Positions 1 through 64,000 of a stretch of 64,000 nucleotides of DNA are shown here, in pieces. Every line of letters begins with the position of its first letter. The first letter of the stretch is position 1. The stretch is from NCBI RefSeq assembly GCF_006345805.1, contig NC_042997.1, positions 209,126,001 through 209,190,000 on the forward strand, given 5' to 3'. Under the pieces are notes generated by a model. It saw only the letters and a program-made list of their open reading frames with translations, did not search any database and had not been told where the DNA came from. Source of the stretch: Octopus sinensis. Lineage: Eukaryota. A program made the position numbers and the translations under genes.

Positions 1-108
1 AACAGCTGTAAGAGATGTTGTCAATTTGTTTTAATTAATGAATAATAAACTAATAATTGTCTCTCTATTTTCTTATATTATTGAGATATATGTATGTATG
101 TATGTATA

Positions 109-530
109 TCATCATCATCATCATCATCATCATCGTTTAGCATCCGCTTTCCATGCTAGCATGGGTTGGACGGTTCAACTGGGGTCTGGGAAGTCAGAAG
201 GCTGCACCAGGCCATCAGATCTGGGTGTGTTTCTACAGCTGGATGCCCTTCCTAACGCCAACCACTCCGTGAGTGTAGTGGGTGCTTTTTATGTGCCAGA
301 CGAGGCTGGCAAACGACCACGATCGGATGGTGCTTTTTACGTGCCACTGGCACGGAAGCCAGTTAGGGCGGCGCTGGCTACAGCCACGTTCAGATGGTTC
401 ACTTATGTGCCACCGGCACTGGTATCACAGCTACAAATTCCATTGATGTTGATAGATTACGATTTTGATTTTGATTTTCTCTTGCCTCAACAGGTCTTCA
501 CAAGTGGAGTTTTGTGTCCCAAGAAGGAAA
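109..530 (-). mobile_element. RTE 3'-UTR fragment (representative of ~20 short copies)
   Basis: (CAT)n tail, CCATGCTAGCATGG palindrome and ACAGCTGGATGCCCTTCCTAACGCC block. Further copies at approx. 1090-1455(+), 1781-2262(-), 7321-7675(-), 9196-9625(-), 10640-11045(+), 13900-14480(+), 29930-30245(+), 35600-36050(-), 41405-41560(+), 42740-42985(+), 43898-44367(-), 46250-46527(+), 52975-53268(+), 59270-59480(+), 63545-63710(-). Confidence 0.85.
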
Positions 531-637
531 GGAAATATGTATGTATGTATGTATGTATGGCCCTGTGTCTATAAGCGTCTAATTATCTATCTGTATATGT
601 CTACATGAAAGGGAAAGTGCTTCTGCATACAACATAC

Positions 638-731
638 CTGGTTCGTGTTGATCTTCCATTCATCATCGACAAGGAAGCGATATAAATATTCGCCAGCTTC
701 AAGGTCAAGGTTGAGCATGAAAGCCTCTTCA
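638..731 (-). CDS. Exon encoding the second part of the CBM48: EEAFMLNLDLEAGEYLYRFLVDDEWKINTNQ
   Basis: Acceptor CAACTTTATTGCAG|T at 731 completes the phase-2 codon from the previous exon; donor CAG|GTATGT at 637. 'L.L..G.Y.Y(K/R)F.VD..W' is the CBM48 signature. At least one further exon lies outside the window. Confidence 0.9.
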
Positions 732-1454
732 CTGCAATAAAGTTGAGAAAAAAACATGAAGTGAATAACAGATATAGGGAGACATAGCTTTTAACATATA
801 TCTTTCTGTTCCTGTGTAACCCCAGGTCAGACATGAGCTGAACAGGCCGGGAAGATTAGAAGCACTGGCATGGTTGGGTGGTTGAGAAACTTGTTTTACA
901 GCCACTAGGTTTCAGGTTCAGTCCTACTGTGTGTCACTTTGGACAAGTGGCTTTTCTTATAGCCCCAGGCTGACCAAGGCCTTATCAGTGGATCTGGTAG
1001 ACAGAAACTAGAAGAAGCCTGTTGTGTGTATATATGTATGTGTGTATGCATGTGTGTGTGTGTGTGTCTATGAATGTTTCGATGCCAATGTCCCCTGACT
1101 GGCTCCCGTGCCAGTGACACATAAAAAGTACCATCTGAACATGGTTGGCAACAGTACCAACTCACTGGCTCAAATGCCGGTGGTATGTAAAAACACCATC
1201 CAAACATGGCCAATGCCAGTGCCTCCTGACTGGCTCCCGTGCCAGTGGCACATAAAAGGCACTATCTGAACATGAGCAATGCCTGGCCCACCTGACTGGC
1301 ACCTGTGCTAGTGGCACGTAAAAAGCACCCACTACAGTCTCGGAATGGTTGGCATTAGGAGAGGCATCCAGCTGTAGAAACATTGCCAGACCTCAGTCAA
1401 ATTGTCCAACCCATGCCAGCATGGAAAACGGACGTTGAAAGATGGTGATGCTGA

Positions 1455-1494
<40 letters not shown>

Positions 1495-1602
1495 TTATAA
1501 AATAGTATAAAATCTTTATAAGAATTTATCAAGTAGTCAGCATGAACAAAACCTCGAAAGGGAAAAATTATAATTATTCTCTTTAAAATATATTTATTTA
1601 TA

Positions 1603-1756
1603 TTAAGGACATTACTACACTAGAATGCCTCACGCTATGAGGGACTATTAAAGTCAAAACTACCATAATAAATACATTTATTATTATTTATTATGGTAGT
1701 CTTAACTTTAATAGTCCCTCATAGCATGAGGCATTCTAGTGTAGTAATGCCCTTAA
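1603..1756. mobile_element. Near-perfect 154-bp palindrome, TTAA-flanked MITE (Kolobok-like termini)
   Basis: ~70-bp arms TTAAGGACATTACTACACTAG.../...CTAGTGTAGTAATGCCCTTAA. The superfamily assignment is inference. Confidence 0.6.
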
Positions 1757-2501
1757 CACACACACACATATATATATATATCATCATCATCATCATCATC
1801 GTTTAATGTCCGTTCTCCATGCTAGCATGGGTTGGATGGTTCGACCGGGGATCTGGGAAGCCAGAAGGCTGCACCAGGCTCCAGTCTTATCTGGCAATGT
1901 TTCTACAACTGGATGCCCTTCCTAACGCCAACCACTCCGTGAGTGTAGTGGGTGCTTTTTACGTGCCACCTGCACAGGTGCCAGGGGAGGCTGGCAACAG
2001 CCACAGTCGGATTGGTGCATTTTACGTGCCACCGGCACGGAAGCCAGTCGAGGTGGCACTGGCATCAGCCACGATTCGGATGGTGCTTTTTACGTGCCAC
2101 CAGCACGGAAGCCAGTCAAGGCAGCGCTGTCATCGGCCACGATTCAGATAGTGCTTTTAACGTACCACCAGTCCAGGGGTCCTGGCATCTGCCGGGTGCC
2201 AGTCATAGGATTGGTTCAATTTCGATTCCGATTTCGATTTCACTTGCCCCAACAGGAGTGCCCTTGAAGAGTTTCATCCAGTTAAGCTATCATTGAACAA
2301 TTGTACTCATCATCATCATCATTATTTGTTTAACATCCATTTTTCCATGCTAGCATGGGTTGGACAGTTTGACTGGCGACTGGCAAGCCAGGAAGTTGCA
2401 CCAGAGTAACCCATCGGAGTAAAATTATTTTTATTGTAACTGAACATAAAAACTAATATAAACATACATTCAGACAGATAGGTGTATTTTTTTGTATGTA
2501 T

Positions 2502-2992
2502 ACTGTAAATCCTCGAGTATAGTCTGCCCTTGAGTATAATATGCAGGGGATTTTTAGGGGGCTGTACTTCTGAAAAAACTAAACCTTGTGTATAATACGC
2601 ACCCCTTCTCTAACTTGAGTCGTGCGAAATTAAGCCAGCAGCACCTAGTCGAACAAATACTTCCGTGCATGCGTAATATAATAATGGTGATGTTCTTAAC
2701 TGTTATATGGGAATGTAAATATGTCTGCAAATTGTTTTTGTTACATGTTATTGTTTACTGCAAGTTATGGATGATTCTTTTATGACTTCATTGCTTTCAG
2801 GCTTAGCTTAAGGTATTTTTGCGTCCAACGTCACAAAATGCCTCAGAATAAACATTTCCAGACAGCAAATTGACACTCGGACCTTGCTTAGAGGATATTT
2901 TTCATTTTTAATCTTGTATATAGTACGCACTAGTGATTTTGACCTTTAAACTTTTGGGGGAAAATATGGATTATACTCGAGGATTTGCGATA
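2502..2992. mobile_element. pogo/Tigger-like non-autonomous DNA element
   Basis: TIR-like ends TACTGTAAATCCTCGAGTATA / TATACTCGAGGATTTGCGATA. Confidence 0.55.
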
Positions 2993-3103
2993 TGTCCGTG
3001 TGTAGATTTCTGAAAGTGAATGAGTGTGTAGACAAATATGCATAAATTACAGCCCCACCCACACACTTTACTTCCAAGAAAAATATCAGAAAACAAAACC
3101 TAC

Positions 3104-3213
3104 ATCTTATTTAAAGTTAAATGTTCCTCAAAATTGTTGAAAGATCCAGCCAACAAGACTTTCTCAGCTTCTTCATCCCAGCGTATCTCAACAGAACACT
3201 TCTCGCCACTGAC
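3104..3213 (-). CDS. Exon encoding the N-terminal half of an AMPK-beta-type CBM48: VSGEKCSVEIRWDEEAEKVLLAGSFNNFEEHLTLNK(I)
   Basis: Acceptor TTTTCGTTGTAG|GTC at 3213, donor AT|GTAGGT at 3103 (phase 2). The 'RW...V.L.GSFNN' pattern matches the start of AMPK1_CBM/CBM48. Confidence 0.88.
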
Positions 3214-3613
3214 CTACAACGAAAATAAACATTACACACAATAAAACCCTGTATGAATGTAGATTATGCCAACAGTCTGGCATTTGTCAGAGATCTTATG
3301 GAAGCTGCCAATATCCTCCGATGTGATCTACAGAAAGAAGATGTCGGTGAAATGGGACAATATATCAATGTTGCTTCAATGGAGAATATGTGTTACAAAG
3401 TACAACCAAGGTGGAACTGAACGCTTGCACCCTCTCGATGGAGAAGAAATAGGACTCCAAATACGTTGCAAATCATATCTCCAAATCAAAGAGTGATATG
3501 AAAACAAGGATTAGTAAATACATTTAATTTTTCAGATAAAAAATGGAAATCTAATCTTCCACAAGAAACTAAAACAGACTCCTTTAAAGCTGTGGTTGAA
3601 TGAATATTAGTTT

Positions 3614-4126
3614 ACATTATTTACATTTGATGGATATTCGTCCTCATCTTGTTTCGGCTGATACACCTTCCAGCCTTCATCAGGTGTCTTGGGGAAATTT
3701 TAAACCCGGGTTCTCATTCCTAAGGTATTTTTCGATGTTGTTGTTGTTATTATTATTATTATTATTACTATTATTATTCAGGTCACTGCCTGGAATCGAA
3801 CTCAGAATCTTGGGGTTAGTAGCCTGCACTCTTAACCACTATGCCATATGCCCATGTGGTTAAGAGCGCAGGCTACTAACCCCAAGATTCCTAGTTCGAT
3901 TCCAGGCAGTGACCTGAATAATAATAAGAATAAGAATAGTAATAATAATAACATTGAAAAATACCTCAGGAATGAGAACCCAGGTTCGAAATTTCCCCAA
4001 GACACCTGATGAAGGCTGGAAGGTGTATCAGCCGAAACGTTGTGTTAACAACAAACAAGATGAGGACAAATATCCGTCAAATGTAAATAATGTACATAAT
4101 TCCTCATCTCTTAAATATAGAACTGA
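3614..4126. mobile_element. Hairpin retroposon: tRNA-derived head + (AAT)n + hammerhead-bearing tail in inverted arrangement
   Basis: Arms 3614-3853 and 3855-4093 are reverse complements. tRNA-like head at 3853-3779 (A box TGGCATAGTGG, B box GTTCGATTCC). Direct repeat AATATTAGTTTA at 3603-3614 and 4127-4138 (TSD-like). Confidence 0.8.
4001..4046 (+). ncRNA. Minimal type I hammerhead ribozyme (Penelope-like type)
   Basis: GACAC-CTGATGA-A-GGCTG-(10 nt)-CAGCC-GAAA-C-GTT-GTGTT. Stem I GACAC/GUGUU, stem II GGCUG/CAGCC, palindromic ACGU mini-stem III, predicted cleavage after GUU (4041). Activity untested. Confidence 0.7.
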
Positions 4127-4294
4127 AATATTAGTTTATGGTTAAATAACATGGACAGTTACAACTTCCAGGTTAAAAAATAACTCTAAATGGCACGTAC
4201 AACACTAGAATACTTTGTGATGCTCTAAATATCTTTTACTGTGAACATGATTAACAAAGAACTTTACCAAGGCATTCCATGGATCACAAAGATG

Positions 4295-5270
4295 GTGGAG
4301 GTAAAGGACATGGACTGCACTCCCTTTCAGTTATTTTTGGGGGTTTATTTTGGTTTTGTTTTGTTTTTTTTCTACAGAAACCTACTTTTTCAACTGCAGT
4401 GATTCCAAATCTGCAAAAAGAAATCTGCATTTCAAAATTTTAACCCCTATTCCACCCCGTAATTTTTCACTTCTTTTAGAAATTTTTTTTGGTGAAATAT
4501 GTAGAAAAAAATACAGAGATTTATGATTGTGAAAAAAAAACTTTTGTAAAATTTCAATTTTTCAAAAATAAATATATAAACATCCCTCCCCTCTGCCAGT
4601 GCATCTGTGACAGAAAGTGAACATGTCGTGGTTGAGGGCCTTAGTTTTTTACACACATACGACAACAAAATGATATTTTTTTCTTTTTTGGTAATTTGTA
4701 TTTCAAAAGTGGATCTTCAGTTTGGCTGTTGTTTCTAGCTTGTCGGACTTTCCAGTTGGAGCAAACTTAAAAATTGACGATTTTGAAAACAACCAAAAAA
4801 CGTTTTCAAAAGTTTAATTTCCCCCCCTCTCCACTCCTCTGGCAAAGAAAAATAAGGGGGTGGCAGAAATTAAAATTTTGAAAACATGATTTGTCATTTA
4901 GCTACTGTTTCTAGCATGTCAAGTTTTCTGTTTAGATACCTTTTACATCTGCTATTTTAGTAGGAGGGGAGTGGTGTTTATTTATTTATTATTTTTTTTT
5001 TTGAAAAATTGAAATTTTACGAAATTTTTTTTCAGAACCATTAATCTCCATATTTTTCTGTATTTCACAAAAAAAAAAATTTCTAAAAAAGTGAAAAACC
5101 GAGCAGGGATCAGATCAGAATTTTGAAATGCCAATTTCTTTTTTTTTTTTGAGGATTCTGAATCTCCGCAGTCGAAAAGATAGGTTTCTGTGGGAAAAAA
5201 GCAAAATAAAGCCAAAAAAAAAACCCACCTGAGAAGGGGTGCAGTCCATGTCCTGTGCCTCCGCCCACAA
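4295..5270. mobile_element. Foldback element with ~300-bp diverged inverted repeats
   Basis: 4295-4592 is the reverse complement of ~4965-5270 (e.g. AGGACATGGACTGCAC at both outer ends). Confidence 0.7.
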
Positions 5271-5431
5271 AGACAATATGAAAGCACAGTCTGAGAATGG
5301 TCACTGTTCATAAAACAAGGAGTAACCAACAGCTGAAGTTTTTCTGTGGTAACCCTCTTATGATAAACAAAGAGGTAAGCCAACCCAAATTTATGTCAAC
5401 CAATTGTTTCAAGAGTGTATTTATATATATA

Positions 5432-6130
5432 TCATCATCGTCATTTAGCATCTGCTTTCCATGCTAGCATGGGTTGGACTTTGCCCAAGCTATTCTTACT
5501 CTAGCAGTTACACTTTCAGCACACCCGCCCCCGCTGCTGACTTGGTCACCTAGGTAACGGAAGCTATCAACTATTTCTAGTTTTTCTCCCTGGAAAGTGA
5601 CAGAAGTTGGTCTCAGAGCATTTTCAGTGTTTATTGTTCCTGAGCATCTGCCACATACAAAAACCATCTTCCTAGTTAGCCATCCTTTGACATTGCTGCA
5701 CCTCTTATGTGTCCATAGCTTACACTTGGTGAATCTTATAGAGTTTCTACCTACACCTTTTTTACAGATCGAGCAGGGCCATCTACCTGAAGGCGTTTGT
5801 GATTTGTCTACCTTCCTACTTATTAGGACTTTGGTTTTAGCTAGATTGACTCTAAGGCCCTTCGATTCTAATCCTTGCTTCCACACCTGAAACTTCTCCT
5901 CCAGTTCTGATAGTGACTCACCAATTAGAGCAAGGTCATCAGCATAGAGGAGCTCCCAAGGGCATCCAGTCTTGAATTCCTCCGTTATTGCCGGGAGGAC
6001 TATGATAAATAGGAGGGGGCTGAGGACTGAGCCTTGGTGGACCCCTACCTCTACTCGGAATTATTCACTGTACTCGTTGCCAACCCTCACCTTACTAGCA
6101 GCGTCCCTGTACATGGCTCGCACAGCTCTC
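5432..6130 (-). mobile_element. RTE LINE copy, 5'-truncated and internally deleted
   Basis: RT segment 5480-6130 matches 54658-55305 and is joined directly to the terminal ~50 nt of the element; (TA)n on both flanks. Confidence 0.88.
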
Positions 6131-6140
6131 ATATATATAT

Positions 6141-6188
<48 letters not shown>

Positions 6189-7921
6189 CACTCTTTTACT
6201 TGTTTCAGTCATTTGACTGTGGCCATGCTGGAACACCGCCTTTTTGTCGAGCAAATCAACCCCAGGACTTATTCTTTGTAAGCCTATTACTTATTCTCTC
6301 AGTCTCTTTTTGCCGAACCGCTAATTTACAGGGATGTAAAGACACCAGCATCGATTGTTGGGTGATGTTGGGGGGACAAACACAGACACAGACACACACA
6401 CACATATACATATATATATCACCATTTAACATCTGTTTATCATATGGGCATGTGTGTAATGGTTCATCAGAAGATTGCATTAAGCTCCCTTATCTGCTTT
6501 CGCATGGCTTCCATGGCTGAAGGCCCCTCCTAATATATTAATATATATTAAAATGATGATAACATGCATAACATTTGTAATAAATATACAAATGTGGAAA
6601 GGTACCAGCTGCAATATTTTGATATTTTGACCCAGAAACTTCTCTTCACAATTTTATCTGACCCAATATAAATTAATGGTAAAATATTTCTTTACTTTCA
6701 CCCATTTAATACAATAAGTAAGTTTATTGCATTGCAATTAAAAACACTTGTGTATTAATAATTGGGTATTATACCAACAGTATATTGGATAAGTATTATC
6801 CCTTAGTGGGTTGGATCCACAACCCCTAACTTACTTGGTGTATATATGCATATATATATATTTCTATATATATATGTGAATAAGTGGCCATTAAATCAAT
6901 AATTATGAAGCATGTGTGTGTGTGTGTATATACATATGTATATAGTGAAAAGATGGATCTCTGAATCCCCAGAAACAGGTGTTGGACTTATAACACCGTT
7001 CTGTCCCCCACTTAAATTTTCTCTGGCATTTTTACTCTGTGTAAGTTGGATCTATTGATATAAATATCTAATATATACTTAAATATTCATCATCTGAAAG
7101 TCTCCACTTTTTGCTTTCTCTCATTTTGCATGTGTACTTATATGCATATTTTGTATTTTAATACCCAAACTGTTATAATTGATATATCTAATTTGTTTAT
7201 ACACATAATTACCTCCCCCTCTCTCTCTCTTTCTATATATATATGTGTGTGTGTGTGTAACATATGGTATAATTATAAACAGAGCAAACATTAGCCATTT
7301 CTCTGCAGACTGAAAAAAATTATCATCATCATCATCGCTTAACATCCACTTTCCATGCTGGCATGGGTTGGACGATTTGACTGAGGGCTGGCGAACCAGA
7401 TGGCTGCACCAGGCTCCAATCTTGATCTGGCAGAGTTTCTACAGCTGGATGCCCTTCCTAATGCCAACCACTCCGAAAGTGTATTGGGTGCTTTTACGTG
7501 CCACTGGCATGGGGGCAAGTCAGGTGGTACTGGCAACGACCTCGCTCGAATCTTTTACACATGCCACCGGCACAGGTGCCAGTAAGGTGATGCTGGTAAC
7601 GATCACGCTCGAATGATGTCTTTTACATGCCACCGGCGCGGAGGCCAGTTGGCTGCTCTGGCAACATCGATTATCGAACCTTATTGGGTTCTCGTCAGAG
7701 GTGTCTACATCATTCTGACAGTCTCCAGAGAAACAAGCAGCCAAACTGTTTATATACTCCACAAATGCAGCAGTTACTCTATGAAGGGGTCCCTAATTTG
7801 CATACCAAAAGAAAACTTAATTTATTCCCTGCTATTTTACTTCTATATCCCCAATCTAAAAGTCATGATGGACATGATCCACCAGTGTCAAAATTCCAAC
7901 AACTGCAACTAAAACACATAC

Positions 7922-8875
7922 CTCAATTAATGGTTCTTCAGTTTCAGGCACTTCTGCTACCTTTTCCTCTTCAGTTGTCTTGGTAACTGCTTCCTCTGTG
8001 TCTAGTTCTTCATTAACCTTACTTTCATCGCCCATTCCTCCTTCTTCATGGCATTCTGATTCGACAGTCACTTCTGGATCTGTAGCATTGCTCGGCTCAG
8101 GCTCTGGTTCTGGCTCCGAAACAGGAATGGGAGCTGATTCTGGAACTATTTCTATGAGAGTAGCTGTCAGGGGTTCTGGGAGTTTGTCCAGAGGTGGTTC
8201 TGGAAGTGAATCTTCTTCTGGGATTGGGTCTGGGAGTGATTCTGGTTCCGGAAGTGATTCTGGCTCCGGGAGTGATTCTGGCTCTGGGAGTGATTCTGGC
8301 TCTGGGAGTGATTCTGGCTCTGGGAGTGATTCTGGCTCTGGGATGGGTTCTGGTTCAGGGATGGGTTCTGGGATTGATGCTGGTTCTGGGACAGATTCAG
8401 TTTCAGGAACAGATTCTGGTTTTGGGATAGATTCCTGTGCTGGAACTGGAGTTGGTTCTGGAACTAATTCTTGCACTGGTTCTGGGACAGGTTCTGGGAC
8501 TATCTCTGGTACAGATTCTACAACCACTTCAGACACTGCTGCTGCCACTGCTGCTGGTGCGGATTCTGTCACAGTTTCGACAGCAGCAACGACCTCCTCG
8601 ACCTTTTCAGACACTTTCTCCACCTCTTTACTCTCAGTTTCACACTTGACTGATTCCTTAACCTGTGCTGCCACAGCATCCACTTCATTCATAATTGTTT
8701 CTGTAAAAGAAGATGGTTCAGCGCTACCATTTTCCGATGCTTGTGACTCAGAAACAGCCGATTCTTGTGCTTTCTGGGAATCTTCTGTAGGTTTGGTGCT
8801 TTCTTTGGCTTCTTCTGCCACTTCGTTTGTTGTGACATCTTCCACAGTTTTCTCTGTGGAATTCTGTGGAGTTTC
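7922..8875 (-). CDS. Large internal exon (318 codons): acidic Glu/Pro/Val/Ser-rich low-complexity linker with PEPESL repeats
   Basis: Lies within ORF 7856..8989. Acceptor TTGATTCTTCAG|GAA at 8875, donor GAG|GTATGT at 7921; 954 nt, phase 0-0, joins in frame to the exons on both sides. Confidence 0.9.
8200..8420 (-). repeat. 18-bp coding minisatellite (PEPESL and variants)
   Basis: Plus strand GGGAGTGATTCTGGCTCT repeated about six times, with degenerate flanking units. Confidence 0.9.
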
Positions 8876-10474
8876 CTGAAGAATCAAAGACAACAACACA
8901 GTTAAAACAAAAGCAACAGCAACAACAACAACACCATAAATTATTATTAAAAAAAATGTAATAGAAAATCCAAACTTCCATTTTGCCAAAGATTTTGGAT
9001 CAAGAAGAATCGGGATAATTGTTGCTTCTGCAAAAGTAGGACAATGAAGTTAGAAGACTTGATTCCCAGCGATGTGGTTTCAAGTTCAGTCCCACTACAG
9101 GCCATGTGGGACAAGTGTTTCTGCTACTGCTCCAGACTAACCAAAACCTTGTGAATGGATCTGATGGATGGAACTGAGGGTTGCCTGTTGTGTTATCATC
9201 ACCATCACCATCATCATTGATTAACGTCTGCTTTCCATGCTGGCATGAGTTGGATGGTTTGACGAGAGTCTAGCAAGGCAGGAGGCTGCACCCGGCTCCA
9301 ATCTGATCTGGCAAGGTTTCTACAGCTGGATGCCCTTCCTAATGCCAACCACTCCGAGAGTGTAGTGGGTGCTTTTTATGTGCCACCAGCATGGGGGCCA
9401 GTCAGGTGACACCGGCATCAACCATGCTCAGATGGTGCTTTTTACGTGCCACCAGCACAGGAGAGAGTCAGGCGGCACTGGCATCGACCACATTCAAATG
9501 GTGCCTTTTACACATCACTGGCATTGGCCATGCATGAATGATTCTTTTTACATGCCATTGGCATTGGCCATGACTACAATTTCACTTGACTCAACAGGTC
9601 TTCTTAAGCACAGCATTTTGCCCGACGATTGAACGGTACTTCTTAACTGGCCAGTTGGTACTTGTGTGTATGTGTGTGTATTTATGACTATGTGTATGTC
9701 TCTGTGAAATTGTTTATTGTCTTGAGGCAATGTGTGTGTGTGATGTGACTAAGATGTATATTCTTATTTGTGTCTTTATGTCCTACCTGTTTCAGTCATC
9801 AGACTGTGGCCATGCTGGAGCACCACCTTCAAGGAATTTTTCTTTTGTCAAATGAATCAACCTTAGTATTTTTTAAAGTCTGGTACTTTTCTGTTGGTGT
9901 CTTTTGCCAAACTGCTAAGTCACCTGTTGTCAAAGGCGGGGGGGGGGGCAACCACCGACATACACATATTCTTATATTCTTTCTTTTATTCATTTCAGTC
10001 AATTTGACTGTGGCCATGCTGGAGCACCACCTTTTAGTCGAACAAATTGATCCCAGGACTTATTTTTTGGAAGCCTAGTACTTATTCTATCAGTTCCTTT
10101 TTCCGAACTGCTAAGTTACAGGGATGTAAACACAACAACATCGGTAGTCAAGCGATGTTGGGCGAACAAACACAGATGCAAAAACATGTATATACACACA
10201 CACAGATATTGCTAGCATCCAACCCATGCTAGCATGGAAAACGGACGCTAAAATGATGATGATGATGATACACGACAGGCTTCTTTCAGTTTCCGTCTAC
10301 CAAATCCATTCACAAGGCTTTGGTCGGCCTGAGGCCATAGTAGAAGACACCATGTGGTTGGTAAGCAAGCTACTTACCACACAGCCACTCTGGGCAATTG
10401 TCTTCTACAATGGCCTCAGACTGACCAAATCCTTGTGAGTGGATTTGGTAGACGGAAACTGAAAGAAGCCTGTC

Positions 10475-10512
<38 letters not shown>

Positions 10513-11956
10513 ATGATGATTATATATAGAGAGCAGCTGATTTCCACAACAGAACATATCTTTTCTTTGTGGTCCCACACAACAATAACTGACTGGTTGT
10601 GTTTTAACTTGGTAGGTGCTTTCATTTTTTAAATTCCATTGGGCTTGACAAGGCCTGTTGAGTCAAGTGGAGTCATAGTTGTGGCCAAAAACAGTACCGC
10701 ATGACTGGCACCCATGCTGCTGGCACATAAAAAGCACCATTTGAACATGGTCATTGCCGGTGCCACCTGACTGGCTCCCATGCTGATGGCACGTAAAAAG
10801 CACCATTCAAGCGTGGTCGATGCCAGTACTACCTGACTGGCCCTCATACCAGTAGCATATAAAAAGCACTCACTACATTCTCAGAGTGGTTGGCATTAGG
10901 AAGGGCATCCAGCTGTAGAAACATTGTCAGATCAGACTGGAGCCTGGTGCAGTCTCCTAGTTTCCCAGACCTCGGTCGAACCATCCAACCCATGCTAGAA
11001 TGGAAAATGGACGTTAAATGACAATGATGATGATGATTATGATGAACAATTTTCTTTTGACCCATCAATCTTAATATATTCAACTTCATCTGTAAGTGTT
11101 TTCTTTTTTGTCATCCTGTTCCAGACTATTCTGGCCACTACATCATTCCTCAAAGGAAGATAATATCAAAAATACATTCTCTTATAATTGGCAAAAATGG
11201 AATTAATACCTTCAGTCTAAGTTTGGCACAGCCTGTCTTTTATGCTGGAGGTTCTTGGTAAGGATCTCTCGTTCTTGAATTCCATGAAGTTAGCCTTCAA
11301 AGTGGGATGTCAAACACTTGTCAGTTTGTTCCTTCTCAATCCACGCCGGGCTCATAAGGGCCGGTTTCCCGGTTTCCTTGACATATAGGTTCCCCACCTG
11401 AACAGGACACCAGTCCGTCGCAGGTGAGCTGCAAGATGCAGGAGGAAAGAGTGAGAGAAAGTTGTGGCAAAAGAGTCAGCAGTAGTTCACCATTACCTTC
11501 TGCGGAAGCAGTGTGGAGCTTAGGTGTTTCGCTCATAAACACACACATCGCCCAGTCTGAGATTCGAACCCGCGATTCCTCGACAGCAAGTCTGCTGCTC
11601 TAACCACTTGGCTGTGTGCCTCCACATACACTTGTCAGTGCTCCATGCCAAGCTTTTGATATGAATTTATTCCCTCTCTGACTGGTGTCTTTCATGCAAA
11701 GTCCACATGTCCCACCTTCCCAGTGTATATATATGCAAGTATAATGTGTATGCATGCATGTATGTATATAAAGGGCATATCTTGTTTCAAGTATATGAAG
11801 GACTTATTGTGATGTGAATACACACACACACACACACACACAAAGGGGCTACAGGACCCACCAAGATATGAATGTATACAGGGTTTACCTTGATGTGAGT
11901 ATATGCAATGTACCTCCCTAATGTATGTATAAGGTGAGTATATATAAAGAACATAC

Positions 11957-12037
11957 CTTGTCTTCTACTGCTTCTGCGACTCCTTCATTTTCCTTGGCGC
12001 TGTCTTTCCGCTTTGCTTTGCTAGTTTTTCCTCCCAT
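11957..12037 (-). CDS. First coding exon of a myristoylated acidic CBM48 (glycogen-binding) protein: MGGKTSKAKRKDSAKENEGVAEAVEDK
   Basis: Minus strand: polypyrimidine acceptor CTTTCTTGTTTTCAG| (exon starts 12042), ATG at 12037, 27 open codons, donor AAG|GTATGT at 11956 (phase 0). MGxxxSK fits the N-myristoylation consensus. Too short for the supplied ORF track. Confidence 0.85.
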
Positions 12038-12519
12038 CCTCACTGAAAACAAGAAAGGAGACAACCATTAAAAAGCAACCATTCCATCTGGACATTAAGG
12101 TCAATCAGCCAACCAGAAGGCCAAAGGATGACACAAATAACCTTTGTGGTCATCTGGCCAGTTAGAAATAATAGCAACATTTCCATTAACTCACACCTTC
12201 CTGTCCTAAACAAGATGACATCTATGCCTGCATGATTTAATGAAGTCGTAGATAAAATGATGGGAAGGTCATGGTAGGAAGACTATTGATGACGGGTCAG
12301 TTTTGTTTGGTTAAGAATATTGCTTCACAACTCTTTGGTTTCATGTTCAGTCTCGCAGTATAACGCCTTGGGCAAGTGTGTTCTACTATAACCCCAGGCC
12401 AACCAAAACCTTGTGAGAAGATTTGGTAGATGGAAACTGAAAGAAGCCTATCAAATGTGTGTGTGTGAGAGCAAGTTTGTATTTCCTCATCCACCCATAT
12501 TCATTCGCTTATGTAGACA

Positions 12520-12790
12520 ATCATCATCATCGTTGTTTGACCGTGGTCGAGACAATGGGATTTACTATGTTACGCCAGACCTCACGGTCCATCATAGCAC
12601 TACGGAGGTCCTGTTGCTGGATGCTTGTATCCCTGGAGATTACATCAGGGTAGGAGAGTGTGCGCCCTCTTGTATCGCGAGCAGATGGCTTCCAGAGGAG
12701 AAGAGTAGAAATTACCTCATTTTCAGCTCTGCAACAATGTCCAGCAAACTGGACTCTCCTACCTTTCACAAGAGACGACACAGGTGGTAG
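12520..12790 (-). mobile_element. 3' end of a second RTE-type LINE family
   Basis: ORF 12527..12889 contains RRVQFAGHCCR...GR..LSYPD...DREVW (RTE C-terminus), followed by a (GAT)n tail. Confidence 0.75.
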
Positions 12791-13635
12791 TAATGTTGTT
12801 TGTTTGCAGTTCTGCCACGAAAGCACATCCAGGCTTCTTCGCATCTCTTGACATGTTGTGCAAACTTTGTAAACAAAAGGCCCATTCACAAGGTTTTGTT
12901 TGTGCCCGTGTGTGGACTGTTTGTTGTTCCATAGATTGAGAGATTATTACCTTCCTTGAAAACAAGGGTTGGTGACAGGAAGTGCATCTGGCCATAGAAA
13001 AACTCTGACCCAACAAACCCTTATTTGACTCAAGCAAACAGTTTCAGATCACAAAGCTCTTTGTATATAAGATTGACTTTTACGGCATTTTAAGGCTCAC
13101 AAAAGAATGTTTATAGATAATAAAGTTTGTCAAACACAATAAATTGGGCAGAGATTGAATTTGGTGTTGGTCCTACTGGAAATATTCAAATTGGGAATTT
13201 TGGGAATGTTAACATTGAAGAGGCTACTTATTAGGGCTTTTGGGTCTGTCTCTAGCATAGTCGTTTGTATTTAGACAATTGCAAATGCTTGAATGTAAGT
13301 GCATGATGTTAACTATACATCAATGAAGGATTTTTCCATAAGCATATGTGTCTAAAGAGATATAGATGTATATACAATGTATAAATACACACACACACAC
13401 ACTAATATTGAACAGTGAGAATGAGTGCTCAACACTGCATTGATGGATAAATATTCTTCATCTGTGGCTTAACAATGGTTTCATGTAGAGAGAAATCTCT
13501 CAACAATTAGCAAACTTGCCACTCGGAAATGGTCTTTATATATATATATATATAAAGACCATATATATGTGTGTGTGTGCATACATACATACATACATGC
13601 ATGGATGCAGGTATGTATGCATACATACATACATC

Positions 13636-13669
<34 letters not shown>

Positions 13670-14312
13670 TAGGTACATACATACATACATACTAGACAGT
13701 CTGGATAAGCTGGGATTTTCAGGGGGCAAAAAAAAATCAACAAACTTGTATATTGCAATCTGTAAGTGGAACAGTATAACTCTGCAAGACTTTTCTCAAG
13801 TTTAAAATGTGACATTATGTTCGTTGTCTACATTCCAATGATAGAGCTTTGTATCTTTGTTAGAAACCAGCTCCTTCTGCAGAGAAAAAAATTTAGGCCG
13901 ATGATAGTACCGCCTGATTGGCACTTGTGCCAGTGGAACATTGAAAACACCATCCAAGTGTGATCGTTGCCAGTGTCACCTTACTGGCACATGTGCTGGT
14001 GGCATATGAAAAACATTCGAGCGTGGTCGTTGCCAGTGCCGCCAGACTGGCTCCCATGCAGGTGGCAAGTAAAAAGCACCATTCAAGTGTAATCGTTGCC
14101 AGTGTCGCCTTACTGGCACATGTGCTGGAGGCACGTGAAAAACAACATTCAAGCGTGGTCGTTGCCGTGCCATCAGACTGGCTCCGATGCAGGTAGCATG
14201 TAAAAATACCCACTACACTCTTGGAGTGGTTTGCATTAGGGAGGGCATCAAGCTGTATAAACTTTGCCAGATCAGATTGTATATATATATATATACAGAG
14301 AGATAGATACAA

Positions 14313-14351
<39 letters not shown>

Positions 14352-14935
14352 CATATCCACAGACATATACACATGTTTCTCTCTCTCTCTCTCTTGGTAA
14401 CACACTTAGTCACGTTAACAAACCATCCAACCCATGCCAGCATGGAAAGCGGACGTTAAACGACAATGATGATGATGATAATGAATTAAAGAGAACAAAC
14501 ATACATGCTTGCATACAAGTTTGTTATTATTGTGGATCAATATCATGCTTGTTATTTGGTGACATTTTAAAGTGAGCCGCCACAGAAATTGCCTGCTCTG
14601 AATATGATATCATTATAAATAGAAGATGTTACAATAATGGCGTGATATCATAAAAAAGTTTGTTAGCACAATGGTTCAATGTCATAAACGCTTATGATTT
14701 CCATTTTAACCCAAATCAATACGGTACAGTCTGATGATTGACACCAAAGAATAAAATAAAAACAAATATTAATGACAAAAAATGGAGTGTAACACCTGGC
14801 ACCAATGGTAGCAATACCATCCTGTGGAAGGTGTCCATATGGTGATGGTGGGGGGGGAATCTGTGTGTGTGTGAGTGTGTGTGTGTGTGTGTGTGTAATG
14901 AGTTTAATGCAGAACAGACAGTGGTAGACATCCAC

Positions 14936-14969
<34 letters not shown>

Positions 14970-15015
14970 TCTCTCAATGAATCTCTAAAAGCACAGGAGT
15001 GCATGCACACAGACA

Positions 15016-15056
<41 letters not shown>

Positions 15057-16011
15057 CACACACACACACACACAAACACAAACACAAACACACACACGTC
15101 ATCACAAACAGCCTGTGAACCAGCAACAGAACTTCTAGGTAGCCGTTCACTCAGCCAGAAATGGTAACCAAGTCTCCCTCAAAACACATCCCTTATAAAA
15201 AAACACATTGGAAAATGTAGTCCTAAATCCATGCCTTCTTCTCAGCTACTTCCACTCACTCCTACCGTATCAAGTGGAATGGCTGTGTATCTCCTCTTAC
15301 AGCAAGACCCCTGTGTTTGGCCCTTTATCATACTTCAACTTCCCGACTTCAGTCATAAAGCCATCTCCCCATCTCAAATACTCACCCTACACACACTGAC
15401 CCATGGGGACTTTTTCCCTTGTTCTTTTTCTGTCTTGTAAGTTACAACTTGACTAGTGTCAGAGCAATGAGAAAAGCACCCAGCACACACTGTAAAGTGA
15501 CTGACATTATGAAGGGGGCATCCAGCTGTAGAAAGCATATTGTATTAAAGCTAACAATGGAGCTCAACACAACCCTGAGGCTTGCTGGATCCTGTCGAAC
15601 CCATGCCAGCATGGAAGAAGGACATTAAATGAATAAAAGGGCCAATATACATTATAAGTTTATTAATAAGAATGAAAGGAAAGGATATGAGGTGTTAGCA
15701 AAGGTTGTGTGGGATAACACCATCCTTTCAATATTGTTCACACCAACAAAATCCCCTTGAACAAACATTGAAAAAAAAGCAAAATGTTCTGTTTTATATG
15801 GTGTGTATAGACAAAGTGAAGGGGAAATAGGTCAAACCTTTTAGTATAGGTAAGGTACTACTGTGTGGTTAAGAAGTTTACTTTCCAACTACATGATTTT
15901 GAGTTTAGTTTGGTCCCACTGTATTGCACTTTGAGCAAGTCTCTTTTGTTATAGTTCTGGGCCGGCCAAAGAGGCAGGTGCATGCATGTGTATGTGTGTG
16001 TGCACACAGAC

Positions 16012-16050
<39 letters not shown>

Positions 16051-16084
16051 AATGAACGAAAGTTACAGTGAGAGTAATAGCCAA

Positions 16085-16593
16085 ATTAATTAGAAACAGA
16101 ACCAGGCAAGAGGAGATGCAGTTTGGTTCTGTGCTAAGGAGAAGAACTACTGATGCTATCTTCTTAGCCAATTGCAGAAGTGTTTAGCTAAGAGTAAACT
16201 ATTCTATTTGGCATTCATTAACCCAGAGAAAGCTTTCATCAGAGACCCTTGTTTTGTGATACGGTAGACCCTGAGAAAGCTAGGGTAACTGAATGGCAAG
16301 TGAAAGCTATACACACCATATACAAGGATGCAGTCAGTGAGGTAAGGGTTAACCATAAATTCAGTGATAAATTCAAAGTACAGATAGGAGTAGATCAGGG
16401 TTGGGTTCTCAGTTCCCTGCTACCCACCATTGTCCTCTGAGTCATTACAGAGGAATTTAGAGCAGGTTTCCCCTGGGAATTACTATATGTTGATGATCTC
16501 ACTCTTTTAGTGGAATCTGTAACAGAACTAAAATAGAAATCACAAAGGACACATGGGAAAGAGATTTTCTAGAATGCCCCTCAGGTTCCTTAG

Positions 16594-16626
<33 letters not shown>

Positions 16627-17060
16627 TACGACGGGCTCCTTTCAGTTCCTGCCTACCAAATCCACTCACAAGGCTTTGGTCGGTCCGAGGCTATAGTAGA
16701 AGACACTTGCCCAAGGTGCTACGCAGTGGGACTGAACCCGGAACCATGTGGTTGGTAAGCAAGCTACTTAACACACAGCCACTCCGTTGCTAAAATAACA
16801 ATAGGAGAGAGAACATTCAAAGAGTTATTACCTCTGTTGGCAACCAAAGTCTCCCTCTGAATAAAAGGCAGATTGTATGATGCTTGTGTGTAAACCACAT
16901 TGCTATATGGCAGTGTGACATGGGCCTTTGGCTGCAGATGATATACAAAAACTAGAGAGGAATGAAACTAGTATGTTCTGATGGATGTGAATAAGAAGAA
17001 TTATGAATAACAGAAATCAGGTGTAGAGTGCAAGAGCGAAGAGTGCACTGGTTTAGTCGT
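16085..17060 (+). pseudogene. Old degenerate RTE RT fragment interrupted by a SINE (16625-16785)
   Basis: Remnants of LAF..EKAF, VRV..KF.VQIGVDQG.VLS and WELLYVDDL. Confidence 0.7.
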
Positions 17061-18694
17061 GTGATAGATACGTTGAGCTGGCAGAATCGTTAGCATGCCG
17101 AGCGAAATACTTAGCGGTATTTCATCTGCCGTTACGTTCTGAGTTCAAATTCCGCCGAGGTCGACTTTGCCTTTCATCCTTTCAGGGTCAATAAATTAAG
17201 TACCAGTTATGCACTGGAGTCGATGTAATCAACTTAATCCGTTTGTCTATCCTTGTTTGTCCCCATCTGTGTTTAGCCCCATGTGGGCAGTAAAGAAATA
17301 GGTATTTCGTCTGCTTTTACGTTCTGAGTTCAAATTCCGCCAACGTCAACTTTGCCTTTCATCCTTTTGGGGTTGATAAATTAAGTACCAGTTACACACT
17401 GGGTTGATGTAATCGACTTAATCCGTTTGTCTTTCCTTGTTTGTCCCCTCTATGTTTAGCCCCTTGTGGGTAGTAAAGAAATAGGTATGGATGGGGATAG
17501 TTGCATGAAGAAGTGCTGCTCACACTACAAACCCCATCTCATGTTCATACCCCCTACATTCACCTCTACCCCCCATATCTAACCATCTGTTGTTACTATC
17601 CCCTCCTGATCCCCTACATACATAACACTCCTTGCTTTCTGAAGGTTTTGCTCTGTTAACCCATTGCTGTCATCTCACCTTTTTCCCTCCTGGATACTTT
17701 CATCCATTCATATGAAAGACAGCCATGGTTATTTCCCATTTCAATACATCTCTGACAACCCCTGGCATAATGTCTCCTCTCCACCTTCTCAAATACTCCT
17801 CTACTTAGTCAAAGGGCTTCCCCATTTCCCCATCCCTTTTTTTTTGTCCTTCTTCATCTGGCAAGTTATGTGGCAACCCTACTAGTGCCAATAGGAAAAT
17901 AAAATAAAAAGCACCCAGTATACACTGTAAAGGAGTTGGCACTAGGAAGGGTATCCAGCAATGGGAACCATAGAAAGTAGATAGGGAGCACAATCAGTCT
18001 GGTAGGATTTGACAATTATCCAACCCATGCCAGCATGGAAAATGCACATTAAATGATGATGGTGGTGGTTGTGTGTGTGTGTGTGTGTCTCCTTGTCTTG
18101 ACTTCCTGTAGGATGTCAAGTAGTACGTGAGTGTCACTCTCATATAAGCAGTGTCATGTTTTACTGATATTCTGTGAAGACATGGCAACAGTTGACCTTG
18201 GCATGATTTGAACTTAGAACATAAAGAGCCACAACTCTGGTTTTAATGGAACTCCTGGAATCTCGCATGAGTAGCGTGCTTGCTGCCTGCCGCCAACAAG
18301 TACGATGCCATTTATTCTCTTCAACTATTTGATACTTTCGTGAAGGCAGCTGAACATGGCGTGAAATTTTAGTTTTCTGGGGTGAAAAGATGGGCATGAA
18401 GAGTACAGCAATGGTTTGAAATGGTAGAGGTGTTAAAGAGAAACAGAGGTGTTAACCCAGTGATCGGGGGTTCAATCTGAGAACACAGATTTCGTGGTAA
18501 GATGGATTGATGTCTATTTTTAGGATATAAGGGATGCAGGCATGGCTGTGTGGTAAGTAGCTTGCTTACCAACCACATGGTTCTGGGTTCAGTCCCACTG
18601 TATGGTGACTTGGGCCAGTGTCTTCGACGATAGCCTCAGGCTGACCAAAGCCTTGTCAGTGCATTTGGTAGACGGAAACTGAAAGAAGTCTGTC

Positions 18695-18742
<48 letters not shown>

Positions 18743-19590
18743 GTGTGTGTATATGTTTGTGTGTCTGTGTTTGTCGCCCCATGATTGCCCGACAACCAAT
18801 GTTGGTGTGTTTACGTCCCTGTAACTTAGCAGTTCGGCAAAAGAGACCAATAGGATAAGAACTAGGCTTACAAAGAATAAATCCTGGGGTCAATTTGTTT
18901 GACTAAAAGTGGTGCTTCAGCATGGCCACAGTCAAATGACTGACACAAATGAAAGAATAGCGATCTCTCCTATTGTTTATATTATTATTATCATTATTAT
19001 TATTATATTATTATTATTATATTATTATTATTTATTATTGTTATTATTTTATTATCATTATTATTATTATTATTATTAATTTTTAGTCAGCAGAAAAGTT
19101 ACAAAAGTAACTCAAAGGCTGAAAGTTTTGTACACGGTATGTGTGTATGTGTGTGTGTGTATGAGTGTGTGTGTGAGTGTGTGTGTGTGTGTGTGTACAT
19201 ATACGTTCAACTGGAAGAACATCTGTCAGATTTATGCAAACATGGAAAGCTAGAGATTAAGACGATGATGATGATGGTGGTGGTGGGTGGTGGTATTGAT
19301 GATGATATATAAATGTATGTCAATGTGTTCAGCTCAGTTTATGTTCACACAAGTCCAAAAATAAACCAATGTTGTCTGGGTTGTTCACCCCCCCCCACTG
19401 CCACCATTTTATGTCCCATAACTTAGCGGTTTGACAAGTAGAGATCGATTACATAACAAACAAACTGAAAAGAAGCACTAAGGGCAATACTATTGACTAA
19501 ACCCTTGGAGGTAATGCCCCAGCATGGGCACAACCCAATGATAGAAACCAGTAAGAAACTGTTCTAAGCCGAAAGAAATTAATAACATAG

Positions 19591-19754
19591 GTGTAGGAGT
19601 GGCTGTGTGGTAAGTAGCTTTCTTACGAACCACATAGTTCTGGGTTCAGTCCCACTGCGTGGCACCTTGGGCAAGTGTCTTCCACTATAGCCTTGGGCCG
19701 ACCAAAGCCTTGTGAGTGGATTTGGAGGACGGAAACTGAAAGAAGCCCGTCATA

Positions 19755-19801
<47 letters not shown>

Positions 19802-20010
19802 GTATGTATATATGTGTGTATATGTTTGTGAGTCTGTGTTTGTCCCCGCAAGATTGCTTGACAACCGATGCTGGTGTGTTTACATCCCCATAACTTAACG
19901 GGTCAGCTAAAGAAGCTAATAGAATAAGTACTAGGCTTACAAAGAATAAGTCCTGGGGTCAATTTGCTCGACTAAAGGCAGTGCTCCAGCATGGCCACAG
20001 TTACATGACT
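19591..20010 (+). mobile_element. tRNA-derived SINE with CORE-like block and internal microsatellite (representative)
   Basis: GGAGTGGCTGTGTGGTAAG...GGGTTCAGTCCC...GGCACCTTGGGCAAGTGTCTT (CORE-like). Other copies at approx. 18540-18950(+), 22170-22515(-), 41231-41780(+), 56630-56990(-), 16625-16785(-), 10270-10480(-). Confidence 0.8.
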
Positions 20011-20942
20011 GAAACAAGTTAAAAAGTAAAAAAAAAAAAGTAAAGTAAGCATGGTTGTGTGGTAAGAAGCTCGTTTCCCAACCACATGGCTCCAGGTTCA
20101 ACCCCACCGTATGGCACTTTGGGCAACCAAAACCTTACAAGATGGAAACTGAAAGAAGCCCATTGTATATTTGTGTGTGCATGTGTCTTTGAGTGTGTTT
20201 GTCCCCACCATCGTTTGACAACCGGTGTTGGTTTGTTTACATCCCCATGGCATAACCATTCATCTAAAGACACCGATAGAATAAGTACTAAGCTTAAAAC
20301 AAAACAAAAAAAACCAACAAAGCACTGGGGTCAAGGTGGTGCCCCAGCATGGCCACAGTTCAATGACTGAAATAAAAGATAACCAAGTAAGTAACTACTG
20401 CTACTTCTACTACTACTACTACAAGAAAGGAAACCAACCTGATGACAGACATCGATCCCAGGATGAATGAAGGCAGCTGAACATGGCATAAAATTTTAGT
20501 TTTCTGGGGTGAAAAGATGGGTGTGAAGAGTACAGCAATGGTTTGAAACGGTAGTAGTGTTAAAGAGAAACAGAGGTGTTAATCCAGTGATCGGGAGTTC
20601 AATCTGAGCTGTAGCATATGTTATAATCCTGCAAATATTTTTTGGCGTATTTGGACAGTGCCACTGACTATTCGGTGCACAATGGTCCCTGTTTTGGTTT
20701 TTTTTTTACGGGGTAGGTCATATGATGAACACAGGTACTTGCATATAAGGGTGCAGAGAAGAATAGGGTACTCAGCAGTGGAGAGGAAGAAGAGAACTGA
20801 AGACAGTTATGTTGGAAATATGCTGCTTTTTTTTAAGTAAATTAATCAAGTTCTGTCCGGTTTTGAGATAAAGGACCGTTTGGTAAAAAAAAAAATCCCT
20901 GAAATTTTATCTCTTTGTTTGGATTGCAGTTGCTGCACATAC

Positions 20943-21065
20943 GCGTCAGTCTGGTGTTTGTTTGGCTGTGCAGGCGCAGATGCGTTATGTCACTGCACCA
21001 AAAGGCAGAAAAGATCTCGGCCCAAAACGTCCGACCGGTCGTCGATTGAAGTGTGATGTCAGGTA
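20943..21065 (-). promoter_or_regulatory. CpG-rich unique patch: candidate promoter / non-coding first exon of the CBM48 gene
   Basis: Dense CpGs outside any recognisable repeat (ACGCGT, CCGACCGGTCGTCGA). The minus-strand segment is ATG-free and ends in a GTATGT donor at 20942, the same hexamer used by three coding exons. TSS not determinable. Confidence 0.35.
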
Positions 21066-23862
21066 TTAAATTAGTTCGTGTTTAACGATGATGATGATGA
21101 CACAATAACGAGAGAGGGGGGAAGGAAGAGAGAGAGAGAGTGTGTGAGGAGGAGGGAGGGTGGGAGAGAGAAATGCAAAGAAGGTATAAGACATGTGACC
21201 TCTGTGATGTCAAATGGTGGAGGAATGTGTTTGCAAGGGAATTTGTGGGGCACACTTCAGAGAGAAGGGAAGGTGGGGGAGGACCGTGTGAAAATGTAGT
21301 AAAAAAACACCTGCAGGAATGAAATAAGCCGGTTGGCAACAAACTGTGTTCCATCAGAGAGGAATAAAGACCACTGAGGCAACAGAGACACTCAGACACA
21401 CAGACAGACAAAACTGTTTAAATTCTATTTTTGTTATTTCTCTATGCTGTTGGTTGGTAATTTAATAACTGTCGACTTTTTTCTCATTATTTAGAATTTC
21501 ATCATCATCATCATCATCATCATCATCGTCATCATTCTTTTAATGTTCACTTTTCCTTGCTTGCGTAAATCAGACGGAATTTATTGAGGCAGATTTTTCT
21601 TTGACAGGATGCCCTTCCTGTCCCCAACCCTCACCTGTTTCCAAGCAAGGTCACCATACTTCTCCATAACTGAACACATTTCCCCCCCAGAAGACAAGAA
21701 ATGAACAACATCACTTGTATGATGGTGATGTTTGTTTACAACCATCACATGATGTCAAGACACGGTTACACACACAAACACACACACACACACACACACA
21801 CAGAGCAGGCTTCTTTTACTTTCTGTTCACCAAATCCATCCACAAGGCCCAGGGCTATAGTAGAAGCCACTTTCCCAAGGAGCTGAACAGTGGAACTGAA
21901 CCCAAAACCACATGGTTGGGAAGCAAGCTCCTCTTGGCCATAAAGCCACTCTTTTACATCTGAAGAGACATGTCAACAAACCATTGCTTGCTACCTGAAG
22001 TTCAGAATTGTCTGTCCCATTATTACTAATCTTTACTACCTGGTTAAATACATACTTTAATCCTTTGGCATTTAAATCGACCATATCAACCCCAAATCCG
22101 TTTTATGCTCAGACCAGCCAGATCCAGTCTCTCACACCTACTCTACAATGTCTTTCTAAAAATAAACAGTTACTCTTTTACTTGTTTCAGTCATGTGACT
22201 GTGGCCATGCTGGAGCACTGCCTTTAGTCGAGCAAATCGACCCCAGGACATATTCTTTGTAAGCCTAGTATTATTCTATCAGTCTCTTTTGCCGAACCAC
22301 TAAGTTACGGGGATTTAAACACATCAGCATCGGTTGTCAAGTGATGTTGGGGAGACAAACACAGACACACAAATACATATATATATATACATATATACAA
22401 CGGGCTTCTTTCAGTTTCCGTCTACCAAATCCACTCACAAGGCATTGGTCGACTCGAGGCTATAGTAGAAGACACTTGCCCAAGGCGCCACGCAGTGGGA
22501 CTGAACCTGGAACCATGTGGTTCTTAGGCAAGCTACTTACCACACAGCCACTCCTATGCCTATATAGTTATAGAAATCTCAGAGCTACAAGACAACACAT
22601 GATTAATTCAAAACAATGTGAATAAATGAATTTAACTTTTGATAGCAAAATTTAAATGCTAAAGGATTAACCGTTTTGATTGCCGACCATCAAACGCCAG
22701 CCCTGCCTCCATGTTGCAAACCAGCTTGTTTTAAAGCATTCATTTCTAAATAAACTTTCATATTTCATATTGAAACTTCTTCGTTATGTCCCCATAAATC
22801 CTCTTCGTTTGAAAGGATTTAATCAAATCATTACCCTTTTTATGTTGTCTTCAAATTCATAATTATTTTCAAAAATAATTGAAATATATAGGATAGTCCG
22901 TTTCGTCAAAAATAGGGCCTCAAAATGGCTAAGGGTCTAATATAGGGACCTAATGTCTGGTTAGTCACGTTCTTTTTCATGCTTTTGATGGTGTTGATGA
23001 TGGTGGGGAAAAAGTTGGCGAGGAAGATAATGGCTACAGTAATGATTGTGGTGGTAGTTGTGAAGATAATGAGGATGATGATGATGATGATGATGATGAT
23101 TGAAATAATGACAGTATTGGTGATGACAAACCTTAATGAATATCAACAAACACACTGCTATTCATTATCAACAGTGGGAGCCATTATAAATCCCGACAAA
23201 TCTGAATGACCCCAGATCCAAAAAGAAATGTTCCTGTTGGGTAAAAACTTTCAGTTTCCAAAACAATAAAAAACCCTAAATTCCCTCCCTTGAACAAAAT
23301 CAGTTTTAGGGGTTTAATCACAAACCATGATTAATTCATGCAGCCCTCAAGCACCCTTCCAACAGCCCCTGATGGTTTTCTTTCTATAAAGATAATAATT
23401 TTTTCTTTAATTAACTTCTGTTTTATGTATTTTTTTTTTTTTGCAGGGGTGCCTCCCCACTAAACCAGGTTTTGGATCTGGCCTGGATATTAAAAAAGGT
23501 TGAGAACCACTGCTCTAGAATGTGGCTGTGTGGTTGAGAAGTTTGCCTCTCAGCCACATGGTTCCAGGTTCAATACTGGTGTGTGACACCTTAGGTAAAT
23601 GTTTTCTACTATATCCTTGGGCTGGCCTGAGCCTTTTGAGTGGATTTGTTAGGTGAAAACTGAAAGGAGCCCATTGTGTGTGTGTGTGTGTGTGCATACA
23701 AGTTTTTTTTCATCATCTCTGTTTATTGTCTCTTATTCCTTTCTGTTGAAGAGCATAGGCTCAAAATGTAAAAGACTTTTCCATTCTTCCTGAGCATCAA
23801 ACTAATACACTTGCTTGTTGTTCATACACCTGTCTTCATCTTTTGCTTTTCGGTAAATTTCA

Positions 23863-23912
<50 letters not shown>

Positions 23913-24242
23913 GACAATACTTTCGTGAAACGATCGTACAATGCATTAATTAACAAATTTTTAAGTGATCATGTTTAATATATTTATATATATTCTTAAT
24001 ACAATACTATTTTAGATAAATATATATCTTCACGAGGAATTTTTTTGATATTAAATTTCATGCTATTATTTCAAAATACAGTATATATAATCACTTGTAT
24101 TAATGTTTAAATACTTTATAGTATTAATATTTTTGACATTTTATACAAAGTGCACTCGTTATGAATTCAGTGTATAATATTCTAACAGAATACATTTAAT
24201 TAATGATACATACATACATACATATATATATATATATGTATG

Positions 24243-24372
<130 letters not shown>

Positions 24373-25228
24373 TACATACATACATACATATATATAAAGT
24401 GTGTTCGTCTGAAACCATGCGTGTTGAAATTAAAGTTGTTGCAGCATAAAAGACACTTGTTAGCCATTCCAAAATACAAACACACTTTTAGCTTCACTTG
24501 AATATTTATTGCTTGTAATACAGAGTCGAAATTTAAGGTAGAGAGCTGACAGAATCATTAGCGGAATTTCACTTGTCTTTATGTTCTGAGTTCAAATTCC
24601 GCTGACACCAACTTTGCCTCTCGTCCTTTTAGGTACAATAAGTACCAGCTGATATTGGGGGATCAATGAAATTGACTTAACCCCTCCCCTCAAAATTGCT
24701 GGGTTTCTGCCAACATTTGAAACTAATATCATATTAAAATTTTTGCCACTTGAAACTGTAGCCTGACCACTGATTACTGCCCAAAAACAATTTTATGTAC
24801 TGATATCTTCTGTCGTTATTGTCAGTGTCGTTGTCATCATCATTGTCCTCATCACCGTCATCATTATCATTGTCGTCATCGTCATCATCATTGTAGTCGT
24901 CATCGTCATCATCATCATCATCATCATCATTGTCACCGTTGGTCAACGTCCACTTTTCCATGCTAGTATGGGTCAGATAGAATTTGCTGAGGCAGAATTT
25001 CTCTGGCTGGATACCTTTCCTGCTGCCAACCTTCATTCGTTTCCAAGCAACAATAATTTCCCCTGTGGAAAACTGGAGACATACAACATTACTTGTATGA
25101 TGTAAATATTCAGTTATAGTCATCATGAGAAAAACTAAGACAAGGATGCTCAGAACTAACTTACAATCTGTCAGTTATGATGATGAGTGCTCCAGCTGGC
25201 CGATCAATGGAACAGTCTGCTCATGAAA

Positions 25229-25698
25229 TTAAACCATTTTCATACTGATCCAGCTGAAACCACCTCTGGCTCTGAGTACAAATGCCTTGTTTTCATAAGT
25301 TCTAATTTAAAATCTTCCACCAAACCTTAGTCACAATTTATGTTCCTAACACCAGCTTAAAGATAACTAAGTTATTTTACTAAATTCTTTGTTATATTTA
25401 AAGTAATTGAAAGAAACACAGAGCATCTCAACAGAAATATGGTAACAAAAAGGGTTAACAAATGATTAATTTAACCCTTTTCATACTGACCCGACTGAAA
25501 CTGGTTCTGGCTCCGAGTACAAATGTCTTGTTTTCATAAGTTCTAATTTAAAATCTTCCACCAAACCTTAGTCACAATTTATGTTCCTGACACTAGCTTA
25601 ATGATAACTAAGTTATTTTACTAAATTCTTTGTTCTATTTAAAGTAATTGAAAGAAACACAGAGCATCTCAACAGAAATATGGTGACAAAAGGGTTAA
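25229..25698. mobile_element. Dimer of ~230-bp piggyBac-type MITEs (TTAA-CCC...GGG-TTAA)
   Basis: Units 25229-25458 and 25471-25698. The same dimer occurs at 37236-37701 and a reversed partial trimer at 40447-41005. Confidence 0.75.
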
Positions 25699-27142
25699 CA
25701 TTTGTGGCTTAGTGGTTCGGGTATTTTGCTAACGATGAGAAGGTCAGGAGTTTGATACCTGATGGCACATTGAGTCCTTGAGCAAGACACTTTATTTCAC
25801 GTTGCTCCAGTCCACTCAGCTAGCAAACTTGAGTTGTACCTCAAAGGGTCAATATTGTCATATTCTGTGTCATGCCGAATCTCCCCGAGAATTACATTAA
25901 GGATAAGTATGTTTTGTAGGATACACATAAACACACACACACCCATATACATAACAGGCTTCTTTCAGTTTCTTTCCATCTACCAAATCTGCTCACTAGG
26001 CTTTGGTCAACCCACCATTATCATAGAAGACACCTGCCCAAGGTGCTGCACAGTGAGAGTGTGTGGATGCACATGACCTAGTGGTTAGAACAGTGGACTC
26101 GCGGTCAAGGGATCGTGGGTTCGAATCTCAGACCAGGTGATGTGTGTGTTTATGAGTGAAAAACCTAAGCTCCACATAGCTCCGGCAGAAGTTAATGGCG
26201 AACTTCTGCTGACTCTTTCACCACAACTTTCTCTCACTCTTTCTTCTTGCGTCTTGCAGCTCACCTGCAAAGGACTGGCATCCCATCCGGGTGGGGAACC
26301 TTTACGCCAAGGAAACCGGGAAACCGGCCCTTATGAGCCAAGCATGGTTTGAGAAGGAACAAACACAGTGAGATTGAACCCAAGATCACATGGTTGTGAA
26401 GCAATCCTCTAATACTGTTGCTGACAAACTAAAAATTCACAATAATCACTTCACAATGTCATAATCGGATTTTCATAATGATTTTCATTCAAATATGAAC
26501 ACATTTTAATAAGGGTGAGCTCAGGATGGGTTGGCATTAAAAGGAGCTTCCTGCTTCCTCTTTCTCATAAAGTCTTAATCTCAGGGTTTGGCTCTTCAGC
26601 GCCAATTCAGAAGATGTACAAAAATTAACTCCACATTTAAAAACCTCTTCTTTTGACAAAGCAATCAAATTAGACGATACCACCTTGTTTCATACCAACG
26701 CGGATATATATATATGTGGATATATATATATATATATGTACATACATGTATGTGTGTGTGTGTGTCCTGCAGCCCCCATTTAATCTGGTCGTACACACCC
26801 TAAAAGTAAGGAAAAGGTAGACATACTTAAACAATAGCCTCTGGCAGGGTGGCTATAAGAAGACGAGATTTAGTAAAGACTAATCCCTCTGGATTGATAC
26901 ATTATGGCTCACCTGAACAGGGGTAATTACTAGACAGACTGAATTCAACGAATGGTAGTGGTGAGAGGAGAGCTTTCTTGGGGGTGGGGCTGCCTATCCC
27001 CCGTAACCAACATCACGCGCATCTCACACACACACACGTAGACTGGAAAGAAAGATTGAAGGGTGTACAGCTTAAATAATTTGAGATTAAAAATGGGAGG
27101 AGCAACATCTTAACGTTTCATCAGACACACAGGTATTGCTAG

Positions 27143-27173
<31 letters not shown>

Positions 27174-27446
27174 CATATAAGTATATATATATATATATCA
27201 TCATCATCATTGTTTAGCGATATGTATATATATATATATATATGTGTGTATATATATGTATATATATGTGTGTGTGTGTATATGTGTGTGTGTATGTGTG
27301 TGTGTATGTATGTATGCATAAACGTATATAAGTAGTCAAACAAACACACAAATGTCCTTACTGACACTCCTTCACACACACACACAACATAAAACCCGTT
27401 AAATTTGTTTAAAATGTTATTTTAAAATGAAGCAACATTCAAGTGC

Positions 27447-27483
<37 letters not shown>

Positions 27484-28784
27484 CAAAAAGTGAATGTTAT
27501 GTGTTTGTGTGTATTTAAGAGAGTGGAGGGGGTGAGAATGTCACAGAGGTCATAGTAACCAGGTTGTCACAACCACTGCTAAGATCTTGGACTTCTGCTG
27601 CCATTGTACAGAGTAGCATGGCACCATTGAGAAGGTATTCACCTACCCGAAACTGCCCCTGGTCCTATGATACAAATTTACTGTGTTAAATCCAATCTAA
27701 AATCTTCCCTCAAAATTTCAGGTTAACTTATGCTTCAAACACCATCTTAATGTTATTTCATAAATTCTTTATTATTTCCAAAATTAATTGAAACAGCAAG
27801 GTATTTCAACAAAAATGGGGTAAGAAAAGGGTTAAAGTTATCTAAATTAAAACCTTCCTTCAAAATTTAAAACTATATTCCAAACACCAGCTTAATAACA
27901 AAAAAAAATCTTACTAAATTCATCATTTTCAAAATTAATTAAAATATAAGGCAGTTTATTTCAATATAAATATGGTACAAAACAAGGATCAACCCATTTT
28001 AGACTACTTTTTAGTTCTATGGGGTAAACTTCTTGTTGTAAAGCGATCCAAATTAAAACCTCCCGTCGGTGTATCTACACCTATTTATCTACAGCAAGAA
28101 ATTTTCTCCACAACAAAATACAGTGAACAGCTTCCTTACAGACTCAAATATACTTCAAGCATATTTGAACTGGTAATAAGTTCGTATTTATATACATCAC
28201 TGCTTTGTACCACACCCCAAAAAATAAGTATTCAGCATTAATAAATACAGTAGAATTCTATCACACATAATGTAAAGTTTTAAAAAAAACTGTTAAACTA
28301 AATTTATTCAAGCAATTAATGAACAAAATTTCTTCTTCTGAGACTTATTTAAATCTAAAAGCAAGGAAGCCATTGCAATAGAATTGGATCACTAAAACTT
28401 TACCTGGGAAGTGACTAAGCACCAAACCAATTTGCTATGGCTAAGGCATAGAGCAATGACCCATCCAGGAGGTGGTTAATCTCTCATCTGCCCTTAATGT
28501 CATGCAGGGGTGCTGGCAGTGATGATGTCAGCAGCAGTGGAAGCATTAAAAACATTGATAATCTCTTTCCTGAAAGGGGACAGATTTTATTTCATGCATG
28601 TAAAGTGATATATGAGCAATTAATTGATAAACCCCACATGTCTACTCCCTAATGACCCCTACACTCTTCCTTAAATAGCATCAATTTTTTTTTATCAGGG
28701 TTCAACCTCATCAATCTTAACAGCTTCCTGTTGAAGAAAATTAACTGATTAATATATATTTATATATAGGCCCCTTACCGATGG

Positions 28785-28818
<34 letters not shown>

Positions 28819-30324
28819 ATATAAAACAAAGGAATAGGAATTTGGAATCTGGACAGGTACCTTATGTGCATTCTGATATCATTCAGGTCTCTGTGTATAT
28901 GTATGTATGTATGGGTCTCTTCTATTTTTTAATTATTATAAATCTTCTACTGAGGATGGAGCTGGTTTCCAACAAAACTACAAGACTCCATTTTTGGGAT
29001 GTAGTTAACACAGACAAATTCACATTTGAAACTTGAGAAAAGTCTTGCATATTTTTACTGTTCCACTCACAGATTGCACTTGTAATGTAGGAATCAGCCG
29101 GTCATTTTCCCTTTCTGAAAATCCCAGTTTATCCAGATTCTCCTTTTAGTGCTCCAATTATTATTGGTATGAATATGAATTCATAGTCTGGATATAGAAG
29201 CTGGAAGTTTCAAATCAGTTGTCCATAGATATCCTCTTCTTCTTTGATTTTCTAAGAGATATTTATATCTGCAGGGCAGCTTATATTTTTTTTGTTGTAC
29301 ATGTTTCATGACGTCCTGTGCCCACAAAAGCATATATATATATATATTATTTAAATTATTATATGATTCAACGCCACGCATCCTCTTCCAAGTAAGTTAT
29401 ATATATGTGTATATATATATATATGTGTGTGTGTGTCGAAACGTGGAGTAGATGAAACTAAGGCGACAGAAGAAGGGGAATTTTCCTTGTTTTGTATGTC
29501 CTGTACTCTATCTTTTCGTTGTTTAAGAAAAATGTCCATTTCCTTGGTTTTGTGTTTATGTTTTTGTTTCTCATTGTGTTCGACGTTTTTTTGGTGTCCT
29601 GTACCCACATATGCATGTATATATACATATAAATGTAGACACGTGCATATATATGTATGTATATATGCATATATTTTATGTATTGTTTTGTTATTATATA
29701 TATATATAGATAGATTTGGTGATGCAAGCAGGAATATAGAACTCAAAATGAGAGTGTATATATTTTCTTGTATTGAAAATTGTCAGAGGTTAGAGAGTGA
29801 CTCAAGATCTGGGAGCTTTGAGTGTTTGCACTCACCAAAGTGATAAAATGTCAATACACAACACCCCTCCCAGCTTTCAAGTCACTCTCTAACTTCTGAC
29901 AATTATAAATAAAAGAAAATATATATACTTGCCGGTGACATGTAAAAAGCACTATCCAAACATGAATGATGCCAGTACCCCTGATTGGCCCCCATTCTGG
30001 TGGCACATAAAAAGCAGTATCTGAACGTGATCGATGTGAGGCCCACCTGACTGGTTCCCGTGCCAGTGGCATGTAAAAAGCAGCCTCTACACTCTCCGAG
30101 TGGTTGGCGTTAAGAAGGGCATCCAGCTGTGGAAACATTGCCAGATCAGACTGGAGCCTGGTGCAGCCGCTGGCTTTCCAGATCTCAGTCAAACCATCCA
30201 ACCCATGACAGCATGGAAAACCGACGTCAAACGATGATGATGATAACTAAGTATAAATATACACATGTACACAAACACACTTAGGGATATGTATGTGTAA
30301 CACTGTATATACACAAACCTGGAA

Positions 30325-30366
<42 letters not shown>

Positions 30367-33107
30367 TCAGCATAAATAAGGCCTATAGGTAATAACAACA
30401 GGGAAAGAATTGAAATTTCACCAGTCAGTTTTTTTTTGGGGGGGGGGAATAAGTGACTAAGTGTACCTTGGAGTAAACAACAGGGAAAAGTTAACTTCTA
30501 CTGTTTTACACACACACACACACACACAGAGGCACACATACACACATAGAGGCACACACATGCACACACACAGAATGGTGCAGACACCCACTTCTGTATA
30601 CAGATACATAAATTTCTAGAGGAAACAAGCAACATCTGTCAGGTTTGAAAGAGATTAAGGATTATTACATAATTAATCCCTTTATCTAATCCCGAAGGTG
30701 AAGAGGAGGCGGGGGATGACAGATGTCATATTTAACTGCAAAACGTGAAGTGAATGCAAGACATTTCACATGGATAAGACACTAATCCACTGAGGATAAC
30801 TTCTCCCCCAAAACACTCAACACCAGAAACATTCAATGGGGGAAATAAACGCTGTTGAGCGGGGACGGTTGCAACAAACTGTTTACAGAAGGTAAAGTTG
30901 CAATGAGATGATGATGATGATGATGTCGATCATCATCATCATCATCATCATCATCATGTTCATCATTTAATGTCGATTTTCCCCACTAGCATGGGGTGGA
31001 CTGTTTGGCAGCAACTGGCAAGGTGAGGAGTGTTTTGTCTGTTTGGGCTTGGTTTCTTACAGCTGGATCCCTTTCCGAATACCAACCACTTTACAGAGTG
31101 TACTGGGTACTTTCCACATGGCACCAGCTCCAGTGCTTTTCATGTAGCATCAACACCAGTGCTTTTCTTCATGTGGCATTAGTACCAGTGCTTTTAACAG
31201 TAATTTGTAAAAATATTTACTTGAAAACAGTTATGTCATATAAAAGAGGTCCCTTTGGTCATGTGAGTTACAAGGCAACCTCACTAGTGCTGGTGCCATG
31301 TAAAAAGGCACCCAGTTACACTCTCTCAAGGGGTCGATGTTAAGAAGGTCATCCTATTGAAGGAAGCACGAAGGCCTCTGATTTGTTGGATATGGTGGTC
31401 TGGGTCTCCTTCAGTTACAACAAGTGTTTCCATTGACTCAGTCAATGGAACAGCCTCCTTGTGAAATTAATGTGCAAATGACTGAGCACTCCCAGATACA
31501 CATGTACCCTTAATGGAGTAGTCATCAGGGAGATCCAGTGCGACACAGATTGTGACAAGGTTGGCCCTTTCAAATTCAGGTACAACTCACTTTTGGCAGG
31601 TGAGTGAACCGGAGTAAGGGCCAGCTCAAGGTACCAGCAACTAGGACAGTCACCCAGGGCGCCGAGGAGGAAATGACAAAGACAAGGAAATTTCCACGAC
31701 TATCAGCTTGTACATGCTGAAGTTCAGCTTTCCTAGGGCACCAGCAACCCTAGGCCTGGCTCTGACTGGAGCAACGTGAAATATAAAGTCCTGCTCAAGG
31801 ACACAAAGTGCTGCTGGGAACCAAAATCACAATTTTATGACCGTGAGACAAATACACTAACGAGTAGGTCACATGCCTTCACTAATGATAAATCCAAATG
31901 AAATTAGATAGCAATATTTTTTGGGGGGGAAAACACTTATGTACTTGATAAAATTCCACACAAACCAGAAAACTAATTATAAAAAGCATGCTGATATTGC
32001 AATACAATGCCAAGATTAACAAGCAAACACAAACAACAAAAAATAAACGTAAAAACTAGTAAAAAAAATAACAGTCAAAAGACCTTTGGCAGGGAAGGTC
32101 AATGTGTATTTAGTCTGTTTGTATCAAATAGCATAAACACCAAAATATATTCAGTACAGTTCTTGAAAAGGAGTCTGTGAAGGTCAAGAAATGTCAGAAA
32201 CAGATTTGGGAATTTTATTGTTGTAAACCAAATGTAAAAGATTTATAAGAAAATATGAAAAATATAAAATATTGGTTTCAAGTTTAGTAGAGGGGAAAGC
32301 ACAAGTTGATTACATGACCTCCCCCGGTACACAACTGGTACTTGTTTTATTGACCCCCAAAAGGATGAAAGGGAAAGTTGAGCTCAGTGGAATTTGAACT
32401 TGGAATGTAAAGACAGAAAAAATGCCATTAAACATTTTGCCTGAAGCAGTAACTCTTAGAATATTTAAGACAAAACTTGAACATTAGAAAATTACTATTT
32501 TTAAATCTCACAACGTCAGATATTCAGCAACGATACTTTGGAGTAAAGATTGTTTGCCAACATAACATGGCAGTCCTGGTTTAGGACAAATGTTGCTGTA
32601 ATTTAGCCCCAGGAGACACATTCATCCTAAACCAGGATTGCCATGTTATGTTAGTAAACAATCTTTACTCCAAAGTATCGTTGCTGAATATCTGACATTG
32701 TGAGATTTAAAAATAGTAATTTTCTAATTTATAGATCAGTGACTGTGTGTCACTTTGAAAACTATATATTTCAAACAGGAATTTGGCAGCACCACCTCTA
32801 GCTGGACAATTATTCTATGCTGATGAAGGGAAATAACCCAGAAATTGCGATACACAGATATTGTTTTGAGCTGAGTGGGAGTGCTAGATTCCGTTGTTCG
32901 AAAATATAAGGACACAGATTGGGTCATATAGCCAGCTGGAGACAATGTCTCCTGGGGCTCAATTACAGCAACATTCGTCCTAAACCAGGACTGCCATGTT
33001 ATGTCAGCAAATTATCTTTACTCCAAAACTTGAACATTTTTGCATATTTAATAACATATTGGTATATATATAAATATACTAATATATGGTGTGCATATAT
33101 ATACATT

Positions 33108-33145
<38 letters not shown>

Positions 33146-33359
33146 AATGTATATATGCATTTATATGTCTATAAACATATACATATGTATGCATAACAGC
33201 TGTTTCCCATACCTGCATGGGTTTGATGGTTTGACAGGAGCTTCACAGCATTCGCAGATTCCCCAGTGTTCAAGATTTCATTCATATATATAACATATGT
33301 ATGTATGTCAATATATGTGTGTGTATGTGGCAATATATATATATATTTATTTGACCAAA

Positions 33360-33740
33360 TGAGAACAAAGCCAAGACTGTGAGGAGTTTTGAAGACATTT
33401 ATAAGGAAATAGTCTCACAGATGTTTCTGGGATATAATTGATATCCCTTCATCAGAGACGGTGTGAGAAAATATTGTTCGAATTATTGTGGAAAAGGAGG
33501 AGATAGGGAAATAGGAGAATGAAAGGAGAAATAAGATATATAAAGATATTGCAGTTGCAGTTCCATTCTTCAAGGAAAATGGTGTATACAAGTGGTAAGA
33601 AAGTTCATGTTTAGTCATTTCAAAGTAAGGAGCCATGGAATCGGTGTTGCCCATTCCATAATATCCCAGAAACAGCTGTAAGGCTATTTCCTTATAAATG
33701 TTCTGAAAACTCCTCACAGCCTTGGCTTTGTTATCTCATT
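33360..33740. mobile_element. Penelope-like non-autonomous hairpin with hammerhead-like motif (33467-33412, minus)
   Basis: Terminal inverted arms (~33360-33435 and ~33660-33740). Minus strand CTGATGA-A-GGGATAT-CAATT-ATATCCC-A-GAAAC-ATC. A homologous reversed piece lies at 39155-39405. Confidence 0.55.
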
Positions 33741-33956
33741 CTGTCTAATATATATATGTACATGCTAATACAAGACCCACATTAGACTCCTCACTTGCAT
33801 CATGATCGAACCAAGAGTTTAACTATGGTCTGTCCATAGAACTTACATAGCGTTACCTGTCACTCTTTGAGTCTTTCAGATACCAATACCTCTCGTATAC
33901 ATATATACATATAAAATTTATTTCACGTTCCCGTTCATTGGACAGTTTCATAAATA

Positions 33957-33996
33957 AAACTGTCCGACGAACGGGAACGTGAAACTGAGTAACAGC
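33957..33996 (+). ncRNA. Minimal hammerhead-like motif (separate family) in the arm of a 65-nt hairpin
   Basis: CTGT-CCGACGA-ACG-GGAA-CGT-GAAA-C-TGA-GTA-ACAG: stems I and II pair and the triplet is GUA, but the core has U4>C. An inverted partial copy lies at 33921-33949. Confidence 0.5.
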
Positions 33997-34098
33997 TTTT
34001 GTTATATTTCTGCTGCTTTTAAATAAAGTATATTACTCTACCTCTGGTATTTGAGTACTCTTTTTTCCACCTTGTTTCACATTTATGTGCTTACTCTG

Positions 34099-34181
<83 letters not shown>

Positions 34182-34307
34182 GGGAGTAAATCCAAACTTA
34201 CAGGGAATAATTAGATTTAGGATTAAATCCAATTTTACAGTATAAATATAAATTAAATTAGAGATAAAACCACTATTAGGCAAATCACTATTAGGTTTTA
34301 TCTCTAA

Positions 34308-34389
<82 letters not shown>

Positions 34390-34594
34390 ATATACACAGA
34401 ACATTTTAGCAAAAGTTTTCTTCAACAAATATATTTTAAGAGACAGGCTATATGTGTGTCATGTTGAAGTTCTGAAGATAGCAAATGTAAGCACCAAAGC
34501 TCTCTTGCAACACAGCAGACTGAGACAGGCAGGCCGTATATTTTATATGAAAAAAAAAGGGATGAAAAATTTTAAAGTGTGAACTCTTCAGAGG

Positions 34595-34742
34595 ACATTA
34601 TTTACATTTGACGGATATTTGTCCTCATCCTGTTTGTTGTTAACACAACATTTCGGCTGATATACCCTTCAGCCTTCATCAGGTGTCTTGGGGAAATTTT
34701 GAACCTGGGTTCTCATTCCTAAGGTATTTTTCAATGTTTTTG

Positions 34743-34784
<42 letters not shown>

Positions 34785-35040
34785 TCACTGCTTGGAATCG
34801 AACTTGGAATCTTGGAGTTAGTAGCCTGTGCTCTTAACCACTACGCCATATGCCCATGGGCATATAATAATAATAACATCAAAAAATATCTTAGCAATGA
34901 GAACCCAAGTTCGAAATTTCCCCAAGACACCTGATGAAGGCTGGAGGGTATATCAGCCAAAACATTGTGTTAACAAACAAGATGAGGACAACTATCCGTC
35001 AAATGTAAATAATGTATATAATTCCTCATCTCTTAAATAC
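34595..35040. mobile_element. Second copy of the tRNA-hammerhead hairpin retroposon
   Basis: tRNA head 34855-34781 (-), near-intact hammerhead 34687-34642 (-), inverted degenerate hammerhead 34926-34971 (+). Direct repeat ACTCTTCAGAG at 34583-34593 and 35049-35059. Confidence 0.8.
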
Positions 35041-37921
35041 CAAACTGTACTCTTCAGAGAAGTCTAAGTCTGAGAGAAGAGCCCCTTGCAATTGCTTTAA
35101 ATCTGATCTGATGTAAAAGTAATATTCCTGTGGAAAATGGCAGAAAAAAAAATGCAATTTATAAGGCAACACGAAGAAAAAATATACTCAGTGCATCCAA
35201 GTATTTTGAAAAAATCATATTAAACACAAAAAGTTAGAACGAGATGCAAGGAAAGATAACTCCGTAAATATTAATCCTTTCAAATGTTCAACTTGCAAGT
35301 GAGTTTGTCTACTTAAGGCTGATCTTGTTAGCAACTCAACAGGAGAGAAACAGAAGCAAGCTGACGATGGATTATTGCCACCGGTAAGAAGATATGCCTG
35401 GCAGTTTGTTTGGTTGTAAAACGATATCAATTTCCTTATTCTGTGTTGCATTTAACTGAGAGGAGACATTTATTTAACAGCTGCAAATCAACAACTAGGC
35501 TAAAAACTCCAGGTTTGCTTTTCAGTTGTGTGTGTGTGTGTGTGTGTGTGCATCTGTATGAGTGTGTATATGTTGTGTGTGAGTGTGAGAGTGTGTGTAC
35601 ATCATCATCATAATCCTCATTAACATCGTTTAATGTCCGCTTTCCATGCTAGCATGGGTTGGACGATTTTGACTGAGGGCTGGCAAAACAGAAGGCTGCA
35701 CCAGGCTCCAAACTGGATCTGGCAGAGATTCTACAGCTGGATGCCCTTCCTAATGCCAGCCACACCGAGATTGTAGTGGTTGCTTTTACATGCCACCGGC
35801 ATGGGGCCAGTCAGACGGTACTGGCAATGACCTCGCTCAAATCTTTTTACACATGCCACCGGTACAGGTGCCAGTAAGGCAATGCTGGTAAAGATCACAC
35901 TCGAATGGTGTCTTTTACGTGCCACTGGCACGAAGACCAAATAGCCGCTAGGATGGTGCTCTTAATACCCTACTAGCACGGAGCTTGAGTGCCAGTAAGG
36001 CGATGCTGGTAACGATCACACTCGAATGGTGCCTTTTAAGTGCCACTGAGTGTGTGTGTACATGTATATATTTGTCTAAGTGCATAACTGTGTGTCTGTA
36101 TGAGTATGTATTTTCTTTATCTGCTCCATGGCCTCGGTAGGACCTCCAAGATTAGTGAGACTAACATGGTTAATGTGTGTGTGTGCGAATGTGAAGTGAC
36201 TGGATGACTGTTTTTGGGGAAAATGTGAAACACGCCATGCTAGTGATGAAGGCCACGACATCATCTGCAATCAACTAAGACAGGTGCAACTGTGAGGGTT
36301 TCTATGACAAAACTGTCGAGTTTAACAGAACTGGCCGATGGGTGGCAGCAAGATTGACCAAACAAAAAAGAAAAACAAAAGACATGCATGGAGAACATGG
36401 GGATAGGCCAAGCTAGGAGTAAAAGCAGCCACTGGCAAGTCTGTTTTTGCTTCTTTTTTTTATGTGTTTACCTAACTCCAGGAAATATCTCCATATAGCT
36501 CCAGCCATAACTGTAGACGGGTCTGAGACAATAATCTGTTAGAATAACAAGACAGTTTTACAACAGAACTTTGAAAGAACAAAAAAAGAAAAAAAAAAAA
36601 GAAAATAAAACAAAAAAAATAGAAGACAAAAGAAAAAAAGACAACAATACAAAACAAAATACAGAATAAAGGATTTCTTTACACAACTGTAAGTAAAGTG
36701 TGTTAAATGCGTTAATCCTTTTAATCCCAACCTGTCAGAAAATGGCCCTGTTCCTATGATACCCACTTCCTGTTCTAAAGGGATCTAACTTTAAAAAAAC
36801 CTTCCATTAAAATTTCATGTTAATTCATGTTCTAAAGAGAAATATGAGAACTAAAGGGTTAAAGTGACCGAAATTAAAATGCCTGTCCTCAACATCTGAT
36901 GTTAATTTATATTCCAGACACCAGTTTGATAAGGACAGAATCATTTTGCTAAATTCTTTATCAGTTTCAAAATTAATTGAAACAAATGAAAGTGTATTTC
37001 AACAGAAATAGGATAATGAAAGGGTTAATAGGTACAAAGGCAGAGCCTGAGGGGTCGAGCAGCGATGGTCTTTGTTGACTAAAATTGTACAATGAAGTTT
37101 TAAATTTGAAATCTCTCTCTCTCTCTCTCTCTCATACAAAAGGACAGACTACAAACAAGATTTCTCTTTGCCCTCTTAATTTCATTTACTGTGTCATGTC
37201 TGAGGTAAATTAGTGGTGACATACTTAAACTGTTTTTAACCCTTTCCATACCAACCAGCCTGAAACTGCCTCTGGGTCTGAAGTACAAATGTCTTGTTTT
37301 CTTAAGTTTTGAATTAAAATCTTCCACCAAACCTTAGTCACAATTTATGTTCCCAACACTAGCTTAATAAGTTATTTTACTAAATTCTTTGTTATATATA
37401 AAAGTAATTGAAAGAATCACAGAACATCTCAACAGAAATATGGTGACAAAAAGAGTTAACAAATGATTAATTTAACCCATTTCATACTGACCTGGCTGAA
37501 ACCACCTCTGGCTCTGTAGCACAAATGTCTTGTTTTCGAAAGTTCTCAATTAAAATCTTCCTCCAAAGCTTAGTCACAATTTATGTTCCTAACACTAGCT
37601 GAATGATAATGAACTTATTTTACTAATTTCTTTGTTATATTTAAAATGAATTGAAAGAAACGCAGATCATCTCAAAATAACTACAGTAACAAAAGGGTTA
37701 ATTCAAGAAACATTTAACTGTTTAGCATTCAGATTACTTTGGCAAATGTAATGCTTATCTATTTTCATAACATTTTAGGGTTGGTGTGGAAATCCAGTAC
37801 TGGTTTGTTTGAATGTAGAACAGGTAGAATATTTGAGCCAGATACGTCCAGTTTAAATACCAACAGGTTAAAAGAGGACTAGTAATGGATATATCAACAG
37901 ACCTGTTTACATTGATATGTA

Positions 37922-38765
37922 CAGGGTGCGGTGAATAAACTGTCATCTAAATTACGCAAAAAGGAAAATAACACTCATGTCTCATTTTAACAGATATATT
38001 TACCAAAATTGCATAAAAATATCTTGAAATACTAAAGAGTAAATTTATTCAATAAAATCGCCATTGGCTTCAACCACAGCCTCCAGGTGACTTCAGAATT
38101 TCCTGCAACTCTTCCAGACGGTCTCCTTGTTTAAGTTGGTGAAATGCTGCCATAATCCTTGCCTTCTGTTCATCTTTGGTGTTACGAGGAGTTTTGTTGG
38201 TTTCTCGCTCAACTGTGCCCCATACATAATAACCAAGGGGGTTGCAGTCTAGGGAGTTAGATGGCCAGATATTAGGGGTGATGTGGCTACAGAAATTGTC
38301 TGACAGCCATGACTGGGTTCTCTTGATTGCGTGGCCTGGTGCAGAGTCCTGTTGTCAGACATAGGGTCTTCCAGCAGCCACTCTTTTGACCCAGGGTAGC
38401 ACTACTTCCTCCAGACACTTGGCGTAGGTCTTTGTGTTGACCGTGAGGCCATGTGGGAAGATGAATGGAGGCATAATGTCACCATCACTCCAAACACCAT
38501 GATGTTGATTTGATTTTTATCATTCTCCGTACATGTTTGTATTGGAGCTTCCGACACTTCATATTCAAGCTTCCGGTGCAAATGCCAAGCAGTACAGCAT
38601 GTCGTTTAAAAATTTCTGGCTTAGTGAATTGCATCATGGTGCTGTTTTTCTCACAGACGGTGCCCAACTGACCCTACTATACTGTGTAGTCAACATCAAA
38701 AACAAACAATGTGCATGTGTGAAATTAGAAATATAAAATGGTGACAATTTACCCATTGTACCTTA
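37922..38765 (-). mobile_element. Internally deleted Tc1/mariner (DD37D, maT-like) transposon
   Basis: Minus-strand remnant MVFGV..PFIFP..QQDSAPGH..WPSNSLDCNPLG(D)YYVWG with 37 residues between the second and third catalytic positions; ~28-bp imperfect TIRs, TA flanks. Confidence 0.8.
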
Positions 38766-41700
38766 TAGGTGGGTAAGATAGAGGTAGGAAGGCACAGGAA
38801 GACAGACAGACAGTTTTCAACTAACAGTAACCATGCCTCGGATGAGCTTCATTGGTGATGGCCAGTTTATTAGTCAGGGTTAACTGTTGACCCTTTTTAT
38901 ATCAACCCATCTGAAACTGCCCCTTTTTCAAAGGTATAAACTTCTTGTTTAAAAGTGATCTTAATTAAAATTTGTCATCAAAATTTCATCTTAACAATGG
39001 TTGTTATTTAATTAAATTCTTCATTCAGATCTATATTTGAGAGATGAGGAATTATGTACATTATTTACATTTGATGGATATTTGTCCTCCTCTTGTTTGT
39101 TGTAAACATACTTTGAAATGACTAAACATGAACTTCTATTGGGACTTACATACCATGTACAGAAAACTTTTTCCCCACTTCTATACACCATTTTCCTCGA
39201 ACAATGGAACTGCAACTGCAATATCTTTATATATCTTATTTCTCCTTTCATTCTCTTATTTCCCTCTATATTCCTATCTCCTCCTTTTCCTCAATAATTC
39301 GAACTCAAATATTTTCTCACACCGTCTCTGATGAAAGGAGATCGATAATATCCCAGAAACATCTGTGAGACTATTTCCTTATAAATGTCTTCAAAACTCC
39401 TCATGCTGTAGCATCGAAAAATACCTTAGGAACGAGAACCCACGTTCGAAATTTCCACAAGACACCTAATGAAGGCTGGAGGGTATATATTTCTTTATTG
39501 CCCACAAGGGGCTAAACATAGAGGGGACAAACAAGGACAGACAAACGGATTAAGTCGATTACATTGACCCCAGTGCGAAACTGGTACTTTATTTATCGAC
39601 CCCAAAAGGATGAAAGGCAAAGTCAACCTCAGCGGAATTTGAACTCAGAACGTAGCGACAGTCGAAATACCGCTAAGCGTTTCGCCCGGCGTGCTAACAT
39701 TTCTGCCAGCTCGCTGCCTTTGAAGGCTGGAGGGTATATCAGCCAAAACATTGTGTTAACAACAACAAGATGAGGACATTTCCAATATTCAGCAAAAAGC
39801 ATGTCTGTTCATGGGGAAATAAATATATGAAGGTTAGCAACAGGAAAGGCGTCCAGCCATAGAAAATCTACCTCGTTGAATTCCACCTGACCCATGCAAG
39901 CATAGAAAGGTGGACATTAAAACAATAACAATGATGATGCAAATATATAACAGGAAATTATTTTATCTCGCCTCCACCCCTATCATGACCACCCCTACTT
40001 CCCTGCAGGATTTAAACTCGTGAATGTGGAATAGATGAAAGGAAATACTGTTTACTGCGTTTGGTGTTTTAAAATTCTTGCTAAGTCATCGGTCTTCAAC
40101 AACAATTATTTATTCCCTTATTCTTTTACTTGTTTCAGTCATTTGACTGCAGCCATGCTGGAGCACTGCCTTTAGTCAAACAAATCAACCCAGTAATGTA
40201 CGTAATTCCATTGATGGCCCAGAGCTAAACAACAACAACAATGTTTACAATATAAAAAGAGAAAAGTGTGATGAGGATAGTCTTGTGATCCACCAGCTGC
40301 CAATCCTAACAATCTTTTACAATGAAATTGTTCGCATCCAGGAAACAACATAAAACACTTCCTTCCAAATTGTAAACTAATCAACACAACTTCTGAGAGC
40401 CTCTACAAGGTCATATAACTCGCTAGAAACAGCAGTTACATCTCCTTTAACTCTTTTTGTTACCATATTTCTATTAAAATATTTTGTGTTTCTTTCAATT
40501 AATTTTAAATATAACAAAGAATTTAGTAAAATAACTTTGTTATCATTAAGCTAGTGTTAGGAACATAAATTGTGACTAAGGTTTGGTGGAAGATTTTTTT
40601 TTAAAACAAGACATTTGTACTCAGTGCCAGAGGTGGATTTAGTCAGGTCAGTATGAAAAGGGTTTAATTAATAATTTATTAACCCTTTCATTACCAATAT
40701 TTCTGTTGAAATGTTCTGTGTTTCGTTCGATTAATTTTATATATAACAAAGAATTTAGTAACATAACTTGGTTATCATTAAGTTAGTGTTAGGAACATAA
40801 ATTGTGACTAAAGTTTGGTGGAAGATTTTAATTCAAAACTTATGAAAACAAGACATTTGTACTCAGAGCCACAGCTGGTTTCAGCTAGGTTGCTATGAAA
40901 AGGGTTAAATTATTTGTTACCCCTTTTGTCACCATATTTCTGTTGAGATGTTGTGTGTTTCTTTCAATTAATTTTAAATATAACAAAGAATTTAGTAAAA
41001 TAACTACATTAAGGGTATGCATGTCTGTGATGTACTCAGCCACTTATACGTTAATTTAATAATCAAGCTGTTCTGTTGGTCAGATCAGCAGGAACCCTTG
41101 TCTTCATAACTGACGGACCGCCCGTTTATCCATGTGTACGAAGGTGTAATGGTTGTGTTCAAAACGTACAAGATATAAATAAAAACAGGAAAAACAAACA
41201 ACAAAACACATAAACAATAAACAATAATAGGCGCAGGAGTGGCTGTGTGGTAAGTAGCTTGCTTACCAACCACATGGTTCTGGGTTCAGTCCCACTGCGT
41301 GGCACCTTGGACAAGTGTCTTCTGCTATAGCCCCGGGCCGACCAAAGCCTTGTGAGTGGATTTGGTAGATGGAAACTGAAAGAAGCCCGTCGTATATATG
41401 TACATGGCGTTAGGAAGGGCATCCAGCTGTAGAAACATTGCCAGATAAGACTGGAGCCTGGTGCAGCCTGCTGGCTTCCCAGATCCCCGGTCGAACCGTC
41501 CAACCCATGCTAGCATGGAGAACGGACGTTAAACGATGATGATGATGATGATGATGATGATGGTGATATGCGTGTGTGTGTTTGTATGTCTGTGGTTGTC
41601 CCCCTAGCACTGCTTGACAACCGATGCTGGTGTGTTTACGTCCCCGTCACTTAGCGGTTCGGCAAAAGAGACCGATAGAATAAGTACTGGGCTTACAAAA

Positions 41701-43166
41701 AGAATAAGTCCCGGGGTCGATTTACTCAACTAAAGGCAGTGCTCCAGCATGGCCGCAGTCAACTGACTGAAACAAGTAAAAGAATAAAAGAATAAAAGAA
41801 AACAAATGCGGTGATAAAGCGAGGGGTGGAAAAGGAAAGAAGATGAGGGGTCGATGTCTGGGGTTGAATTTTGAAGTAAAGATCAGATGTGGAAAAGCTG
41901 TTTGTTTGTTTGAAAATATTGAAGAAGACGTTCACTACATACCCTGAAATATTCATAGAATATTTTGATGTTGTCTTTATCCGTTTGAAAAAACAGAGCC
42001 AAGTGAGACACACAGAGAAAGAGAGAGAGGGAGTGAGAGAGAGAGGGCAGTGGAGGTGTTTGAGGAGAGTGTGTTGGTTCAGTGATATGGTTGAAGGCAG
42101 CTGATAGAGGACGATGAGATGACGTTGCATTTGAGAATGTGCACTTTATATTGCTGACACATACTAGTTTTGGGTTGGTCTATAGATATGTGTCTATATG
42201 TGTGTATATGTATGTATGTATGTGTGTGTCTATGTATGTATATATGTATGTATGTTTGTGTGTCTATAGATATGTGTATATATGCGTGTATGTATGTGTG
42301 TGCGTATGTGTATGAAAAGTGATAGAGGAAGCAATGAGAAGGGAAGGGAGAGGGGGTTGGATGTCCCTAAGAGCACTTGTACTTCAACGTCCCAAAGTGG
42401 CTAAAAATGACCTTGTAAAAAAAACTTGGCGTCAAAGAGACTTCACTATGACAGATCAGACAGCATTAACGACCATAGCCACTCCTTTAATCCATTTGAT
42501 ACCAACCTGCCTGACACTTTCCTTCCTTTCTATGATACAAACTTCATATTCTAAATTGATCTTCATTCAAACCAGTGATTTTCAACCATTCTTTACCAGT
42601 TAACCCCTTCCAAGTCCTGTTTTTACTCTACTGGACCCCCACAGCCATTTAATGTGAAAAAAATTCCAATTACATACTTGGGATTAAATATGATTAAATA
42701 TGAGGATAAAAAAAAATTGTCAAAATATATTCCATATTGTGCAGGTGGCACGTAGAAAAACACCATTTTGAGCGTGGCCGTTGCCAGTACCGCCAGACTG
42801 GCACGTAAAAAGCACCCATTACACTCTCAGAGTGGTTGGTGTTAGGAAGGGCATCCAGCTATAGAAACTTTGTCAGATCAGATTGGAGACTGGTGCAACA
42901 TTCTGGTTCACCAGTCCTCGGTCGAACCGTCCAACCCATGCCAGCATGGAAAACGGACGTTAAAGGATGATGATGATGATGATGATTTCAAATAGCAGCC
43001 TAATGACAGTGTATTCTTAGGTAAATTTTTCCTTATTTTTCAAAATTAATCGAAATAAAAGCAAAATATTTCAGGAAATATGGAAACAAACAGGTTAACA
43101 ACTAGTCTGGTGCTGTTGGAAGCTGAAGATATTACACACACACACACACACACCAGCACACCCACT

Positions 43167-43206
<40 letters not shown>

Positions 43207-46200
43207 AGCACACCCACTCACACATATACACACACTCATTCATGCACACACACACACACACACACACATTCACTCACTTACATACACATAGGAGCAGGAA
43301 TGGCTGAGTGGTTAAGAAGCTTGCTTGCCATCCATGTGGCTCCAGGTTCAGTCCCACTGTGTGTCACCTTAGGCAAGTGTCTTCCACTGTAGCCTTGAGC
43401 TGACCAATGCCTTGTGAATGAGTTTGCGAAAGCCCATCATATTCATGTGTGCATCTTTGTATCCCCCACCAGTTGACAACTTGACAACTGACGTTGGTTT
43501 GTTTACATCCCTGTAACTCCAGAGTTCAGCAAAAGAGATTGGTTTACAGTGTAAGTAGGGTGAACTTCCCAACCACATGGTTCCAGGTTCAATCCTACTG
43601 CATGACACTTTGGGCAAGTGTCTTCTATTACAACCCCAGGTTGACTAAATGGAATATGTGTGTGTGTACAGCCTTGATTATACATCATGTTATGATTATA
43701 AATCTCATAATATCTCAACTGACATACAAGAGATGTTTATTTCCAGTCTTCCACAGAAAACGTGCCTGGCCTTGCTTGGAAACAGGAAGAGCATTTGGCC
43801 ATAAAAAAACCTGTCTCAATAAATTCCAGCTAATCAATACAAACATTGGAAAAATGGACATTAAAATGTTGTTGAGGATGATAATATATATATATATATC
43901 ATCATCATCATCATCGTTTAATGTCCGCTTTCCATGCTAGCATGGGTTGGACAGTTTGACTGAGGTCTGGCGAACCAGATGGCTGCACCAGGCTTCAATC
44001 TTGATCTGGCAGAGCTTCTACAGCTGGATGCCCTTCCTAGCACCAACCATTCTGAGAGTGTAGTGGGTGCTTTTACATGCCACCTGCACAGGAGCCAGTC
44101 CAGCGGCACTGGTAACAACCTCACTGGTAACGATCACACTCGAATGGTACTTTTTACGTGCCACCAGCACAGAGGCCAGTTAGCTGCACTGGCAACAATC
44201 ACGCTCGGATGGTGCTCTTAGTGTTCCACTAGCACGAATTTGATTTTGATTTCACTTGCCTCAACAGGTCTTTGCAAGCAGAGTATAGTGTCCAAAGAAG
44301 GTAAAGGTAAGCATAAGCAGGCTGGTTACGCCCCTGGCATGGGCCACAAGGTTATGGTCTCACTTGATATATTGATTTGACATATGACTTCTTGTCATCA
44401 CTATTATCTCTGAACCGTCATAATATCAACTGTCCCTGGTGTTCTCTTATTACTCTCCAACTGTGTCCCTTCAACAAACACTCCAGGATATCTCGATTCT
44501 ATAATTCCTACCACCTCTACACTATGACTGCACATATGACACTCTTCTCAGACTGTTCTGTGCATGCTCATTTATACTAACCAGTATAGTACCCTTAGCC
44601 AATTACAGGGGAGTACAGATTCCCTACACAACACCTCCCCCTTTTGAGATTGGCTTTCCCTTCATTTATTATTTTTTTTATTATTATCATTACTTTCTTG
44701 GGGAGAAATAGATAATAATTTTTTTTTGTTTAGAATCAATCTCTGTTGACATCTGTCAACTTTCTCTCCCTAGTTGCGCACTGGTTCAACCCTTTCCTGC
44801 GGCACCGGAATATCAAATATGTCATAAAGTATTTCCATAGGCTCTTCTTACCCTTTTCTATGCTTCTGTGTATCTCTTTTTGATTTGATTTACATGTCTC
44901 TTATGCTCACACGTCTGCCCTTTCACCATGTATATCACTCTACGAAGACGTATTTTGCTATCTGTCCTTGTTCTCAACTTTGTTTCCCATATTTGCACAT
45001 TTTACAAAATACTGCATCACCTATATTGAAACAGTTTGTATTATTAACAGTATTCTTATGTATTTGTTGTTTCCTTCCTGGTAACAATTTATCAAATACT
45101 GATCATACCTTTCTGGCAAGCATTAATTCAGCGGGTGACTCACCCGACTCTGTGTCGGGGTTTGGTGTTATTCTATAGACGCATAAAAATTTTGTCAGTG
45201 TATATTATCCACTAATGATTCATTCCTGGTTTTCCTCAATGCTCTTTTAAACATATCCACAAACCTCTCTGCAAGTCCATTTGACCTCGGATGATATGGT
45301 AGGGTGGTGATATGTTCCATTTGATGCATCTTACAAAAATCTTTGAACTCCTTTGCTGTAAATTACATGCCATTATCCAACACTACAGTGTCCACCACAC
45401 CAAAACATGCAAATATTTCAACAAAAAATTCAGTAGTCTTTTTCGTAGTTTGTTTTCTGCACTTGAAAATTTCAGGCCATTTTGTGTAGCTATCAACCAC
45501 TAACAGATAATATACATCGTTAAGGCCTCTTGCAAAATCTATGTGTAGAATCTTTACTGGAGGTGCCTTAGCTGCCAGGGTGCATCCCCTCCATGCTTTC
45601 ACCAGTTTCTCCAATATCTTCATCCAGTAAATATAACTCCTCATGAAGGCCTTCATCTTTGCAATTCCAGGATGTCTTACATGAAATTCTTTTAGCATTC
45701 AATTTTGTAGTACAACAGATATCACAACCCTCTGATCATACATCAACACATTGTCACACATTGAATAGTATTTCAAACCTGTGTTACACTCAGCAACAAA
45801 ATTTTTTGTATTTGTCTCATTCAATATTATTTTTTTCATTTTCTTAATAAATGCATCTTTTTCTGCTTTCCTTTTTATCCCTTCCAATATGACTGCTAGT
45901 TCCCGCACTACATTGCAGAGAATATTTTTTAATTCAATTTCTGATTTTAGTGCTGCTATTACTGTATCTTCTAGTGGTTCCTTATACTTTGGGATCAATC
46001 CCAGCATGTCCCAATTTTTTCAAAGGCAAAAGTTTCCATTTTGGAATCATAAGGTAGTCTCCCAGCACTGTAATCAATTGGCTGTATGTGTGGGGATACC
46101 TTTTTTTTTATTCCTATATTGTTAACAATAGATGGAGATTTGTCTGCAAGATAAACTTACTGCTGTGCAAGAATTTATGAAATTTTCTTCAATACAAAGA

Positions 46201-46872
46201 TAATGGCTAGTACCTCTTTGTTTATCTGGCTGTATTTTTTTTCCGCCAATCGTTACCAGCATTGCCTTACTGGCACCTGTGCCGTTGGCATGTGTAAAAA
46301 AAAAAGTCAGTACCGCCTGACTTGCCCCCGTGCTGGTGGCACGTAAAAGCACCCACTACACTCTCGGAGTGGTTGGCATTAGGAAGGGTATCCAGCTGTA
46401 GAAACTCTGCCAGATCAAGATTGGAGCCTAGTGCAGCCATCTGGTTCGCCAGACCTCAGTCAAACCGTCCAACCCATGCTAGCATGGAAAGCTGACGTTA
46501 AACAATGATGATGATGATGATGATGAATAGTAATGCACATGACGCATGTGTGATCGGTTTTACTTAACCCTTTTCTAACTTTTGCAAGATTACTGCTCCG
46601 ATCCCAGACTCGCTAGTATCTGATGCTACAATTATATTTGGTTTCAGCTCAAAATGTGCAAGAGATAGCTCTGACATGAACATCTTTTTAATCTCTTGGA
46701 ATGCTTTTTGGCATTCGTCAGTCCAACTCACCATTTCCCATCTTTTTCAGCAGTTTGTTTAAAGGTGCTCTTAGCTCATGCATTCTTGGAATATACATTT
46801 GATAATAATTCGCAAGACCTAAAAAAGCTTTTAAGGTTGTTATATTAGTCAGGGGAGGCATATCTTAAATTG

Positions 46873-47166
46873 GAGGCACATGGCCTAGTGGTTAGAGCAA
46901 TGGACTCGCAGTCGAGGGATCGCAGGTTCGAATCTCAGACCAGGCGATGTGTGTGTTTATGTGCGAAACACCTAAGTTCTACGCGGCTCCGGCAGAAGGT
47001 AGTGGCGAACTTCTGCTGACTCTTTTGCCACAACTTTCTCTCACTCTTTCCTCCTGCATCTTGCAGCTCACCTGTGACGGACCGGCATCCCGTCCCGGTG
47101 GGGAACCTATATGCCAAGGAAACCGGGAAACCGGCCCTCATGAACCAGGCATGGCTCAAGAAGGAA
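46873..47166 (+). mobile_element. tRNA-derived SINE (second family) inserted in the Gypsy pol
   Basis: A box TGGCCTAGTGG, B box GGTTCGAATC; 14-bp TSD CATATCTTAAATTG (46859-46872 / 47167-47180). Relatives at 11326-11627(-, 12-bp TSD ACACTTGTCAGT) and ~26070-26365(+). Confidence 0.85.
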
Positions 47167-47205
47167 CATATCTTAAATTGCGTTTGCCTTCGACAGGTCC
47201 AGTCG

Positions 47206-47712
47206 TCATCCGTTCCTGTCAATAATTTGTCCAAAATACTTAATTTCTGATAAGAAAAATTCACATTTTCTCTCACTTATTGTGAAGCCGTAATCTCTTA
47301 TTTTTGCAAAAACACACTTCATGTGCTCGATATACTGATCGTGGGATTCACTTTTAATTAATATATCATCCAGGTATGGAATTGCAAATTCACAGTCTGC
47401 TAACATTGTATCCATAGCTTGTTGAAAAATTGCGACTTTTATTCCAAAAGCAAGGCGGTTAAATTTGTACAACCCTTTGTGTGTGCTTATGATTAACAGC
47501 TTGGAACATTCTTCGTCTACCTGCAACTGTAAATACGCTTCCGATAAATCCAATTTAGAAAAGAGTTTGCCTCCATTAAGCTTTGCAAAAATCTCCTCTG
47601 GACTTGGTAATGGATAGTTATAAGTTTTCAGACGTTCATTAAATCCTGTCGGAAAATCAGCGCAGACCCTTACTTTATTTTTATTTTTTTGTACACAGTT
47701 GGTGCTGCCCAT
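47206..47712 (-). pseudogene. Gypsy reverse transcriptase fragment
   Basis: VRVCADF..YPLPSPEEIF..FSKLDLSEAYLQ..GLYKFNRLAFGI..IPYLDDILI; interrupted by a SINE and by frameshifts. Confidence 0.9.
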
Positions 47713-48058
47713 TCCAAATAGTCTAATTTTTGTATTACACCAATATTCTCAAGTTTTTTCAATTCCTTTTGTACTTGATTCAGTTCCACAAAAGGCACAG
47801 CTCTCTTTGGTTTAAAAACCAGAACAGAATTTTCTTTTAGTTGGAATTTCATTTTTATTTTCATACACGTATCAAATCATTCCAAAAATAACATCAGGAT
47901 ATATTTTTTTAAAATTTCATTTTAACTTCTCAGATTCCTTGTTCAAACTGACATGCGATGCATTCACATTATTACAGAAAATACTTACGGGCAAATTCCA
48001 CAAATTAAATATCTCCATCCAAACTGTACCAAACAGATTCATAGTATTTTCTCTTATG

Positions 48059-48293
48059 AAGACGGCAAGCTGGCAGAATCGTTAGCACGCCGGGCGAAAT
48101 ACGTAGCCGTATTTCGTCTGCTGTTATGTTCTGAGATCAAATTCCGCCGAGGTCGACTTTGCCTTTCATCCTTTCGGGGTCGATGAAATAAGTACCAGTA
48201 ACACACTGGGGTTCGATGTAATAGACTTAATACGTTTGTCTGTCCTTGTTTGTCCCCTCTGTGTTTAGCCCCTTGTGGGTAGTAAAGAAATAG
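48059..48293 (+). mobile_element. SINE (third family, GCCTTTCATCCTTTCGGGGTCG block) inserted in the Gypsy element
   Basis: 15-bp TSD GTATTTTCTCTTATG. Relatives at ~17075-17490 (tandem pair) and 39490-39720(-). Confidence 0.8.
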
Positions 48294-51091
48294 GTATTTT
48301 CTCTTATGTAGACCTTCACTTTGAACATCTTCCCATGAAATGTTACATCCGGCCTCAATTCGCCCAGGAATTGAACTTGCTGTCCAGAGACTCCACGAGC
48401 TTTGTTTTCTTGAATGTAGGTCTTTCAATTTTCTTCCAAGTTTCAGTATTTAATATTAAGATATCGCTCCCTGTGTCCATCTTGTGTGAACATTATTAAT
48501 TTTTGCGGATACAAATTTTCGTTTTTTGTCTCACTATCCGTTTTCATTGAAAACACTTCATTTATTTTCCATTTGACCTTTTCTTTTTCGCCCAACACTA
48601 CAACTGTTTATGCCCCATTTTGCCACAAGCAAAACATCCTTTATTCCCAAAGGGGCAGTCCCTTTCGAAGTGCAACCATAACATGGTTTGGGCCCTGTTT
48701 GTTTTAATTTTTTGTTTGTCATAGGTCGACACGCCTCTACATTTATTTTATTACTTTCAATTTTTTCAGTTTCCTGCCATAGGTTGATAATACGTGACAT
48801 TCTTCTGCCACTTTTTGCAAAGTTAACTCAGTGTCTTGTGTCGATTTTGATAATATTCTCGCTCATGTTTCTGCATCCTCACTTGCAATGAAGTCCTTTG
48901 ACAAATATCAAACATTTAAACTTATCTGGGGACAACTCTCCTAATTTGAATCGTTCACATGCTTTGTTTACAATTCCTGCATATGTAACAAAGTCACCAT
49001 TTACATAGTTTTAAAAATTTAGCCATTCCCAACATATGTTGAATAGTGAGCTCTTTTCACTGAATATATTGGTTAATGAACGTAAACAAACACATGAAGT
49101 TTGCTTTAGAAGCGTTGAGATGTCTTAGAAAGTTAAAGAAGTGATTTTAAATTCTCAAAAGCAGAATAATGCTAATAATATTGCCTGAAGAATATTTTAT
49201 TTGTTTCTTCAAAACAAATTTCTGATGGCTTTTTTGGTAGAATAAAATTGCAGCATTTCTCCTGCTCTGATGAAGTCAGTTTATGCAAAAGAAGTCTTAC
49301 CTTCTTTTCGTTTGTCCAGCCTTTGCACTCCTCTTTGAATATTTCTTTATACTTTCTATATAGTATGAAGAAAATGTGATCCCATCTTCAGGGTTATACA
49401 GGAATTCTTCAATGGATTCCGCTACTCCATTCACCGAATATAATGTCGCTGCATTCTTGGATTGAAGCAATAACTCCACCAACTACTGCTTTAGCTGTTG
49501 TTGTTGTTGTTGTTGCTGCTGTTGCTGTTGAGCGAACAGTCTTTGTCCCAGAGCTCGCAAGGTGGGAGAAGTCCGAAACGTGGTCCTTTGCGATTTGTAA
49601 GACCTGCAGAAGAGAAAGCAGGTCAACCCCCAACACCGAGAGCAACAGCGTATGGATGAATGCGCATCCAGGCTCAGCGGTTGCGTAGGAAGTCAGGGAC
49701 AAGAAACAGGAAGAAAGAGTGAGAGATAGTTGGGGCAAAAGAGTACAACAGGGGTCGCTAGCACCCGCTGCCGGAGCCTCATGGAGCTTTAGGTGTTTTC
49801 GCTCAATAAACACACTCAATGCCTGGTCTGGGAATCGAAACCGCGATCCTCCGACTGCGAGTCCGCTGCCCTAACCACTGGGCCATTGCGCCTTCACTGT
49901 TGTTGCTGTTCATGGTATTCTTGCTGCTGTTGCAACAGCTGCTGCCACTGCCACTGTTGTTGTTGCTTCACAATGGGAGCCAGTACTTCTTCCATTTTGA
50001 CACTCCTACAAGTGTTCGTAACCTCGTTACCACTGTTATAATGACACCATTATACAGTGGGAAGTATCCTCGTCGCTACTGATATAACATATGACTTCTC
50101 ATCGTCACTGTTATATCTGAACTATTATAATATCAAATGTCCCTGATGTCCTCTTATTACTCTCCAACTGCATATCTTCAACCAGCACTCCACACTATCT
50201 CTATTTAATAATTCCTATGACTGCATATATAACACTCTTCCAAGACTGTTCTGCACCTGCTCGTTTATACTAACTAGTATAGCTCACTTAGCCAATCATG
50301 GGGGTGTACAGATTCCCCATACAACATATATATATATATATATTTTGATTTCTCGTATTGTATTTTCTTTTTATTTCTCGTTTTGTATTTTCTTGTACAT
50401 GTATTTTTATCTTGTATTTTATTGTGCAGTTTTATTGTTACGTCCTGTTTGTGTTACATTTTTTTCGTGCTTGTTTTACCCCTCTGCGAGGTAATTTTAT
50501 TTTAATTCTCTCGCAGGAAGGCCTAGTTTTGACGAGTCATGTCCTGTCTTGCCTTCGAAACATGCTTGAGTCCACTAGCGACAGCTGATGATTGGGGATT
50601 TTTCCTTGTGTAGCATGTCCTGTACTCTGTTTTTCTGTTGTAAAAAATGGCTTTTCCGTTTTCGTTTCTCATTGAGTTCTATGTCTAGTTGTGGTGTCCT
50701 GTACTCACGTATATATATTTATATATGCATGTATATATACATGTAGATGTAGGTATGTACATATATGTTTGTATGTATGCATATATTTTATTTATTACAC
50801 TATATATATATATACATATACACATTGTTAAAAGCATGAAATTGTTATGACTTTTAGACAATAACTGACGAGGGGTGAGCACATCCACATCTTGTAAGTG
50901 GTTTTTCAATGTGTTCCTTTGTTGTCCTGTGCAATTATGTTACATATATATATTCCAACCCATGCTAGCATGGAAAACGGACGTTAAATGATGATGATGA
51001 TGATGATGATGATATATATATATATATATATGTCTGTAACAAAAAAGCAAAAGACGAAGACAGGTGGTGTAGAAAACAAACAGATGTATTA

Positions 51092-51122
<31 letters not shown>

Positions 51123-51125
<3 letters not shown>

Positions 51126-51980
51126 TCATCATCATCAGTGTCCGTTTTCCATGCTGGTAGGTTGGACAGTTTGATTGAGGTTTGGGGAGCCAGCAGCTGC
51201 ACCAGGCTCCAGTCTGATCTGGCAGTGTTTCTACAGCTGGATGCTCTTCCTAACGCCACCCACTTCAAGAGTGTAGTGGGTGCTCTTTACATGCCACCGG
51301 CACAGGAGCCAGTCACGTGGCCCTGGCATTGATCACATTTGGATAGTGCTTTTTACGTGCCACTGGCACAGGGGCCAGTCAGGCAGGCCTGGCATTGATC
51401 ACATTTGGATAGTGCTTTTTATATGCCACTGGCATAGGGGCCAGTCACGTGGCCCTGGCATTGATCACATTTGGATAGTGCTTTTTACGTGCCACTGGCA
51501 CAGGGGCCAGTCAGGCAGGCCTGGCATTGATCACATTTGGATAGTGCTTTTTACATGCCACTGGCACAGGGGCCAGTCAGGGGGTACTGACATCGGCCAC
51601 ATTCGGATGGTGCTTTTTACAGGCCACCAGCAAGGGGGCCAATCAAGGGGTACTGGTATCAGCCACAATCAGATGGTGCCTTTTATGTGCCATCGGCATG
51701 GGAGCTAGTCTGCGACTGGCTTCCGTGCCGGTGGCACATAAACTACACCAATCTGACCGTGGCCGTTGCCAGCCTCGCCTGGCACCTGTGCAGGTGGCAC
51801 GTAAAAAGCACCCACTACACTCACGGAGTGGTTGGCGTTAGGAAGGGCATTCAGCTGTAGAAACATTGCCAGATAAGACTGGAGCCTGGTGCAGCCTTCT
51901 GGCTTCCCAGATCCCCGGTCGAACTGTCCAACCCATGCTAGCATGGAGAACGGACGTTAAACGATGATGATGATGATGAT
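51123..51980. mobile_element. Two head-to-head RTE 3' fragments; the left one carries a 66-bp tandem array
   Basis: Minus copy 51123-51700 has units starting at 51293, 51359, 51425, 51491, 51557 and 51623; plus copy 51705-51980. Confidence 0.85.
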
Positions 51981-52609
51981 ATATATCATCATCATCATCC
52001 ATACACACACACACACTCACAAACACATATTACACAGACACATTCTGCACACACACACACACAGACAGACAGACACATACTTCAAACTACCAGTTAAACA
52101 CCTTTCTACTGACCATTCTCCTGCGCACATATGAAGGGAGACACACAACAGACAGCCACTCCTACCAAAATTCTTACTATAAATTCTTCCTACGACATTT
52201 AGCAACACTAAGTCCAATGACACACGTACATAAACAGCCACAAACACACACACACACGTGCTATCATTACATACACACACACATTCAAACCTGTGCGCAT
52301 GCACATACCCACACATAGACACACATACCTCCTTCTCTTGCACTCCACTGTCTTAGAAAGAACTTTTTCTTCAACCATTCCCTTCCGGTCATTTCAATAT
52401 GTGACTGTGTTTGTATCGTTGGCGATTTTCTTTCTCCGTCTTCCCTTCTTTGGACTTTTTCTATATCTCTGATAAAGAGCTCCGCTCGAAATGTGAAATC
52501 CTCTTTCTGTTCTTTCCTTTCCTAAGCGCCAAATAACACAGGACTTGTACCACATTTTCATGTTGCTGTTTTTCTTGCTTGATCATGTTTGGATTGATTA
52601 TATATATAT

Positions 52610-52658
<49 letters not shown>

Positions 52659-53269
52659 CATATATAAGGAGGCACAATGGCCCAGTGGTTAGGGCAGCAG
52701 ACTCGAGATCGTAGGATCGCGGTTTCAATTCCCGAGTGTTTATTGAGCGAAAACACCTAAAAGCTCCATGAGGCTCCGGCAGGGGGAGGTGGCGATCCTT
52801 GCTGTACTCTTTTACCACAGCTTTCTCTCACTCTTTCTTCAGTTGGCCTGCTCGCTTAGCCAGCGGGGTGGCATCAATTGAAGTCTAAAACAATGTGAAG
52901 CGTATTTTGACCAGCGATGTGTAGCAACATCTGATAGCCTGGTCAGTCACGATGATATATATATATATATATACACGGTGGCACGTAAAAAGCACTATTC
53001 GATCGTGGCCGTTGCCAGCCTCCGTGCTGGTGGCACGTAAAAAGCACCATCCGCTCGTGGCCGTTTGCCAGCCTCGCCTGGCACGTAAAAAGCACCCACT
53101 ACACTCATGGAGTGGTTGGCGTTAGGAAGGGCATCCAGCCGTAGAAACATTGCCAGATCAGATTGAAGCCTGGTGCAGGCTTCTGGCTTCCCAGGCCCCA
53201 GTTGCACCATCCAACCCATGCCAGCATGGAAAGCGGACGCTAAACAATGATGATGATGATGATGATGAT

Positions 53270-53344
<75 letters not shown>

Positions 53345-55472
53345 TCATCATCGTCGTTTAACGTCCGTTCTCCATGCTAGCATGGGTTGGACGGTTCGAC
53401 CGGGGTTCTGGGAAGCCAGAAGGCTGCACCAGGCTCCAGTCTAATTTGGCAATGTTTCTACAGCTGGATGCCCTTCCTAACGCCAACCACTCCGTGAGTG
53501 TAGTGGGTGCTTTTTACGTGCCACCTGCACAGGTGCCAGGCGGGGCTGGCAACGGCCACGGTCAGATTGGTGTATTTTATGTGCCACCGGCACGGAAGCC
53601 AGTCGAGGCGGTGCTGGCATCGGCCACGAGTCGGATAGTGCTTTTTACGTACCACCAGACCAGGGATCCTGGCTGGTTCAATTCGATTTCGATTTCGCTT
53701 GCCCCAACATGTCTTCACAAGCAAAGGGGGTTGGCAAGGGTGCCTGTCGTACGGTCGCATTGGAGTATTTTACGTGCCACGGCCACGAGTCGGATAGTGC
53801 TTTTTACGTACCACCAGACCAGGGATCCTGGCTGGTTCAATTCGATTTCGATTTCGATTTCGCTTGCCCCAACATGTCTTCACAAGCAAAGGGGGTTGGC
53901 ATGGGTGCCTGTCGTACGGTCGCATTGGAGTATTTTACGTGCCACGGCCCCGAGTCGGATAGTGCTTTTTACGTACCACCAGGCCAGGGATCCTGGCTGG
54001 TTCAATTCGGTTTCGATTTCGATTTCGATTTTGCTTGCCCCAACATGTCTTCGCAAGCATGGGGGTTGGGATGGGTGTCTGTCGTCGGATGAGGTTCTAT
54101 ATCGACTTCGCTTGCCTCAACCGGTCTTTGTGTCCAAGGGAGGAAAGGCATTCATAAGTGGGCTGGGCTCACTTGTCCTGCCTGGTCTTCTCACGTACAG
54201 AATATTTCCAAAGGTCTCGGTCTCTGGTCATTTCCTCAGTGAGGCCTAAAGTTCGAAGGTCGTGCTTCACCACCTCGTCCCAGGTTTTCCTGGGTCTACC
54301 TCTTCTACGGGTTCCCTCAACTGCTAGGGATTGGCACTTTCTCACACACCTATCTTCATCCATTCTCGCCACATGACCATACCAGCGCAATCGTCTCTCT
54401 TGCACACCACAACTGATGCTTCTTAGGTACAACATTTCTCTCAAGGTGCTAACGCTCTGTCGAGTATGTACACTGGCATTACACATCCATCGGAGCATAC
54501 TGGCTTCATTCCTCACGAGCTTACGCATGTCCTCAGCAGTCACAGCCCATGTTTCGCTGCCATGTAGCATGGCTGTTCGTACACACGCATCATACAGTCT
54601 GCCTTTTACTCTGAGCGAGAGGCCTTTAGTCACCAGCAGAGGTAAGAGCTCCCTAAACTTTGCCCAGGCTATTCTTATTCTAGCAGTTACACTTTCAGCG
54701 CACCCACCCCCACTACTGACTTGGTCACCTAGATAACGGAAGCTATCAACTACTTCTAGTTTTTCCCCCTGGAAAGTGACGGAAGTTGTTTTCTGCAGAT
54801 TTTCGGAGGTTAATGCTCCCGAGCATCTGCCACATACAAAAACTATCTTCCCAGTTAGCCTACCTTTGACATTGCTGCACCTCTTATGTGTCCATAGCTT
54901 ACACTGGGTACATCTTATAGAGTTTCTACCTACACCTTTTCTACAGATCGAGCAGGGCCATCTTCCTGAAGATATTTGTGGATTGTCTACCTTTCTACTT
55001 ATTAGTACTTTGGTTTTAGCTAGGTTGACTCTAAGGCCCCTTGATTCTAAACCCTCCTTCCACACCTGGAACTTCTCCTCCAGTTCTGATAGTGACTCAG
55101 CAATAAGAGCAAGGTCGTCAGCGTAGAGGAGCTCCCAGGGACAGCCTGTCTTGAATTCCTCCGTAATTGCCTGGAGTACTATGATAATAGGAGGGGGCTG
55201 AGTACTGAACCCTGGTGGACCCCAACCTCTACTTTGAATTCTTCTGTGTACATGTTGCCAACCCTAACCTTACTTACGGCATCTCTGTACATGGCTTGCA
55301 CAGTCCTCACCAGCCATTCATCTATCCCTAGTTTCCTCATTGACCACCAGATAAGGGATCGGGGAACCCTATCAAAAGCTTTCTCCATGTCAACGAAAGC
55401 CAGGTACAGGGGCTTATCTTTGGCTAGGTATTTCTCCTGCAGCTGCCTTACCAGGAATATAGCATCAGTGGT
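53345..55472 (-). mobile_element. RTE-clade LINE, 5'-truncated within RT, with 3' UTR and (GAT)n tail
   Basis: RT motifs [24 protein letters not shown] and LLYADD, with one frameshift near 55185. ORF 54169..55065 ends GRPRKTW..DR..W. The 3' palindrome TCCATGCTAGCATGG lies just before the tail. Confidence 0.92.
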
Positions 55473-55473
55473 A

Positions 55474-55770
<297 letters not shown>

Positions 55771-57654
55771 TGTCATTTTTATGTGCAACATTTCATGCTT
55801 GCATTTATATATATATGTGCATATATGCGCATGTGTCTATGTACGCAGACATGTAATTCCTACCAAATGAGTTGAGTGCCATTTTCTTTTGTTTGTCCCT
55901 TCATTTTTTTTGTGCTGGTGTCAATATGTAATCTCCTTTGTCATTAACTTACTTGGATAGTGAATTGAAGATGATAAGACTTTTTTTTTGGCACCCCCAC
56001 CCACACCACCACATCCCAACCCCCCCCCCTGCTCCCAGTGGTCTAATCAGATTTTTGGCCAGTGAAATATGTTGTTGAAGTTGTGTATTAAAGGAGAGAC
56101 AGATAAAGACCAGTTGACAAATAGATTAACAGGATATGATTAGTGAAAGAAAGAGAGAGAGAGGGAAAGAGAAAGAGAGAGAGAGAGAGAGAGAGAAGAG
56201 AGAGAAGAGAGAAAAAGAGAGAGAGACAGAGAGATGATCAAATAAATGATTCACCAAGGTACTTTGTGTGTGTGTGCATGTGTGACATAGTGTGAGTGTG
56301 TGTGTATGTGGTGTAGTGTGAGTGCAGTGCAGTGTGTGTATGTATTTGGTGTGCTGTGTGCGTGTGCTGTGTGTGTGTGGTGTAGTATGAGTGCAGCGCA
56401 ATGTGTGTGTGTGTGGCGTAATGTGAGTGCAGTGTAGTGTGTGTGTGTGTGTCAGCCTGACAGGGTATATATATATCGCAGAGGCTGTAACCAGAGTCTT
56501 AGTAGTTAAGCCTGGTTCCACGGGTAGAAGACCTGTTATTGCAACAACTTTGGACACCCTTTTTTGAATTTCATGTTTAACACTCGTGAACATGCTTATA
56601 AAATCAAAAATCAACACAGAACCCATGACTATTTATTCTCTTACTTGTTTCAGTCATTTGACTGTAGCCATGCTGGAGCACTGCCTTTAGTCGAACAAAT
56701 CGGCCCCAGGACTTGTTCTTTGTAAGCCTAATACTTATTCTACTGGTCTCTTTTGCCAAACAGCTAAGTTATAGGACATAAACACACCAACATTAGTCAT
56801 TAAGTGATGGTGGGTGTATATATATATATACATGGGCTTCTTTCAGTTTCCGTCCACCAAATTCACTCACAAGGCTTTGGTTGGCCCGAGGCTATAGAAG
56901 ACACTTGCCTAAGGTGCCATGCAGTGGGACTGAACCCAGAACCATGTGGTTGGGAAGCAAGCTTCTTACCACACAGCCATGCCTGTGCCTTTGTAGATTT
57001 TTCTTTCATCTTTTATTTGTTTCTGTCACTAGGCAGTGGCCATGCTGGGGCACCATCTTGAAGTCTATCGGTTTCTTTTGCCGAACCACTAAGTTACAGG
57101 GATGTAAATAAACCAATATTGGTTGTCAAGTTGTGGTGGGAGACAAATACAAAGACATGCACACACACACACACACACACACATAATGGGCTTCTTTGAG
57201 ATTCTAGCTCACAATGCTTTGGTCAGCCAAATTCACTTACCCAAGGTGCCATACACACACATGCATATGTACATATATAATCTTTCTCGCAGAACCCCTA
57301 GGAACATTTTGTGGAACCCAAGGGTTGAGAAACGCTGCTTTAGTCACTAAGTCGCATGCCTTCATTATATATATATATTTAAAGTATAATTATTAAAATA
57401 TAATTATAATAAAGAGTGCTGGAGAGACAGTACCTGTACACTAGAAGTAGACGTCAAAGGACTACAAAAAAAAACCCGCTCAAGCTATTACTCCATTTAA
57501 CACAAAGTTGTATGCAAGGAAAATGGGTAGATTGATAAAAATATTGTGGACAACTCTATATCTTAAGATTTCATGTTTTGCGATATTAAAATTGCTTTAC
57601 ATTCTTCAGTAGAGTATACAAATTGTAAATAGATGAGAAATACATGCATTTCAC

Positions 57655-57695
<41 letters not shown>

Positions 57696-57814
57696 AAAAT
57701 ACAAACTGGGACAAGAACACAAAACATTTAGGAGACGATACAAAAAACACGGACGGGACATTCGAAACTTTCAATTTTCAGTCAAGAACCGGATCATCCT
57801 CGCAATTTTGGCTG

Positions 57815-57848
<34 letters not shown>

Positions 57849-60463
57849 GAAGTAAAAACCCCCATCGTCCATTTCAACCATGGACATATTTACTCAAAAT
57901 AATTCCACAACAAACATGTTTGCAGAGTGAATGAATATATATTTATATTGTTGTGTGGACACCCCCAGACGATGAAGTAGGCTGGCCCAATAAGTAGATA
58001 TAGAGGGAGAAGTCTAGACGTCAGGGAGAGACTAGAACAAAGGAGAGCAGAGCACAGCAGGGGAGAGCAGAGAACAGTGTTGCGGAGAAGGCATCCGAAT
58101 GTGCGATGTAACATATATATAATTACAATACAGTCATTAATTAATGATTTATCTGTGGCCAGCATACCAACAAGACCATATTGGTTAATTTATATTTAAA
58201 AGATTAATTATTGCTGTGGAATTATTCTGAGTAAATATGCAGATGGTTGAAATGGATGAGGAGGCCTTTATTTCATATATGTGTGTGTGTGTGTGTGTGT
58301 GTGAAATAAATATATATATTCATATTTGTATGACTGCATATCTATGGTATGTATATATATTTCTCATTTATTTACGATCGGTATACTCTACCGAAGATTG
58401 TAAAGTGATTTTAATATCACAAAACATGAAATCTCAAGATATAGAATTAAAAAAAATTTTTTTTTATTTCATCTAGTTTCAGCTCACGAGCTGTGGCCAT
58501 GCTGGGGCACCGCCATTTGTCCACAATATTTTTATAAATCCTTTCTCTCTATTTTCCTCGCATACAACCTTGTGTTAAATGGAATAATAACTTAAGTGGT
58601 TTGTATTCCTTTGACGTGCACTTCTAGCATACAAGCGCTGTCCCTCCAGTGCCCTATATATAATTATATTTTTTATAATTATACTTTAAATATAAATTAA
58701 CGAATATGATCTTGGTACACTGGCTACAGATAAATCATTAATTAATGACTTTATGCTAATTATGTATAAATATATATATAAAACTTATTTTATTTACTAG
58801 TTTCAGCTTGAGAGCTGAGGTCGTGCTGGGCCCCATCATTAGCTTTGCTACACTTTCACTAAACCTTCTCTGATGAAGGAATTTGATGTTGCTGCCCTCA
58901 TCTGCATTTCTTGCTGTGAGCCAGAACTCTTGACAGGAAGAGATGAAGTTTTGTTTTAAAGATGCTTACACCCACCCAGGTAGGTCTCTCGGGCTTTGTG
59001 GGAAGATATTGAAAAGCTGTGGGCCCTTGGAACTCAAGCTGTTGCAGTATCTGCTCTTGTATCTTGATGGCAATTTGGGGATTTTTGGTACTATGCAGTG
59101 GTCCCCCAGTTGACCCAGTTAGCAGACCACATAGAAATCCAATATGGGAGCAAAGTGGTTGAGTTTCTTTAGAGTGTTGTGCCTCATGGAGGCAATGACT
59201 GAGACCTTTTGTAGTGCTTGAGAAGAAGACCCATCAAGCCAAGCAAAATCGCAGTCGTGGCAGATACTGGTGTCACACAAATTGGCACCCATGCCAGTTG
59301 CACATAAAAGCACCCATTACATTCTTGGATTGGTTAGCATTAGGAAGGGCATCCAGCCATAGAAAACCATGCCAAACCAGACTGGGGTCTGGTGCAACCT
59401 TCCAGCTTTCCAGCCCTGGTCAAACCATCCAACCCATGCCAGCATGGACAACGGATGTTAAATAATGATGATGATGATTATGCAGAGTTCCAGGAGATCT
59501 GATTGATGAAATCATTTCATAAGGAACATATAAACCATGAAAAGTCAGATTGTATGAGAGGGGAATATATTTATTTAACTACATGTTATCCTGAGGATAA
59601 CAGCCGTTTCGCAGCCTTCATCATGTAATAATTTCTCTGAGTGTAACAAATTATGTTTACATGTCTGCACCAAATTGCATGCTGCACTTTATGCAATACA
59701 GTTGTATATTCACAAATTAATGCAAATGAAGAAAGCTATCTCATCAGATCCCCAAAATGTTATGGTTACACCAAGGCTTCTGGTGATCTGATGAGCTAGC
59801 TCTCTTTATTTGCATCTAATTTGTGAATATACAATTGTATTGTATCATGTGTAGCATGTGGAGGCGCAATGGCCCAGTGGTTAGGGCAGCGGAGTCACAG
59901 TCGTAGGATTGTAGTTTCAATTCCCAGACCGAACGTTTTGAGTGTTTATTGAGCGAAAACGCCTAAAGATCCATGAGGATCCGGCAGGGTGTGGTGGCAA
60001 ACCCTGCTGTACTCTTTCACCACAACTTTCTCTCACTCTTTCTTCCTGTTTCTGTTGTACCAGTATTTCAAAGGGTCAGCCTTGACGCACCCTGTGTCAC
60101 ACTGAATCCTCCAAAGAACTACATTAAGGGTGCATATGTCTGTGGGGTGCTCAGCCCCTTGCATGTTATTCCATTGATTGGATCAACTGGAACTCACATC
60201 GTTGTAATCGACAGAGTTCCACAACGACAATGTGTAGCATGCATGATAATGCAGATATGCAAACACAATTTGTTATACACTAAAATTATGACTGCCTGAA
60301 GAAGGCTGCGAAACAGCTGTTATCCTAAGCATGACAAGTGGTTAAGTAAAAATATTCATCTCTCATTCCTCCAGACTTTTTACCATTTATTTACTCCTCA
60401 TATGTCAATAATTGTATAATAATCTTATAAGGTTACTTTTGTTGTTATTGTAATTATTTTAGC

Positions 60464-60729
60464 TAGGGCTGTGGAGTCGGAAACAATTAAGGGGTTGGAG
60501 TCGGAGCCAGAATCGATAAAACTGTACCGACTCCGACTTCCAGTGTCTTTATTCTTTAATATAAACCAGTTATAAGATAAAGGCCTACTCAGAGTACAAG
60601 CGTATGCGTATGCTTTATGAGATATGTAGACTACAATCACACTTAATTACATAAAGAGGAGTCGGAGGTGCCAATAGTAGAGGAATCAGAGTCGGAGTCA
60701 AAGTTTCTTGTTTTGACTCCACAGCCCTG
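60464..60729. mobile_element. hAT-like MITE
   Basis: TIRs AGGGCTGTGGAGTC / GACTCCACAGCCCT with repeated subterminal GGAGTCGG motifs; no clear TSD. Confidence 0.6.
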
Positions 60730-60981
60730 GTTGTCCCTGATGAGGCAGGAACCATAACAATCCTATTTTTTTTTAGGTGTATCGAGTACTAACTTATCTA
60801 ATTTGTTCTTCTTTGAAGGTGGTACAGTGTCATTACATGACCATTAGCTATTATTTCTAGCAGGAGGACATAGTTAAGAAGCTTACCTTAAACAATTCAC
60901 CAGTTTTCAATTAAACCTGCAAAATAAAATAAGAAATATATGAGTATGTGTGTGAATTTGTGTGTGTATTTGTGTGTGTTT

Positions 60982-61050
<69 letters not shown>

Positions 61051-61460
61051 AGTTAATCCAAACAAGAAAGCACAAAAAACACAGCAACGCGAGGATGTGG
61101 AACAAATATAGTATTATTGGATGCTCAGAAAGGAAGGAAAGAAGGAGGGTTTAACATTTCAAGCGGAGCTCTTCGTCGGAAACATAGGAGAAGGAAAGAT
61201 CCAGAGAAGGGAAGACAGAGGAAAAAAAATCGCCATCAGTACACATGAGGTCACATTTATATATATATACACACACACACATGGAGAATTCACAAAAAAA
61301 AGCAAAGGACAAAGACAGGTGGTGTAGACAACAAACAGATGTATTAGTTTTATACTTGGGGAGTGAAAAAGTCTTTAACATTTCGAGCCTATGCTCTTCC
61401 ACAGAAAGGAACAAGGAGAGAAAATAAAGAATATGTAGTGGCTAGCAATATTATATATAT

Positions 61461-61492
<32 letters not shown>

Positions 61493-61614
61493 ATATATAG
61501 AAAATAGTAAAAAGTGAAAAAACTACAGAAGGCTTAAAGGTTAAAAAATATATATATTTGCGTCAATATGTCTGAAGAATATAAAAAAAATTTTTTTCCT
61601 TACAATGACATAGT

Positions 61615-62201
61615 TTAGAAGAAAGACCGGTTTCGCGTTTAGCTTTTCAAATTTCTTACGACGTTATGTTTATGTTGAATAGAGTTATCGTTATGTTTAT
61701 GTTTAAAAGAGTTCTAAATAAGGGGAGGTAATGAGTGATTTCTTCCGGTGTAAGGGAGATAATCGCTTAAAATTTTTTTCCTTTTCCTTGGTGTGAATTT
61801 CTCTGTATCAGTATGTTGGCATGGTTAAGTCTGGGCTTGTACTTTTCAATAAAGAATGTTTCCTTGTTTAGTCTAATTTGTGTTGATGATCCAATAGCAC
61901 ATTGGTAAAATGGAAAGATTAAAAATTGTGGTAGTAGTTGCTTTGCGCATTTCTCAATGTGCTCACTAAAAGGTATCATTCTATATTCTGGGAATGCAAT
62001 CTGTTGTTGACGCAGTGTGCATCTACGTCTGAGTGATAGTCCTGTGGATCCCACATAGTCTTGGTGGCAGCCCGAGCATTTTATGACATAAATTATGTTT
62101 TCAGAGGCACAAGTAAAGTTAGATTTGATCTTGAATTTCTGTCCCTGGATAAGAATTCTGTCTTCTGGATAAGAAGTGTTCTTTGTTTCCAGTGTTTCCA
62201 T
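61615..62201 (-). mobile_element. Penelope-like element 3' fragment: GIY-YIG endonuclease plus degenerate hammerhead
   Basis: ORF 61767..62201 has FTCASENIIYVIKCSGCHQDYVGSTG..LRRR...RLNKETFFIEKYKPRLN, the PLE-type GIY-YIG motifs. Downstream: AAGAAA..GC-TAAAC-GC-GAAAC-CG-GTC-TTTCTT. Confidence 0.8.
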
Positions 62202-62276
62202 GTAAAATCATGCCTGGCCAAGGGGTAATATTACTTGGCTTGGAAACAGATGAGGGTTAGTGACAGGAGGGGCATA

Positions 62277-62616
62277 GAAAAATTACTATTTTTAAATCTC
62301 CCAACAAGAGATATTCAGCAACAGTACTTTGGAGTAAAGATTATTTGCCAACATAACATGGCAGTCCTAGTTTAGGACGAATGTTGCTGTAATTTAGCCC
62401 CAGGAGACATCGTCTCCAGCTGGCTATACAACACGATCTGCATCCTTATATTTTCGAACAAGGGAATCTAGCATCCCCACCCAAAAATAATGTTTGAAAA
62501 TGTAAGGACACAGATCGTGTATAGCCAGCTGGAGACGATGTCTCCTGGGGCTAAATTACAGCAACATTTGTCCTAAAGCAGGACTGCCATGTTATGTTGG
62601 CAAATAATCTTTACTA
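62277..62616. mobile_element. Foldback/MITE family (also 32486-32722 and 32860-33030)
   Basis: Long inverted arms AAATTACTATTTTTAAATCTC...GGCAGTCCT..TTAGGAC..; the copies differ by central deletions. Confidence 0.7.
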
Positions 62617-64000
62617 CAAAACTGACTTTGCCTGTACGTGTGCCATGTAAAATGCATTCAGTTCACTCTGCAGGGTAAATGGTGTTAAGAAGGGCATCCA
62701 TCCGTAAAACCCCTACCAAAACAGACACAGAAGTCTGGTGCAGGTTCCTACCTGGCCAGCCCCTGTCAAACCATCCAACCATGCCAGCATAGAAGGTAGA
62801 CGTTAAATGATGATGATGATGATGATGATGATGATGTAGGGGATGCATGTGTGTATGCATGTGTGTGTGTGTATCTGTGCAAAATAAACACACATATTTC
62901 ACAAGGCATACATGATGTTTTGTGCAAAGCATTTGTCACTGAGAGTGATCTATAATTAAAAACTAATTGAAAACTTAATTAGATCTATGTCAAAAGCCTG
63001 TACAAGTGGAAATTAATAGAACCCACAATATACAGATACAAAGAACTTGTATGTGTGCATAAAACATTAATAACCATGTGTGTGTAGAGAGAGAGAGAAC
63101 AAAAGAAAGAATGAGTGAAAGCAAATGGAACAAGTGATGAGAGCGTGCGTGTGTGTGTGTGTGTGTGTGTAGATATCAAATATATTTATGTGTTTCATCA
63201 GACTTCTTCAGCTATGATTGCACATCCGCTTCAAAAGTATGTGTATATAGCACAAATGTGGGTCGTTATATAATGATAGATAATTACAGTACACACACCA
63301 CCCTCGCCCTCCTCATTTAACCTCTGCTTTCCATGCTGGCAAGGGTTGGCTAAAACTTGCTGAGGCAGATTTTCTATTGGCTGAAGGTTCTTCTGTTGCA
63401 AGCTTTTACTTGTTTCCAAGAAAGATAAAAACTTCCCCATGCTCACGTGTTTTTGTGGAAAATTGAAAACGAAGGCCACTGCTTGCACGACAGCAACACT
63501 CAACTATCACGTGATGCGAAGACAATGAAAGAGTAACACACACCATTATCATTGAACATCCATTTTCCATGCTGGCATGGGTTGGATGGTTTGACAGGAA
63601 CTGGCAAGGCCAGGGTCCACTGCCTGTTTTGGACTGGTTTCTACAGCTGGAGGCCCTTCCAAATGCCAACCCCTTTACAGAGTAGACTGGGTACTTTTTA
63701 CATGGCACCAAAAACCGTGCTTTTGAAGTGCTAGGGGATGAAATGTGGGTGGGGACAAAAGGCTGACAGGGCCGACAGGGTCATTAAGTACCTTACAAGG
63801 CAAAAGCCCCTCAACTGAGAGGGGGAGTAGTATTGAGTGGACGTGGTTTTGTGGAAGTTGAAAAATTTAAGGCAGCGTTTTTCAAACTGTGGGTCCCGAC
63901 CCTTCAATGGGTCACGAGATAAATAAAATGGGTCACGACAAAAAGAGAAAGAAAAGATGCAAGTGGGTGCAAAGTGGAGTATGTAAACGATCGAAATATT

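What the first reader, a model, noticed from the sequence alone, without database searches (positions are those of the whole stretch)
638..12042. Membrane-anchored (myristoyl + polybasic) long acidic tether ending in an AMPK-beta-type glycogen-binding module
Splicing the four exons gives MGGKTSKAKRK..., then ~320 aa of acidic E/P-rich disorder, then CBM48 (seen in sequence). AMPK-beta subunits also combine a myristoylated Gly2 with this CBM but separate them by only ~70 aa (established). Here the spacer is several-fold longer. The protein is either a highly derived AMPK-beta paralogue or a stand-alone glycogen-to-membrane tether. The latter would be functionally analogous to vertebrate STBD1 (membrane anchor + CBM20) but built from different parts (inference). 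The ORF track misses three of the four exons, so automated annotation may mis-call it as a low-complexity protein.
Basis: partly seen in the sequence, partly recalled or inferred. Interest (0 to 1): 0.8.

Follow-up and report, generated by a model that had tools for sequence, protein, structure and literature searches.

The report
Myristoylated acidic protein with glycogen-binding end
This is a real, apparently unannotated gene for a lipid-anchored, very acidic, floppy protein ending in the glycogen-binding module of the energy-sensor subunit AMPK-beta; it belongs to a small unstudied mollusc family that descends from AMPK-beta, has lost the part that joins the kinase, and may instead hold glycogen at membranes.

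Summary
Four minus-strand exons (12037-11957, 8875-7922, 3213-3104, 731-638) with canonical AG/GT borders splice in frame to 413 aa. The product has an N-myristoylation motif plus polybasic head (MGGKTSKAKRK), a 318-aa E/P-rich exon, and an AMPK1_CBM domain (Pfam E=1.1e-15) cut off by the window edge.

It is not an ordinary AMPK-beta. It belongs to a family found in gastropods (Lottia, Biomphalaria, Lymnaea, Bradybaena, Plakobranchus) and in two transcript contigs of unknown species. All full-length members have MG-x-K plus six basic residues, a 230-350-aa acidic spacer almost free of aromatics, and a complete CBM followed by a stop. None has the AMPKBI (alpha/gamma-binding) domain.

Three intron positions are conserved within the family. 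The two inside the CBM also occur, in the same phase, in two canonical AMPK-beta genes. The family is therefore a truncated AMPK-beta paralogue.

No paper describes it, and databases name members by automatic rules. The proposed function, tethering glycogen to membranes, is inference. The key Trp100 is Phe in this gene, the last roughly 20 codons lie off the window, and no canonical LIR motif is present. This is a new variant of a known kind, of moderate interest.

The parts
11957..12037 (-). Coding exon 1, 27 codons: MGGKTSKAKRKDSAKENEGVAEAVEDK. It holds the start codon, the Gly2 N-myristoylation motif and the polybasic cluster, and ends in phase 0 at AAG|gtatgt.
   Evidence: Read and spliced. 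The motif and charge were checked. The N-terminus MG[GNA]K[ST]SK is conserved in six relatives.
12038..12043 (-). Six bases of 5' leader (TGAGG before the ATG) directly after an acceptor-like ttttcag. An upstream non-coding exon is possible but was not located.
   Evidence: Read; inference only.
8876..11956 (-). Intron 1 (gt...ag), filled with SINE-like repeats.
7922..8875 (-). Coding exon 2, 954 nt and 318 codons, phase 0 at both ends. It encodes the acidic E/P/V/S-rich, aromatic-poor spacer that is predicted to be disordered.
   Evidence: Equivalent single large acidic exons exist in Lottia, Biomphalaria and Bradybaena. In the AlphaFold model of the Biomphalaria orthologue, this region has no secondary structure and mostly low pLDDT.
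8225..8361 (-). 18-bp tandem repeat inside exon 2, 7.6 copies at 90% match, encoding about six PEPESL units. It looks like a recent in-frame expansion of the spacer.
   Evidence: TRF; sequence read.
3214..7921 (-). Intron 2. It contains a retrotransposon tail fragment (5464-5886) and SINE-like repeats.
3104..3213 (-). Coding exon 3, 110 nt: VSGEKCSVEIRWDEEAEKVLLAGSFNNFEEHLTLNK plus two bases of the next codon. It encodes the first half of the CBM48 module and holds the Phe at the Trp100 position.
   Evidence: The intron position and phase match those in Lottia, Biomphalaria, Bradybaena and two canonical AMPK-beta genes.
732..3103 (-). Intron 3.
638..731 (-). Coding exon 4, 94 nt: (I)EEAFMLNLDLEAGEYLYRFLVDDEWKINTNQ. 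It encodes the second part of the CBM, including Arg at the Lys126 position and the conserved Trp133, and ends in phase 0 at CAG|gtatgt.
   Evidence: The equivalent exon is also 94 nt in Biomphalaria, with the same end position as in all compared genes.
1..637 (-). Start of intron 4 (gtatgt...), mostly a SINE-like repeat. By homology, the last coding exon has about 17-20 codons (P-x-x-C...G-x-x-N-N-V-x-V-V, then stop) and lies beyond the window edge.
   Evidence: Searches show no CBM-like or AMPKBI-like piece here. The last exons of the orthologues were mapped.

Best explanation
The gene encodes a member of an uncharacterised mollusc protein family that arose from an AMPK-beta gene.

**What is shown.**
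- The family kept the myristoylated N-terminus and the CBM48 glycogen-binding module of AMPK-beta.
- It lost the C-terminal alpha/gamma-binding (ASC/AMPKBI) domain through a stop just after the CBM.
- It gained one large exon encoding 230-350 aa of acidic, proline-rich, aromatic-poor sequence between the two retained parts.

**Likely mechanism (inferred).**
1. N-myristoyltransferase adds myristate to Gly2.
2. The myristate plus six nearby Lys/Arg hold the N-terminus on acidic inner-leaflet membranes, as in Src, MARCKS and BASP1. Ser/Thr residues within the cluster allow a possible phosphorylation switch.
3. The strongly negative spacer (net charge about -73) is repelled from the membrane. It behaves as an extended entropic linker, roughly 15-20 nm on average by polymer scaling and about 120 nm in contour length.
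4. The C-terminal CBM binds alpha-glucan.

Glycogen particles would thus be held near a membrane but at a distance from it, independently of the AMPK kinase.
For: **Gene and domains.** Canonical splice sites and an open frame. AMPK1_CBM at E=1.1e-15 and matches to solved AMPK-beta CBMs.

**Family membership.**
- The window CBM scores 77.7 bits against a profile of the gastropod family built without it, and 52.9 bits against an AMPK-beta profile.
- Its seven nearest sequences are all family members, and it never grouped with AMPK-beta in 1000 bootstraps.
- All seven family proteins with an N-terminus, the window's included, pass the myristoylation pattern. Each has 6 basic residues in the first 15 and a pre-CBM region of 228-351 aa with net charge -22 to -73 and 0-3 aromatics.

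**Stand-alone architecture.**
- Pfam finds a complete CBM (profile 1-81 of 85) and no AMPKBI in six relatives. Two canonical betas used as controls have AMPKBI.
- No AMPKBI-like piece occurs in the whole window or in the Lottia, Biomphalaria and Bradybaena loci, whereas the positive control scores 71.5 and 44.5 bits.
- Contig L002 (2561 nt, no introns) holds the full coding sequence with in-frame stops upstream and a stop right after the CBM.

**Descent from AMPK-beta.** A phase-2 intron after 'L-x-K' and a phase-0 intron after 'W-x-x-N-x-x-Q' are shared by the window, three gastropod genes, the Sparganum AMPK-beta gene and an AMPK-beta gene on a metagenome contig.

**Fold.** The AlphaFold model of the Biomphalaria orthologue has a structureless residue range 1-300 and a beta-sandwich at 306-381. 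That sandwich matches AMPK beta1/beta2 CBM structures, with target TM-score about 0.7 and E=5e-8.

**Sugar site.** Of the residues whose mutation abolishes or weakens glycogen binding (PMC6274970), Trp100, Lys126 (as K or R) and Trp133 are kept in all the gastropod members examined.
Against: - No experiment or RNA-seq data support the model.
- The gene's last exon is off the window, so its own stop codon is inferred from orthologues.
- In this gene Trp100 is Phe and Lys126 is Arg. Leu146 and Thr148 are not conserved in the family, so glycogen affinity may be reduced or the specificity altered.
- The window CBM is the most divergent member: 40-49% identical to the family against 31-43% to AMPK-beta. 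Bootstrap support for family monophyly is only 29% on 62 columns.
- The AlphaFold CBM confidence is moderate (pLDDT 60-72, alignment of 8 sequences).
- The target membrane is unknown.
- I did not show that the same genomes also carry a canonical AMPK-beta.
Confidence: 0.6

Rival explanations
1. It is a functional AMPK-beta subunit, canonical or long-linker, whose alpha/gamma-binding domain is encoded just beyond the window. The acidic exon would be an optional insert.
For: The CBM is of the AMPK-beta type and Gly2 myristoylation is also a beta feature (PMC6274970). Exon 2 is phase 0 at both ends, so it could be skipped in frame. The 3' end of the gene is not in the window.
Against: - The CBM fits the ASC-less family better by 25 bits.
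- All orthologues with the same exon plan stop after the CBM and have no AMPKBI in the protein or downstream.
- A transcript-type contig includes the acidic region.
- The motif GEHQYKF, shared by the four AMPK-beta CBMs compared here, is GEYLYRF in this gene, and the Ser108 position is not conserved.
Confidence: 0.05
2. It is a BASP1/MARCKS/GAP-43-like cortical membrane protein. The work is done by the myristoyl-basic head, which binds acidic lipids, and by the acidic tail. The CBM would no longer bind glycogen and would serve as a protein-binding or other glycan-binding module.
For: The N-terminus MGGKTSKAKRK followed by a long acidic P/E/A/S-rich tail resembles BASP1 (my own knowledge, not tested). 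Trp100 is Phe in this gene, and Leu146/Thr148 are not conserved in the family. In AMPK beta1, residues 68-123 also bind the glycogen debranching enzyme independently of glycogen (PMC6274970).
Against: Trp100, Lys126 (as K or R) and Trp133 are kept in the gastropod members examined, which suggests selection on the sugar site. Phe can still stack on glucose rings. Pfam finds no BASP1 or MARCKS family match at E up to 1.
Confidence: 0.2
3. It is a glycophagy receptor of the STBD1 or Atg45 type, linking glycogen to Atg8/LC3 on autophagic membranes.
For: It has the same logic of parts as STBD1, which is N-myristoylated, membrane-bound and ends in a starch-binding domain (PMC5358331). Atg45 carries a PF16561 domain and acts as a glycogen autophagy receptor in yeast (PMC11145338).
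Against: No canonical [WFY]-x-x-[LIV] core exists in the pre-CBM region of this protein or of five relatives. The only instance lies in a Lymnaea insert that is probably mis-annotated. There is no transmembrane segment: the highest 19-residue hydropathy average is 1.54, in a stretch interrupted by Glu.
Confidence: 0.1
4. It is not a functional gene: a chance open frame in low-complexity DNA plus a decaying AMPK-beta pseudogene fragment.
For: Exon 2 is repetitive and open on both strands. No matching protein is in the large database. The CBM is the most divergent member of the family.
Against: - There are four consecutive canonical splice-site pairs in the right phases and no stop in 413 codons.
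- The exon plan, intron phases and exon sizes match three gastropod genes.
- The N-terminal motif and core CBM residues are conserved.
Confidence: 0.03

Closest known systems
Uncharacterised gastropod proteins: Biomphalaria glabrata XP_013067142 ('cell surface glycoprotein 1-like'), Lymnaea stagnalis CAL1536256, Bradybaena similaris BFZ11830, Lottia gigantea XP_009049162 (LOTGIDRAFT_238680), Plakobranchus ocellatus GFO48696 (partial)
   Same: They share the same architecture: MG-x-K plus a polybasic head, a 230-350-aa acidic aromatic-poor spacer and a C-terminal AMPK1_CBM. They share the exon plan and three intron positions, and the window CBM is nearest to theirs.
   Different: The window protein has the longest and most acidic spacer, with a recent PEPESL repeat. 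It has the shortest first exon (27 aa). It has Phe instead of Trp at the Trp100 position, and its CBM is only 40-49% identical to theirs. Heterobranch genes have one extra small exon before the CBM.
AMPK beta subunits (PRKAB1/PRKAB2; yeast Sip1, Sip2, Gal83)
   Same: Both have a Gly2 myristoylation motif and a CBM48/AMPK1_CBM fold, at about 40% identity and target TM-score about 0.7. The two CBM introns sit at identical positions and phases.
   Different: There is no AMPKBI/ASC domain, so no means of joining the alpha and gamma subunits. The spacer between Gly2 and the CBM is about 350 aa instead of about 70-80. GEHQYKF is replaced by GE[YH]LY[KR]F, and the Ser108 position is not conserved.
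STBD1 / genethonin-1 (vertebrates)
   Same: STBD1 is N-myristoylated, membrane-associated and ends in a C-terminal glycogen-binding module, which makes it a functional analogue for tethering glycogen to membranes (PMC5358331, PMC11145338).
   Different: STBD1 uses CBM20, has a transmembrane segment and carries an Atg8-interacting motif. This family uses CBM48, has no transmembrane segment, has no canonical LIR, and has a long polyanionic spacer. The two are not homologous.
Yeast non-AMPK PF16561 proteins: Atg45 (Yil024c), Crp1, Mdg1
   Same: These are precedents for an AMPK-beta-type CBM used outside the kinase complex. Crp1 co-localises with glycogen synthase at the cell periphery, and Atg45 delivers glycogen to the vacuole (PMC11145338).
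   Different: They are fungal and of independent origin, with different domain order and partners. They have no myristoyl/polybasic head or acidic spacer of this kind.
BASP1 / MARCKS / GAP-43 class of lipidated acidic proteins
   Same: They have a myristoylated (in GAP-43, palmitoylated) basic N-terminal membrane-binding head followed by a long acidic disordered tail (my own knowledge).
   Different: There is no detectable homology; Pfam finds only AMPK1_CBM. Those proteins have no carbohydrate-binding module.

Membership tests
AMPK beta subunit | CBM48 / AMPK1_CBM glycogen-binding module | tested here: met
   Pfam PF16561 at E=1.1e-15, profile 2-62 of 85, cut by the window edge. PDB AMPK beta2 CBM at E=5e-10. 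The orthologue model matches entries 2f15, 4yee and 1z0m.
AMPK beta subunit | C-terminal alpha/gamma subunit-binding domain (AMPKBI, PF04739), checked in orthologues | tested here: not met
   It is absent from six orthologous proteins and present in two control betas. No AMPKBI-like piece lies downstream in the Lottia, Biomphalaria or Bradybaena loci or anywhere in the 64-kb window, while the control locus scores 71.5 bits.
AMPK beta subunit | C-terminal alpha/gamma subunit-binding domain, checked in this gene itself | not testable with these tools
   The gene runs off the window at position 1, and no record of the same species could be retrieved.
AMPK beta subunit | N-terminal Gly2 myristoylation motif | tested here: met
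   MGGKTSK fits G-{EDRKHPFYW}-x(2)-[STAGCN]-{P}. This is a sequence motif only, with no biochemical evidence.
Mollusc ASC-less myristoylated acidic CBM48 family (unnamed) | MG-x-K head with about 6 basic residues in the first 15 | tested here: met
   The count is +6/-2 in the window, and the same count of basic residues is found in six relatives.
Mollusc ASC-less myristoylated acidic CBM48 family (unnamed) | A 230-350-aa acidic, aromatic-poor spacer encoded mainly by one large exon | tested here: met
   Exon 2 is 318 aa and the pre-CBM net charge is -73 with one aromatic residue. Comparable exons are present in L001, L003 and L005.
Mollusc ASC-less myristoylated acidic CBM48 family (unnamed) | CBM closer to the family than to AMPK-beta | tested here: met
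   The leave-one-out family profile gives 77.7 bits and the AMPK-beta profile 52.9 bits. The seven nearest sequences are all family members. Tree support is weak, at 29% bootstrap.
Mollusc ASC-less myristoylated acidic CBM48 family (unnamed) | Conserved intron positions and phases before and within the CBM | tested here: met
   A phase-0 intron lies 8-9 codons before the E-x-x-W motif, a phase-2 intron after L-x-K, and a phase-0 intron after W-x-x-N-x-x-Q. Exon 4 is 94 nt, as in Biomphalaria.
Mollusc ASC-less myristoylated acidic CBM48 family (unnamed) | Stop codon 17-20 codons after the last intron, with the CBM as the C-terminus | not testable with these tools
   The last exon lies beyond the window. 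It was seen in Biomphalaria, Bradybaena and the L002 transcript contig, and in Lottia by reading through the annotated donor.
Glycogen-binding-competent CBM48 | Sugar-contact residues Trp100, Lys126, Trp133, Leu146, Thr148 (beta1 numbering, PMC6274970) | tested here: inconclusive
   The window has Phe, Arg and Trp at the first three positions, and the last two lie off the window. Gastropod members have Trp, Lys/Arg and Trp, while Leu146 and Thr148 are not conserved. Binding was not assayed.
STBD1-type glycophagy receptor | CBM20, a transmembrane anchor and an Atg8-interacting motif | tested here: not met
   The module is CBM48, not CBM20. The highest hydropathy window is 1.54, in a stretch interrupted by Glu, and the pre-CBM region has no [WFY]xx[LIV] core.
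BASP1 / MARCKS families | Sequence homology to the Pfam families for these proteins | tested here: not met
   The Pfam scan at E up to 1 returned only AMPK1_CBM. The resemblance is compositional and architectural only.

The most novel reading that the evidence does not exclude
Molluscs possess an AMPK-independent glycogen-to-membrane tether that arose by truncating an AMPK-beta gene and inserting a polyanionic spacer. This would be a convergent counterpart of vertebrate STBD1. A myristoyl-electrostatic switch at the N-terminus would attach glycogen particles to a membrane and release them. The repeat-expandable acidic spacer would set their distance from the bilayer, giving these glycogen-rich animals a way to position fuel stores.
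Probability: 0.35. Interest if true: 0.7.

Novelty: new variant of a known kind. Interest (0 to 1): 0.55.

Why it matters
AMPK-beta-type glycogen-binding modules in animals are known only as part of the AMPK kinase. This family would be, as far as I could find, the first animal case of that module cut loose from the kinase and attached to a lipid anchor through a long polyanionic linker.

If it does bind glycogen, it gives a second, independently evolved solution to tethering glycogen to membranes, alongside vertebrate STBD1. It also gives a simple three-part protein in which anchor, spacer length and binding module can each be tested.

It shows a clear route of domain loss and exon gain from a conserved regulatory subunit. 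In practical terms, members are mis-named in databases as 'AMPK beta-1' or 'cell surface glycoprotein 1-like' and are missed in this genome. Counts of AMPK subunits in molluscs may therefore be inflated by these names, and the Lottia and Lymnaea gene models need correcting.

Tried and rejected
- **Whole-protein search.** Low-complexity candidates swamped it. Only Lottia P0002 was a true hit; P0001 is a PE-rich compositional match.
- **Two-sequence CBM alignment search and exon 1 + CBM query.** The result does show that no near-identical protein is in that database.
- **Exhaustive search with the spliced CBM.** The top 150 hits are dominated by bacterial and metagenomic proteins with 3-18 tandem CBM48-like repeats. 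Orthologues as divergent as the window's would fall below the listed cut-off, so the taxonomic range beyond gastropods is unknown.
- **Exact look-ups of the window's exon-2 and exon-4 ORFs.** Neither is on record, so I recovered neither the species nor the missing 3' end.
- **Metagenome scan with the exon-4 motif.** It found no further family member, only canonical AMPK-beta genes, bacterial multi-CBM proteins and GH13-like enzymes. It did supply a second canonical beta gene for the intron comparison.
- **Neighbour-joining bootstrap on 62 columns (the first attempt, timed out).** The topology agrees with family membership, but support is weak at 29%.
- **Rfam scan of the window.** No hits.
- **Literature searches.** Searches by accession numbers, by CBM48 with myristoylation and mollusc, and by PF16561 found no description of this family.
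- **Rejected readings.** A secreted shell-matrix or cell-surface glycoprotein is unlikely because there is no signal peptide or hydrophobic N-terminus and the name comes from low-complexity similarity. The plus-strand GS-rich ORF across exon 2 is a compositional mirror image with no splice or homology support.

Full report
**1. The observation**

The window is eukaryotic DNA, about 40% G+C and full of microsatellites and SINE-like repeats.

| Exon | Coordinates | Borders | Note |
|---|---|---|---|
| 1 | 12037-11957 | ATG ... AAG\|gtatgt | A at -3, G at +4 around the ATG |
| 2 | 8875-7922 | ttcttcag\|GAA ... GAG\|gtatgt | 954 nt, phase 0 at both ends |
| 3 | 3213-3104 | gttgtag\|GTC ... AAG AT\|gtaggt | ends after 2 bases of a codon |
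| 4 | 731-638 | attgcag\|T GAA ... CAG\|gtatgt | 94 nt |

The product is 413 aa without a stop. It begins MGGKTSKAKRKDSAKENEG. Exon 2 then encodes 318 aa containing 79 Glu, 53 Pro and a single aromatic residue. The protein ends ...VSGEKCSVEIRWDEEAEKVLLAGSFNNFEEHLTLNKIEEAFMLNLDLEAGEYLYRFLVDDEWKINTNQ.

Pfam assigns residues 352-412 to AMPK1_CBM (PF16561) at E=1.1e-15, matching profile positions 2-62 of 85. The closest solved structures are the AMPK beta2 and beta1 carbohydrate-binding modules, at E=5e-10. The domain is cut only because the gene leaves the window at position 1. Positions 1-637 hold a repeat and nothing exon-like.

**2. Relatives**

No protein matching this gene is in the 5.8-billion-cluster database, so the gene appears to be unannotated in its own lineage. 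The whole-protein search did recover Lottia gigantea LOTGIDRAFT_238680 (P0002). That protein has the same layout: MGNKLSGPKKDKDDKKK, about 280 acidic P/E-rich residues, then the CBM.

An exhaustive HMMER search with the Lottia CBM returned a set of single-CBM proteins at 45-55% identity with the CBM at the extreme C-terminus. These are P0059, P0081, P0086, P0097, P0107 and the partial P0058. Their sources are as follows:

- Biomphalaria glabrata, named 'cell surface glycoprotein 1-like' by NCBI and 'AMPK subunit beta-1' by UniRef
- Lymnaea stagnalis
- Bradybaena similaris
- Plakobranchus ocellatus
- two assemblies of public sequencing runs from unknown species

All seven proteins with an N-terminus, the window's included, share these features:

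- They fit the N-myristoylation pattern at Gly2.
- They have six Lys/Arg in the first 15 residues.
- Their pre-CBM region is 228-351 aa long, with net charge -22 to -73 and 0-3 aromatic residues.

The spacers are conserved in composition but not in sequence.

**3. Stand-alone or AMPK-beta?**

Pfam finds a complete CBM (profile 1-81 of 85) and nothing else in six relatives. Two canonical AMPK-beta proteins from the same search (P0120, P0145) have both the CBM and AMPKBI.

I built an AMPKBI profile and searched six-frame translations. It finds the expected exons in a control AMPK-beta locus at 71.5 and 44.5 bits. It finds nothing in the 64-kb window or in the Lottia, Biomphalaria and Bradybaena loci, including their downstream flanks.

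Contig L002 is 2561 nt long and has no introns, as expected of a transcript. It carries the full coding sequence of P0059 with in-frame stops upstream of the ATG and a stop right after the CBM. So the long acidic form ending in the CBM is probably expressed in at least one species.

The Lottia model's odd C-terminal exon is probably an annotation error. Reading through its exon-5 'donor' gives ...GTENNVIVVS-stop, which is the family consensus.

**4. Is the window's gene a member of this family?**

- A profile of the gastropod CBMs built without the window sequence scores it at 77.7 bits.
- Its seven nearest sequences are the seven family members. In 1000 bootstrap replicates it never joined AMPK-beta, but family monophyly has only 29% support on 62 columns.
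- Identities are 40-49% to the family and 31-43% to AMPK-beta, so the CBM alone is not decisive.

The gene structure is more decisive. In the window, Lottia (L001), Biomphalaria (L003) and Bradybaena (L005), the plan is the same:

1. A first exon carries the MG-polybasic head and ends in phase 0.
2. One large acidic exon follows.
3. A phase-0 intron lies 8-9 codons before the E-x-x-W motif.
4. A phase-2 intron splits the codon after L-x-K.
5. A phase-0 intron follows W-x-x-N-x-x-[QLM].

Exon 4 is 94 nt in both the window and Biomphalaria. In Biomphalaria and Bradybaena the last exon has 20 codons plus the stop. By homology, only about 17-20 codons of this gene are missing from the window.

**5. 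Origin**

Scored with the family profile, the next-best sequences after the family are canonical AMPK-beta CBMs, at 83-87 bits against 64 bits or less for everything else.

The two introns inside the CBM occur at the same positions and in the same phases in two canonical genes. One is the AMPK-beta gene of the flatworm Sparganum (L004). The other is an AMPK-beta gene on a metagenome contig from an unidentified eukaryote (L010).

In those genes the exon after the second intron runs on into the linker and the AMPKBI domain. In the family it stops after the last CBM strand. The family is therefore best read as an AMPK-beta duplicate that kept the myristoylated head and the CBM, lost the alpha/gamma-binding domain, and acquired a large acidic exon. 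In this gene the spacer is still growing: an 18-bp unit repeated 7.6 times (8225-8361) encodes PEPESL about six times.

**6. Fold and sugar site**

An AlphaFold model of the Biomphalaria orthologue was built from an alignment of 8 sequences. It has no secondary structure and mostly low confidence over residues 1-300, and a beta-sandwich at 306-381 with pLDDT 60-72. Foldseek matches that sandwich to AMPK beta2 and beta1 CBM structures over their full length (E=5e-8, target TM-score about 0.7, 40% identity).

Mutations W100G and K126Q abolish glycogen binding of the beta1 CBM, and mutation of W133 weakens it (PMC6274970). The gastropod members examined keep Trp, Lys/Arg and Trp at these positions. 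The window gene has Phe, Arg and Trp. Leu146 and Thr148 are not conserved in the family, and the Ser108 position varies. Glycan binding is therefore plausible but unproven, and it may be weaker or different in this gene.

**7. Mechanism**

The parts list is shown: a myristoylation motif with a polybasic cluster, a polyanionic disordered spacer and a terminal CBM48, with no kinase-binding domain.

The mechanism is inferred. Myristate plus basic residues would bind acidic inner-leaflet membranes, as in Src, MARCKS and BASP1 (my own knowledge). Ser/Thr residues inside the cluster could give a phosphorylation switch. The spacer would be repelled by the membrane and act as an extended linker, roughly 15-20 nm on average by polymer scaling. 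The CBM would hold glycogen particles. The protein cannot assemble into AMPK.

The rivals are these:

- **A hidden ASC domain beyond the window.** This is unlikely.
- **A BASP1-like cortical protein with a repurposed CBM.** This remains possible, given the Phe at the Trp100 position.
- **An STBD1 or Atg45-like glycophagy receptor.** No canonical LIR core is present in the spacer of this protein or of five relatives.
- **A pseudogene.** The conserved exon plan and open frame argue against it.

**8. Comparison with what is known**

- **AMPK-beta** shares origin, head and CBM, but the family fails the defining AMPKBI test.
- **STBD1** is the closest functional analogue. It is a glycogen-binding membrane protein and is itself N-myristoylated (PMC5358331). 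It uses CBM20, a transmembrane segment and an Atg8-interacting motif, and it is not homologous.
- **Yeast Atg45, Crp1 and Mdg1** show that PF16561 modules work outside the kinase in fungi (PMC11145338).

I found no paper on the mollusc family, searching by accession numbers, by CBM48 with myristoylation and mollusc, and by PF16561.

**9. Limits**

- The species is unidentified.
- The last exon is unseen.
- I retrieved no expression data for this species.
- The taxonomic range beyond gastropods is unknown, because only the top 150 hits of the exhaustive search were visible.
- I did not show a canonical AMPK-beta in the same genomes.
- The metagenome scan added no family member.

**10. Verdict**

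This is a real gene, correctly read by the first stage. It is a new member of an undescribed, AMPK-beta-derived, kinase-independent family with a predicted membrane anchor, acidic spacer and CBM48. It is a new variant of a known kind, and its interest is moderate (0.55). The sequence-level case is solid and the evolutionary route is clear, but the tether function remains a testable hypothesis.

Noticed in passing
L001:12908-14858 (Lottia gigantea locus): The annotated last exon of XP_009049162 (HYFCSHYWIEIALCKILQMKPMIL) looks mis-called. Reading through the exon-5 donor at 12943 gives ...GTENNVIVVS-stop, which matches the C-terminus of all other family members.
   Followed up: partly
P0086 (Lymnaea stagnalis CAL1536256), residues about 270-320: A basic insert of about 50 aa that contains aromatic residues (ITDLLQHAGKSRP...SKRNIDQ) sits just before the CBM. 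It is absent from all relatives and is probably a retained intron in the gene model. It holds the only LIR-like core found in the family.
   Followed up: no
window 8225-8361 (inside exon 2): An 18-bp tandem repeat, 7.6 copies at 90% match, encodes PEPESL about six times. It is probably variable in length between individuals. Exon 2 is also open on the plus strand (7980-8879, 299 aa, GS-rich), which is a compositional artefact.
   Followed up: partly
window 1082-1329, 1951-2171, 7491-7649, 9368-9511, 10692-10869, 51280-51708, 53374-54249: A SINE-like element with internal 63-68-bp tandem units recurs in the gene's introns and throughout the window, in both orientations. It produces many spurious ORFs such as '...FTCHQHGSQSG...'.
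   Followed up: no
window 54169-55754 and 5464-5886: Retrotransposon remnants lie at 54169-55754 (RVT_1 domain, a PHD-like zinc finger, interrupted by a long (TA)n/(TATATA) microsatellite). A highly similar tail fragment, by eye, lies inside intron 2 of the gene.
   Followed up: partly
window 45363-47712: Fragments of an LTR-retrotransposon pol gene on the minus strand (RVT_1 at E=5e-22, integrase zinc-binding and core domains). No other cellular gene was recognised in 13-64 kb, and Rfam gave no hit in the whole window.
   Followed up: partly
P0003-P0057 (hits): The highest total scores in the exhaustive CBM search belong to bacterial and metagenomic proteins with 3-18 tandem CBM48-like repeats. 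Many are about 480 aa with four repeats; one is Candidatus Epulopiscium WP_305767917, 1812 aa with 18 matched stretches. They are unrelated in architecture to the mollusc family.
   Followed up: partly
L004 (Sparganum proliferum AMPK-beta locus) and L010/L011 (metagenome contigs): Two canonical AMPK-beta genes share both CBM intron positions and phases with the mollusc family. The Sparganum model starts MERAVDKPKV instead of MG..., and one of its introns seems to use a GC donor, so its first exon may be mis-annotated.
   Followed up: partly
L012:1-432 (metagenome contig Ga0256793_1002761): A partial ORF from an unidentified eukaryote ends in a CBM48 followed directly by a stop (...GEYFYKFIVDDKWMVSDEEPILNDIEGHINNYLQIL). 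The preceding region is basic rather than acidic. It may be another independent ASC-less CBM48 protein.
   Followed up: no
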